Position numbers and translations under genes: made by a program. A stretch of DNA of 62,301 bases, counting the filler. It is 8 parts of 8 records of this genome, joined end to end, with 100 filler letters (N's around TTAATTAATTAA, not from the genome) between each part and the next. Parts side by side here need not be neighbours in the genome. Positions count along the whole stretch, not along the records: positions 35,446 to 41,117 come from SRR7504441_1462; 7 more parts are not named here. The stretch is one strand, 5' to 3'. Below the pieces are notes generated by a model that made no database searches, was not told the origin of the DNA, and worked only from the letters and a program-made list of their open reading frames with translations. The first letter of the stretch is position 1, and each line of letters opens with the position of its first letter. Below, in pieces: positions 1 to 62,301 of the stretch.

Positions 1-1525
1 CTCCTCCTCCTCCTCCTCCTCGTCGTCGTCGTCCTCGTCCTCATCGTCCTCGTCGTCCTCGTCCTCGCCAGGCTTGAGCGTATACTCCACCGCCACATCT
101 AGCCGCGGCCCTGCCCTCGGCTCACCCTCACCAGCAGCGCTCTCACCCGGTGCGTCATGGCTCACCAGCTTGACAAACCTGGTGAGTCCAGGCTCGCGCA
201 GCACCAGCGCCAGCGTGTTGGGCGCCGGAAGCACCGTCACCAGGTCAGCCGCATCGTCTTGGCTGGCCGGACCGATCGGCAAGGCACAGGCTGCGCGACT
301 CGCCTCTGATCGGCCGGCTCAGCGTAGTTGACAAACCCACCGTGATGCTGCTCCCACGGCTGGTCGACGCAGCAGAGCATCAGGTCGAGTCCCTCCTGCT
401 GGAGCACCGCCTCGCTGTCGTGCACCAGCGTATACCCCTTACCCGGCAGGAACCGCCTGCACTCGACAGCAGCACGGCCCTCGTGCTCGCCTGCATGGCT
501 GAGCGCCTCCCTCACTCGCGCAAACTGCGCCGGGAGCAAAAACCGCTGCAGCTCTATGCACCACTCGCGTCGGAACCGTTTCCGGATCTGGGCGGTGGCG
601 GCCGGGCTGGTGTACTCTGGGTTGATCCACTGGCTCAGGCTCTGGTTTGCTGAGCCGCCGAGCGGGCGCGTGGCTCGCATCGGGTCAACTGGTGCGGGAG
701 GCATCTCGAGTGGCGGCCCGTGGAACCACCCTGCCCGGTATGAGGGCCAGCAGGCAGGCGAGCAGGCACCCGAGACCGAGAGCCGGGCGCCGTTCCCGAG
801 CCCGCGGTCTGTGGTCACCTCTGACACTTGATGCCAGGACAGGCGCGAGACCTCAAAGAAGACAAGCGAGTTCCGCCGCTGCCGGCTCGCTCAGCCGCGC
901 GGCCTGCCCGGCCCACCGGAGTGATGGACTTGGCCACTACTGTGGGCAGTCCCCTCGGGTCGGTGTGGAACAACTCGAGCTGGCCGCCCTCGCTGCCGCT
1001 CCAGTCGTCGGGCACCTGCCCGCGCTGCCGGCGGCCGGCCGCCCGACTGGACCAGGTAAAGAATGTACGCGATCCTCCGGCCGGGCAGCTGGTCGTCGTG
1101 GCAGAGCAGGTGGCTGCCGGCCTGGTACACCGCTGCCGACATGTCCACCGTCTGGTCCAACTCGATGCCCGTCGCTCGGCTGAGCAACCGGCGCATCGAC
1201 TCGCCGTACAGAGCCTCCCGAGCCGCCCCCACCGCGTCCCCGGAGCTGCCGCCCGAGTCGGGCGGGCCTGCGGGCCGGGCAGACCAGCTGGCCAGGTCGT
1301 CTTTGGTCTGCATGTACTGGTAGAGGTCATTCTCACGCTCGAGGTACTTTAGCTGTAGCAGCTCGCGCTCCAGCCGGTCCGCCAGCCCCGGGGCCAGGAA
1401 ATTATCAATCTGACCTAGACACTCCGGCCCACACCCAGCCACCCCCTACTTGCGCGTGCCGGAAGGGCCTACCGGTTGGTACCGGCCGCGAACTCGGCGG
1501 CGATCGCCTCGAGAACTTGCTCCAT
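1..1525 (-). CDS. OGFOD1: Prolyl 3-hydroxylase OGFOD1/Tpa1-like 2OG-Fe(II) oxygenase, multi-exon, 3' end runs off the window
   Basis: Joined exons give MEQVLEAIAA..PFRHAQ/IDNFL..ENDLYQYMQTKDDL..YQAGSHLLCHDD..RRIAYILYLV/PDDWSGSEGGQLELF..WHQVSEV..RLSVSGWFHG, then a second domain (CRRFLPGKGYTLVHD, PAPNTLALVLREPG) and an acidic D/E tail at 1-70. The HxD...H...RxS motif set is present. ATG at 1525. Confidence 0.9.
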
Positions 1526-1656
1526 TTTATTGCGATTTTTTTTTGTTGGCGTTTGCCGGTGGTCTCCGGGGCGCACATTGATTGAGGAGCCTGCCCACCC
1601 GCCTGCCTCCGGAGCGAAGCCCAGCAGCGGCCTCGCCCCCGAGCGCGCGAGCGGTC

Positions 1657-3773
1657 ATGTTCCGCGATATATTCAAGGATGCGAGCCCCGACCCTGTCTT
1701 GGACAAGTACACCCAGCGGCTCCAGCTGGTGCCTCCCGAACCAGCCCCTGGGCTAACCGTCGGCCAGTTGCACACCGGCGTCGCTGGGGCGGCCGTCCAC
1801 GCAGAGAAGGCGGGGTGGCGGCTGGTGGCTGGCCGAGCCGGCGGGCGCAGGTGGCCCACCACCTGCAGGAGGCCTGCAACGAGCAGAAGGCCATGGTGAC
1901 CCGGGCCGGGGGCGGGGTGCGAGCTGAGCTCAGGTGGAGAGCATGATGTCGGTGTGGAACAACGAGCCCCCCGAGTGCGACATCGAGGGCAAAGTCAACG
2001 ATGCGTACGGCGCGATGGCCTCGGAAATTCCGGAGAAGATGTTCCCTGTGCTCAAGGTCAGCTACCGGCCGGCTCCGGGGCCAGCGGCCGGGCAGGAGCA
2101 CATTTTCGCCCCGCTAAATGACTGGGCCGGCCAGCTGGAGGTGCTGCGGAAGTCGGTCAAGGTGGGCAGGCCGGTGTTGGCCTGGCAAGTCGCTGGTGGC
2201 AGGAGACAATTGATCCACGGAAGGAGCTCGACCACTACTCTACAAAACTGGAAGGCCTGCGCGATGAGTCTATTGCCAGGCGTACCAAGGGCAGACAGGA
2301 CTCGGACAAGGACAAAGAGAAACTCACGCGGAATGAAGGCAACAGCCCTGGTCGCTGCAGGTGAGACGGTCTGGGCAGAGAAGTTGAGGAATGCGCAACA
2401 TAAATACGAGGAGGTTCGGACGAGGGTGACCACGGGGATCAACGAGGCGATCATGTCGTCCAAGGACACGCTCAACCAGCACATGAAGCGCGTGCTTCAG
2501 TTCACGCAGGCATTCTATACGAAGGTGGGGCATGGCCTGGTCGACCGATGCTGAGTCGGCGGCAGGCGTACCAGGCGGTGGGACCACCGTTAGACGAGCC
2601 GCTCCGGCAGATCAACGAACTGATCAAATACCCCCCAAAGTGCCCGCGTTGGGTTGCCCGCCGCCCTGACCGCATGGCAGACGCACGCCGATTCAGGTGG
2701 ATGAGCCGGATAAACTGCAGGCTGCCGCAGCCACCGCAGCCACCGCAGCCACCGCTGCGGTCGCCGCAGGGCAACAGGCAGTAGCCACCGCTGCAGCGCC
2801 GCAGGGCGAGGGCAAAGCTAACCCTTGGGCGAATGCGCTCAAGCCGCAGCCGGTTGCACAGACGGCATTGGAGGTTGCAGTGCCGGCTGCGGCTGCCGGG
2901 CAGGCAGTCGCTCAAGGCTTAGCTGTGGCCTCGGCCTCTGGCGCTGCAGTAGTGGCTCAGGGCCAGCAACAGATGCAGGAGCAGCAGATGCAGATGCAAC
3001 AGATGCAGCACCAGATGCAAATGCAGCAGCAACAGCAAGAGCTTGAAAAGCAGAAACAGGAGCTGGAGAAACAGAAGCAGCAGATGGAGATGCAGCGCCA
3101 GCAGCAAGAGCTCCAGCAGCAGGCAGCCGAGCTCCAGCGACAGCAACAAGCGCTCCAGCAGCAGAAGCAACTGGTGGTGGTGCAGCAACCTTCGCCGCAG
3201 CAACCCCCGCCGCAGCAACCGGCTCCAGTAGCAGACCCTACCCCGTTTGCTGGATTCGGAGGGGCGGACCCGTTTGCCAGTGGACCTTTCGCCCAGGCCC
3301 CACCAGCGCCGCAGCCCACACTCGGAGGCAAGCCAATGAGTCAGTTCCCTGCTCAGCAGTCGCAGCCGCCCCCGGCATGGACGGCTCCACCGGCGGCTCA
3401 GATGCCGCCACCTGCTCCGTTCGGGGGGACAAGCGGCTACGGCGGGGCAACGATCGACTTCACGGCGATGAAGGCGGCGAGGCAGTCGGCTAACCCAATT
3501 GGAACGGCTCCTGTCAAGAGTCCCCCGACCACAGCACAGAACCCCTTCGGAGCGATGACCGGAGGGATGATGGCCGCGCAGCCGGTGCAGCCGGCAGTGA
3601 ACAACACCCCTCGACCGATGGCCACCCCTCGACCGATGGCTGTGAACGCGCCGATGGCCCCAGCTGGATCCAACTCCTCCGACCCGTTCGCAGCGCCAGC
3701 TGGATCCAACTCGTCCGGAGCAACGGCTTCCCAGCCGGCGAGTAGCGGCGAGTTCGACCCGTTTGCTCCCTAG
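1657..3773 (+). CDS. BAR-domain protein with Q/P-rich tail and NPF/DPF motifs (amphiphysin/Rvs167-like endocytic adaptor), multi-exon
   Basis: Short exons join into a helical region (..ELDHYSTKLEGLR..KDKEKLTRNEEKLRNAQHKYEE..QFTQAFYTK) typical of N-BAR helices. The last long exon has a poly-Q coiled coil and DPFA, NPFG, DPFAAP, DPFAP* motifs. Confidence 0.7.
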
Positions 3774-4128
3774 CCGGGCCCCAATATGCCCGTGGGGGAC
3801 AGATTGGACTCAGGACCTCGTGACCATGCGCTGCAAACGGGTCTGAGAACGGATAGCTGCTCGGGGTTGCTGGTAGCTGCTGGGCTATCGTACTCGTACT
3901 GAGTTTGTAAGTACGAGTGCTCACAGTTGAGAGAAATTTGAAATAAAGCTACTAGTAAGTTTACGAGTGTCTCCTGTACTTTTCAATTAGATATGAGTAG
4001 ATGCATGTGTTGTATCGAGTAGTATCGAGCGCTAAATGCATCGCAAAAGCTCGTAAAACAATCACCTCATGCTCGGTGGTCACTCGGCTGCTAGGACCTA
4101 GCAACGCGATGAAATGATCGCAGCCTGG

Positions 4129-4704
4129 TCACCCGCGTCTGCCCTTGTCGTAGTATTTGAGCAGCTGCGGGAATCCTCCGATCGGGTTGATGCACGGCCT
4201 GCGACCACAGTAAGCCTCGGCTTGGTCCGCGTGGCACCTGGCCGCCTTGGCTCGCCGGATTGCCTCGACCATCTCGAGTCCGCCGAAATGCATCAGGCAC
4301 AGGATCCCGCTCGTGCCCGCCCGGTGCGCCCCGGCCAGGCAGTGCACCAGCACGTTGTGCCCCGCGGCCAGGGCCCCGCCCACAAATTCAAACAGCGGCT
4401 GTACGAACCGCACTGCCTCCTCCGGCGAGTGCACCGCGCTGTAGTGCCCGGTGATGTTGTAGCGCAAGTACTCGATCAGCCCGGAGCCCTCGTGGTAGAG
4501 CGGCATGTCTGCGGTGCAGTTGACTACGTGGGTAATGTTGTGTTCCTGCAGGGTGGCCAGGTTGCTCGCCGCCGATTGCGACCCGACAAACATGATCCCG
4601 CCCGAGCTCGGGTGGCGCATCAGCGCGTCCAGGTCGTTCCAGCGGCCCGAGCTGGTCACCTTGAGACCCTCGGTGTCGTAGAACGCCTCCGAGTGCCCCG
4701 CCAT
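4129..4704 (-). CDS. Atypical dual-specificity protein phosphatase
   Basis: MFVGSQSAASN..ITHVVNC..VLVHCLAGAHRAGT (HCxxGxxR loop)..RPCINP. One in-frame 39-nt GT-AG intron near the 3' end. Confidence 0.92.
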   Translation of the reverse strand: MAGHSEAFYDTEGLKVTSSGRWNDLDALMRHPSSGGIMFVGSQSAASNLATLQEHNITHVVNCTADMPLYHEGSGLIEYLRYNITGHYSAVHSPEEAVRFVQPLFEFVGGALAAGHNVLVHCLAGAHRAGTSGILCLMHFGGLEMVEAIRRAKAARCHADQAEAYCGRRPCINPIGGFPQLLKYYDKGRRG

Positions 4705-4751
4705 ATCGTCCGAGGCTCAAAATTGCTGGCCAAAATTCATAACGGACATAC

Positions 4752-6435
4752 ATGTCGACGATTAGATGCATCGTCGGGTTGGCGCTGCTCGCTCTGGCCG
4801 CTGCCGACGACAACGGCCTGGCGCTGACGCCACCGCTCGGCTGGCGCTCTTTCAATGCGTTCTGGGGCATCGTGTCTCAGGAGAAGATGGAGGGGATCAT
4901 GGACGCGATGGCCGACCGGAGCCGGCTCGTGGGCGGCAAGCCGAGCTCGCTGCTCGACCTAGGCTACGACAGGGTGGGACTGGACGGCGGCTGGAACTAT
5001 TGCTACCCCAACAATCGGACCTTCCACCAGGTGTTGCTCGTCATAGAATGCTAACTACAACATTAAGTGTCATTGTGTGTAGGCCGACGGCACACCGGTC
5101 TGGTGCGACTGGGCCAAGGGGAGGCCGTGTCAGGGCAACGTGTCGTTCCCAGACCCGGCCGGGATGGTTGCCAAAGCCAAGCGGCTCGGGCTCAAGCCGG
5201 GCTGGTACCTGAACAACTGCGGGTGCAACGAACACCAATTCCAAGGCGAGATGGTGACTACGATCATGGAGGGCTCGGTCAGGGCGCTGGTGCAGATGGG
5301 CTGGGAAGGGCTCAAACTGGACAGCTGCAGCCAGTTCAACAACCTGAGCTGGTGGAACCGGCTGATCAACCAGAGCTCGCCCGTGCCAGTGCTGCTGGAG
5401 AACTGCCACCAAGGCGGGTTTGCGCCAGGCATGGTCCAGTGGCAAACCTACACCCGGAACGGGTCTTCGGGCTACACGCATCAACTCGGATACTTCTCGG
5501 CCGGACATGATTTGATACCACCGCTGGTGAACAGCTCCTACACGGCGTGTAAGGCCGCCTGCGACAAGGCGGCGGGCTGCGGCGGCATCTGCTTCGAGAG
5601 CGATCAGCCGCAGCCGGCAGCTGTGGACTTGTGCTACGTAAAGGCGGCGAACGCCCACTTCTCGCCCGCCGACCTGTCGAGCAGCAACCACTGCACCGGC
5701 ACCACGGCCATCTCAGATTGTCCGTACAACATCTACAGGACGAGCGGCGACATCGGAACCTACTGGGATCGAGTTCTTTCCAATCTCGGCAGCACAGTGC
5801 CCTTCCTCGGCGACAGCCAGCACCCGGTCCCGCGGTCTCGGCCAGGCGCCTGTGAGTGGCCAGCTGGGCGCGTCTGACCGTGTGGCGCAGGGGCGTACCC
5901 GGATATGCTCGAAGTAGGAAGACTGCGGAACTTTTCCGAGAGTCGGACCCACTTTGCGGCCTGGGCGATTATGAGCAGCCCGTTGATCCTTTCATTCGAC
6001 CTGAGAGTGCCCGAGCTGGTCAGCCAGATGTGGCCTATTATCACCAACAGGGACCTGATTCGAGTCAACCAGCAATGGGCTGGATCGCCCGGAGAGCGGC
6101 TCGGATACACTGGGGCTGTCAATGGTAATTTGGGGAACTCGAGCCAGACTTGGGCCAAGCGGCTCGGCAACCGGTCGCACGCGGTGCTGTTCATGTCAAC
6201 CGGCCCAGAACCGGCCTCGTTCTCGTTGCCGTTTGGCAACATTTCAAGCGAGCTCTCGGAGGTGTTGGTGTGCATCCGGGACTTGTACACCAAGCGGGAG
6301 TCGGGGCCTGTGGACCCAAAGACCGCCCGGCTGCAAGCCACTGTGCTGCCTCACGACAGTGCAGCTTATTGCATTCGGCCAGCTGTGGCAGGCGGGTGCG
6401 CGTCGTACTTCAATTGTCCTTCATTCCCTGCCTGA
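4752..6435 (+). CDS. Secreted/lysosomal glycoside hydrolase family 27 (alpha-galactosidase/alpha-NAGAL-like), multi-exon
   Basis: Signal peptide, then DNGLALTPPLGWRSFN, LDGGW, LKLDSC (nucleophile Asp), RTSGDI (acid/base Asp), AYPDMLEVG and RTHFAAWAIMSSPLIL. Two short introns at about 5030-5082 and 5850-5890. Confidence 0.93.
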
Positions 6436-6728
6436 AATTACTGCGCTAGAATTAATCAGTGTAATACTTGCCAACGTCTTGTTTCGTGACATGTTTTTTT
6501 AAACTTCATTCGAATGAATCTACTGTACCGGTGTGTAAATCTACGCCGTTGGAGAAAATCTATAGTACGAGAGTGGTCTACCAGTGGTCCCTTCCTTTCC
6601 TTAGGTACGGTACCTTTCCTAGAGAATTATTTTCAAAATTGTGCATTCACGTGGTTGAGAAGGCCCGGCGTTCGGACTCTAGTACCGTTACGCCTATAAT
6701 AAAATCGGCCCGACGTACGTACCAACCA

Positions 6729-8552
6729 ATGGCTCCAACTGTCCAGTTGCCCGTAGTCGCCGCAGGGCTAGCTCTTTGGATGACCGCAGCCGCAAGCAGC
6801 AGCAGCAGGGAGCCTGAGTGGCCGGAGATTTGGCCAGCAAGAACCCCTCGACGGGCGAGCGACAGGACTTGGCGGGAGGCGCGACTGGCCGATGTCGTGG
6901 TCCCGGAGCTCCCAGAGTATGAGGCAGTCGAGCTGGCGATGTCGATACCTTGCACAAACGACACCGACTGCTTGACGGCCTGCATCGCCGCCGGCTCGAC
7001 GTGTCCTGTCGACCCGGCTTCGCTCTACTGCTCCGGAGGAACATGCGCCATGACCAGCAACTCGACCAGCGGCGGCTGCATCAGCTACGCCGGCGACTGG
7101 AACCCCACCTTGTCGAGCATGACGCTCGCGCCGGACCAGGACGCCGAGACCCCGCACACCTCGCTGGGCAACTGGAGCGAGTCGAGCTATGTGGAGGCTG
7201 TGCTCGAGGGGGTGCGGGCGGCACAAAAGTTCCTAGGCAAAGTGAGCCCATTCGAGATGATCTACTTTATCGCCCCGGGCGGGGTGGGTGACGCGGAGTA
7301 CCAGGCGGCGCTGGACGAGCTGGTCAACCTCACTGGTTCAGATAGCTCCAACCCAATCATGCAGTACAACGACTTGGTTGATAAGTCGAAGGCTGAGTCG
7401 GATGCTGGGCAGGCAGGGCTCTGGGCGGTTGAGGAGGACCTAAAATGCACGGTTGGGTGTGCCCGGGCCTTTCAGATGGCATTTCTTGGATTTTATCCAG
7501 GATACGGCTACGAATCCCGGATCCAGCAGAATGGTAACAGCGACAACCTGGAGCTCGGAGTACATGAATATACGCATGTTTTCCAGGCCTCGATTGGGCA
7601 AGTGCCAACGTGGCTGTGGGAGGGCGGGGCCAATCACGTGGCGTGCCTGCTGGCAGATTATCTGCAGAGCTACGACCAAGGGGTGTACTCGAGCCGCTAC
7701 CACGCGTGCATGGCAGGTGAGCTGAATCAGTGTCAAGAGGCATTTGTGCTCTACCCGAATATGTCCCTAGCCGACTGCGAGAATAGCATATCGCCCGAGT
7801 ATGATGACAGAGACGCTACGATTCTCGGTGCCCAATCTCAACTCTCGAACACGCTGTGCTATAGCACAGGGATGTGGGCCACGGCTTATGCTATCCATGT
7901 GGCCAACGGCAGCTCAACTGCTTTCTGGCAAGCCGAGACGATTCAAGACGGTGGGTTCTGGCGTGCTGTGGCTCCGTCTGCCGAGGGCTGGGCGGCAGAC
8001 CCGGCACGGTATGGCGTCGTGGATGGATTTGACTATACACAGACTGCCACCTGGGTGACCTCGTTGCTCGAGTATACAAACATTGGCAGCATCGAAGAGT
8101 TTTATTCGCAATTCGACGACTGGATGCGCACTACAAACCAAACGATCCAAATGGCAATCCTGGACGATGGCATCGGTACAGTGTTTGACAGTTATAGCGC
8201 CTCGCAAGGCAAGCTGAATCACTCCCAGTGCAGTGTCGAGACTGTGGCTCCGACTGCAAGCCCAAGTGACTCACCTACCACCGAAGCCCCAACAACCCAA
8301 GCTCCAACCACTGAGGCTCCCACCGCCGAGGCTCCCACCACTGAGGCTCCCACCACCGAGGCTCCCACCACCGAGGCTCCAACCACTGAGGCTCCAACCA
8401 CTGAGGCTCCCACAACAGAAGCTCCCACCACCGAGTCGCCTACCAACGCACCAAGCTTCAGTCCCAGTAACAGCCCGAGTGCGACACCGTTTGCCCCGAA
8501 GATTATAGTCAAAAAGAAACTCGTTGATGAACATCTCAACCCAAGCATATAG
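6729..8552 (+). CDS. Secreted zinc-metallopeptidase-like (gluzincin HExxH) protein with C-terminal PTTEA mucin-like stalk, intronless
   Basis: ATG 6729, MAPTVQLPVVAAGLALWMTAAA signal-like segment, Cys-rich N-terminal module, GVHEYTHVFQ...PTWLWEGGA, then (APTTE)n repeats. One uninterrupted ORF. Confidence 0.7.
   Translation: MAPTVQLPVVAAGLALWMTAAASSSSREPEWPEIWPARTPRRASDRTWREARLADVVVPELPEYEAVELAMSIPCTNDTDCLTACIAAGSTCPVDPASLYCSGGTCAMTSNSTSGGCISYAGDWNPTLSSMTLAPDQDAETPHTSLGNWSESSYVEAVLEGVRAAQKFLGKVSPFEMIYFIAPGGVGDAEYQAALDELVNLTGSDSSNPIMQYNDLVDKSKAESDAGQAGLWAVEEDLKCTVGCARAFQMAFLGFYPGYGYESRIQQNGNSDNLELGVHEYTHVFQASIGQVPTWLWEGGANHVACLLADYLQSYDQGVYSSRYHACMAGELNQCQEAFVLYPNMSLADCENSISPEYDDRDATILGAQSQLSNTLCYSTGMWATAYAIHVANGSSTAFWQAETIQDGGFWRAVAPSAEGWAADPARYGVVDGFDYTQTATWVTSLLEYTNIGSIEEFYSQFDDWMRTTNQTIQMAILDDGIGTVFDSYSASQGKLNHSQCSVETVAPTASPSDSPTTEAPTTQAPTTEAPTAEAPTTEAPTTEAPTTEAPTTEAPTTEAPTTEAPTTESPTNAPSFSPSNSPSATPFAPKIIVKKKLVDEHLNPSI
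8276..8437 (+). repeat. Coding 15-nt tandem repeat (about 11 units) encoding PTTEA
   Basis: Successive ACYGAGGCTCCMACC-like units are directly visible. Confidence 0.95.
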
Positions 8553-9115
8553 AATGATCTACATGTGCTTAGATTAATAGTACGCTAGTCCGCTAGTCTA
8601 ATTATAAGAGCCCATTTCAGTGCACGTGATTGATTTTAGCAACTAAACTGAGTGATATCAGTATCAGCTTCAATTGTCGAGTTGTATTTTAATTAATTGC
8701 CTACACGATTGTAAACCCGGTTCAGTCATCTGGTCGACTGTCCGTCCAACACCGCCGGCTACAGACACATCGCTTGCCCCTTCAAATCCTCGCGTTGTAT
8801 ACGCGTTGTACATGTACGCCATATTCCAGTCCGCCGCCACCCGACCGGGCCTGCTGAGCCGGCTGGGGCAGGTTTGTATTCTTCACTCGGACTGTCTCGT
8901 CGTTCTGGGGTAAAGCGACTTTCTGGACGCGGCTGTGCGGGATTCTGGCAGCGGCGTTGCTCAATCTGGGAGGTAACACATACAACCTGGTGGAAATGAT
9001 GACGGGCGACGGGTGGGCCAACAAGGTGGACGACTGCTCCAGTCCACCCAGAAAGTCACACTGGGCTGCAGTATGTCTGCACCAGTGCGTCAGACCAAGA
9101 CAGCGGGGACGACAC

Positions 9116-9572
9116 CTCGGATGGGAATCATTTTGGCATAGATCACAGCCAAAATAAAAGCAAACATCAAGGCCAGATAGCAAAGATACAGAAGAGCTTT
9201 GAGCACAGAGCCCCCTATTGTACCGCCATAGGCGCTCCGTATGATGAAATTCCCTTGCGCAACAATTCGGCGAGTCTGGAAGAGCCGGAACAGCATCAGA
9301 CCGTTGATATCGCCCAATTTGCGGGCGTAGACGCCTAGCGAGTGACTCCAATACACCCGGTATGCCAAGAAGTGCTGCCAAAGAGTTGCCCACTGGCCTT
9401 TTGCATTGGTTCGGTCTCTATATCGGGTAACCGTTTCGTCCAGGTCAGCCTCATTATCGTAGTGCGGTGGGATGGCGCATATCTGGTATGCAGAGTAGAA
9501 CAAGGAGATTAGCACCACCAGCAAGGCCAACTCCTCCAGTATCAGCACGGTCCCAAGAATGGTATAATCCCA
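9116..9572 (-). CDS. Internal exon of a hypothetical multi-pass membrane protein (gene probably spans about 8700-10180, other exons unresolved)
   Basis: Open frame flanked by a CAG acceptor and a GT donor, with two hydrophobic segments (LILEELALLVVLISLFYSAY; LLYLCYLALMFAFILAVIYA). Family not recognised. Confidence 0.4.
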
Positions 9573-10702
9573 CTGATTATACCCAGAGGTTTATCTTCAT
9601 CTCCTTTTGGAACAACATTCGAGCTCTAGCCAACAGTGAAGACGATGTAGTCGAACTGCTCCAGTATATCCTCTCTGGCCATTTCATGGTGCCGCTCAGC
9701 TAGCCATGTACTCACTGCTTTGGCACAGCCTTATCATGGGAAGGATGTGGAAACAGCCGACGGGTTTCAGGATTTGTACATTCTTGCAGCTGCTGTCACC
9801 ACCGATGTCCTGAGTGCTGTTTGGGCCCGTGTACGGTGAGCGGCTGCACTAGAGACGCAATCATCTGTGCACTGGCGCATCGGGTGGATAGATTGAAATG
9901 TTCGGACTTTAACTGGAAGTCGCAGAGCTTGCTCAATTAATATTGAGCGGCAAAACGTCATGAGTCGCACTAATCGCACTAATCGTTTGATTCTGCACAG
10001 CCCCCCGAGGCAACGCTCGGCACGTGTCCCGACAGCACGGCCATCGCCAGCTTACCGTCCGCCGACAACGCCAATACAGCGCGCAGCTTGGGTCGCAGCC
10101 CTCGACACAACATGTCGGGTCGAGGGTCGCGAGGGTTGTCGATCCGAAGATTCGGATGGTCTTGGTAGTGGCGCTTGCCATTACGGCTCAGGCGGACAGG
10201 GTCGGACATGTACTAGGCTTTGGACAACCCAACTACACCGCTGCCAGAGCCACGATTGGCATGGATTGGCCTGCAATTTACACTTACGTATACTGTACAA
10301 TCATCTCGGGTGAGTCTTGAGCACAAAAACTGTATAAACCATGCGGTACGGTACGCGGGGCAATTATTATTACAAGTAAGTAGTTCATTAATTAGTAATA
10401 ATAACCATTGAATCTCGAGGTATCAAGGTATCTAATTATTATTATTAATTAATAATACTTGTAATTATGTAACTTAGATTATCCAATTTAGTACATGTGA
10501 TTCCCTTTTCTATGATTATATGTGGATCGTACCACTGCTATGCAGATCGTCACACAAGTGCGATTGCCCTACGTTGAGTTTGAGCCTTAAGTACTTCTCG
10601 TCTCTCCTCCCCCACAGACCCACCACCTCCGTAGAATCTTGCTGATCAGCCTGAATAGCGTGGTCCTCAAGCCTACTTAATGTCCCGCGTATGATAACGC
10701 TC

Positions 10703-11247
<545 letters not shown>

Positions 11248-11309
11248 CTGCGAGCGGGCGGTGAGCTCTCGGTGACGCGTAGGCTGGCGGGCCGGGCCGG
11301 GGGGGGGGG

Positions 11310-11409
11310 NNNNNNNNNNNNNNNNNNNNNNNNNNNNNNNNNNNNNNNNNNNNTTAATTAATTAANNNNNNNNNNNNNNNNNNNNNNNNNNNNNNNNNNN
11401 NNNNNNNNN
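11310..11409. other. Artificial contig-joining spacer N44-TTAATTAATTAA-N44
   Basis: Exactly 100 nt with a six-frame stop linker, identical at all seven junctions. Confidence 0.99.
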
Positions 11410-12016
11410 GGGGGGGGGGGCACCTTGCGGGCAATCAGCGAGATCTGGTCCAGTCCCTGCTTGGTGAGCCGGTGCTTGTCGTGCATCTCCTTCAGGTGAC
11501 GGACCTGCCCAGCCGCCTCGGCCAGCCCCCCGCGCCCCGCCCCACCTCCTTGTACAGCGACGGGTCCCGCGCCTTGAGCTCGGCCGTGTCTGCCGCCGCG
11601 GTCAGCCCCGCCGGTGTCTGCCCGGACCGGCATCTGTCGATATGGCCGAGTACAGCTGCTTGACCCGGCCGACAGTGGCCCGGGACCTGGGCGACACCTC
11701 CGCCAGCTCCAGCTGGTCCAGCAGCTCCGCCTTGGCCTCCGGAGACAGGGTGGACAGATGCGCTGCGCGAGTTGCCGCCATCAGATGTGGCGGTTGTGCG
11801 ACGGGATCACCAGCTGATTCCGGACTGATGCTGGTTGATGACTTGATCCGCTAAACATTGGATCGAGAGCTAATCGAGAGCCCGACGTGCGCTTGGCCCC
11901 AACTCAACGCGTGACCTGGGGTGGCCGAGGCTGGGGCCTCTTGTTGCGGGCAACACACTGGCCGAATCGCTGATGTCCAGACCGGTAAGCTTGATCCGCC
12001 GAGGCCTGAGGGCATC
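11410..12016 (-). CDS. 5' part of a hypothetical multi-exon gene, truncated by the contig end
   Basis: Short exons bounded by GT/AG (e.g. HLSTLSPEAKAELLDQLELAE; VRHLKEMHDKHRLTKQGLDQISLIARK). Start uncertain, no family recognised. Confidence 0.35.
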
Positions 12017-12248
12017 GCTTCGAATTCGTCTCACTTCGCCACCGGCCACGACCCCGCCCACCGCATGCTTGCGCGCGCAGCCAACCAAAGATCTGCCGGA
12101 CCTTGAGCGCTTGCGATGGCGCTATGCTGCCTCGCTACCTCTCCGCACAATCAGCCGGCGTGTGCAGCTGAGCCGTCAGTACACAACGAGCAGCATAAAT
12201 TGTGGACTTCAGGGCTGCAATCTCTTGCAGGCCAGGATCGCATCTGGG

Positions 12249-15200
12249 ATGGGAGCAGGCCGGATGGCTGGCGGCCTTCCCGTCGGGGGGCTCGCGGTGG
12301 TGCTCGCCGGCTGGCTGTTGGGGCTGAGGAGTGCGCTGGCCACCGATGCCGGTCAGTCCGCCCTCCCCCGCCCTCCCCGCTTGCCCCGGCCCCCGCCGCG
12401 CCGCCTTGAGCAGCCAGCGGCCACCTAGGAGCTCTCGCCGGCTCCGAGGCTGTGGTCGACGGGCGCGGGCTCGTGGACTGCCCCCCGCTTGCTGCGACCG
12501 GCCTCCCTGCCCCTCCCTCGGCCTGCGGCGGCGGTATCTCCGGTGAGGCTGACTGGTGTTTGGTGCAGCGGACGAACTGATCACCGACGTGGTCGACTGG
12601 GAGGCGCTGCTGCAGGCGGACGACGGGACCAAGCTGAAAGTGTCCGGGGACACGGCAGTGGCCAGCAACCTCGAAGTGGGCGGGGCCGGCACAGTGAAAG
12701 GCATCTTCACCGCCAAGGACAATGTCGAGCTGCACAAATCGCTTACCATCCGGGGTAAGACGCTCAGCCACGGCGGATCGGAGGTGGTGCTGGGGGCACT
12801 CGACGGGCTCAAGCAGCTGAACAAACGGTCGAACCGGGCGCTGGTGCACTCAGCCAGCCCAGTCGATTCCCTCCACCTCAACCACGATGGCGACTTTGAG
12901 GGAGGAGTGGTGGTGGGGGGACCGCTCACTAGTGTAGCTGGCAAGCTCGAAAGCCGCGGAGAGTTCACCTGCGGCAAGACCGTCAATGTGAAGGGCGACA
13001 CGGTGGTGCTTGGGCAAGGCTCGGGTAAGAAGCAAGGCTCTAAGACTGCCAACCGTGCACTTAAGCACTCGAGTGACCCCGAGGACTCGCTGTTTTTGAA
13101 CGTGGATGGGGACTTCGAGGGCGGTGTGGTGCTGCAGGGTAAGGGTCTATTCACCGACGGGAAGCTCGGGGTTGGCACGCGTGATCCGCTCGCAGAGCTG
13201 CACGTGTCATCAGGTGGTGAACCCACACTGCTAATGTCGAGCACCAAAAAGAGCAAGAACGCTGTGTTCATGCGGGCGGCTGAGGGGGCGGGATCCGGCG
13301 TGGACATGATTCTGGGCTCGACATCCGGATCAGCTGCATATGGTCGACTGACGATGGACTTTCCAAGCAAGGTCCAGTTGCTTGGCAAGGGCGGCACTGT
13401 TTTCAGCCGTGGAAAAACTATCTTCAAAAGTGGTAGGATCCCGGCAAGATTTACGACACGTTTGATGGTGGCGACAAGTTTTACCTGGATCCTAGCAGTG
13501 ACTCTAATGTGCAGAATATGAATATTGTTGGTCGGATCTCGTTTGGGCCTCAACCGGTGAAGAATCCGAAGTTTGACATGGAGCTGCCAGCTGGAGCAAC
13601 CCACCTGACCATGGGTCGGGCACTCTTCCTGAACGCCTTCAAGGGAGACTCGGCCCGGATAACCAACAATGCGTACGTCAACCCAGATGGCAAATTGGCA
13701 CTCTATGACAAGCAGAAGATGGCATCCGTGATCGAGCTGAAGAATGATGGTAAGATTGAGATGATGAGCACCAAAGAACCAGGCAAGCTGGACTGGGAGC
13801 TGCTCTTTGGCATGGATGCGCCAACCACCTCTGTCTACTCACTGGCAAAGCTTGGAGTTGGAACCAAGAAGCCGAAGCATGCCTTGGAAATGCAAGGCGG
13901 GGAGGCACAGCTTTCACTCGGAAACAACATGTTCCTCAATGGTGGTGGTGCAATTAATGTAATTGCTGCCAACGCTTACATAAAGAACCAGCAGTGGGTA
14001 ATTCCACGAAAGGATCGCTTTGCCAGTACCATTCATTTGAAAGACAACGGCAAGATTGAGATGTACGGCACACGGGGCCAAGGATCAGCTGAGTGGCACA
14101 AGATGTTTGGGTTTGATGCTCCAAACAAGAAGGTATACGCCTTTGGTAAACTCGGCATCAACACGGAGGATCCGTCACATACCATCACCATCCCATCTGG
14201 TGATCACCACATTTCGCTCGGCAACCACCTGTTCTTGAACGGGGCTGGAGCAGTCACACGAGTGATGGGCAATGCCTTCATGAAGCTTGGCAAGTATGCA
14301 ATCTCTGACACTGGCGCACATGGTCTGAGCATAGAGCTTGACAGCACCAAGTCTCAGATCAACTTTGGAGGTACTCAGTCCAAGGGCTCCGCAGCATTCC
14401 TCCAGCTCTTCAGCATCAACTTCCTTAAGAAAACTGTCGGGCTCGCCTCTGGTCGCTTGGGTGTCAAAACCCTGGAGCCAAAGACTACTGCTGATGTGCG
14501 TGGCCACCTGAACTTGCAGGACCAATCCAACTCGGCTGTGATCTACGCTCCCTCCAGTGGTCCTGGGATTTTCCTTCGCGTGGCTGATACCCCTGGCAAG
14601 TACTCACAGAAGCATGAGCGTTACTTCTTTGGGTCCAACTCAAGGGTTGGATTCGGTACAACCACACCTTCTGGCAAGTTGCACATTGTGAGCCAAGGTG
14701 GGGAGACCACGCTACCACACCTGGTGGCTGAGACCGCGGATGGCCTTGCATTCAAGCTCAAGGGTGCTAAGAAAGGATTCACATTCGAGACAAAAGAACG
14801 CAAGTGGTTCACCTTTGCTGGTGACTCAGTTAAGCCACTGGAGCTGTACGCCGATTCTGGTGAGGACACCCAGAATGGTGCCAAGTATAAGAAGACAATG
14901 GTGCTGCTTGCACACGCAGGTGGCCGAGTTGGGATAGGTGGCGAGGCTAAGAGCCACCACAACCTCTATTTGTCAGGCACTGGTGCAATGATCTCTGGTG
15001 GCTCTGCACAGAACAGAGGCGTGCTTGCTTTCAGCGGACTGCACGTAAAGCATGATAAAGGTATTGCCATTGAACACGGAGGCAAGCAGGTCCACCGGTG
15101 GGAAGTGGCCACACAGCCCAAGGCTGAGCTCAGCTTCAGTTTCATGGGAAAATCCAAGGTGGTGATGACCAGCACAGGTAACGTTGGCATTGGCACTGAG

Positions 15201-15597
15201 AAACCGAGCAAGACGCTGCACGTTGAAGGCGATGTCTTTGTGGCCGGCAAGCTCCAGGTCGATAACTGGTTCAGCAAGAAATCTAAAAAGAAGGCTGAGC
15301 GGAACCTCCTCACTGAGAGCGAGGCACTCATCCAATTGGATGAACATGTAGCGGGCCGAGCAGGCGAGGACCACTATGGGTGAGTGATGCTCTTGAGTGC
15401 AGGATCTGATTGGCGATTGCAGGATTGTGGACAGCGAGCACAACCCTGCAGATTATATCAAAATGATGGCTGTGATGCACAAGGTACCCAAATTTACACT
15501 TCCCATTTGCTTATTGTTTGTGTGCTAGGTGCTCCAAAGTCACCAAGAAGAAATCAAAAACCTCAAAGCTAAAGTTCAAGAGCTTGAGAAAAGATAA
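12249..15597 (+). CDS. Secreted phage-tail-fibre-like beta-repeat protein (about 1000 aa) with a degenerate S74/ICA-like C-terminal coiled coil
   Basis: Signal-peptide exon (12249-12351) and intron 12352-12568. Seven GxVG(I/V)GTxxP-type repeats, two NRALxH..D.L.LNxDGDFEGGVV repeats and three ~90-aa repeats. Ends ADYIKMMAVMHK/VLQSHQEEIKNLKAKVQELEKR* after two short introns. Frame change near 13435. Confidence 0.75.
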
Positions 15598-15727
15598 TTT
15601 GTAATTTGATATACGTTATTGAGACCGAATAAACAGCTCACATGTAAAAATGGACTTAGATAGCAGACTGGTTTATGATAATTAGGTTGTAGCCTGGCAC
15701 GGTCAAACTAGTTAATGGTGACTCGCT

Positions 15728-17016
15728 TTACTCGAGCTCGCCCTCCACTGTCTCTAGCAGCCCCTTGGCGTTCTGGCATCTCTTGTCGTCGAACTCCTCG
15801 AGCAAGCTGACACACCTGCCCCGTCCCGACTCAGCCGCTGCGGGCCCAGCTGCGCACGTGTGCAGCAGCTTCTTCCTCAGGTCGTCGAATCGTGTCGCTG
15901 GGTCGCTTTCCGCCACCCCTGGCACCGCAGCCGGGGCCTCCTGGACCACTTCTTCCTCTGGCGCCTCGACAGCTTCTTCCTCCGGCGGCTGCTCGGCTGC
16001 CTCAGCCTGCTCGGCTGCCTCAGCCTGCTCTGCGACCGCTGTTGAGCTCGGGCCAGCGCTCTCTTCTTCAGTCGCTTCAGTCGCGGGCGGCGCGTCGGGA
16101 GCCTCGGGGGCCGGCTGCCCGGAGTTGGCCATCTCGGCCTGTAGGTTGGCCAGGTCCTGCTTGGCCAGCTCTGCAGTCCGTTGGGCGGCGGCCCGCTCCT
16201 CCATTACGGTCTCAAGCTGAGCGAGCAGCGCCTCATTCTTGGCCTGGCTCTCTTCCAGAGTCTCCTCGTCCGCAGGCTGGAACTGGCCGAGGTCGACTGC
16301 TGTGGCCTCGGCTGCCTCGGCCGCCGAGTCGCGCACTTGGTCCAGCTGTTTCTCGAGCCCCTCGATCTTAGCCTCGTACTGCCAAATCGAGCCTGCCCCG
16401 CGCTCAGACCCGCTAAACCAGCCGCCCACCGCGGTATTGTTGGACCATAGTGTCCAGCTCGTCCACCCGGTTCCTGCCCCCCCGCTCCCCCCGGGCCCCG
16501 GGCCCCGGCGCACGCGTGCTGTCGCTCCATCTCCTCGATGTAGGCCGCGTGCGCTTGCATCAGCTCGCGCTTCTCCCGGATCTTGTTGTCTAGCTCCATC
16601 CGCGCCGTGTCCTGCCCACCGCTCGACCCGACCCCGCCGGCCGCCCACCAGCTCCGAGATCATCGCCCGGTTCCGGGCTTCGAGCTCAGCGATGTGCAGG
16701 CTGCCCCGGGCTGACCGGCCGCCGGGTGGGGGGTGGGACCGCTTGATCGATTCCATCTCAGCCAGCTTGCGGCCCAGCTCTAGCCGCTCCGCGTCCAGCC
16801 GCAGCACCTGGTCCTGCCCCCGAGCTGGCACCGCGGTGCGGGGGCTGGCCGGGCGCCTGCTTGTCCTGGGTCCGGTTCTGCTCCTCGTATACGACAGCCA
16901 TCAAGTGCGAGACCTGGGCCGGCCGGTCGGCAGCCGCAGCCCGCGAGATGGACCTGCACTTCCTTGTCGCGCAGCGATCGCTCCATCCCGATCAGAAGGT
17001 CGGTTCCCCCCGGCAT
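15728..17016 (-). CDS. Hypothetical coiled-coil protein with acidic Ala/Glu/Pro-rich region, multi-exon
   Basis: Exons join as MPGGTDLLIGMERSLRDKEVQ/VSHLMAVVYEEQNRTQDKQ/DQVLRLDAERLELGRKLAEMESIKR/.. with heptad character. Stop at 15728. Confidence 0.6.
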
Positions 17017-17714
17017 GGTTGGGCCTGGTGTCGTGTGTCGCGCCCTTGGACGAAACCGCGCAACGGCTCATGAATATTTCGAGGGTGTTGTTGTTGTCAG
17101 TTCCGTCTACGGCGCGCCGGCGGTGTCGGCAACGCGGCAATGTGTCGGCACCAGGCCTGCTTCCTTCCCACCTAGCTTCCCATCTCCAAAGGCCAACCTC
17201 AGTAGAGCTGCATGTGCCCCCTTCACAACGCTCACGTTCTTCGACTCTGAAACCCCGAAGTACCTCGAAGTATTGCCGTCGTGCCGTAATCTGCCACCCG
17301 ACCGCCCTCGCTTGGGATGTGATGTGATGAGCTAGAGTTTCACTGGCAGCAGTACGAGTCCAAGGATGCAGCTGCCGACCACCTGTGTCGAGCTTTGCAG
17401 CTTTCTCCAAAAATATGGTGAACTCGTTTCGTATGCTGGAGTGCCACAAGGTCGCGTTGGCGTCTCCATGGCGCGGGTGTTCAATAATAATACTATTCCT
17501 GTGGTAACAACAGCTATCTACATCATGGGAAAGTAACGGAATGTCGGACCGTGGTGCACATCGTCTCTTGCCGTCTAGCAGAGAGCTTGTTTGTGCTTTA
17601 TGGCTCATAACTTCGCCTATACCACTTCATGGCTCATATCTTTATGGGGCATCTACCAGACTAACGCCAACAAAGATGTTAATTATTAATTGACGTCTTA
17701 AGTTTAGACTAAGC

Positions 17715-18702
17715 TTAGTGGGAGGGAACACCGTCTTCCAAATCCGCTTGCTCGGCCAGCTTGTGCTCGCTCTTCTCGATCTTCTGGACGGGCAGGTCAT
17801 CGGGCTGGTCCTGGATGTTGGCCAGCTGCTGCACCCTTGGGAGCCAGAGCCAGCAGTAGAGTAGCGGGTTGCCCAGCTGCTGGGTGTGCATCAGGACGGC
17901 CATGAATCCCCAGACAGAGCCGGACTCCGTCAGGCTGCCCGACCAGTCCATGATCACTATCACCAGCATCGTGCTGAACCCCCACAGGAAGAACAGCCCG
18001 AGCACAGGGTACATCCACCAGAGCGGCTCCCGGCCCAGCTCCAGGCAGGCCGCGGCCAGCGTGCCGCTCACTGCGACGAACATCAGCGCGAACAGTGCGC
18101 CAACGGCATCAGCTTGGATGTCGAACAGGCAGAAATCCTTAGGGAAACGGTAGTGCGTGGCCCCCATTAGCGGCAGCGAGCACACGACCAGCGCGAACAG
18201 GGTAGCGGCCCCGACACACGCGGCCACCGGGGCCAACTCCGGGAACTTTTGCTTCCGGTGGACCCAGATCGAGATGCCGGCCGCCAGTCCAACGTACAGC
18301 GGCAGGCTGAAGCTGTAGAACCCCGAGTACCAGCCTTGGAAGGCGCAGGCCCCGGTGCCGCCAGCATACTTTTCCTCGGCCCTATTGGCCACGCAACTGC
18401 CCCAGCAGAAGAAGGCGAACAGGGCCTCCGCGGTGGTGATGGCGGCAGCGGCCAGCCGTGCGGTCGGGTGGGCATCGGTCGAGACGAACAGGATCCTGTA
18501 GTAGCCAAACAGGACGGCGACCAGCGCCAACGAGAGCGGGAAGATGACTGCCGCCGCCTTAGGGTTAGGGCCCGGGCAGGCGCGCACTCGGGACCAGCCA
18601 GGCCAGCTGGTAGGACGAGTAGGAGTCCAGCCGCTCGAGGTCGGCCGCCGCCACGTAGCTCGAGAGCAGCGCGCGCCCCGCCACACTCGAGGATGCGTCC
18701 AT
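17715..18702 (-). CDS. Seven-transmembrane, class A (rhodopsin-family)-like receptor, 315 aa, two exons (18588-18702, 17715-18547)
   Basis: MDASSSVAG..QLAWLVP/IIFPLSLALVAVLFG. About seven hydrophobic segments, with GGTGACAFQGW (TM3 Cys), SLPLMGATHY..FCLFD (TM4-ECL2 Cys) and HTQQLGNPLLY (NPxxY). Confidence 0.72.
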
Positions 18703-18963
18703 TGTTGCTGCTTGACTTTGACCGCGACTTCAAGCATGCGCAGCAATGACTCTCAGCGCTTCAGAGATGCGCCCACGCAGTGCCCACGTATTAATAACGT
18801 ACGCGTACTCGTAGCGCCGGGAACGGTACACATGTACTGCATGAATTGCATAGGTACTAATTAAAAATCTGTTTTATACACAACGCTATAATTATAATTA
18901 TAGACTAAGAGCCAACACGATGAGCACTGACAGCGGCGTGTTGAGCCGGCGCCGAGCAGCTGG

Positions 18964-20505
18964 TTATTTGTAGGCCTGCAGCTCGACCATGGCGTCAAGC
19001 TCCTCGCGCAGGTTCCAGCATAGCACGAACGTGTCCTTGAGCAGCGAGGCCGTGTCGACCACCTCGTCCGGCTCAGTCAGCTTGGCATTCCGGAAGTCAC
19101 GTAGCCCGGCCGCCAGCTTGGTGTCCTTGTCGTACTGGCTGCGCTGGATCATCGGCTTGAGCGGCTCGACCACCATCGCCGACGAGCTCGACCGCCAAAA
19201 CCGTTGGATCACCACTGCGGCCCTCAACTCCATCTGCTTGACCCACTGCCTGCGCTCGTGCTTGTACAGCACAAGCTTCTCGCGAGGACTGATCTGGAAA
19301 GTGTCCTGGACGGCCATCACCACCAGCGCCAGGTTGATCAACCCGATGATGCACAGGAAGCAGGCCGCCGCCCGCCCGAGGTCGGTGGTAGGGTAAATGT
19401 CCCCGAACCCGACGGTCGTCCAGGTGACCACCGCGCACCAGAGACAGTTCCTAAAGTACTTGAAGTCCTGGTCGGTTGGCCGCTCGAACAGCGAGAAGGC
19501 GTACGCGAATCCAGCGAGCGAGATCGCTGTGCCGATCGCGAGCACCTGCAGCTAGCAGTGAGGCGGGGGCTGCGGGGCTGCGGGGCCTTGGTGGGGTGCC
19601 GCTTGATCAGCATTTTGAGCATCATCATCTTGGAGATCTGCACCCGATGCAGCTTGCCCAGCTGGATTAGGTCGATAGAGGCGAGCCCGTAACTGCCCGC
19701 ACACTCAGTCAGGTGCGCCAGAGTGTCTCACAAGTCGAACAGGCAGCGGAACGGGAGGTAGATCCTGAACAGCATGAGCACCACCAGCAGGTCGTCGGTC
19801 GAGTAGTGGGTCACAAACTCGCCCACCCCGCGCATGGTGACCGTCCCACGCCAGCCCGGGATCGGGCACACCAGCACCAGCACCAGCTCCAGCAGCATCA
19901 GTGGGAGCAGCCCGGCTTCCCAGAGCCCCTCCAGCTCGAACACCAGCCCGCGCGCCTGCAGCTTGGCCAGCTGGGCCGCGTAGTACAGGTACACACCCCC
20001 GGCCAGCGTCAAGCATAGCCCTCCGTTTAGCCACTTGAGAGTTTCGTAACCGTCGCTGCCCACCGGTCAGCGCCCCTCCCAGGGCCCAGGCGCCTGAAGT
20101 TGTCCGGCTCGAATATGTCGGGCACCGCCATCGAGCCGGCCGGCACCATCACAGTCTGGCCCCATGCGATCTCCACCTGCCCGCAGGCTGCAGCCCCGCC
20201 CCCGCCCAGCCAGGCACCGTGGCCACGCCGAGCGCCACCGTGAGCAGCGCGAGCAGCCCGTTGGCCACGTTGATCGTGTTGAGCCGGGTGTCGTACGGGG
20301 CCAGTTTGTGCCGCTTGAGCCCCTTGGCCAGCTCAGCCTGGTAGCTGTCGAACACGCTCGGCCGGCCGGCCGACTCGGTCCGGCCGGCGGTCCGGCGGAA
20401 GAGCGCGGCCAGCTTGGGCTGGGCCTTCTGCACCTTGCCCCAGCCGGCCGACACCGCCTTGGGCTTCTTGGGCGGGTAGTCCGACAGGTCCCGCGTCTTC
20501 TTCAT
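18964..20505 (-). CDS. Small-conductance Ca2+-activated K+ channel-like (SK/KCNN family), multi-exon; true start may lie further upstream (up to about 20813)
   Basis: LELVLVLVCPIPG, LMLFRIYL, KMLIKRHPTK/VL, pore TWTTVGFGDIYPTTDLGR, and a calmodulin-binding-type AAVVIQRFWR after S6. Confidence 0.85.
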
Positions 20506-20977
20506 TTCACCATCCTTCCGCTGCCGCTGCTGCCAACAAGCCTCAACGCTCCGTTGTTGTTGTCGCTCGTTTTTCGCAGAAGCATGCCCAGCGTGCCCAG
20601 CCTCTCCATGGCCGCCTTGTCGGGCCGGACGTTGTCGGGCGCCGACGGCCCGTCGCTCCTGATCAGGTTGGTCTGGAGGGTAAGCAGCCCGTCCGCCTGG
20701 GCGTCGGGGCCCCAGCCGTCGAGGCGGGTGGCGCCGATCACCTGCTCTTGGTGAGAGCGTGAGAGTTGCGGTCTGACACCTGCAGCTCGGGCCGGCCGTT
20801 CAGGTGGTCCCATACTGACAACAGGTGCAATTGCTGATTGAGTTGAAGTTCTGAGACGACCCCGTCGTTGAGATGGAAGCCGATGAGGTCACCTCCCTTA
20901 ACACCACCTGATCATGAGTTGTGCACTCAGGGGTGACCACATGGTTCGTCCGTTGGAGCTCGGAGTCGCTCGACAGC

Positions 20978-22674
20978 ATGGCGACCCCGGGCGAGGACGA
21001 CGAGGAGCTGACGGCCAGCATGCTGCCCAGAGGTCCGTCTGGTAGTAGCGGGGCCCCAGCGGGGCTGCGGGCGCGGGCGGGGCTGGTGGTGGGCGGGCTA
21101 GTGCTGGCCAACCTCGCGGTGTGGCTGGCGCTCTGGCTGTGCGGCACCCGCTGGCCTGGGATCCAGGGGCCCGGCGCGCTGGCCTACACCTTCGGGCTGC
21201 GGCACGCCGTGGACGCGGACCACATCGCGGCGATCGACAACGTGACCCGCCGGCTGCTGCTCCAGGGCGGGAGTCCGGTCACTGTAGGCCTGTGGTTCTC
21301 AATAGGTGGGCTCCAGCCGCTCGGAGGCTGACTGCGGGCAGGGCACACGGCGGTGGTGGCGGTGATGTGCCTGGTGCTGGCTATCGCCGGCCAGGCGGTC
21401 CGCAAGAGCCTAGGCCCGGCCACGGAGGTGGGGGCTGTGGTCGGGACCGCGATCTCGGCCGCGGTGCTCCTGGCTATCGGAGTGGCCAACCTCTGGTCCG
21501 CCCGGCAGCTGGCCCGGCAGTGGCGGCAGCTCGGGGCGGCCTCGCCCGAGGAGCCGCTGCCGCCCGAGCAGGAGGAGCTGCTGCCGCCAATAGAAACGAG
21601 CCCTCGAGAGATCGAGGCGGCTCTAGCTAAGGCAGGTGTCAGCCAAACCCAACACTTGTCGGGAGAGATCAACGCGCGTATTCACGAGTGCATCCAGAAG
21701 CACGGGGTCGAGAGCCTGCCGCCCGACCTGCTGGCAGAGATCGCCGAGTATCTAGAGACAGTACAGAACAACCCGGCCCTGCTCGGACCGCCGCCGCCGT
21801 CGCGCGACCCGCTAGACTTGATCCGGGCGCGCGAGATCGGGCGGTCGGCGGTGGCGGAGGAGCGGCACCAGCGGATGCACCTGGAGGGCCGCGACCACGA
21901 GCACCTGGCCCAGGTGCCGCATGGCATGGGATGGCTCGAGTGCTCGGGCAGGTGGACAGGGAGGGCCAGCTGCAGAGCGAGAGCCAGATGGGCGGCGGGC
22001 TGGTCCGGTGCTGCGGCCGGTGCCTCGGGCTGGTGGACAGGCCGCACAAGATGTGCTGCGTCGGGCTGCTCTTCGGGCTCGGGTTTGACACGGCTAGCGA
22101 GGTGGCTTTACTCGGACTGGCGGCGATCGGGCCCAAGGGGGTGCCGAGCGGGCTGGTGCTGCTGCTGCCGGTGTGCTTTGGGGCCGGGATGGCTCTAGTG
22201 GACTCGCTCGACGGCATCATGATGCTCTGGGCTTACGGATGGGCCGAGGCCGACCCGAGCAAGCGGCTGTTCTTCAACTTGTATCTGACGGCGGCCTCGG
22301 GGCTTGTGGCAGTGCTGGTCGGGCTGGTGGAGGTGCTCGGGTGCGTGGCCAGCCAAACCAAGCTCGGGAAGGACGGCGGCTGGTTCTGGCGCGCCGTGGG
22401 GTCCATCAACGACCACTTTGAGTGGGTTGGGTACTCTATAATCGGCTTCTTTGTTCTCAGTACGATAGCCGCCGTGCTCGTGTATCGCTTCGGGCTCAAG
22501 CCTAGGCTCAAGTCCGCGGAGCGGCCTGAATACGCACCTGTGCCCCAACCGGCGGCGCTGAACGGACCGAGCTTTGAGCAAGCTGAATGCGACGAGGATC
22601 CGGGCGACCCGAATATGGATAACAAGATCAAAGACTTGTACAGACAAATCCGGATAGAGCCGATCGAAATCTAA
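20978..22674 (+). CDS. High-affinity nickel/cobalt permease, NiCoT family (HoxN/NixA/Nic1-like), three exons
   Basis: Signature [25 protein letters not shown] and [13 protein letters not shown], plus [20 protein letters not shown] and FFNLYLT. Confidence 0.95.
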
Positions 22675-22878
22675 GCTTAATCGTGTTTATTCGTAGTTCA
22701 TTCCAACACAAATCAAAATCAAATACGTAAACTTACTCGTAGAATAATTAATATTCATGAAATCACATGTCTGGCTGCTTGAATAGTCGTTACAAATAGT
22801 CCAATCTCATCGATGAATGGGCACCATTTCTGACCACGACGAGAGCTCGTACCAGTTCATAAAAGCTACATAAAAGCA

Positions 22879-24066
22879 CTAGCCGACCGCGGACGGAATG
22901 GCCTTGAGGTTCCAGGCTTTGCTGCCAACGCCCAGCTCGAGCACGATGGTGCTATGCCCCAGGATGTTGCTCAGCACGAAGATCCACTCACACAGCGCAA
23001 ACGCCGAGTACAAGTACGGCACGCACACTGTGTTGTGCGCAATGTACGTCGCAACCGCCCCAACTGCAGCCAGTGTGTTGGTCCAGGCCAGCCCAGCCTT
23101 GAGCCTGCAGCTCAGCCTGTGCACCGGCAGCCGGGTATCCAGCACCAGCCGGCACAGCGCCAGCAGCAGCCACTGCCGGGATATCCCGCAGACCACGAAT
23201 AAAATAAACCCTGTCGCATGCCCGGCCATCGTCTCGGAGGAGGACATCACACTCAGCAGCAGCAGTCCGACGTACTCCAGTGTGTGCAGCCGGCCGAGCA
23301 GCCCCACCTTGGCCCGCACAGGCCCCGGGGCCAGTCCGGCCGCCGAGAGCAGGAACGACTGGATCACCCGCCCGTCCAGCCAGCGCTGGCCCAGGCTGAC
23401 CCCGACCGCCGCCCTCCAGATGTACTTCTGCGGAGCGTGACTGCCGATGCACGCTGAGATCGACGGCAGCAGGTTGGGCACCGGGCAGTGGGTCCAGTTG
23501 ACCGCGGCCAGGTCGTAATGCACCGACCAGACCAGGCAGCTCGCTAGACCGACAGCCGGCGCCGCCGCCCCGAGCGCCACCGTGCTCAGCCCGCAGGCCA
23601 CCCGGAGCTCGCTGGGCTCATCCAGCGCCCTCACTCGGCCAGCCCCGCCCTCATCCGCCCTGCGGCACAGCCAGCGGCACCAGCCGGCGTAGAGCCCCCA
23701 GCAGGCCGCCAGCGCCAGCAGCAGCTGCGGCCACTGGGCAGGCCCCGGAGGCGGCACAGCGGCCAGCCAGGCGCATGGGTCCAGCCGCAGCCGGGGGAGC
23801 CAGCGGCGGGCCATCCTCGGGGCCCGGCCGGCGAGCATCAGCCCGGCCAGCTCGGCGCACTCCTGGCGGGTTAGTCTGGGCGGCGGGCGGCGGCAGGCCT
23901 GAGCCAGCAGCCGGTCGCGGGTGGACGGTGGCAGGTGCGGCAGCGCGGCGGCGGCCAGGCAGCTGGGCGAGGTGCAGCCCGCCGTGTCCACCGGCTGGGC
24001 TGGGGCCGGGCACTCCCCCAGGCACAGCCCCAGCCAGGCCAGCAGTACCCAACCGGCCGCCCGCAT
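22879..24066 (-). CDS. PGAP2: PGAP2/Frag1-family GPI-remodelling membrane protein with an N-terminal lumenal extension
   Basis: THCPVPNLLPSISACIG..PQKYIWR, LLLLSVMSSSE..HATGF, HNTVCVPYLYSAFALCEW. ATG 24066 is followed by the signal-like MRAAGWVLLAWLGLCLG. Confidence 0.85.
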   Translation of the reverse strand: MRAAGWVLLAWLGLCLGECPAPAQPVDTAGCTSPSCLAAAALPHLPPSTRDRLLAQACRRPPPRLTRQECAELAGLMLAGRAPRMARRWLPRLRLDPCAWLAAVPPPGPAQWPQLLLALAACWGLYAGWCRWLCRRADEGGAGRVRALDEPSELRVACGLSTVALGAAAPAVGLASCLVWSVHYDLAAVNWTHCPVPNLLPSISACIGSHAPQKYIWRAAVGVSLGQRWLDGRVIQSFLLSAAGLAPGPVRAKVGLLGRLHTLEYVGLLLLSVMSSSETMAGHATGFILFVVCGISRQWLLLALCRLVLDTRLPVHRLSCRLKAGLAWTNTLAAVGAVATYIAHNTVCVPYLYSAFALCEWIFVLSNILGHSTIVLELGVGSKAWNLKAIPSAVG

Positions 24067-24561
24067 CCCGTATCGGTGAGGGTCGGCCTCGTCGTCGGCC
24101 GCTGCTGGGTGGCGGCAGGAGCTGTGTCCCCGCAGTCCGTGGACGCCCAACGGCATTCGCATTGCCTGACAGACCGGATGAACCGAATGCGGGTCGCGTG
24201 TGCGGTCGATTGATTGAGAACGGCGGGGCGGGGCTGCAAGAGGCTGGGAACGGGAGCAGAATTGGAAACGCGGTACGCAATTGCGCAACTGGTAAGATCA
24301 AGCTCTCGAGCTCCCGGGTATATGATTGCTCTCAATTAACGCAACTAAGAAAACAGTACGGGCTTTGCGCGCATGTTGCGCGGAGTAGTCCGCTCAGAAA
24401 ATGGAGACAGAAACCCTGGCGCACGTGCACCGACGCGCACGGACCGACGCTTTTCCCACCGTCCCAGCCTCAGTCAGCCGCAACACTGACTTGACCTACG
24501 ACTGCCTTCACGAGAGTCAACGGCAAGCAGCGGCGCGGGTGCGGTACCAAAGCCGTCAGCA

Positions 24562-26524
24562 ATGTTAGACTACTTTTGCATCATCTCGGCCGGCGGGATC
24601 ATCCTGTGGCACTGGTTCCCGCCCGGGGCCGCGCGCAGCCCGCTGCCCGGCAACCCGGTCAACCGGCTGATCACCGACGTGCTGATCAAGGTGGCCGTGC
24701 GGGCGGGCGGGCTCACCGGGGGGCAGACGCGGGCCGGAGTCGAGATCAACAGCTTCAGCGTGGCCAGCTACACGCTGCGCTGGCTGCGGGCCGGCGAGCA
24801 CCAGCTCTTCTACGTGGTGCGCCGCCCGGCCGCCCCACGGCCCGAGCAGCCCCCAGGCGGTTCACCAGAAGGCGCTGGCGCTCTCTTACGTCGAAGGGCT
24901 GCTCGACACGGCACGCCGGGCCGGGGGGGCGCCCGGGGAGCGGCGGGGCAGGTGCAGGCCGGCTTTACCAAGGCCTTCGGGCCCCGGCTGCTCGCTGCGG
25001 ACTACAACGGCCTGTTCGAGTGCCGGGCTGACCGGCCGGGGCTGACCGGCCGGGGCAGCTTCGACGGTCTGTTCGAGGCGACCTACGAGCAGGCGCAGCT
25101 GGCCAAGGCGCAGCCGGTGCGGCTTCCCCAGGCCGAGGCTGAGGCCGCGGGGCAGCCCAAACAGGCATCCAAACGAGAGCCTGCTGCCGAGCTGCAGACC
25201 AAAGAGGAGGCTGTAGGAGAGTCGGAGGAGGTTGCTAGTGATGTGAGCAGCAACATCGCCAGAATGCGCGGTGCGGCCGGGGCCCGGGGGGGCGGAGCGG
25301 GCGGCAGGGCGGGGGAAGCAAGGGAAGGCCGACATTATGAACCGTAAGAGCAAGGGCAAGTCAAAGAGCGAGCGGAGCAACGTCAAGGAAGGCCGGGACT
25401 GGGGCGATAGCAAGAAGATCAGCAAGGAAGAGGCGGCGGCCATAGATTACACCCAGGGCGACCAGGCCGAGGGCGAGGAGGCTACCATTCGCAGGATGCG
25501 TGCGGAGGTGATGCCAGCAAGCGACGAGCCTGCGGACTGGGACGACGAATTCGAGGAGGAGCCGGTGCAGCAGGAGTCGGCCGGCATATTCTCGCGGCTG
25601 GGCTCGATGATCAAGTCCAAGCTCGGGCAGACGCCCCTCACGCGTGATGAGCTCGAGGCGCCGATGCGACAGTTCGCACAGCAGCTTATTTCTAAGAACG
25701 TGGCGTTCGACACAGCCGAGGCGGTCTGCAGCGATGTGACCGCCCAGCTGGAGGGCCAGACGCTGGGCACCTTCGCCCGGGTGGCCTCCGAGTTTAGGGA
25801 GGCGCTCTCGCTCTCCCTGGAGCGTGTGCTCACGCCGACTTCGTCCATAGACCTGCTCCGGGGCGTCGCCAAGGCGCAGCAGCAGCGCCGGCCGTACGTG
25901 GTGGTGTTCTGCGGGGTGAACGGGGTGGGCAAGAGCACCTCGCTGGCCAAGATCTGCTACTTCCTCAAGAGCAACCTGCCTGGCGGCGGCAAGGTCTTGC
26001 TCTCTGCGTGTGACACGTTCCGGGCCGGTGCAGTCGAGCAACTCAAGGTGCACTCGCGCTGCCTCGAGGTGGACCTGTACGCCGAGGGGTACGAAAAGGA
26101 CGCGGCAGTGGTGGCCGGCAACGCGATCCGGAAGGCCAAGGACGAGGCTTACGACGTGGTGCTGGTGGACACGGCAGGCCGGATGCAGAACAACGGTCCT
26201 CTGATGGCCGCTCTGGCCAAGCTGATCGACTCGAACCAGCCGGACCTGGTGCTGTTCGTGGGCGAGGCGCTGGCCGGTAACGACGCGGTGGACCAAGTGA
26301 AGCTGTTTAACCAAGCGCTCGAGGTCAACTCCAAGGCCGAGCAGCCCAGGCTTGTCGATGGGATGGTCCTGACCAAGTTCGATACGGTGGACGATAAAGT
26401 GGGCGCGGCCATCTCGATGGCGTACACCACCGGCCGGCCGATCTTCTTTGTCGGGACCGGCCAGCGCTACGTCGACCTGAAGCGGCTCAATGTCAAGCGA
26501 GTGGTGGCTGCGCTGCTCAAGTGA
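24562..26524 (+). CDS. SRPRA: Signal recognition particle receptor alpha subunit, multi-exon
   Basis: Longin N-terminus MLDYFCIISAGGIILW..NPVNRLITDVLI. NG GTPase motifs GVNGVGKSTSLAK, DTFRAGAVEQL, DTAGRMQ and TKFDTVDDKVGAAISM. Confidence 0.98.
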
Positions 26525-26813
26525 CCGCCTCAACCACTAAGCTAGCGAGTCAACTCGTGAACACTTGTGTAACTATAGAATGAAACGCATATTTATGGCC
26601 CAGTACGGTGGGCGGTAAGGCTGCTAGAGTTGTCAGTAGGTCTTGGCCTTGCTCCGGCCAAGCAGCGAGCTCAAGTACGTGCGAGCGCGGCTCAGTCGGC
26701 TCTTGCCTGCATCGCGCCGCCGCCTGAGCGTCATCCCCCCGCTGGCCGGGTTGTGGTTGAGCCAGAGAACGATATAGTACACCGCCATCCCGATCTGCCC
26801 CGGCTCCCCCCCC

Positions 26814-26913
26814 NNNNNNNNNNNNNNNNNNNNNNNNNNNNNNNNNNNNNNNNNNNNTTAATTAATTAANNNNNNNNNNNNNNNNNNNNNNNNNNNNNNN
26901 NNNNNNNNNNNNN
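26814..26913. other. Artificial contig-joining spacer
   Basis: N44-TTAATTAATTAA-N44. Confidence 0.99.
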
Positions 26914-29900
26914 AGCCTCAGTTAGCTGCGCATCCGGCCTTTGTAGCTCTTGTACCATTTCTAGCTGAGCTTTCGTCTCACATATCACAGTGGCTGACAG
27001 ATTCATCCACGCTGCCCGTACTTGATAACAGTCAGGTGCAGTCTATTGAAGCTGTCATACAGGCACGGTACAACCTGACGCAGTGGCTGTCCCGGCAGCT
27101 ATCTGTGCAGCTGCCTCAGCTCATTATGTACTGGAGATGGCTCTGCAGTCAGCTCGTGGCTGCTTCCTCCCACAGTCTTGTGGTCTCTCCTTTCCTCGAG
27201 TTGCTTATTAGCAAGGTGAATGAGTCAATGGATTACGATCCTGTAGCAAGGAAGAATTGGATGTGGAAGAGATACGGCTTTGGATCTTTACCTTCGTCCA
27301 CAGGTCAGGCAGAGATGCTCAATGCATTGTGTGCCGTCGACTCAGCGCTCATGGTGAAGGCCACAGCAGAGTATGCGGCTCCAGCGCCTCCTCACCACTT
27401 TGCTCTGGTTGCAACAACTGCAATAAAGCATGATCTGCTGGAAGGTTTAGCCACAGCTTCGTATCTTTGTCAATCAAACGCTGGCAATCCAGCCACTGGA
27501 AGCCCGGGTGAGCTCATGAATGCTATGATCCAGCTGCCAAAAGCACTAAATTTGCGTCTCGAACAGGCCGCCAAACAAACACAGCGGGTCTACGAACACT
27601 TGCAAACCAATGAATCAGATTCACTGCTGCAGCGCAGGCGCATTTGGGCGCTTCATGACCTAGAGTCTGTCAAGGACGAATTGAGAGTGCTTACTACTGC
27701 TGTTTCCATGACCATGTTTCCAGAGAATGCAGATGCGAGCTCAACCATGTATCTTAAGCAGGTTCGCCAATTTTTGTCTCATGCACTGGAGCACAGTAGC
27801 CGTGCTCCTTCGGAACTGCTTCCCTATAAGAGTATTGAGTGGTTGCTGGCCTTACCAGATGCAAACTGCCTGCAGCCTTGGCTACCAGGCTTGGTGCAGC
27901 AGGCTCTCGGGTCTTGGTTGTCGAGGCTGTGGACCGGCGCATTCAATTTGATCACATGTCATAGTGAGAGAGGCAGTGTTTCGTCTGGGCTGTTGGATGG
28001 TCCCTCGTGGCTGACCAATGGCGGATGGATCCCATTTGCACCTTCCGGGTTACTGGTATCACAGGACGAACAGATAGGGAACAAAGGTGAGCGCATCTCA
28101 GAGTTGGCTGGTCTACTGCGGTTTCTGTGCCGTGAACCGGAGGAGCTACCGCAGACTGATGTCGCCGAGTGCGAGATTGAGCTCCTATGGAGTTTGCTTA
28201 TGGATGTGCTCCAAGCCTACAGGTCCCGTGCATAGTTTGATTTTGATGAGTATTTGTACAGGAGCACCTTCCCAGCTGTTCAAGCCCAAGCAATCCTTAC
28301 TTTAGCTAGGTCTCGAAGAGCAATTCCTCTCGAAAGCTTTGCTTCGTCGTGTGATGCTTTGTTGTCCTCGACTTGTAAGTCACCATACAGCCGCCACTTG
28401 CACCTTGGGAATTACTTGTGCGTATGTAGGTGCAAAGCTCCTCTCTGACGGTTCTAGCATGCTGGTGGGTGCTGCACACTCTGTGCAGAAACGGGGACAT
28501 GCTTGGTGTGTTTGAGCGCATGCTAAGGCTAATACGTAGTTACAGGTGCTTGATTGGTCTCTCTCGATTCCTATTGCTTGTTCCAGCAACTGTTGTCGAT
28601 CCGTGCGAAAAGGCTGCCATCAAAGTGGGACTTCTCGAAGCTCAACTTCAGGAGTTGTCCGTGGAGCTCTCATTCCGGACTAAAATCCAACAGCAGACTG
28701 GGAACTGCGACGAGTTCCGCATCAGCTCTCTGAAGGGCCAACAGGAAAGCACAATAAAGGCTTTGGCAGAGAATACTGGAGCAGCAAGGATGCGCCCAGT
28801 ACCACCAACATTCACTGCGCTAGTCGAAGAACTGAGGCACGTACAATCCGATGTCCTGTCACACAAACGCATCTCAGCAATCTTGCAGGACTGCAGTAGC
28901 GTTGAAGCTTTTTGTCTTGCCGAGAAAGCGTGGCAGTCGTCGTGCAGCCAGGTTTTATCGAGAATGCAGCGATCGTATCCGATGTATGGAGATATAATCC
29001 ACCCGCTGAGCAGCGCAGCTGGAAGCGTTAGACACGGGCTTCGGCTGATTTCACTGAATATTTCACAGACAGCACAGCAAACCCCTCAGCGAGTGGCTCT
29101 TTGCGACAGTGTCGTTTCTTTGGTCCAGTTTCCCTCTTCTGCGAGAATATGCGGTCGTTTGAATAATTTGCTCAAGTTGGTCAAGCAGATCACTGCATCT
29201 GGCGATGTATTCCCATTGGCTGCTGCCACGCCTGCAATGCTTGCTCTCTTTGCGCGCGTAGAGCTCCAGGCTCTCTCGACTGGTCTGCTTGTGCACTCAA
29301 TCGTTCAACTTTTGGACGAGACTTGCTCCGTATTTGTTGGCACCTGGAGGCGCGCAAAGGATGCTGAGCGTGTTCGCAGACTAGAGGCCGAGCAGCTGTA
29401 TAAGTATAAAGAGACAAGCATAAGCTTAGGCGATCAGGAACAAGCAGAAGAAGCTGAGCTCCGTGCTATGTTCCCTGAGTACTCTCAGTATTATGCTGAC
29501 CTTGAGCACCACGATGGCGATGTTGGGCTTGAGAGTGGTGGCAAAGATGCTTCAAATGAGGCCGAGCAATCCACCGTTCTTGAAGCCACGGTTGATGCGA
29601 AGCATACACATCGGATCATTGATACGCTGCGCTCTCTATTCAGCACGCTTCTAACTGCCGGTACTCCACAGCCCTCTGACGGCGAGCACTGCAATGAGCG
29701 ACGCCTCAAGTTAGTCAATCTTGCCCATCGTACCATGGCGGTAGTGGTCCCAACACTCGCCCCTACTGGACTACTCGATGAGCAGGCAGCAGCAGCCATG
29801 CAAAGTGGAGAAGCTGCGATCACTGCAATGCTCCATCAACAGCTTTGCGGGGCTCAGCCTGTGACCACAGAAGGGGACGCTGATTCAGAGGCTTATGACA

Positions 29901-32900
29901 TTTACAACGATCCAAACATTGAAGAACTTCGTCTTGTTCAGGCACCTGTTCACGGGTTCACCACCAGAGTGCAGGAGCTTTTACACGAATGGCCTGAGCA
30001 GCCAATCTTGGAGCAGCTACTCAAAATCGGAAACCGGCTTCTGGAGCAGCCCCTCACGTCACCTGTCATGAAGATCGTTTCTGGTTTAGAACTTCTGCTG
30101 CGCAAAGGCTATGACTGGGAGCAGTGTGCACACAAGGGTGTTTCGTTGTCGTCCCAACTCGATGTTATGCAAAAACTAGTGGGGCGATGGCGCCGCATGG
30201 AGCTAGAATCTGCGAGGCAGCTTCTCGACTCGCGTGCTCAAAGCCATGTGGTAAAGGCCTCCAAGTGGTGGTTTCATCTATATGCCCTGGTGCACAGCGA
30301 CACGATCGATGATGATAACTTTGAAGTGGAAGGCCTTGAAGCTACTTTTGAAATTCTTGACAGTCTTCTCTCTAGTTCAAATGTTGGAGACTTTTGCGAA
30401 CGGCTCAAGCTGATGGAAACAACTTATCAACAGCTGGCTGCTGAGTTCGACGTTCAGTACTCTCGGCCACAGGAGGGCACTGAATCGGAGATGAATCGGC
30501 GACGGGGGCTACTGCATATCATATATCATACCCGAAGATACTATGAACAGTTCGCGGTTTCGGTTACCAAGCATGTGCGGGCGCAGCGAGATCCGATAGA
30601 AGATCGATTGAAGCACTTTGCCAAGCTAGCTCGATGGGACATTGAAGATTACAACTTCCTCGTGTCAGCCAGCGACAAGTCCCATCGAACAATTATGAAG
30701 TGCATGCGGGATTTCGACATGGTTCTCAACACCAAGGTCTCAGTCCACCTAGAACCGCCTTTGGAGAGTTGGCGAGACCACTTTGGAACGGCCCAGCCTG
30801 TGACAAACATGACACACGATGGCGCTAAGCGACGGAAGCTGCAGGCAGGGACAGCCACAGGAGTTACTGCCCAAGAAATCCCCGGCCTACCTGCTTGGAT
30901 AGATACCTCATCTCTGCATGCGCCAACGGAGGAAAAGATGTACTGCATGAGGCTTCCATCTCTGCTCTCAAAAATGGAATCTAAGCGTAGGATCATCATG
31001 AAGCACGGAATGGCTGAACTTGGCGGGTATTCAGCTGCATCCTCTGTACGATCTATACACGATCGCATAGCTCTGCGAACAGCATGTTGGACTGATGAAG
31101 AGGTGAGTAGAATGATTAAGCAAGCGGCACTTGCAGATGTTTTCAAATGGCTGAAGCTGTCTGGCCTGTCTTTTCACGCCTCTGCGGCCTCTCCGGAGCA
31201 GAAAGATCTTCAGGCGCTGTTCCTCAGTTTGCAACCAAACGAAGTGTGCCATTCAGACTTTTCTCCTACGCCGTGGGTTGATGCGGACTGTGGCCTTTAC
31301 AAATGCTTGGCAAGGACACTGCGTCTGAGGCAAGTGGCTTCGCATGCCTGCAAGGATGTTCAGAGGCTTGAAGTCACAAAAGGTCTTAGATTCGTCGAGC
31401 ATGTCCTCGCCCTTGTGCTCCGCGGGCACCGAGTGTGTACTACAATTGTCAAAGATACGAGGCAACTCGATAGAACTATAGAAGCGCTCGAAGCGTTCAC
31501 CGCTGATTATGGACAAGAGGTCTCTCTTCCTCAGCAGGAACTGCTCCAAAAATGGCTTGCCCAAGTCAAAAGTTGCTGTGATGACCTACTCGAGGTGCAT
31601 AACATTTTGCCTAGCGAGGGGTCGTGATTTCTGTGGCTTACAGGTGCTTGTTGAAACGTCGATGCTTTTGGATTCTGTGGCATCGACGCGGGTGCTTTCT
31701 GGCGAGGTAGCTTCACTGGGACCATCGATCCATAAAGTGAAGGCTGTCAAATGTCTGATTGACAGTGAAGTAGGAAAGGTTTGCAATTATCCGTTATTGG
31801 CACCGAGCACGCTCAAGCTTGTGAAGGACAGCTGGGCTGAGCTGTCATCTGTAGAGACGCCGAACGCTGGGCCTCTCACCACCGAGTTGTCAAAGACCAT
31901 CGAGACTGTCCAAGCCCAGAGTCTACAGTTTGAGGCAGAAATGGCAGCAGCTAGCAGTTCACCTCCCAAATGTGACGGTTCACCAGCAATCAAAGCTGCA
32001 GAGAGTGTAGTCAGAAAGGTGCTCATCTCATTTGAGAAGCTAAGCACGCTGAGCGAACAGCATGATCACGGCCCATTGTTCCCAACCCAAGAGGAGGAAA
32101 GCGTTGCAGCCGACGACGATGAAGCTGTTGACAATGATGGTGCCAAGCAAAACTTGAATTTGGTTGACACAGTAGATCAGATGGAGACACTTTTGGCATC
32201 TTTGGGAATGCAGCCTCTCCGCTTGGCTATCAGCGAACTCCTGCGAGAACTGGTCATCTTATCGAAAAGCAAGGTGGAAAAGTGGCATGGTTGGTTTTCG
32301 CTCCTATGCTGTCTACGCAGTGCTCTGGTTCAACTGCAGGACATCATGAGAGGCGCAATGATTGGATCGACCACGCTGCAATTTCAGCTCGTATCAATTC
32401 AGTATACACTAGGGAGTCTTTTCCAGGAGCTGTTCCAGAAAGGCTTTGCTACCAAGCCGGAGACAACAGACGAAAAGCAAGAGGGCAACGAAGAAGTGAA
32501 GGATGGGACAGGCATGGGTGAAGGTCAGGGATTAGAAGATGTTTCAGAGCAGATTGAGAACCAAGAGCAGATCGAGGGCCTCAAAGATGAAAAGCAGGAA
32601 GATCTGAAGAAAGAAGAAACCGAGGATGACCGTGATAAGGGTGTCGAAATGACGGATGACTTTGAAGGCGAGATGGAGGACATGCCTGCTCCTGCTGAGG
32701 ATGAAGAAAAGGAAGGCAGTGAGAACGAAGATGAGAAGGAAGAAGTGGATCGCGACATGGGCGATGCAGGTGATGATGCTGACATTGTTGATGAAAAAGC
32801 CTGGGATAGTGAAGAAGACAACGAGATAAAGGACGAGGAGAAGATGGAAAACAATGCGATGGACGCAGGGGAGGACGAGCCTGAAATGCAAGCCAAGCCA

Positions 32901-35227
32901 GATGAGCCAGAAGATGACACAAAGAAAAAGAAAGAAGATAAAGAGCAGACCAGTGAAAAGCAGGACGAGAAAGATGAGGACAACATAGATGATGGCGTAG
33001 AAGACGGAGAGGAAGATGCTGGTGAACAGCAGGACCAGGAGGATCCAGTGAATGAAGGCGAAGACGACTATGAGGATGGTTTTGCTCCTGACGTCCGCGA
33101 AGAGGAAAACTTTGAGCTTCCTGAGGACGAGGACGCATTAGATAATTCAGACGACGAGCTGGCTGAGGAGCCTGTCGAGGAGGAGCTTGAAGGCATGGAC
33201 GAAGGTGCTGATAAAGACGAGAACGAGGCAGCGGACGAAGAGATGGAATCGCCACCAGAGGAGGAAGAAGCGGAGAAGGGCGAGCTTCCAGAAAATATAC
33301 CTAAGGATCCGGAACTGGCTGAGCCTGAAAAAGCCGGGGATGCTGACGAGGAAGAGAATGACGACGAGGGTGTCAGCGAGGAAGATGATCCGAAGGAAGA
33401 CGAAAAGGCGCATGACCATCCCGACGCTAATACAGGTAATGATGGCGAACATCATGATACAACAATGCTGCCTGAGCAGAACGCAGATGATGATATGGAT
33501 GCTCCCGCAACCCAAGCAGCAGCCCAGCAGTCATCTGGGGCTCAAGCCGACGACAACCAACAAGCTGCGCCCACCGCCGCACCGCAGAATACAGAAAGCG
33601 ATCCCAACAAAGGCAAGGGCCGTCCCGAAGCCAATCCCATGCGAAGCCTTGGAGATGCGGCAAAACACTGGAAAAAGCAACTCGACGTAGTGGACAATGA
33701 GGAAGCTGAAGCCAAGGAAATCGAGCAACCTCAACAGGCAGAGGATCGAGATGATGCTGGCCAGTACGAATTCATGAAGGACAATGACGATGCCCCCGAG
33801 GATGATCAAGTCCTGGGGAAAGCCACTCAGGAGCAGCAGATGCAGGAAGAGGCCAATGTGATGGTTGATGAGCAGGAGGAAGATAACACAGGGCAGGATG
33901 AACCGATTGATCAAGAAAAGGAGGAGGATACAAAGCAGAATGAGCAGCCTGCTAAGTCTCAAATACAGACAGCATCTACTGTCAAGGATAAAAATGCGGA
34001 GCAAGAGGAAATCGTCCCTGAGGAAGATAAACCTGATGAGAATACAGATGTAGAAATGGAAGAAGAGGACGCAGGTGCTGCTGCAGAGGAGCCTGGTGTC
34101 AACGAGACATTTGGCCAGCTCAGCACCTTGCAAGACGAGGATGAGATGCAAGCTACCGACCAGAAGGATATTGAGACGGTGCGATCAGAAATTGCAGAGC
34201 TCCTAGAAAAGTGGCGCCGCGGTGAGATGAACTCAGAGGAAGACGGCAACGCACTCTGGGAGAGGTAGCTAAGACTAGCTCGCAGAGTAGCTTATGTTCT
34301 GGGTGCAGGTACCTTGCAGCCACCGCACAGCTCTCAAATGAACTCTGCGAAGCCTTGCGTCTTGTCCTAGAGCCAACACTAAAGACTCGTCTGCAGAGTG
34401 GGTCAGTTGCATAACTTTGCTTGTGTGTCTCCAGGCTGAAAATGCGGTGCAGGTTTCGTACCGGCAAGCGAATTGATATGAAGAAGGTCGTGCCATATAT
34501 TGCCAGTGACTTCCGCAAGGACCGGATCTGGATGCGTCGTTCACGGCCTAACAACCGATGTTATCAGGTGCTGTCCTCGATTTGGTCTAATTCAAGTGCC
34601 TGCTTGTAGGTCATGGTGGCTATCGACTCGTCTGAGTCGATGAAGGAGAACGGTGCCGGCCAGTTGGCAGCTGAGGCTCTGGTCACCATTGCTCGGGCAC
34701 TGGCGCGTCTTGAGGTTGGGCAAATCTCGATCGTTAGTTTTGGAGAGGATGTAAACATTCTGCATCCGTTTGAGATGCCCTTTTCTGATGCAACAGGCGC
34801 GCAGTGGATCACTAAGTTCACATTCGAGGACGCGCAGACAGATGTACTCCAGCTAATGAAGGTTGCTGTCCCGATGCTGGAGGATGCTAGGCACAGCAGC
34901 ACTGGGGCTGCTGAGAATGTACAGATCTTGTTTATTATATCAGACGCAGTCTTCTCGCACCGCAACGAGTGCCGCGCCTGGGTTAGTGAAGCCGCGGCAA
35001 AAAAGCAGCTGATTGTGTTTATTATCATTGACATGACAGGCAGCACCTCGTCAGTCTTAGATCGACAATCATTCCGGTTTGAAGAGGATGGTACAATGCA
35101 TCAAACAGCCTACATGGACACCTTCCCATACCCGTTTTACATAGTACTGCGCGACATAAACAACATGCCACAGACAATTGGAGATGCTTTGAGGCAGTGG
35201 TTTGAGATGTTGCAAAAGGTTTTTTAA
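26914..35227 (+). CDS. MDN1: Midasin (Rea1), 3' portion: linker, D/E-rich region and MIDAS/vWA domain; 5' end truncated
   Basis: EWPEQPILEQL..SPVMKIVSGLELLL..DWEQCAH..WRRMEL, GTGMGEGQGLEDVSEQIENQEQ, a long acidic tract, NPMRSLGDAAKHW, LEPTLKTRLQSG/FRTGKRIDMKKVVPYIAS, VAIDSSESM, YMDTFPYPFYIVLRDI..LRQWFE. Stop 35225-35227. Confidence 0.97.
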
Positions 35228-35345
35228 TTAATACAGGCTGCCGTTCACGATCAAATAATCGTCGGCGGCCTACTATACTTCAATTTAAAATTCGTGTTTT
35301 TACAAAGGTGCACACTATACATGTACATGTAAGCTTATATCTCTT

Positions 35346-35445
35346 NNNNNNNNNNNNNNNNNNNNNNNNNNNNNNNNNNNNNNNNNNNNTTAATTAATTA
35401 ANNNNNNNNNNNNNNNNNNNNNNNNNNNNNNNNNNNNNNNNNNNN
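35346..35445. other. Artificial contig-joining spacer
   Basis: N44-TTAATTAATTAA-N44. Confidence 0.99.
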
Positions 35446-35697
35446 TGTGTACTGGTAGATACATGATGTGTATAGAGCGGTCTACTAGTGGGTCTGAGTA
35501 TTAGATTCAATTTAAGTTACTCCATAATACTCAACTAGTTCGAGATCGCTGTCCCGTAAAGCCTCTCTAGTTGTATGATAGTCATCGCGTACGTACTAGC
35601 AGCGAGGAGCAAGCATCCAAACGACACGAACTAGTTGACGTCTCGAGGCCAGCTCCTCCACCACAGATACTCCTGAGTACTCTGCATCAGCAGACAG

Positions 35698-38600
35698 CTA
35701 CTTGTCGTAATGCTTCATGAAATCATAGAACGCGTAAGGGCTAGTATCAGCTCCGTGCTCGTAAATAAATCTAGAAGCCACGCTCATAGAGAAAATCGCC
35801 TGGGCACCAACCAAACATCAGTCACCGATCGCTTAGCTCTTAAAGCCTACCTGCAGATAGTTTTCAGGCACACGCTCTAGAATCCGATCCAGCCCTCCTT
35901 CGACGTTATTCTGAAGTGAAACCGGAATTGCCTCAGCCAGCACCAGCCGTCGGACTTGATGATTGTCATAGAGCGAGGACCGGCCAATCTCATCATTCAG
36001 CGCATTCATCGCCATCGACAGCTCGTCAGTCGCCCGGGTGGACCTGTGCAGGATTCCGTTAACTGACAAGCAGTTAGGGTTATTTTTAGCGCGTGCCGTT
36101 TGCCCCGGAGGGTCTCAGCGTAGATAAGCCCGAACTCCATGGAAGCGTTCCGTTCGACCACTTGGATGATGTCACTGACGTATTCCTGTGTCCGTTGGCT
36201 TATATAAGAGGCTGTTAGGTTGACATGGGATGACGCACCTCGTAGAATTGAGGCACGGATCCGCCGTCTTTAACGCACCTGCCACCGGACTGTTAATTCG
36301 GGTTAAAAGTGTGTTAAGAACATCATTGAAGAGAACTCTTGCTCGTTCATCGCCAGACCGGCCAGCACCTGATTCGAATTCAAACCGACGGTTATTTTAA
36401 TAACAGCACCTCCAGCGAGGACGAGGTGACTCCGCCCTTGTTGGTCGAAGCGTCCTTGAACAGTTTCACCTGCGATTAACTGTCACCATTCAAATTCGAA
36501 TTCGAATTCACCCCCCGGTCTTGCAGCACGTCACGAGCGCCCTCCGTCACAAACAAGTTGGCGCCTTCTACGAGATACTTGAACCTGGCTCGCGCTCGCC
36601 CGGGGCTCCAGCAGCGACCCAACCTCGGCTGGCCGGAGTCGTCAAACATCAGGTGAACGTTCTCGTTGTTGACTGAACCTAACGACTTTTTAGTCAGAGC
36701 GGCACGGCCAATCAGAGTAAGTGGGCACCAGGCCGTCCGCCGCACGGCACAAAGAAGTCGGCCGACATTCCGGGCCACAAATGGAAATTATTCCGGAACT
36801 CGATGCCCGATTTGACCTGGAAAATGCCGTTATTTATGAGCGGCTGTCGGAGGTCTCAGAGACCTCGGAGCCGTCGGGCAGAATTTTGTTTGTGTCGTCA
36901 CATTTGACCAGAAAACCGTCCGGCGAGAACTGAAATCGGCTCAAGATCCAGTGCCGTTACTATATATATTGTTGTTATTGTTATTGTTATTTTACCTGGC
37001 CCTTGAAATGTTCGACCATTCGCCGCTCAGTTGCCAGCCTCGTGATCGCCTCCCGATCCAGACCCTGCTTAACACTTCAGGCCCAATTAGGCAATATCAG
37101 TTAACCTGAGGGTCGCACAGCACCCCGGAGCCATCCACAATCCCCACCTGCCCGGATTCCAACCGCATTCCAACGGCAAATCCGTTACTATTTTCTCCTT
37201 GCTCATTAGGATTTCGTTCGATCCCAAGTCGCCATCCGGACCTCCCGTCATCAGCTTGGTGCACTCAGTCTCCTCCATTTGAAGCCGTTCCATCAACCTG
37301 TTAATATTCAGCTCCAGATTTAAGTCCCAACCGACCCTGTAACGTACGCCCGGACCGATCGGGTGGTCATGCCATAAGTATCGTGCGGTACGCCTCCCAT
37401 TGCTGTCGATTTACCTGATTTGGATTGACCAACAGTCAACACTTAGCCACAGGATGGCTGGACCGGTGGTGAAGGAGCGCCAGAATGAGTAGCCCCGGTC
37501 GCGAGAGAAAAGCGAGGCCTGTCCGGCCCAGCTGAGCGTATTCCCTAATCAGGCAGGTATGACGGGCCTATTTCTAATTATAGGCGAGTGCCTGGTCCAT
37601 GAATCCGGCGGTGCCCTCGTCAGGCCCGAGGAAGAGATACTCCTTCCGCTTGTAACGGTCCTTGATCGAGTCGTCGCTCTCTTTCAGGACCTGTGACACT
37701 GTGACTCTGTGACACTAACTGTTCGCGCACCAGGTCCATCAACGTGTCTACGTACTGCATCATCGACCGCTTCGATTTGTGCTGCCGAGCTGGTTTCATC
37801 AAGATTGTACCCTTCGAGCCTGACTCCGGAATATCCTTGTTCTTGAGCTTCTGTTAACCACAGAGAGAATAATAATCAGCGTTTTCAGTCAAGTTTTCCC
37901 TAATTAGGCAAGCCTCGCGTGACCTGGGTGTGAGCCAGATTGTAAGTCTCTTGGAACTGAGTCCGGCGGTTCGAGTGATAAGTCTCCGGTGATGACTGAA
38001 TCATCCGAACCCCGCCGCGCGAAATGTCACGGAACCGGACCTGTGACATGCCGTTGGGGCGGTTGGGATTTAATTAGTAATTAAAATGTCACGTGGAATC
38101 CGGTGAAGTCGAATCCGAGCATCATAAAGACTGAGAATGGCACCTGCAGTTCGAGTCGGTTGGAAACAGTTACTCAACCGGGAACGGACCTCGGGGATCG
38201 GGTGGTCCTGCAGGAACTTGGAAGGGTCCAACCGCCACCTGCTCGATTTGAATTCATAATTCAAACGTCGCACCCGATCGCCGACATCGACTGAGCCTTC
38301 CACAGGTTGGTGGTTGTAACACTCTGGCCAAACCGAACGAACTGCTGAAGTATCTTCCTCTCGTCCTGCAAATTGCCGTTATAATGCCGTTGGAATCGCC
38401 CAACGGACACCTCTTTCCGGGTATTAGCCACAATCTGCTCAACGTCTGGATATTCATAGCCCTCGAGCTCGCCGGTAAATTGCCTCGAAAACTCGACGAA
38501 AATGGCCTGGTTTAGGCAAGATTAAGTGGCTGAGCCGGCCAGCGGCGTCTTTGCCTGACAGGTTTCGGGGTTATTTTCAACTGTTGAGTAGAGCTCGGGC

Positions 38601-41117
38601 AGAGTGTAAAATTCGGAGCTCAGCGCCTCACCGGCCTGCAAATTGACTCAAATTCGAATTCGAATTCAAAATGTGACAGACCAGCGTGTTGAGCATGCGA
38701 AGCTCGTCAGGAGAATCCGTTAAATGACTCTTCAGCGCTTCGAAATTCTCATCCGCTTCCCATTGGAAGTAATAAGCAAACCTGAATTGCCGTTATAATA
38801 CCGTTAAAAATCAGTTGCTACCGACAGGCTGAGTGGAGAAAGATCAGCTCCCGGCCAGAGAGCGTATTGTTCATGAAAAGCTTGAGCAACGGGGTGTCGG
38901 GAATGGTGAAACTGCCATTAATCAAGCCCGCCGCGTGGCCAGGAGGGCACCCCATTGCAAGGTAGGGAGTGACGTTTTGGACATCCAACTCAGACATTGG
39001 CTTTGCGAGGAAGCAAGAATACACAGTCACGCCATTGGCAAACGAGTCGGCGTACTGCTTCTTGACCTGCCAAATCAGGCAATCGTGACGTCCGCGGTTT
39101 CCTAATTAGGCAAGTCACGTCCAGGTTTAAGTGCTGCATCATCTGTGTGAGCACTCGTAGATGGCGAGCCGAATGCGCCTGAAGTAACGCCATTTAATCC
39201 CCAACCGCCCCGCCCCCACCTGAGGGTTGGGCTCGTTCCGGTAGTCGGACGACCCTGGATTGAGCACAGTCAGCCGTTGGGATTAAAAGTGTGTTAACCG
39301 GCTCGATGCGCGATCACGAGCTTCTGAGATCCGTCGTAGTGGTCGTACAGTTCGATCACCTGACCGGTTTGAATTCAAATTTCAAGCTCAAGACGGTTAC
39401 AGGGTGCGGCTTTTGTATCGCAGCCATCACTTGCTCTTGGTACTGCCCCCAATTAACGGTTAATCCCAAAAATGTTTGAATTCGAAAGAAACCTGCCACA
39501 GGATCGACTGCGGCTTGGACTTTAGAAAGTAAGGCGAAGCTGTCAGGTGCAAATCGTCCTCATCCATCGCCACCGACCTGCACACCGATTATTATTTAAC
39601 CATAATTCGAATATGAATATGAATTAAATCAATCACCGGGTCTCAAACTCGGACCGCTGGATCTGGCCCCACAATAACTGCCGGATTCGAATTCAAATTG
39701 TCACCTGGTAGATCTGTAGCGGCAGCTGCTCGGTCGAGCTCACCCGCCAGCTCTGCTCGTCGTCGATTTGGACAGCTTAACACACATTAATCAGCACTTA
39801 ACACACATTAACCAGCACTTAACCCTCCAACCCTGACGGGGTCTCGACGCAAGTTAAGACACTTTAAAATGTCTGTTAGTTGCTCAGACCTGGCGCTGAA
39901 GACTTGATGTAAGTCAGATGGTACGAATCCGGCGACGAACTGATGTAGTCCTCAACCTACAACCGACGTTTAACCGACACCAACCCGACAATCCGACCTC
40001 GCGCTGCGCCTCGTACTCGGTCCGTGCAGTGAACAGCGCAAGCATCGAGTCCTTGGAGCTGACCACAACGGCAATTGGTCAGATTTAACGGCAATTCCAG
40101 TCGTTGCACCGCATTTGGAGCGAGATTTTCTCGGGGTCTCCGCCAATTTCAGCGACCTTGAGTGGCGATTTCAGCGGCGGCGGCAGCCGGGTGATCACAC
40201 CTTCTTGGCTGCGATGAACGCGTGGACGTGCCTGGCCCCCGGTCAACGGACATTCAACGGAAATTCAACGGTAATACTATTGATAATGATGCTGATAGTT
40301 ACCTGGAGATTTGAGCCGGGTTGAAAAGCTCGAAATAGTAACCGTCCAAACCGAGCTTATTAAAGTAATAATCGACCTGTCAACGGACATCATCAACCCC
40401 ACCGGCCAGGCTGATTAATTGTATATATTATATTTAATATTTAAATGGGCGATTTACCTCGTTGAAGACAGTCGGGAGTGAGAAAACGCCTTGTTTGACA
40501 ATCAAATTGAGCACCTGAAATTTGAATTCAAACAGCCAACGGGAGCACAGCCGGACCGCCTCCATCTGCTGCTTCCGCTCGCCAGCCATCGAGTCCAGAC
40601 CAAGTATCGGCGCCTGCCAGCCTCATCGTCATACCCTCCGAGGTCGACCCGATCTCACCTGTCTGAGCTTGTGAGCCAGCACCGTGTGCCCTGCCCGGAC
40701 GGCGTCGTGAATCGGCAGCCTGTGCCCCCGGGCTCAGTAACGGATCCCAACGGACATATCGTAACGGACCCGCCCAGCCTATCAAACTGGTTCCCGGCGC
40801 CCTGCCCTCGCCGGTTAACTCTTATTTAATCGATTCGGCCGCCTGCGCGAGCAGAAAGTCCACAATCTCTTCGTTGCCGTTGGAGGCCGCCACCTGCCGT
40901 TGCCGTTACTCCAACGGCAGCCCGGTCTAAGCCGACGCACGTGCAACGCTGTCCGTTGATCATAGTCCCGGGACGAAGGATCGGCCCCCTCGCTGGCTAC
41001 CTGCACCCCGCGCCGTCTCAGGGAGCTCAGATTGGCATCAACGGCGGCCCAACGGACATTCAACGGACATTACCGGCAGTGGGAGTAGCGGGGGTGGGGG
41101 TGGGGGGGGGGGGGGGG
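35698..41117 (-). CDS. GDH2: Large NAD-specific glutamate dehydrogenase (GDH2-type) with N-terminal ankyrin repeats; about 44 mini-introns; 5' end truncated
   Basis: Manual splicing gives one frame containing GFH/VRFRDISRGGVR, Q/KLKNKDIPESGSKG, LFLGPDEGTA, FTT/GKS..GGVPHDTYGMTT, TGGPDGDLGSNEI, FVPCGGRP, VEGANLF, KDASTNKGGVTSSSLE and ASRFIYEHG..AFYDFMKHYDK* (stop 35698-35700). N-terminus: DYDQRTALH/VAASNGNEEIVDFLLAQ/GA..LPIHDAVRAGH. Confidence 0.95.
39777..39823. repeat. Intronic tandem repeat, 21-nt unit, about 2.2 copies
   Basis: TTAACACACATTAATCAGCAC followed by TTAACACACATTAACCAGCAC TTAAC. Confidence 0.9.
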
Positions 41118-41217
41118 NNNNNNNNNNNNNNNNNNNNNNNNNNNNNNNNNNNNNNNNNNNNTTAATTAATTAANNNNNNNNNNNNNNNNNNNNNNNNNNN
41201 NNNNNNNNNNNNNNNNN
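41118..41217. other. Artificial contig-joining spacer
   Basis: N44-TTAATTAATTAA-N44. Confidence 0.99.
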
Positions 41218-42697
41218 TCCCGACGTCAATGCAGAATCCTTAAAAGACGAAGCAAGAGGAGGAACACCACCAAGCTGATCGCCACTTGGAGATGTGTGTG
41301 GGCGCGATTGCGATTTGGACTTCGATCCGCCCATCGTGGACCGTGACGCCACAGCACCTTGAAACCATGTCCAGAATTCTTCGAAAGAGATAGCCCCATT
41401 TTGGTTCATGTCTAGCGTGATCATGGCTGCAGAGTACAGAGCCTCAGTGTGCCGAGCTGGGCATTTGGTAGACACACCTTCGTTTATGGATTCACGATCC
41501 AGGGAAACACCCATACTTCGGACTAGCTCTTGCAACTCACGCACATCAATCTCTCCTGACTGGTTTGCATCGTAGCGATCAAATACAGCCTTGCATGCAG
41601 CCTCCTCCTGTACAGCACTCCACTGCTCAGTCACATGTACTGGAGGCCTGTACTGACCAGACTGTCAGCAGACACCGTCGTCTTCATCACGTCGGCCTCT
41701 GCGGTGCGCATCTTCGGCATCACATTGATGACGGAAACGTACTGGGGCACGTGATCATCCGGAGTAAGTTGCGACCCACTATCTAGCACCTGTACGGCCC
41801 CTTTCAGCGTAGCTGTAGCGCAGATTAGACACGCAGCTAGATCTCAGACATAGGACTCCGTAACAACACAGACAGGTGGCGGCCACACTCACGTTGGTGA
41901 TGAACTCGTAATAGCTGAGTGCCCCATCCCTGTCCTTATCGTAATATCCAAAAAGTGCCAGAACTTGGTCCTCTGTGAACTCGAGCCCGAAGGCGTGCAT
42001 CGCAGCATAGAACTCGTCAGGGTCGATGTCGCCCGAGCCATCTGCGTCGAAATATTTGAATGCCTTGCGCAGTGCCATTGGCCCGCCAGAGGTGCGCTGA
42101 TCGATCTTTGCACGGATTGACAGCTCGAGCCTCTTCACACCCGCTACGCCTACCTTCACGAGAGCTGTCACGTAGCCCTGCGCAACACATCCCATGCACC
42201 GGTCAGCACACCCGTGCCGAACCAATCGACAGATTGCACCTGATCGAGCTGCTCCTTTGACCCGCCTTTGCCGCCGGGGATGATCGAGGAGTGACGAGGA
42301 GGGATCTTAACCGGGATCCTGTAGGTCCTCTCGTTCAGCGTCTCGAACCCCCAGTCCCGCTCGTCGCCGAACTGGAAGTTCGACCGGTTCGCGGCGTTGG
42401 TTTTGACACGAGGGTTCGGGTGCCTGCAGGGGACACCGACATTGGTCAGCCTCCGGACCGGCGCGCGCCGGCGGGGCGCTGTTACTGTTGGTAGAAGGTG
42501 TCCGGTGACGGCAACGTGGCCTGATCCATCGACGGCTTGCACCCCTTGTATACTAGAAAGTGCGAGTCTCGGGACACTTGAGCAAAGGTACCCGACATGG
42601 TTTCCTGCATCCGGGCGATGACACCGCTGTAACCGGGCACGAACACGCGCTTCCGAGCGGGAGTGTAGCCCTCTCCGAAACTCCTAAGCTGCACCAT
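41218..42697 (-). CDS. EF-hand protein (at least four EF-hands) with an N-terminal PGYSG motif, possibly axonemal; 3' end truncated
   Basis: MVQLRSF..VFVPGYSGVI; EF loops DADGSGDIDPDE, DKDRDGALSYYE, DANQSGEIDVRE and DMNQNGAISFEE. Several short GT-AG introns. Confidence 0.85.
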
Positions 42698-42868
42698 CTC
42701 CGCACACTCTTCGGCGCTCCCTCACGCTCTCACTGCCGCCCCGCGCCTTCCATCAAAGAGGCAGTCGTCGTATTTTTGTCTCCGGTCACTCAGGATGTCC
42801 GTTGGGGGCTCCACAATATAAATATAATACGGATCCCGGTGTCCAGGCAGGCAAGGGGCTCAGCGCGG

Positions 42869-45064
42869 ATGGAGGAGCTCCAGCGGCGGCTGTACGCCCT
42901 GGCGCTGGGCAAGACAACTCCCCGCGACGACGCGATCCCCGACGGAGACAGCCTGGACCCGGCCGAGCAGCACCGGCAGGCCGAGCAGCGGGCGGTGGGC
43001 GAGGTGCGCCGACCCCAGGCGCCCGCGCCAGCCCGCGGGCAGCTCGAGCGGATGCGGGAGATGCTCGGCCAATTAGACAGATTCGGCCGGGCCCGGGAGC
43101 AGACGCTGGAGGCCGCTGTGCGTGATGAGCAGCAGGAGCGCAGGGAGGCGGTGGAGGCCGCCTGGGCAGAGGCCCGGAGCCGGGAGGCGCGGGCACGGGA
43201 TCGGTTGATGGACCACGTGGCGCTGATGCAGAAGTGGCGGGAGGACGCCGAGGCGGGTGGCAGCGGGCCGGGGCAGAGCGGGCCGGCAGGTGCGGAACTA
43301 CCGGTGGCAGATCGGGCTGGAGGGGACCCCGGAGCTAGTGGAGTGCGCGATGCCTGAGGTGACCGCGGCTAGGGGTAGACTGACAACGGATAGCTGCCGC
43401 CGGGGGGGCTGCTGCTGCAGCTGACGGCTCTCGGGTTGGACTGGGCTCACACAGCACTCCTGGACCGAGCGGTGCGGCCTGATCACGCGAGCGCCATGAG
43501 AATCTCTCCAGGCGGACCCAACAGCTGTCTGGTGCTACAACAGTTCCCTCAACAGGGCGCCGGGTTGCGTCGACGGCCAACTGCGAGGGCCGTGCACTGC
43601 TGTTGTGCTCCAAGCCGCCTCGGGCTGTGGCTTTGAGCAGGCCGACCCTGTGTAAGCTGCCCTCGCACGGCTCTAGAGTGAGCCGGTGCCCCAGGCGCGG
43701 CGTGCTCGACTGGGCTCGATTCCAGAGCCACCCGGTGCGTTCAGCAGCTGGTGCGGCTCAGCTCGGTGCAGGGCGCGCAGGCGGCCGAGCGTCTTCAGCT
43801 GCTAGAGCGGATAGACACCACTGTGGCCCCTGCGAGCAGCTATCTTGGCACGCTCGGATGGCCCGGGGCGGCCGGCTTCTTTGTGGCCGAGGCAGCAGAC
43901 CCGCCGGCTGGGCAGGCATCTGGGCCGAGACAGCCGCACAGTGAGCCCGATTGCAGGTGGTGCTAGTGAACGGGGCGGCTGGTGCCGTGGGCAGCGTAGT
44001 CTGCTGGGTACTTGCGCACAGAGGCGCCGCGGTGGCAGCCCCAGGCTATGGACAGAGCGAATTCTGGCGGGCAGGTATACGCCGTTGTTTCTGACCAGGC
44101 CCAGTGCGAGAAAGCTGTCGTAATGGGAGCGCGCCAGGCGTTCGTGTGTGATTCGAGAGAGAAGCTGGACACTGAGCTTAAGACCACGCTGATATCTGGC
44201 GAGGAGTTGGCCCGCTAGGAAGCCTCACAGCGGGGCAGGCCAGGTAGCTGTGCTGGTGGACATGGTGGGCGGATGGCTGACAGATGTGCCTGCAATGGCG
44301 CCCGGCCATTGAGTGCTTGGGGTAGGCCGCACTACCGCACCTCAAGAGAGCTGGCCGCGTCCTCAGCGTCGGGGCGATTCAGCCGAACGAGAAGATGCGG
44401 CACACCGAGCTAGTGCTCGAGCGCCGGCTCTCGTGGCAAGGGTTTGAGCTCGCCGACTACAGGTGGCCCACCTCAGTCTGGGCTGCAGTCCGGATGCAGG
44501 TTCCGAGTGGATGAGGCGACCAGCCAGCTTGCGAGTTGGGTGTCAGATGGACTGTTGCCGGTGCGCGAGACTTGCCTGGAGGGGCTGCAGAACGTGCACG
44601 CCGCAATTGAGTTGCTGCGAGACGGCGTCAAGGAGCAACGGAGCGGGAAATTGGTGGTTCGGATGAACCTTAGGGACATCAGGCGGCTGACTGGTGAGTC
44701 TGCGACAGAGGCTGCACGGGCACCAGAGGACACTGACAGTAAACTCGAGACAGGTTTGGAGCAATCGAGTCGGGATGCTATCCAAGAGCATGCAGAGATG
44801 AAAGCCAAGCAACAGTCGACTGAGGCTGAGTACATCGCTGCTCAATTAGAGGGCGGTGAATCGGAGGTGGAGGATGTGCCGGAGCTTGGCAGCGACGAGG
44901 CTAAACTGAGGGTGTCAACAGAGGAGCTACGTGAGAGCGAGGAGTCGATGGACGTGATGCACGACCTTGCCCAAGAGTTGGGCGACATCCTCGCCGGGAC
45001 ACACCATGAGGAGGTAGAAGATGAGACGGAGGGAGAAGAAGGCGAGGAGGAAGAAGGCGAGTAG
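42869..45064 (+). CDS. Medium-chain dehydrogenase/reductase (PTGR/alkenal-reductase-like) with N-terminal coiled coil and acidic tail, multi-exon
   Basis: YLGTLGWPGAAGFF..PPAGQ/VVLVNGAAGAVGSVV (NADP-binding), DMVGG, LASWVSDGLL..EGLQNVHAAIELL..GKLVV. ATG 42869, stop 45062-45064. Confidence 0.72.
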
Positions 45065-45322
45065 TTTGCCTTTAGTTTTCCGACGTTTCATACTGAACAT
45101 AATGTGACATAGTACGAGCATATTTGTGCCCGAAAACGGCCGCAGACATAATTATATGCTGCACACAGTATATTAGGCCCAAACTGAGCACGCAAAGAAC
45201 ACGTACGTACGTGGCATATAGTCGCGCTATGCATGCACGGCGCATGTATGACACTGTGCTCTAACTGTGCTCCAAGACAAATGAATACATACGCCGGTAC
45301 GAGTTGTGTTAAGTGCGTGTGC

Positions 45323-45760
45323 CTAATGTGCTCCCACCTCCCAGGGCGGCTGTGTAGCCACGCCCGTGCTATCAACCGGTGTCCCACCCTCGAATGTCTG
45401 TGGCACCGCCACCACTGCCCCGTTGGCGCTGGTAAGTGAGATCCAGCCGTTGCACGGCACCGGCCGCAGGATCCCATAGCCCTCCACCACCCAATCAACG
45501 TGCGCCCGCATCGTCCCGAGATCTAGCTGTTTCTGCTCCGCCACGTGCACAAACGAGCTGTGCCGTATCTTCCTGCGATCCACACACATCAGCGCTGCAG
45601 GGCTGCCAGGGTACCCCAGGTGCTCTGAGCTCATTCCAGGGCCCTGGCGCATCACTGCTCCGCGAGGGTCTGTTACCTTCCACTAGTCGCCCCTGGGCAC
45701 CGAGGCGTTTATGGCCGCAAGCAGGTCGTCCGAGCTAGCAGTGGGCGATCGCAGCCCCAT
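45323..45760 (-). CDS. Small hypothetical protein with a possible SH3b-like domain (boundaries uncertain)
   Basis: Exons join as VMRQGPGMSSEHLG/KIRHSSFVHVAE..RAHVDW/PVPCNGWISL, resembling the VRxGPxxxS...GWIS pattern. Confidence 0.35.
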
Positions 45761-46053
45761 GAAGCTCTCGTCGATCCTGCCCTCCGGTAAGCCCAGCAGC
45801 GCCGCACCGGACCCGGAGGACTGGGTGCGCGATAGTGTGTTGCCCCAGGCCGAGAAGGGCGAGCCCGGGGACAGCGGCTGCTGGTTTGTGGACCAGGCCA
45901 CCCCGTGGCTCGTGTTCACCCCAGGGGCCCGCGGCATCAGCTGGTCTCGCCACGAGCGGCACCGGCGGCCCTACCGGGAGCTTGTCAATGTGTCCGTTAT
46001 TTGCCGCGGCCGGCCGGCTCGCCCTACATCGTACTCTACTGGCTACCTGCAGG

Positions 46054-47592
46054 ATGTGCGCTCGGTTGGCGGTCGGGCTGCTGCTGCTGCTGCTGCTGGC
46101 GCCGGCCAGTTCGCACGAGCACGGGCACCTGATGATGCCTTCGCCCGCGCTGGCTGGCTTCACTCCGGTGCCCCTCAACGCCAGCTTCACACGGGTCCCG
46201 CTCCCCGTCGAGGGCCGGCTGCCGAGCTACCTCAGCGGCACGCTGTACCGGGGCGCCCCGGGGGCCTGGCCGGATGGCTGGTGGCTCGACGCGCTGGTGA
46301 CGCTGCACAGTTTTGAGTTTGGCGATGAGTCGGTGCATTACTCGATGCGTTACTGCAAGGACGAGGTGTACAATCGCACCCGCGCCCCGCCCGCGCAGAT
46401 GCCACAGGCGGGCCCGGGCAGCGGCGAGATGCCACACCCGGCGAACAGCTCGTGGCCCACCGGAGTGGCGTTTCACCACGTCGACGGACAACTGCTCAGC
46501 TCTACTGGGGTCTCCAACGCCAACCAACTGGACCCTGCGACGCTCGAGCCGATCCAGCTGCCGTTTGAGTACGCGGACGAGCTGGGGGCTCCCTACCTGG
46601 CTCCAACGCATACCGTGACGGTCAATGGCAGCGTGCTCCACCACCTCGTCTACGGTGTGCAGACAAGAGATAGCGAGCAGGGCTACACCGTGACTGAGAT
46701 CCGTCCGGGCAGCAGGGCACGCCAAGTGCTGGCCAAGATCGCCTCGCCGCGAGCCTCATCCTGGCGGGGGTTGCCCTCTTTCCAGCACCAGGTCTCGGCC
46801 ACCGAAGACTTCTATGTCATGCTTGAAGCGCCCTGCTACTATCCGGAAAAGCCAAGCCCGCTCGGTTCAGTAGACTGGGTGGATTGGGGTTGGAACCCTT
46901 TAGCTGGGACTCACATCCGACTGTTGGACCGGCGGACTGGCCAGTCGCAAGTCTGGCCTGTCACGCACAATCTATTTGCCATCCACCACATCAACGCCTA
47001 CAAGGATGAAGCGAGCAACAGCCTGGTCCTTGACGTCATTCAGACCTTTCCTTCAATCGTCCCGTGCTCCCAAGCCTTCAAGAGCCTCACCCTAAACCAT
47101 TCAGTCAACGACTGGCAGCAGAGTGCCAAGGGCATGCAGATGTCCACCCCCAGAAGATTGCAGGTGCCCCTGGACCGCCCGGGCGCTCGCATTTCACCCC
47201 AGGAACTCGGCTCTGCCCGGGGCATGGAGTTCCCTACGATTCGCTACGACCAACTGGCAGGCCGCAAGTATACGTATGCATATGGTGTTTTCTGGCAGGG
47301 CAAGGCTTCGGCTTATTACGATGCGCTGATCAAACTGGACGTTCAGCGAGGCAATCACACTACATGGGGGCTGCCTCAGCATTACGTGGGCGAGCCCATC
47401 TTTGTGCCAGACCCCGAGGGCTCTGCTGAAGACGATGGTGTGCTTATGACCAACGTGCTGGACGCTGTGGGCAAGCAGACTTTCTTGGTGGTGCTGGATG
47501 CCCGCACAATGACCTTGGTAGCGAAGGCCGGACCTACTCCGATTGTGATCCCCCATGGGTACCACGGGCGGTACTTCGACGATCGATCTTGA
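46054..47592 (+). CDS. Carotenoid cleavage oxygenase (RPE65/BCO family) with N-terminal signal peptide, intronless
   Basis: VEGRLPSYLSGTLYRGAPG, four candidate Fe-ligand His (APTH, FQHQ, IHHINAY, PHGYHG), EFPTI and GEPIFVPDPEGSAEDDGVL. Leader MCARLAVGLLLLLLLAPASS. Confidence 0.92.
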   Translation: MCARLAVGLLLLLLLAPASSHEHGHLMMPSPALAGFTPVPLNASFTRVPLPVEGRLPSYLSGTLYRGAPGAWPDGWWLDALVTLHSFEFGDESVHYSMRYCKDEVYNRTRAPPAQMPQAGPGSGEMPHPANSSWPTGVAFHHVDGQLLSSTGVSNANQLDPATLEPIQLPFEYADELGAPYLAPTHTVTVNGSVLHHLVYGVQTRDSEQGYTVTEIRPGSRARQVLAKIASPRASSWRGLPSFQHQVSATEDFYVMLEAPCYYPEKPSPLGSVDWVDWGWNPLAGTHIRLLDRRTGQSQVWPVTHNLFAIHHINAYKDEASNSLVLDVIQTFPSIVPCSQAFKSLTLNHSVNDWQQSAKGMQMSTPRRLQVPLDRPGARISPQELGSARGMEFPTIRYDQLAGRKYTYAYGVFWQGKASAYYDALIKLDVQRGNHTTWGLPQHYVGEPIFVPDPEGSAEDDGVLMTNVLDAVGKQTFLVVLDARTMTLVAKAGPTPIVIPHGYHGRYFDDRS

Positions 47593-47790
47593 CACGGCAA
47601 ATGTTGGATTTACAACAGCTGGACCTAATCCATCTGGAATCTCCATATACGAATCCCAAATTCATGACCCCCCTCAAAATCCCCTACGGGTTTTAATCGA
47701 GCACATACGCACGGTGATAGGTTCATCTCTAGAATAAAGCACTTGCTCTATTCTCTGTACATAAGTACATTTATTAGAAAGTCGGGGCTC

Positions 47791-47890
47791 NNNNNNNNNN
47801 NNNNNNNNNNNNNNNNNNNNNNNNNNNNNNNNNNTTAATTAATTAANNNNNNNNNNNNNNNNNNNNNNNNNNNNNNNNNNNNNNNNNNNN
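47791..47890. other. Artificial contig-joining spacer
   Basis: N44-TTAATTAATTAA-N44. Confidence 0.99.
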
Positions 47891-48085
47891 TTACTAAATA
47901 CCAAGGTACCTGGTACCGTACACAAAGACAGGGAGTAAATTACTGGTGAGACGCGCGCTGGGTGGCCAGCACTTTAGAGTCGGGTGGTCCCGGTCTTCAG
48001 GTCTGTTGTCGAGCCCCGGTGCACGCTCGCGACAGTCGCGACGGACAGAACGCCTGGACCTGGGGTCGCGTAGCCGGCGCTAGCG

Positions 48086-51000
48086 ATGGCGCGGAAGAAG
48101 AAGAAGAAGAACCCTGACGAGCCGGCCCCGCCTTTGTCCCCTCGCTCCCGATTCAATGCGGCACTCGAGCCCGCGCACCCGGAGCCGGCAGCGGTGGTCC
48201 AGCAGCTGCTAGCGGACGGCTTGCTGGCCCTAGAACAACCCGACGAAGCGGGGCACACGCCGCTGCGCCGAGCGGTAGCCGCCGGGGCCTCGTCGGTCAT
48301 CCGGCTGCTTGTGGAGGCCGGCGGCTCGGTGAACAGGATTTCGCCCAGCGACCAGGCGCGTTGCGCCCTGCAGGCCGGCGAGCGAGGGGGACAGGCGCCG
48401 TTGCTCCATTGCGCGGTGACGCACGGGCACGAGGACGCGATCTGCGCCTTGCTGGAGGCCAAGGTGCCCCCTCCCCCCCTGGGCCCGGCACCTCAGTCTG
48501 TGTTCAGGCTGAAATTGAGGCGAGATGCGACGGCGGTAAAACAGCCCTGATGCAGGCTTGCAGCAGCGGACTCGCCTCAGTGGCCTCATGCCTGATCGAT
48601 GCCAAGGCTGACACCCTCGCGGTCGACAGCAACGGCACAAGCGTGCTCCACATGTCCAACTCGGTCACTTGTTGCGAGCTGATTCTACGACATCTGGCTG
48701 GGTTCGAGCCCGGTCGCCGGCACGACCTGGCGCTGACAGCCGACTTGGACTATTCGCCGCCCCCGCGCCAGCACGAGATCCCTCTGGCACACGAGCCTGA
48801 AGCCACGTCGCTCCCGCCGGCGCCATTCCTTAGGCCTCCTCGAGATTCAAGGATCGGCCTGTGGTTCGAGTCTAGTCTGGGGGCATGGGAGCTCCTCGGC
48901 AAGGAGCGTGAGGTGGTTTTTCCGTTTCATCACCTACCGGATTACGCATCGGAGGTCTTGAGAGCCTGCCAGCCACTCACCTGTTGTGGCAGGTGTTGCA
49001 CGTGTGTACTGTAGCCGAGCTTGTCCTGGGCCGGGAGTACAGGGCGGCCATATCGGCGGTGGCGCCGGATCCGGGGCTGGACTCTGGGCTGTACCAGTCA
49101 TGCCTGTATGCTGTCCTTGAGGCCGGAAAGCATCTGCTCACCTGTGACAGTTGTGGTGAGTCGAGCCAGGTCGCCAGATTACCCTCGGCTGGGCTCAGCG
49201 GTGCGGGCCAGGATGCGGCCATTGCGCGTGAGGAACTCCAACACTTCACTGTCGCTGCGTTTCAGGTCCAGCTACTCACAGTGTTGGGCTGAACCGGGGC
49301 TGCAGGAGCTTCTGGGAGGCAAGGCGGTGGAGCTGGGTATTGGAGAGGTCCAGAATGTAAGCCCTTGGCTGGCGGGTGCGATGGTGGACATGATTGCCGC
49401 CGGGTGCCTGTGCCGGCCGCGCCGGCGTCATGCCGGGTAGGTTTTTTGGGCCAACATTTTGGGCCAAGCGAGCAATCTTCCTATGCGAGGATCCTATAAA
49501 GCAGCGGCAAATGTATCGAGCCGAGAACCTTCAGCCGGACAACTACTTTCTGCAGGCATGCGGCTAGTAAGACCAGGCTTTACACTATGTATGGCCAGGT
49601 TCCTCTGGCTGTTGAGCCGACTCAGGACGCTGTCACCTCAGCTGAGCGGAGATTGCATGCATACACCTCCGCTGGGTGTGCTCTGGTGGCGGACGTCATA
49701 CCTGGGATCCATCCGGCGTACTCAGAGATGACCATGCGCCAGATGCTGCTCGACTGTGAGATCTTACACGAACGAAAGGCGGCATCCATCCGGCGAAGGA
49801 AGAAAAAGAAGCAGGGTCATTTGCAGGGGAGTATCACAGTGCAAAGGCAGTTGCCTGAGGCAGTGAGGGCGTCAATCAAAGCTTTCTGGGGGCGGTTGGA
49901 CAGAACGGCACGGAGGCGGTTGCTCCAGATCCCGGATGAAGCATTTGATAATGCAATCAGGAAGAGCCGACATTGGGATTTGCTGAAATATTTTGATGAG
50001 AATTACGATGAGTTTGGGCCCAAGGGCTTGCTCGATATCGACGACCAGTCGGGGCATATCACCGTGGGCAAAGGCCTGTTGGGTGTGGAGAGTATATTGC
50101 GGGTGCTGGATGCTAGGCAATTAGAGCAGCTTGAGCCTAATTTTAAGTCAGGAGAACAGATGAGCCAGGTGCGCTGCGTGATTCCTGTTAGCTGGCTGAG
50201 CTTGGGTGGTCGCAGGCGGCGGGGAAGGCACTCTATGAGGGGCTGGCGCTCTTGCTGATGAGGGAACAGCTTGTGTGCGCGCATGGTGAGTCATCAAGGG
50301 AGGAAGCAGCGCTGCGATTACAGGATGAACTGATCAAAGCGGAGGAGGAGGAACGGGAGCGCAAGGAGAAGAAGGGTAAAAAGGCCAAGCAGAAGGCAAA
50401 GAAGGTGGTGCTGCTTGAACCTGATCCGCCCAAAGAGGAACCAACAGCACCAGAAGACGAGGACCCGCAAGAAGTGGTGGAGGAGCAGAGTGATGAACAA
50501 GAGGAGTCGACCACAGCCGAGGAGCGGGAGCAAAGTGAATCTGAGGAGGAGGGGGCTATGCTGGACAATCCGCTAGACGACGAAGACGACATGCTAGATG
50601 CGATGGTGGCAAGTACTCAGCGGAGGAACAAGATTTCCGTAATCCAGGCAGCTGACAAAGGGGATCCGGGTGAGGAGCGGAGAGGTCAGAGCAAAGTACG
50701 ACTGTGCCAGCGGTATTTCAACACAGGAGAGTGCCTACGACGGGCGGAGTGCTGGTATGCGCACAATCTTGAGGAACTCGAGGCCTCGGCTCGGCGGAAC
50801 TTCAAGACTCGACCATGCCATGCGTTCCAAGCTGGTAACTGTAAGTTTGGAGCATGCTGTACTTTTGCGCATGGTGCGAATGAGCTGAGGTTGCCAGAGG
50901 ACCCAGTAGTGCTCCCCCCTGTACCGCGAGTTGGGAACACGAAGAGCGCAGAGCCAGCAAATAGGCGGAACCAGTCAGTTTCCAGTTGCAAGCCTTGTGA

Positions 51001-51630
51001 ATCGCCCCTGCCTGCACCCCAACCAGTGAGGTTACCGGTGCCACTGCCAAAGCAGACTAGGCCGACTCGTAATCTGGTGAGTGAGCTGGCGATGGCATCT
51101 GGAGCTCAGAGGCCACGGGAGCCATTTCAGCCGCCGAGTATACCACAATTAGGTTTTGCGAGTGCGGCTGACCCGGTACGTACTGGGCGTGCTTTGCTGA
51201 CTGTGGCAATTTAGGTGTTCAACCCGTCAGCCGATCCGGTGTTCAACCCGTCATCGGATCCGATTTTTGACCCTATGGCACACCACATTGGGGCCCCGCC
51301 GGTAGGAGCACCTGGAGTGCACAGGCCGGTGGGGGCACCGGCAGCACATGGCCTGATCCCCGAGATGCTGATGCCGATGGGATTGATGTCAGATCCGGTG
51401 TGCTCTAAATCAATTATCTAATCCTCATGCTTATGATACATCCTTGGTAAAGCTCGCCGGGTTGACCGGTGAGAGCGCAGGACGAAGGGCTGTGCAAAAT
51501 ATGCTTAGAGCGACAAATCAATGTGGAGCTGTTGCCGTGCCAGCATGCAAACTTCTGCTCCAAGTGTGTGGTCGGCCTAGATGCCTGCCCTCTATGCAGG
51601 AATCCTATACGTAGCATCAACCGCTGGTAG
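48086..51630 (+). CDS. Ankyrin-repeat, tandem CCCH zinc-finger and C-terminal RING protein (putative RNA-binding E3 ligase), multi-exon
   Basis: Ankyrins GHTPLRRAVAAG, LLHCAVTHGH and GKTALMQACSSG. Fingers KVRLCQRYFNTGECLRRAECWYAH and FKTRPCHAFQAGNCKFGACCTFAHG. Last exon CKICLERQINVELLPCQHANFCSKCVVGLDACPLCRNPI, stop 51628-51630. Confidence 0.85.
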
Positions 51631-51683
51631 CATGTAGCCCCCGTCATTAAGTTGTACTGGAGCGTGCCGTGTAGGCGGCGGGC

Positions 51684-51783
51684 NNNNNNNNNNNNNNNNN
51701 NNNNNNNNNNNNNNNNNNNNNNNNNNNTTAATTAATTAANNNNNNNNNNNNNNNNNNNNNNNNNNNNNNNNNNNNNNNNNNNN
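51684..51783. other. Artificial contig-joining spacer
   Basis: N44-TTAATTAATTAA-N44. Confidence 0.99.
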
Positions 51784-52297
51784 CCCCGTATCACCCTTCT
51801 AAACCGTTAAATGAGTTGGGGCCTAAACCCAGAAACCGCCCCAAATAGCTGCAGTGGACCAAATCCAATCTGGTTGTCAATGAATAACGGCAACCAAGGG
51901 TGACTCGGCCCAATCTAGGGTCTAGCGCACCGAGGTATGCGTCCGGATGCCTTGTATCACCCTTGGACGGACTTTGGTCCTTGGCCAAAATTTGGGAGTC
52001 TGTGGTTATAAATAACCATCAGTCCGGATTCAGGACCTAGATCATTCTACTCGTACTGTAAAGTACCGGTAAAGTACCGGTATAAGCTTACGAAGCTTAT
52101 GTCCCTGCTCTCGAGATTTTAAGAAAGTATTAATTTAATTTCAGGATTACGTTTAAGATTACGTGTGTGGAGTGTCGACTTCAAGACTAGACTAGACTAG
52201 AATCTTCACTGACCTTTGGCATAGCATTGATTAATTTCGATTGGCTAGCCGAGTACATCATTCAAAGGGCCCGTACTGGTACATGTACTGTTGCAAG

Positions 52298-55200
52298 TCA
52301 AAAGGCAGTTCCGATCCATCCCTCGATAGGCAGAAGGCGCTCATCTCCAAACAAAATGTGAATGGGCCTAGAGGAAAATCACGTCAGCTCAACAAAAGGC
52401 CTGAATGGAATGCACCTCTCGGTGGTGCGAGCAAGCAGCGACATAGTGCCATCAAACGAGAGGGAGGGGCACCATATGCCATTGACGGTGAGAATCACAT
52501 GGCCGGGCCGAACCCCCGCCTGAATCGCCTCGTGCCCGTTGACCCTCGTGACTTTGGTCGACCTGAGACACACGAGTTAGTCTCTGCACAGCAATGAACT
52601 GTCCACCTGGTCTCTTGGTCGGATTCCTCATACCAGACACCCAGATCAGCCGACTGGAACCCGACCAGGTTGTAATGCTTGGCTGCCTCACTCGGCCCGT
52701 CGCTGAGCTGGTGATCGTATTCGAGTCCAGCGCCATTCTGCACAGCCATTTCTAAATGCTCGCCAAACTCGAGCTCTGACAGCCCGCTGCACGCCACACG
52801 GGATTGCAGCTCGAACCAGCGGAACCGGATGTGCTGCTCCGATCTGCCGGGGAGAATCTTTTGGAGCCCAGACCAGCGATGGCCTATCTCAGAATGTTTC
52901 TTAAGGAGCAAGCTGTCTTCGTGTATTGTGAAGTGTTTTTGGGACTTGTCATGTTCTAAGAGCATGTGCGAGAGCCAGCGGGCTCGGCACTCGCCGGCTG
53001 TCTTGGAGATGGCCTTTGCAATGTCGCACCAATGCTCAGGCTCGGTGTCGCCAGCAAGTCTGAGCAGCTCCCTGTCCTCTTGGCTGGTGAAGAAGTTGCG
53101 GGAGAAGCTCAAGTCTTTGTAGACGCACCTCTCGTTCTTCAGATCGTAGTATTCAGGCGGGTTCAAAATCTCCTCGCGGTTGGCTCGTTTGGAGCCTTTA
53201 CGCGCCCACCTGGAGGTGAACACCCCGTCATCGATATCCTCATCGTCGCTAATGTCGCAGTCCGAATCCTCGAATTCGTCCCATTCGTCGAATCGACTCT
53301 GCAGGTGGTTCTGCATAGACCACCGCTGGCTCTCGTATTCATCAGAGTCCACCTCCTTGGGATAGCCATAAGTCGTCTCCATCGCACAAGCCAGCTCCGC
53401 CGGCACCTTCTCCCTTCTTTGCTTCTTTCTCTTTGGGGCGCAAGAGGATTTACCTCTCCACATTCTTTTCTGCCGCTTGAGCCACTTGCCAAACTGAGGT
53501 TCACACGCCTGCTAGCACGATGAGGTGCGGGCAAGCCGATGGGCTGCTCACCGGGGGCAGCAGTCCCAGGAGGACAGGCCCAAGGAGGGCTTCAAACGCG
53601 TCAACTCTTGCTCGAGCAGGAGCTTGCATGTCGGGGCTTGCAGATTCGCCCCGCCGCGGCTTGGGCTTGGGCGTCATTCGGCTAGCCTGGTCCAACGATA
53701 CCTTGTGCTTGGCGTAGAATTCGAATGGCATAGTCACGCCCTTCAATTCGACAGCCGGGGAACCGTCCAGCGCGAAGACCTTCAATGCAGCGAAATATCG
53801 GAATGTCCGGTTGTAGTGCTGCTTTGAAGTGATGTTTGTACAGATCTTGAACCCAAGGCACGGCCGACCTAACCCCCCAAAATGATCAGCTGGCCAAGAA
53901 AACACGGGTGGCTGACCGTCGTCCTCAAACATCGAGAAGAAAGAGTGGACACTAGTCCTCTCAGGCTCTTGCTCCAGTCTCAATTCTCCCCTTTGCACTG
54001 TGATGTTCACTGTTTGCTCATGCAGTGTGACCACGTCCTCGGTCGTTTTGAAAGTGCCGTCGAAACGGATCAGCCGGATCTGCTGCTTCTTGTCCTCGGC
54101 AGCAGCTGCAGCAGCGTCGACTTTAGCGTCGACCCGGATGTTCTTCTTGGCGCGCAGCACTGGTGTGCCATCTTCGTATTTGAGGCTGAGCTCAATTTGA
54201 GCGTGGGCAAGGAGTGCCTCTGGATTGGTGCAGTTGCCTTTCAGGTGGCTCCTCAGAGCTTCTAGGAAGAAATCAGCCCTTGGGTCCTTGAATTTGAGCG
54301 CTACAGTCATCGATCGATCGTTTGAGCGAATCCATCCTGCAGCAGCACGCTGGTTAGGAGGGCCTACTGCCAAATGCGGCCACGGGCGGGCACCTTGGCG
54401 CTTGGAGTGGCCCTGCATCACGGATATGTCAATATCAGACTTGAGCACCATCGACTCAACAGGAGGAGCCATGGGCATTGCCTCGGAGAGCTCCTTGCTT
54501 ACCGGGACCCTCCCGACTTGCTTACCGGGACCCACAACCTGCTGCACTTGCTTTACCGGGACCCTCCCGACTGGAGGGGTCAATTGATCCTCTGAGCAGA
54601 CCTGCTTCATGCTCGAAACTTGGTGCGGCCGCGGCACCGGGCTCTCGCCCTTGTCTTGCTTGACAGTATTCAGTTTATGCTTACGCACGCCGCGAGTGGT
54701 ATCAGTGATCCCAGGAGAGAGCTTGACGGCCGGACTCGGAGTTTTCCTCCCGGTGGACGTCACCCAAAGGTCGCCAGTCAGCTTCTTGGACCGCTCTCGC
54801 TTCCTGGTGCCAGTTAGCTTCTCGGGGTCGCAACAGCCTGTGTGGTACTTGGGCTGGTGGCAGCCCACTGTGCCACAGCGCCCATGAGTGGCCACCAGCT
54901 CCAGCTCGGCCGCCGGCTTGGCTACTGGAGCTGGCCGCTGCACTTGCTTATTGCCCTTCTGGTGTGCCCTAGGATCTTCGTACCAGGCAGGCCCAGTGTG
55001 CCCCTCCTCTCTGCACCCGCCAACTAGACGATAGGCCTCGGCCTTGGGCGTGCCGGTCCGCCAGCCAGTCAAGTTCTTCTGGTGGCAGTCCCAGCACTTG
55101 GCGTCTTTATCTTGCCACTTTGCAAGCTCAGAGGGCTCTGGCAGCCCGCAGGCGTGTGTCGCTTCAAGCCACAGGCTCACCTGAGCGTCAACTGTGAGCA

Positions 55201-56497
55201 GCCTGGCATGCGAGCTGCGGCTGTGCAGCCACTCGCTGATCCTGGGCACCCCCAGCTTCAGGACCTGCGCCAAGTCTTTGCGCGAGGTCACTTGCGAATT
55301 GATCAACTCCTCGACCTTGCCCACCAGCCAGCTGTGCGCTTTGTGATCAGCGGCGCTCATCTCAGTCACTTGCGGCTGCGCGCTGTTGGCAACTGGCGCC
55401 AGCGAGTCCAATGCCTTGCGCTTCTTCTTGACGGCGGCTGTGGCTCTATTGGATGGCGCCGCAGGTGGGGTTTCAGCCTTGATGCCGCCCCGGGCTGGGT
55501 ATTGACTGGTTGTGCTTTTGACCGGCACGCGCTTGTACCGCTCTGCCGCTGGGTCTTCAGCGGTCAGTCTGTCCAGCAACGATGCGACTTTGCAGTCGTA
55601 ACCGAAGGTGAGATCCGGGCGACAGCCTCCGTTCAGCCATAAGCTCATCGCACTCTGCACCAGGCCAACCTCAGCTGCAAATGCCTTCTGGGTCATCTGC
55701 AGCTTAGTGATCTGCGCTCTGGCCTCGCGGACCAGCATCTCGTGCGTCACATTCTGCTTCTTGACGGGCACCCCCACCCGCAGGTGCCGGAGCCGCACAT
55801 ACTGGTGCGCAAAGTCCTGGTGGAATCCATGATACCGGACCAAGAACAGCAGCGGGCCGTTGGCACCGTCACCCGTCTGCTTGACGCTATCCACATCCGC
55901 CGCATACCACTTATCCGGATTCAGCTGGTCGTACGGATCCTGGGCCTCCACTTGGCATCCTACCTGGAACCAGCTGGGGACTTGGCTGGGCTCAGCCTCG
56001 GGGTGCAGTTGGACATGTGAGATGCCGACCCAGGCCTCGGTGCCGTCCCTCTCGAACCTGACGCGCACCGGCCGGGACTTCGGACCAGGCTTGGCTGTCT
56101 TGTCGATTTCGGTCACTATTGCGTCAAACCGGGTGTTGGCCTTCTTGCCCCACTCTACCGAGACCGAGCTGTAGACTTGAAACCCTAGGTTGTCGGCCGG
56201 GCGCGCCGACTTGGACACCCCAGCTTGCTTTGCGCTCCCGTGATTCTTTGGCACGTTCACGCCCCAACTCTCCTGTGGTGGTTCCGGGTCGAATCGGCGT
56301 GCCTGACGAGCCGTCGGTCAGAGGCGGGGCCGCGGGGTATGTTTCACCGGGACGCGGGACTCCTTGGAGCCATCGGAGTAGCGCACATCGCAAGTGCCGT
56401 CTGGGTGTTTCACTTCGAGCGCCACATTGTACCGCCTCCAGCGATCTTTGGCTTTGAACCAGCACTGCGTTCTGTTGCCCACCTCGCCGCCGGGCAT
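52298..56497 (-). CDS. Multidomain chromatin/transcription regulator: 3 Tudor/Agenet-like, 2 HTH, Cys/His knuckles, Ig-fold-like DNA-binding domain, 2 Myb repeats, PDZ
   Basis: Four short GT-AG introns join ORFs 56318-56497, 53501-56260, 52495-53463 and 52379-52573 in frame. Motifs: DGTCDVRYSDG, FQVGCQVEAQD..WYAADV..LVRYHGF, MTQKAFAAEVGLVQSAMSLWLNG, LSLKYEDGTPV..FKI..TSKQH..TMPFEFYAK, FTSQEDRELL..WCDIAK..CRARW, FTIHEDSLL..RWSGL..LPGRSEQHIRFRW, AIQAGVRPGHVILTVNG..RPIHILF. Confidence 0.75.
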
Positions 56498-56981
56498 CTT
56501 CGCTCGAGATGAGCGGCCAGGTGAACTCAAGCCTCCGGTGCGAGCCGGTGAGTGGGTCGGCGCGCTTGAACGGCGGTCGAGCTCGGAGGAACTCGGAGGG
56601 CCGCGAGAACCGTGTGTGCAGGCCCCACTTGCCCGGGTGTGTGGTTTGATTGGCGCGTAGCTTGTGGTTTTCCTCAATAAGGAGTGGGTTAGGCAACTTG
56701 GCGCCACGGAAGCAAAACTTGGCGCGCTTTTTTGCTCGTCGTGCTACGCAGTACGTACAGGTAAGTTCGATTACTCGTCATAGGCTAGGGTCGGCGCACA
56801 TGACGACTCGAGGAGGCTCAACTGCATCCAGCTCAAGGTACAAGTACTATTGTTTTAATTAATCAGTACAAGTTCCAGCTCGACGTCATGATTGTCAACG
56901 TTCGAATCAAGCTGTTGACACGCGCTTTATACGAATAGCGCTAGACTTTCGAGTAGATCCAGACTCCGGCGGAATAGCTGG

Positions 56982-58527
56982 CTAGATGGCGGTGGAGGCG
57001 AGCTGGAGGTCCTCCTCCATGATCCCGCCCTCGTGCCGGGCCTCGCCCATCAGCACCTGGTTCTTGTCTCGCGAGTACATAGTAAAGTACTTCATCACTG
57101 CACGCACACGCTCAGCGCACACCGACCCCGGGCACGCACTGAATAAGTCGCCCACGATCCAGAGCGGCCCGCGCGGCTTGGGCACGTCCAGCGCCATCAA
57201 ACCTGCCCCAAGAGGCTCGCGGGCCCACCGGCTGAAAGCACCTGGAGTGCAAGTCTTCCGCTCTTGGTTGGGCCCGCGGGCTTCAAATACGTACTCGCGC
57301 TTGTGGAGCGGGTACCGCTTGATATACTTTGTACCGTCCTCCTTGGATGCCTCGAGCAGCAGCGCGATCGTAGGGATGCTGTCCCAGTTGGAGCTGCGAC
57401 TCACTCAGCCGCCGCCTGCTGAGGCCCCCGCACCAGTCGCGCTGAATGTTGAGCTGGTCGATCAGCCCGGTCACGTGTGGGGTCGGCCCGGTCAGCAGCG
57501 AGCTGCCCACCCGGTCAGCACCCGGCCGGCCCGCCAGCGCACGTTCCGCTGTCGACAGCCAGCTTGCAGCCTTGTTGAGGGCAGACTCCCAGCCGCTGCC
57601 GGCCGACCTCCACGTCCACCAGCCGCACCGCCCAGTAGTTGTCCTCGATCACCTGCCCGGGCTCGGCCGGCCCCAGCCGTCGGGGGGCACGTCATGTGCT
57701 GCAAGCTCTCCTCTGTAGTACTTGCTGGCCTTGGAGGCACCGAGCACGAGCTTACCCGGCCGGGAGACCCGGTTGGACAGGAAAAAGCCGAACGCGTTGT
57801 CCCCGAGCACGTTCTGGTCCATCACTTGGTCGAATAGCGGGTACATGCCCTGGGCCGCCAAGCCTGCCCCGCCGCTCAGCCCCGCGGCCCCGGGTATGGG
57901 TCACTTGGGAAGGCCAGTCCGACGATCCCGGAGAAATGGCCCTTGTTGAAGGCGTCCCCCCGCTCGTGCACCACCTCCCCGAACCGAGCCTGCTTCAGCT
58001 GAACCGAGCCTGCCCCCCGCGCTGGCTGGATGGCGAGCCCGCGGCGCACCGAGCCGCATGTCGTCCTTGACCACTCGGCCGCGGACCAGCCCCGAGCCGT
58101 ACTTGATGTAGAAGCGCGGATCGTGACGGCCGCCGAACCCCTCCTGCACCAGGTACTTGCTGAAGGTCTTGGACTTGCTTTGGTCGTAAAAGCCCAGCCG
58201 GCGGCAGCTCTCCGATCGGCAGCCGTTGCCGGGCATCCAGGTGTTGGAAGAGCCGGTGTCGAAGATGGTCCGGAAGCTCTGGGGCGGGGTGCCGATCTGG
58301 AGTTGCCCGACGAACTGAGTGTACCCCCAGTTGCGCAGGTCGATCGAGGATGCCTTGGGCCGGCCGGCGTCCTCCTGGAGCAGAAGCAGCTCGCGGTGGT
58401 GCTCGCCGAGAACCCGATGCAGGTGGCGGTGGTCCTCCTGGCTCCGTCGGTGCGAGACCAGCTCCACCTCGCCGTCCTGGCCCAGGCACACCCCGCACAC
58501 CGCCGCCAACACGAGCACCAAGCGCAT
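56982..58527 (-). CDS. Pepsin-family (A1) aspartic protease with signal peptide, multi-exon
   Basis: MRLVLVLAAVCGVCLG, IGTPPQSFRTIFDTGSSNTW, IKYGSG, GIVGLAFP, second catalytic AVDSGT/SLLTGP and WIVGDLF. Stop 56982. Confidence 0.96.
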
Positions 58528-58567
58528 TGGCTTGCGAGAATGATATGCCCAACGCCACCACAATTTT

Positions 58568-58667
58568 NNNNNNNNNNNNNNNNNNNNNNNNNNNNNNNNN
58601 NNNNNNNNNNNTTAATTAATTAANNNNNNNNNNNNNNNNNNNNNNNNNNNNNNNNNNNNNNNNNNNN
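58568..58667. other. Artificial contig-joining spacer
   Basis: N44-TTAATTAATTAA-N44. Confidence 0.99.
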
Positions 58668-58669
58668 GA

Positions 58670-58725
58670 TTGGAGGATAGATTCCATATTCCATCAGGTT
58701 GGAGGATAGATTCCATATTCCATCA
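58670..58725. repeat. Perfect 27-nt direct repeat (period 29) at the contig start
   Basis: TTGGAGGATAGATTCCATATTCCATCA at 58670-58696 and 58699-58725. Confidence 0.9.
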
Positions 58726-58913
58726 TAGTCCAAAGCTTTGATCAATGTACCAGTAACCAGTTACCCCTGTATAGCTAACTGCTTGATGTTAATCTATAGA
58801 GACGATTGTGTTCATGACTTCACGTACTAGTCAGCCAAAATGTGGAAACAATTACATCGAACCGCTACATTCCCTGAACATGGGCGTCTTCTGTTCGGCG
58901 TCTGTGTGGGTGG

Positions 58914-61900
58914 TCACTTTTCTTTCTTCTTTGCCTGCTTTGTTGGCTTTGTTGGCTTTGTTGGCTTTTGAATGGTTTGATTCTTTCCAGTGGATTTTGT
59001 TGAGTTTGCTTCCGGCTCTACGCACAACGTGCCACCCTCAAGGTCTACAAACTCCTTGCAAAGGGTACCTGTAGACGTGGTATCGGACTCGCGGCGTTGC
59101 TTGCCTTCAGGCGGTGCCTGCTCAGTTGGGGCGCCCTTGACGCTTCTTCTTGGTCCTGTAGCGGTTGGAGACTCTGGCTCAGACGCGTTTGCACGAGGCA
59201 AAGCAGAAGTTTCAGGTTGGACCTTTGGTATCTCGACTTGCGTAGCGCGGCGCATACCACCGCACACAAGCACTTGCTCCTGGTCAGGAGCCTTTATATG
59301 CCTTAAGGGATGGTAGGCGATGGAAACTTCTGCCCCGGCCGCCACCCATTTGTATCCTTCACACTCTGGAAACAATACGAGCTCGACTTGTACATCTTGC
59401 TTCCCATTCAATTGAAAGTCAAGAAACTTTTCAAGCAACATGCGAAGCTGTACAAGCCACATAAACTCTCACAATGAAGGCACCACGCACTATACGCACC
59501 TCTGCAGAGTCTAAGGTTTGGCTGTCATCACTGTCAAACTGTCGAAATATATGAGCCCCATCCGATGTTAACCATGATATTAACTCTCTGCGAAAGCATG
59601 GTCAAAGCATAGCCATCATCTCACCTGAGAGCAGGGTTGTCTTTTTGGCTCAGAATTTCATGAAGAGAGATGACTCCATCCACATTCCGGTCTACTGAGG
59701 CAGTTACTTTCTTCTGGAGATCGTCAACTTCACTGTGTGCTGGCTGTATCCTCTCTGTTGGGGGTCTGGATATCTGATGTTGTGAGCAGGCAGCAGCACC
59801 GAGTTGTCCGTTTGTACCAGCTCCTAGCCCATAATGTTTGCCTTTAGAGCATGTGATTAGTCCATGGTAGCCTCCTAGGGTGACGGATTTTGGCTCACAT
59901 TCTGCTGGTAGAACCAGTGGTTGAGGTGCCAATGAGGACGGAGTACTAGCCCAGTTGCCCCACGCCCACGCTTTGATATGCTCTTTTCCGCACTCGAGCA
60001 ACCAGATATCATTCAGATTGCCATCCATCGCAGAACCTCCAACCATGAGCATCTTGCGCTTCCAACCACACACAGCAGCACCAACTCTTGCACTTGGAAC
60101 TTGGCTTGACCTTGTTTCCAGCAAGTTCCAGCATGCCTTGTGACCACTGAAGTCTAGACGCCAGACATCTTCATTCGAGAGCATCGCCGAGGTCATCCAG
60201 CCACCCAAAACAATCAGCGAAGAGCCACTTCCAAACTCGGAGAACGCATAGTGCGAGGCCCGTCCAGTGCCTGGCCAGATCCCAACCCCGGTCATTTCAA
60301 TTTGCACCCAGGTGGGCGCATCTGGTACGAGCGCAAGTAACCAAAGATCACCTAAAGTGCAGTTACGATTGAAACCTCCGTAAAGCACAACGCCGTTTTG
60401 ACTCTCAACATATGACAATGAGTGGCGTGTCCGGGGTGCAGGTTTCTTGCCATCAAAGCTAAGCTCTCGCCAATGCGATCGCCCGCTTGATTGCAGATTC
60501 AAAACATGCGTGTCGCCGAGAATACCGTCTGTGTTTTCTCCACCAAAGATGATCATGCAGCCATCAGCAATACGTGTGGCAGCATGCTGACTGCGAGGCG
60601 GCACCGTGTCACTCTGAACTGCAGCCCAGCTCCAGGTTGGGGCTTCCAACAGATAGCAATTCGAGGACGGTGCACCTCCAGCGAGCTGAACACCACCAAA
60701 TGTCAGCATTTGATGGCTCCTGATTGCAACGGCGCTGTGGTCAATGCACGGGACCACCTCTGGGCATGTGATGTCTATCCAATCTGAGTCGTGCCCTTGC
60801 ATTGCAGACATGAGATCCAGGGCTGAGCATTGTGAGGTGACCTCGCTGTTGTTATGCATTCCACCAAGGACTACTAGATGGGTGCCGACCACACAGCAGG
60901 TGTGCTTGATGCACTCTCGGTCGAGTCGCAAGGGTCCTTCCTTCCAGCATAACGGCTGTGCAAGCGCCATAGAACATCCTGACCCAGCAGCAGCATCTAC
61001 AACACATAATGACGAAAGCGCACGAACGACTCCGCTGTTCCCAGTGTTGGATTGCGCCCCTCCCCACAAGAACAGCTGCTGCGATGAGTTAATTGCGAAG
61101 CAATGATCTGCTGCCGATCCAGCACAAACCTTGACTATGTGCTGACGCTTCAGAGTACGGATCCTCGTTGGAACACCTGCTTGCTCTGACGGAGGCAGAT
61201 TGCCCCAGCCAAAGGTAGCACCCTTCTCGCTGCAGACAGCAGTGTAACGTCGGGCGCAGCACACATCGACTATCACTGTCTCTCCAAGCACTGAAACAGC
61301 GGTTGGCAACATTATGTCTTCCACACCCAGAGCGGGGGCAGTTATGCCACACTGCCCATCTGCTGCAGCTCCCCAGCAATAAACCTTCCCAACTCGGGTG
61401 ATAACAGCAGAGTGGTAGAGTCCGCAGGCCACCTGTCAGCATCACAATCATTCGCGTTCAGGCACGACTAACACCTTCTTCCCTGGGTTCTCGATCTGAG
61501 GCAACAAAACAGGCTCCGTAGCACCGAAGCGCAGCTCAAACACCGAGCCGTCCACAGCAAGAACCACCTGGAGCGGCATTGAGTGCCACAGGCTGCCGAG
61601 GCTGCACCGCGTGGGAAGCACCACTGGCGACCTGCTTCACTGTACATGGGCACGCAAATGACTGCAGCGGAGGAAATGCCTCAACACTGGGTGCTGGCTC
61701 CCAGCCGGCCTCGGCGCGAGAAAATACGCCCAGCGGCTGCTTGACACATGCAACCTCAGCCTTGCTGTCCGGTGAGACGCGCCCTCCGATTTCTTTATGT
61801 GCATCGGCCTCATGCGCCGAGCCACTACCCAGATCAAGGTTTGCAACCAGCTGGTCGGAGCTCTGAGCCGACGAGGCCGCCTGTAAACCCACCCAGCTCA

Positions 61901-62176
61901 GTGGCTGGCTCGGCGGGTCGGGACCTGCAGCGCCATCGAGCAAGTGTCTCTCTCGATCTGAGCTAGCGCCCGCCGGGCATGGCCCAGTTGCTTCTGTCGC
62001 TGAGAGTGTGTAGCCTCCAGCCGATCGATCAGCCGCTCCACTTGCTCCGGGGGAGGCCCTGGTTGCAGGCCACCCACCTGCTGCCGCATCTCGGCCAGGC
62101 TGAGCGGCCGTGGGTGCGACGGCGGCGGCGGCTGCACCCTCGGGTGCGGCGGCGGCGGCGGCTTGGCTTCGGGCAT
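58914..62176 (-). CDS. RCC1-repeat, Kelch-repeat and EF-hand-pair protein, multi-exon (start tentative)
   Basis: RCC1 blades (VKQVASGASH, VACGLYHSAVITRVGKVYCWG..GQCG, VTLGGYHG..GAGTNGQLG) and six Kelch blades (LVVLGG, MLTFGG, PPRSQH..IIFGG, PAPRTRH..VLYGG, RASH..IVLGG, PSARVG..LMVGG). EF loops DRNVDGVISLHE and DSDDSQTLDSAE. Confidence 0.85.
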
Positions 62177-62301
62177 CCCCGCTGCAGTCAGTGGATCTTC
62201 ATGTCGGCAATTATAATTCCGTAACGGACAGGCCCGTCGATGCTTCTCCGGAGGTGCTTGTCCCGGCGATCCACCTCCCAACTACTAGCACTTAAAAAGC
62301 A

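Follow-up and report, generated by a model that had tools for sequence, protein, structure and literature searches.

Gene model and splice sites

Why should the many short introns of a single gene draw on a small vocabulary of shared motifs? The question is raised by an ankyrin-repeat and NAD-specific glutamate dehydrogenase (GDH2-type) gene on the minus strand at 35698..41050 of the window (the whole 62,301-nt stretch of DNA analysed). The contig end truncates its 5' end, and its stop codon is TAG (35700..35698). Spliced protein-to-genome alignment of three transcript-derived homologues (P0028, P0023 and P0015) against the contig gives 44, 43 and 45 intron calls, respectively, 39 of which are identical in all three (the core introns). 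The aligner was restricted to GT/GC donors and AG acceptors, so other splice types are invisible to it. Four further introns were settled by enumerating in-frame parses, giving 43 modelled GT/GC-AG introns, to which the contig end adds one or more, in agreement with the roughly 44 of the preliminary description. Once the 43 introns are removed, one open frame of 1067 aa results, with 66-68% identity to the three homologues over ~1050 aa. The stretch 39726-39889 is ambiguous, with one or two introns. Pfam searches of single stop-free stretches find ELFV_dehydrog and GDH_2nd at sub-threshold level only, while the full-length homologues carry PF23147, PF23152, PF05088 and PF00208 together with ankyrin families.

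The introns are 35-114 nt long (median 46, n = 43) and the exons 26-193 nt (median 63.5). The last exon position is G at 37 of the 43 introns and the first position of the next exon is G at 36, with GH there at 33; the acceptor is CAG in 39. Phases are distributed 28/4/11, and seven of the nine AG|GT sites in the spliced coding sequence are occupied by an intron. This site and phase pattern is the one expected if splice sites were recruited from coding sequence. On the basis of frame restoration and homology in this one gene, the segments are best explained as ordinary U2-type spliceosomal mini-introns (GT or GC ... CAG), one per ~120 nt.

Motif families in the introns

Motif counts in the 39 core introns were compared with 1000 dinucleotide shuffles, the control that the preliminary description had called for. 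TTYGAA (14 copies against 2.0 expected; 1 in exons), GAATTC (9 against 0.7; none in exons), GCCTNATTNGG (5 against 0.01; none in exons) and TGTCAC/GTGACA (7 against 0.9) all exceed it, with 0/1000 shuffles as high in each case. YAACGG/CCGTTR occurs 26 times in 15 of the 39 introns (2.0 expected, largest shuffle 8, 0/1000 as high; 6 in exons). The longer TTYGAATTC has 20 matches in the window, 18 of them on the GDH contig (0.36 expected, largest shuffle 4). The nine TTYGAATTC arrays and eight YAACGG/CCGTTR clusters reported earlier are all present, and these motifs are far above control. The reported recurrence of TGTCAC likewise stands, but GTGTTAA falls short of significance in the core introns (2 copies, 0.33 expected, 40/1000 shuffles as high); all 43 introns together hold five copies, in four introns. 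Exactly one family is found in 22 of the 43 introns, at least two in 8 and none in 13, so it was an overstatement that most are dominated by one family.

The TTYGAATTC introns, all on the minus strand like those that follow, are 40515..40556 (42 nt; TTTGAATTCAAA palindrome and CCGTTG), 39663..39704 (42 nt; TTTGAATTCGAAT and GTGACA), 39578..39636 (59 nt; ATTCATATTCATATTCGAATT, a degenerate AATTCG array), 39443..39492 (50 nt; TTCGAATTCAAAC and TTAACCGTTAA), 39360..39400 (41 nt; AAATTTGAATTCAAAC; alignment and parse enumeration), 38636..38681 (46 nt; CTGTCACATTTTGAATTCGAATTCGAATTTGA), 38239..38273 (35 nt; TTTGAATTATGAATTCAAA inverted repeat), 36470..36511 (42 nt; (GAATTC)3 array and GTGACAG) and 36369..36409 (41 nt; GTTATTAAAATAAC palindrome and TTTGAATTCGAAT). 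These nine can be aligned only across a ~15-nt core.

YAACGG clusters lie in 40894..40940 (47 nt; three copies including an inverted pair), 40720..40769 (50 nt; three direct TCCGTT copies), 40232..40302 (71 nt; CCGTTGAATNT, an 11-nt tandem of three copies), 40059..40109 (51 nt; two copies of AATTGCCGTT, which on the opposite strand reads as the AACGGCAATT unit found in introns 38782-38821 and 38366-38410), 38782..38821 (40 nt; AACGGTATTATAACGGCAATT), 38366..38410 (45 nt; CCGTTGG/CCAACGG hairpin and TAACGGCAATTTGCAG) and 37148..37188 (41 nt; TAACGG and CCGTTGG, 11-nt tandem). The probable extra 5' intron, 41001..41073, has a GT donor at 41073, candidate acceptors at 41026, 41017 or 41001, and an 11-nt CCGTTGAATGT tandem array.

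The gene contains all five of the CCTAATTAGGCAA boxes described earlier; two copies are exact, a third departs from this sequence at one position and the other two at two positions each. The CC(A/T)6GG (CArG) rule said to describe them fits only the two exact copies. They lie in 39067..39118 (52 nt; two boxes, TTGCCTAATTAGG and TTGCCTGATTTGG), 37851..37923 (73 nt; TTGCCTAATTAGGG), 37519..37591 (73 nt; GC donor; CTGCCTGATTAGGG) and 37065..37105 (41 nt; TTGCCTAATTGGG and GTGTTAA).

Other repeats or modules are found in 40377..40457 (81 nt; AT-rich; TCCGTTGA), 39957..39997 (41 nt; four GTCGG(N)TT), 39776..39889 (114 nt; 21-nt tandem repeat of TTAATGTGTGTTAAGTGCTG type; boundaries ambiguous, from alignment and parse enumeration), 39255..39298 (44 nt; from parse enumeration; CCAACGG and TTAACACACTTTTAA, a module common to 36279..36321, 43 nt), 38041..38092 (52 nt; terminal inverted repeat GTGACAT...ATGTCAC, fold z = -4.1, and CCAACGG), 37691..37730 (40 nt; (T)GTCACAG, an 8-nt tandem of three copies), 36930..36995 (66 nt; (AATAAC)n microsatellite and TAACGGCA), 36817..36863 (47 nt; TAACGGCATTTTCCAG), 36186..36238 (53 nt; CCAACGGACACAG) and 36044..36096 (53 nt; GC donor; TTAACGGAAT).

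Introns without a family motif include 40802..40842 (41 nt; GC donor), 40614..40658 (45 nt), 40157..40200 (44 nt), 39179..39219 (41 nt; G-rich; from parse enumeration), 38912..38950 (39 nt; in frame, stop-free), 38507..38554 (48 nt; GC donor), 37415..37463 (49 nt; TTGAC...GTCAA hairpin), 37298..37335 (38 nt), 36679..36728 (50 nt), 36585..36623 (39 nt; GC-rich, in frame, stop-free) and 35800..35850 (51 nt). Intron 38144..38189 (46 nt), which begins with GTCCGTTCC, lacks an exact family motif.

Longer shared stretches

Pairs of introns have stretches of 16-29 nt in common in either orientation. AACGGTATTATAACGGCAATT is identical at 20/21 positions to a stretch in intron 38366-38410, which intron 37148..37188 matches inversely at 21/25, and CTGTCACATTTTGAATTCGAATTCGAATTTGA agrees with intron 36470-36511 at 20/20 positions when both are read in the same direction and at 25/29 when one is inverted. 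A local alignment score of at least 20 is reached by 95 of 1722 oriented intron pairs, whereas 20 rounds of shuffling gave 3-13 each; the highest scores (40, 38, 37 and 35), several from inverted pairs, lie above the shuffle maximum of 26. An exact word of at least 10 nt is common to another intron in 27 of 43 (shuffles: mean 3.4, maximum 12). The longest intron-exon match is near the shuffled level (mean 9.0 nt, the exon pool being larger; shuffled introns average 8.1). No pair of GDH introns agrees from end to end; the similarity is modular.

Units of 6-21 nt are tandemly repeated in many of the introns as well. A direct repeat of at least 6 nt lies inside 23 of the 39 core introns (8.4 expected), and Tandem Repeats Finder reports arrays of period 6, 8, 11 and 21 in modelled introns or the probable 5' intron. 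Hairpins at the RNA level are not a common feature, folding being clearly better than in shuffles for 4 of the 39. Families show no clustering from one intron to the next: a family is common to 8 adjacent pairs, with 8.1 expected (P = 0.61), and there is thus no sign of nearest-neighbour copying.

The preliminary description saw no such arrays on other contigs. This holds: the seven other contigs contain no pairs within 30 nt of TTYGAATTC, GAATTC, TTCGAA, the box, GTGTTAA or TGTCAC, and a single such pair of YAACGG. Those contigs contain ten candidate mini-introns that are built alike; their best matches to GDH introns have a median of 17.5, compared with 24 among the GDH introns themselves (Mann-Whitney p = 1.3e-4). 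If the contigs share one organism, splicing does not in general depend on the motif vocabulary. Relatives have far fewer interruptions than this gene. The homologous ORFs P0001, P0014 and P0009 (121-198 aa) are uninterrupted; P0009 covers the protein from the KNKDI motif on, where the GDH gene has seven introns (37691-37730 to 36930-36995, counted by eye). Among the cluster members listed are proteins of 924-944 aa on contigs of 8.6-17.7 kb.

Origin of the motif vocabulary

We propose from this one gene, at roughly even odds, that the vocabulary reflects common descent: short DNA modules would have spread from intron to intron by copying and been multiplied by slippage, in the manner of introner-like proliferation. 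Copies of a handful of ~10-30-nt modules would have been placed at other intron positions, in one orientation or the other: (AATTCG)n with the TTTGAATTCAAA palindrome, the AACGGCAATT/TCCGTTG unit, TTGCCTAATTAGG, CTGTCAC and TTAAnnGTGTGTTAA. Replication slippage on the spot would then have produced the arrays of 6-21-nt units. The introns, arising at G|G (AG|GT-like) sites of coding sequence, would form a related, proliferated population of introner-like kind, whose modules need no function after insertion beyond being spliced out. We infer that the sharing is due to copying, by DNA insertion or templated repair, and most of the introns are probably lineage-specific gains. If the modules descended by copying, the agreement with CHR, Myb and MADS sites is likely incidental.

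Speaking for copying are the confinement of the enrichment to introns, the long common words, the internal repeats, the two orientations, the splice-site and phase pattern, the less interrupted relatives and the intron density, together with two adjacent introns whose start is repeated directly at the start of the next exon (GTGAA, 5 nt, in 36470-36511; GTGCTG, 6 nt, in 36369-36409). Against it stand the modular-only similarity, the lack of a family-specific terminal inverted repeat among the GDH introns, target-site duplications that are inseparable from the splice consensus in all but those 2 of 43, the absence of family clustering along the gene, and the 13 introns without any module. Moreover, all copies of the TTGCCTRATTWGG box point the same way (5:0), as do some 3' tails, such as CAATTTGCAG at the end of two introns; whole-element inversion does not predict this. 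The (AATTCG)n repeat could in principle have expanded independently in several introns.

The preliminary description instead suggested a DNA-level role, such as introns serving as regularly spaced protein-binding or nucleosome-linker elements, having seen the motifs in both orientations. Both orientations do occur for YAACGG (13 sense, 14 antisense in 43 introns), TGTCAC (4:3), GTGTTAA (3:2) and AACGGCAATT (2:2), though not for the TTGCCTRATTWGG box, and the palindromes TTCGAA and GAATTC are uninformative. Non-palindromic modules in both orientations point to something acting on DNA rather than a strand-specific RNA signal, and the introns are unusually evenly spaced (exon-length CV 0.43 against 0.66 simulated with the same minimum exon; 0/300 simulations as regular). 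To this extent the description holds, but the results lend no support to the binding or linker role. Enrichment lies in common stretches of 10-29 nt and in tandem arrays, and the matches to the CHR, Myb and MADS consensus sequences are contained within these longer repeats. Only two of the five boxes conform to the CArG rule, and 13 introns are motif-free. The nucleosome core is 147 bp; a centre-to-centre spacing of 121 +/- 33 nt is shorter and does not fit linkers, and no compensation between exon and intron lengths was found that would hold a period. The stretches common to intron pairs, at 16-29 nt, exceed the hexamers listed in the preliminary description.

Comparison with dinoflagellate introns

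A splice-site pattern of this kind is described for dinoflagellates in 10.1101/2020.10.14.339549: the donor (GHNNNN) is weak, GH is conserved behind the acceptor, elements have inserted in both orientations, and in one element class the duplicated AGGH target provides the splice sites at the two ends. The splice signals of the GDH gene are dinoflagellate-like in their weak 5' site, CAG|G acceptors and phase distribution. If its introns were copied from one another, the gene would be an unusually dense example of intron proliferation: it has 13.4 introns per kb of CDS, compared with ~10.4 in Breviolum minutum and ~8.8 in Symbiodinium microadriaticum, as computed from Table 1 of PMC7789003.

An intron-dense glutamate dehydrogenase gene

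The GDH contig (35446-41117; 5672 bases, GC 0.52) carries on its minus strand a 5'-truncated gene for an ankyrin and NAD-glutamate dehydrogenase protein (35698-41050). The right end of the contig is a run of G, 28 bases long (41090-41117), which is possibly a sequencing artefact. On the minus strand, stop-free stretches matched two Pfam domains below threshold, the second domain of NAD-specific glutamate dehydrogenase and ELFV_dehydrog. A homology search with the longest exon as query returned no match; a 42-residue exon containing TGGPDGDLGSNE retrieved 141 proteins, many of them 1050-1150 residues long with ankyrin and GDH2-type domains. Ten of these homologues were retrieved for spliced protein-to-genome alignment, in which donors could be GT or GC, acceptors AG, and introns 18-260 nt long. 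Three transcript-derived, full-length guides, P0028, P0023, and P0015, gave 44, 43, and 45 introns respectively, of which 39 are common to all three (hereafter the core introns). In-frame parses were enumerated and scored with splice-site matrices built from the core introns, which placed three further introns at 39360-39400, 39255-39298, and 39179-39219. The segment 39726-39889 was ambiguous after enumeration, and 39776-39889 was adopted in the model.

Removal of the resulting 43 introns leaves a single frame of 1067 residues ending at a TAG stop codon (35700..35698). Over approximately 1050 residues the spliced product is 68.2% identical to P0028, 67.5% to P0023, and 66.2% to P0015. All 43 have the features expected of U2-type introns: a GT or GC donor and an AG acceptor (the only dinucleotides that the aligner admitted), restoration of the frame and colinearity with the homologues. 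On the strength of frame restoration and homology, the 43 segments are predicted to be spliced. A further intron probably starts at the GT at 41073, within an 11-nt tandem array where the candidate acceptor is ambiguous; because this would join the 43 modelled introns, the count of about 44 in the preliminary description is correct.

The introns are 35-114 nt long (median 46) and the internal exons 26-193 nt (median 63.5), at a density of 13.4 introns for each kb of coding sequence. Of the donors, 39 are GT and four GC, with no consensus past the dinucleotide, and the acceptor is CAG in 39 of the 43. A G directly precedes the donor in 37 introns and opens the next exon in 36, that exon beginning with GT in 23 cases and with GH in 33 (the latter tallied from the junction list). 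No polypyrimidine tract was found in the introns, whose GC content is 0.48 against 0.55 in the exons. Intron phases 0, 1, and 2 number 28, 4, and 11 respectively, phase 1 thus being rare. Seven of the nine AG^GT sites of the spliced coding sequence (the caret marks an exon border) are occupied by an intron. Downstream of the stop codon, at 35446-35697, ACTAGT or ACTAGC was seen by eye four times in 250 nt.

Intron motifs and the longer modules that contain them

The introns had been described as built from a small vocabulary of short motifs, and every motif position named there is present in the sequence. The 39 core introns were compared with 1000 dinucleotide-preserving shuffles. TTYGAA occurs 14 times (2.0 expected; largest shuffle 7), GAATTC nine times (0.7 expected), YAACGG/CCGTTR 26 times (2.0 expected; largest shuffle 8), GCCTNATTNGG five times (0.01 expected), and TGTCAC/GTGACA seven times (0.9 expected), and none of the 1000 shuffles equalled any of these counts. 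GTGTTAA/TTAACAC occurs twice against 0.33 expected and is not significant in the core introns because 40 of the 1000 shuffles equal its count. The exons (3091 nt) contain one TTYGAA, six YAACGG/CCGTTR, and two TGTCAC/GTGACA, and no GAATTC, GCCTNATTNGG, or GTGTTAA/TTAACAC.

The longer word TTYGAATTC occurs 20 times in the whole window against 0.36 expected, and 18 of these copies lie on the GDH contig. Consistent with the earlier impression that such arrays are peculiar to this contig, the other seven contain no two motifs within 30 nt of each other, bar one YAACGG pair, and the repeat units were not found on them or in the 250 nt 3' of the stop codon. At least one family is present in 30 of the 43 introns (exactly one in 22, two or more in eight) and none in 13. 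The sense to antisense ratio is 13:14 for YAACGG, 4:3 for TGTCAC, 3:2 for GTGTTAA, and 2:2 for AACGGCAATT. TTCGAA and GAATTC are palindromic. The proposed independence of orientation is sound for YAACGG, TGTCAC, GTGTTAA, and AACGGCAATT but does not extend to the TTGCCTRATTWGG box, for which the ratio is 5:0, all sense.

These hexamers are fragments of longer shared units. All intron pairs were locally aligned in both orientations with the splice dinucleotides trimmed, and 20 rounds of shuffling served as control. A score of at least 20 was reached in 95 of 1722 comparisons, against 3-13 per shuffle round, and the highest pair scores (40, 38, 37, and 35) exceed the shuffle maximum of 26. The introns 38636-38681 and 36470-36511 both contain GAATTCGAATTCGAATTTGA exactly and, when one of them is inverted, agree at 25 of 29 positions, with the non-palindromic CTGTCAC inside the match. 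AACGGYATTATAACGGCAATT is 20/21 identical between 38782-38821 and 38366-38410, and the latter shares with 37148-37188 a 25-nt stretch, GATTCCAAC.GCATT..AACGGCAA, that is 21/25 identical when inverted. TTAACACACTTTTAA is exact in 36279-36321 and 39255-39298. Altogether, 27 of the 43 introns have an exact word of at least 10 nt in common with another intron (shuffle mean 3.4, largest 12), and intron-exon word matches lie close to the shuffled level.

Repetition within introns is also frequent: direct repeats of at least 6 nt occur inside 23 of the 39 core introns (8.4 expected), and Tandem Repeats Finder reported arrays with periods of 6, 8, 11, and 21. In a multiple alignment, the nine TTYGAATTC introns agree over a core of no more than about 15 nt and differ in their flanks. 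The similarity among introns is modular and not that of whole elements. Direct repeats at the intron boundaries average 3.5 nt in the core introns and coincide with the AG^GT...CAG^GT consensus; they reach 5-6 nt in only two of the 39, a pair of adjacent introns in which repeats of 5 and 6 nt link the intron start to the start of the next exon. Inverted repeats are enriched in the core introns, among which no common terminal pair was found. An exact-word scan of viral contigs found a 20-mer in six phage-like contigs with an unrelated microsatellite; a 14-mer gave approximately 100 matches, which we take as chance.

Other contigs of the window and homologous genes

In the window of 62,301 bases, runs of N around the linker TTAATTAATTAA (at 11354, 26858, 35390, 41162, 47835, 51728, and 58612) join all the contigs, and adjoining contigs are therefore possibly unlinked in the genome. 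The other contigs carry uninterrupted ORFs of 450-1065 codons, among them ORFs for an RPE65-type oxygenase, a Kelch/RCC1 protein, Frag1, an SRP receptor, a nickel transporter, and a two-repeat Myb protein. The closest named relatives of the RPE65-type carotenoid oxygenase (45763-47592, plus strand, uninterrupted; Pfam E = 3e-68) carry the EukProt labels Biecheleria cincta (57% identity) and Yihiella yeosuensis (52%), both presumably dinoflagellates, which hints at the kind of organism assembled. The ORF with two Myb DNA-binding repeats (52495-53511, minus strand) is probably joined to an upstream 938-codon ORF by a 43-nt intron. Two ORFs of the SRP receptor, 24490-25347 and 25247-26524, overlap out of frame with each other where the sequence is rich in G; here, 25271-25307 (plus strand) is possibly an intron of 37 nt, or else the assembly has a frameshift.

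A heuristic intron scan of the other contigs, prone to many false positives in GC-rich DNA, gave candidate mini-introns at 28223-28261, 31595-31643, and 50169-50215 on the plus strand and at 12093-12138, 53509-53551, 56303-56347, and 61881-61924 on the minus strand. The candidates are 39-49 nt long, share the G^GT...CAG^G build of the GDH introns and join long ORFs; they number well below one per kb of ORF, and the GDH motif families are absent from them. For comparison with the GDH introns, ten candidates were chosen by hand, most of them for the long ORFs on either side. Their median best score was 17.5, against 24 among the GDH introns (p = 1.3e-4), with no shared modules, and they are the more GC-rich. 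In relative synonymous codon usage the GDH gene correlates with the three most GC3-rich ORFs at r = 0.71-0.74, and those ORFs with one another at 0.82-0.91.

Among the homologues, P0023 carries the EukProt label Telonema subtile, and more distant ones are labelled diatom and dinoflagellate. Homologous ORFs on three other records (P0001, P0014, and P0009) are uninterrupted over 121-198 residues; in the part of the protein that P0009 covers, seven introns of the GDH gene were counted by eye. The listed members of a diatom-labelled cluster have 924-944 residues and lie on contigs of 8.6-17.7 kb, and long ORFs without interruption occur in relatives at 40-50% identity. A metagenome scan for related loci found one uninterrupted 3.4-kb contig (L001), a scan of genome contigs found 11 loci matched in the ankyrin part only, and an ESM Atlas search with P0028 matched its own family, with no taxa recorded. 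We infer that most of the GDH introns are gains.

Origin of the introns

We propose that short DNA modules would have been copied among intron positions in either orientation and subsequently multiplied by slippage, with splice sites recruited from G^G coding sites. The pattern of sites and phases fits such recruitment. Copying with slippage, as in an introner-like population, fits the observations best because the shared words are long, occur in both orientations and are confined to introns, and because tandem arrays are present. Tandem duplication or templating of exons was rejected as a source of intron sequence, being at odds with intron-exon matches at about the shuffled level and boundary repeats of 2-6 nt. 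Copying from adjacent introns found no support: eight neighbouring pairs have a common family, against 8.1 expected.

By comparison with introners, the GDH introns appear to work like an introner proliferation. Introns at non-homologous positions are similar well beyond expectation, although this similarity is modular (16-29 nt) and lies in one gene, and copies occur in both orientations, as in the inverted 25/29 and 21/25 matches and the balance of YAACGG and AACGGCAATT. We nevertheless do not assign them as introner members, because they have neither whole-length similarity nor a family-specific terminal inverted repeat, because outside the two adjacent introns any duplication is inseparable from the splice consensus, because 13 introns lack modules, and because the box and certain 3' tails are fixed in orientation. 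Tentatively, and with the odds against it, they could represent an undescribed, ultra-short modular form of intron-making DNA. Its units of approximately 30-45 nt, made from a few palindrome-rich modules, would enter G^G sites either way round and be able to saturate a coding sequence at more than 13 introns per kb with narrow exon lengths, perhaps in one gene class of a dinoflagellate-like protist in which the remaining genes have almost no introns. Such units would be smaller and more composite than the introner families in the available text of the papers cited below.

It is unlikely that the modules instead act in RNA, as splicing enhancers or as hairpins joining the splice sites of tiny, weakly marked introns, in the manner of euglenid non-conventional introns or Amoebophrya hairpin introners. 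The weak extended 5' splice site and the missing polypyrimidine tract make extra splicing signals plausible. Sense YAACGG begins 9-18 nt from the 3' end in eight of 12 cases, in five introns TAACGGC would place a candidate branch A at 11-15 nt from the 3' end, and the box is always in sense. The 39 core introns were each folded against 100 dinucleotide shuffles, with 40 exon pieces for comparison; the mean z is -0.45 for introns and +0.18 for exon pieces (one of 40 below -2; p = 0.02). Strong stems, joining the ends or internal, are predicted in 38041-38092 (z = -4.1), 37148-37188 (-2.7), 38366-38410 (-2.2), and 39067-39118 (-2.0), and the longest inverted repeat averages 7.3 against 6.0 in shuffles. 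The first of these introns pairs its own ends through GTGACAT...ATGTCAC, as few others do. Against a role in RNA, however, only four of the 39 introns fold below -2, repeats in many are direct and not inverted, YAACGG is balanced in orientation, 13 of the 43 introns lack any motif, and so do the candidate introns of like size and build on other contigs. On the mean z of -0.45, hairpins were rejected as a general model of the introns. No Rfam family reached its gathering score on the GDH contig.

Independent evolution in situ, in which old or unrelated introns drifted by slippage and mutational bias towards a few palindromic or simple units with no copying, seems distinctly doubtful. It would account for the 6-21-nt tandem arrays of many introns, including simple microsatellites such as (AATTCG)n and (AATAAC)n, and for the lack of clustering of families along the gene. 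It does not readily account for shared stretches that are non-repetitive, namely AACGGYATTATAACGGCAATT (20/21), the inverted GATTCCAAC.GCATT..AACGGCAA (21/25), and the exact TTAACACACTTTTAA, nor for the number of introns sharing words of at least 10 nt. Moreover, the units are not seen in the 250 nt past the stop codon or on other contigs.

We give little credence to a secondary invasion, whereby short mobile or palindromic elements entered older introns and the modules say nothing of how those introns arose. The combination of two families in eight introns, 3' tails that are fixed in orientation while cores invert, and the 13 module-free introns are as such an invasion would predict, but introns with modules are no longer than the rest. 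Apart from the shared 29-nt core, no more than 13-17 nt of sequence remains in 38636-38681 and 36470-36511. Since this remainder is shorter than the shortest intron here (35 nt), the core must already have been present when the intron became spliceable.

The preliminary description read the introns as DNA elements set at regular intervals, either to be bound by CXC/LIN54, Myb, or MADS proteins or to serve as nucleosome linkers. Literal matches to the CHR, Myb, and CArG consensus sequences are indeed present (TTYGAA, YAACGG, and two CC(A/T)6GG), some modules are independent of orientation, and the introns are more AT-rich than the exons. Each match, however, is a piece of a longer enriched repeat, and CC(A/T)6GG fits only two of the five boxes. 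CHR, MSA, and CArG sites usually lie in promoters near the transcription start; these matches sit in gene-body introns. The two-repeat Myb ORF, lying on another contig, is non-specific evidence.

To simulate spacing, 43 introns were distributed over G^G sites, the minimum exon being kept as in the gene. Over 35698-41050 the coefficient of variation of exon length is 0.43 against 0.66 simulated, and none of 300 runs was equally regular. Intron centres are 121 +/- 33 nt apart and exon-plus-intron units measure 75-244 nt. Exon length is uncorrelated with that of the neighbouring intron, and the spread of the units is 34.4 against 34.0 under independence; the evenness is therefore a matter of narrow exon lengths. 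A fixed DNA period found no support, as exon and intron lengths do not compensate each other. A nucleosome core occupies 147 bp, with which neither the mean unit nor the median exon agrees, and the linker interpretation fails on this spacing. Introner insertion has been tied to nucleosome linkers in the available text of PMC9860276, yet bulk nucleosomes are possibly absent if the organism is dinoflagellate-like, going by the portion of PMC2488372 available. Protein-binding or linker elements are thus a highly improbable explanation of the introns.

Burst-like gain of introns in genomes is still debated, and the intron-making elements known so far are mostly recognisable transposons. If the copying of modules is correct, introns of near-minimum size would here still be visibly related, and the gene would be a compact system for minimal intron sequence, splice-site recruitment and the contrast of saturated and spared genes in one assembly. 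It also cautions that short intronic repeats match well-known factor sites by accident.

Comparison with known intron systems

Published introner elements are generally longer. Those of Micromonas, Aureococcus, and other aquatic eukaryotes are, in the available text of PMC9860276, families recognised by their similarity across numerous genes, and target-site duplications or terminal inverted repeats often accompany them. The GDH introns would have in common with them copied, spliced-out DNA, both orientations and a site bias. They differ in that a single gene is concerned, the similarity is modular and the hallmarks are inseparable from the splice consensus. The introner elements of Amoebophrya, as far as the available text of PMC7789003 goes, are comparable in their short hairpin-capable inverted repeats, in having borders marked by direct repeats, and in an alveolate setting. 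Most of those elements are non-canonical, with inverted repeats of 8-20 nt joining the intron ends, whereas all modelled GDH introns are GT/GC-AG and few pair their ends (e.g. 38041-38092).

Gain by double-strand-break repair, described for Daphnia and others (PMC3020277, PMC4202315, PMC3443670), likewise involves AG^GT-like sites, short direct repeats and filler of unclear origin. In the portions available, that model does not predict the sharing of modules among many introns, and no templating from flanking exons was found for the GDH introns. Introns of this size built from shared modules are not described in the introner, double-strand-break repair, or dinoflagellate literature found in a non-exhaustive search and available in part.

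Other parallels are with dinoflagellates. The preprint 10.1101/2020.10.14.339549, in the part available, describes a splice architecture with a weak extended donor and G(H) after the AG acceptor. The GDH gene shows donors without a consensus past GT, G after the acceptor in 36 of 43 introns, GH in 33, and four GC donors, GA donors lying outside the model; this match is a resemblance only. The introner-like elements of Symbiodinium and Polarella glacialis described there share with the GDH introns a very high density with short exons, the weak extended donor, the conserved G(H) past AG, and some GC donors. Common to both are also an excess of phase 0, tied to splice sites recruited from coding sequence, and related introns at unrelated positions in either orientation. 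In one dinoflagellate element class both splice sites derive from an AGGH duplication, and the 5- and 6-nt repeats at the two adjacent GDH introns are, by analogy, the footprint described for the Symbiodinium elements. The GDH introns differ in their length of 35-114 nt, in sharing modules of 10-30 nt and not whole elements, in lacking family-specific terminal inverted repeats, and in showing a target duplication in only two of 43.

Amphidinium carterae offers a further parallel, in the text available of PMC2488372: many of its genes have few or no introns and a few are intron-dense, with 18 introns in a PKS amplicon, and at some introns the same 4-6 bases stand at both borders. That portion makes no mention of tandem arrays or of modules shared among introns. 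In Table 1 of PMC7789003, again from the available text, the median intron of Perkinsus marinus is 49 nt, and from the values of the table we computed densities of approximately 10.4 (Breviolum minutum) and 8.8 (Symbiodinium microadriaticum) introns per kb of coding sequence. With 13.4 per kb, the GDH gene exceeds both of these genome averages, computed for the most intron-rich eukaryotes described.
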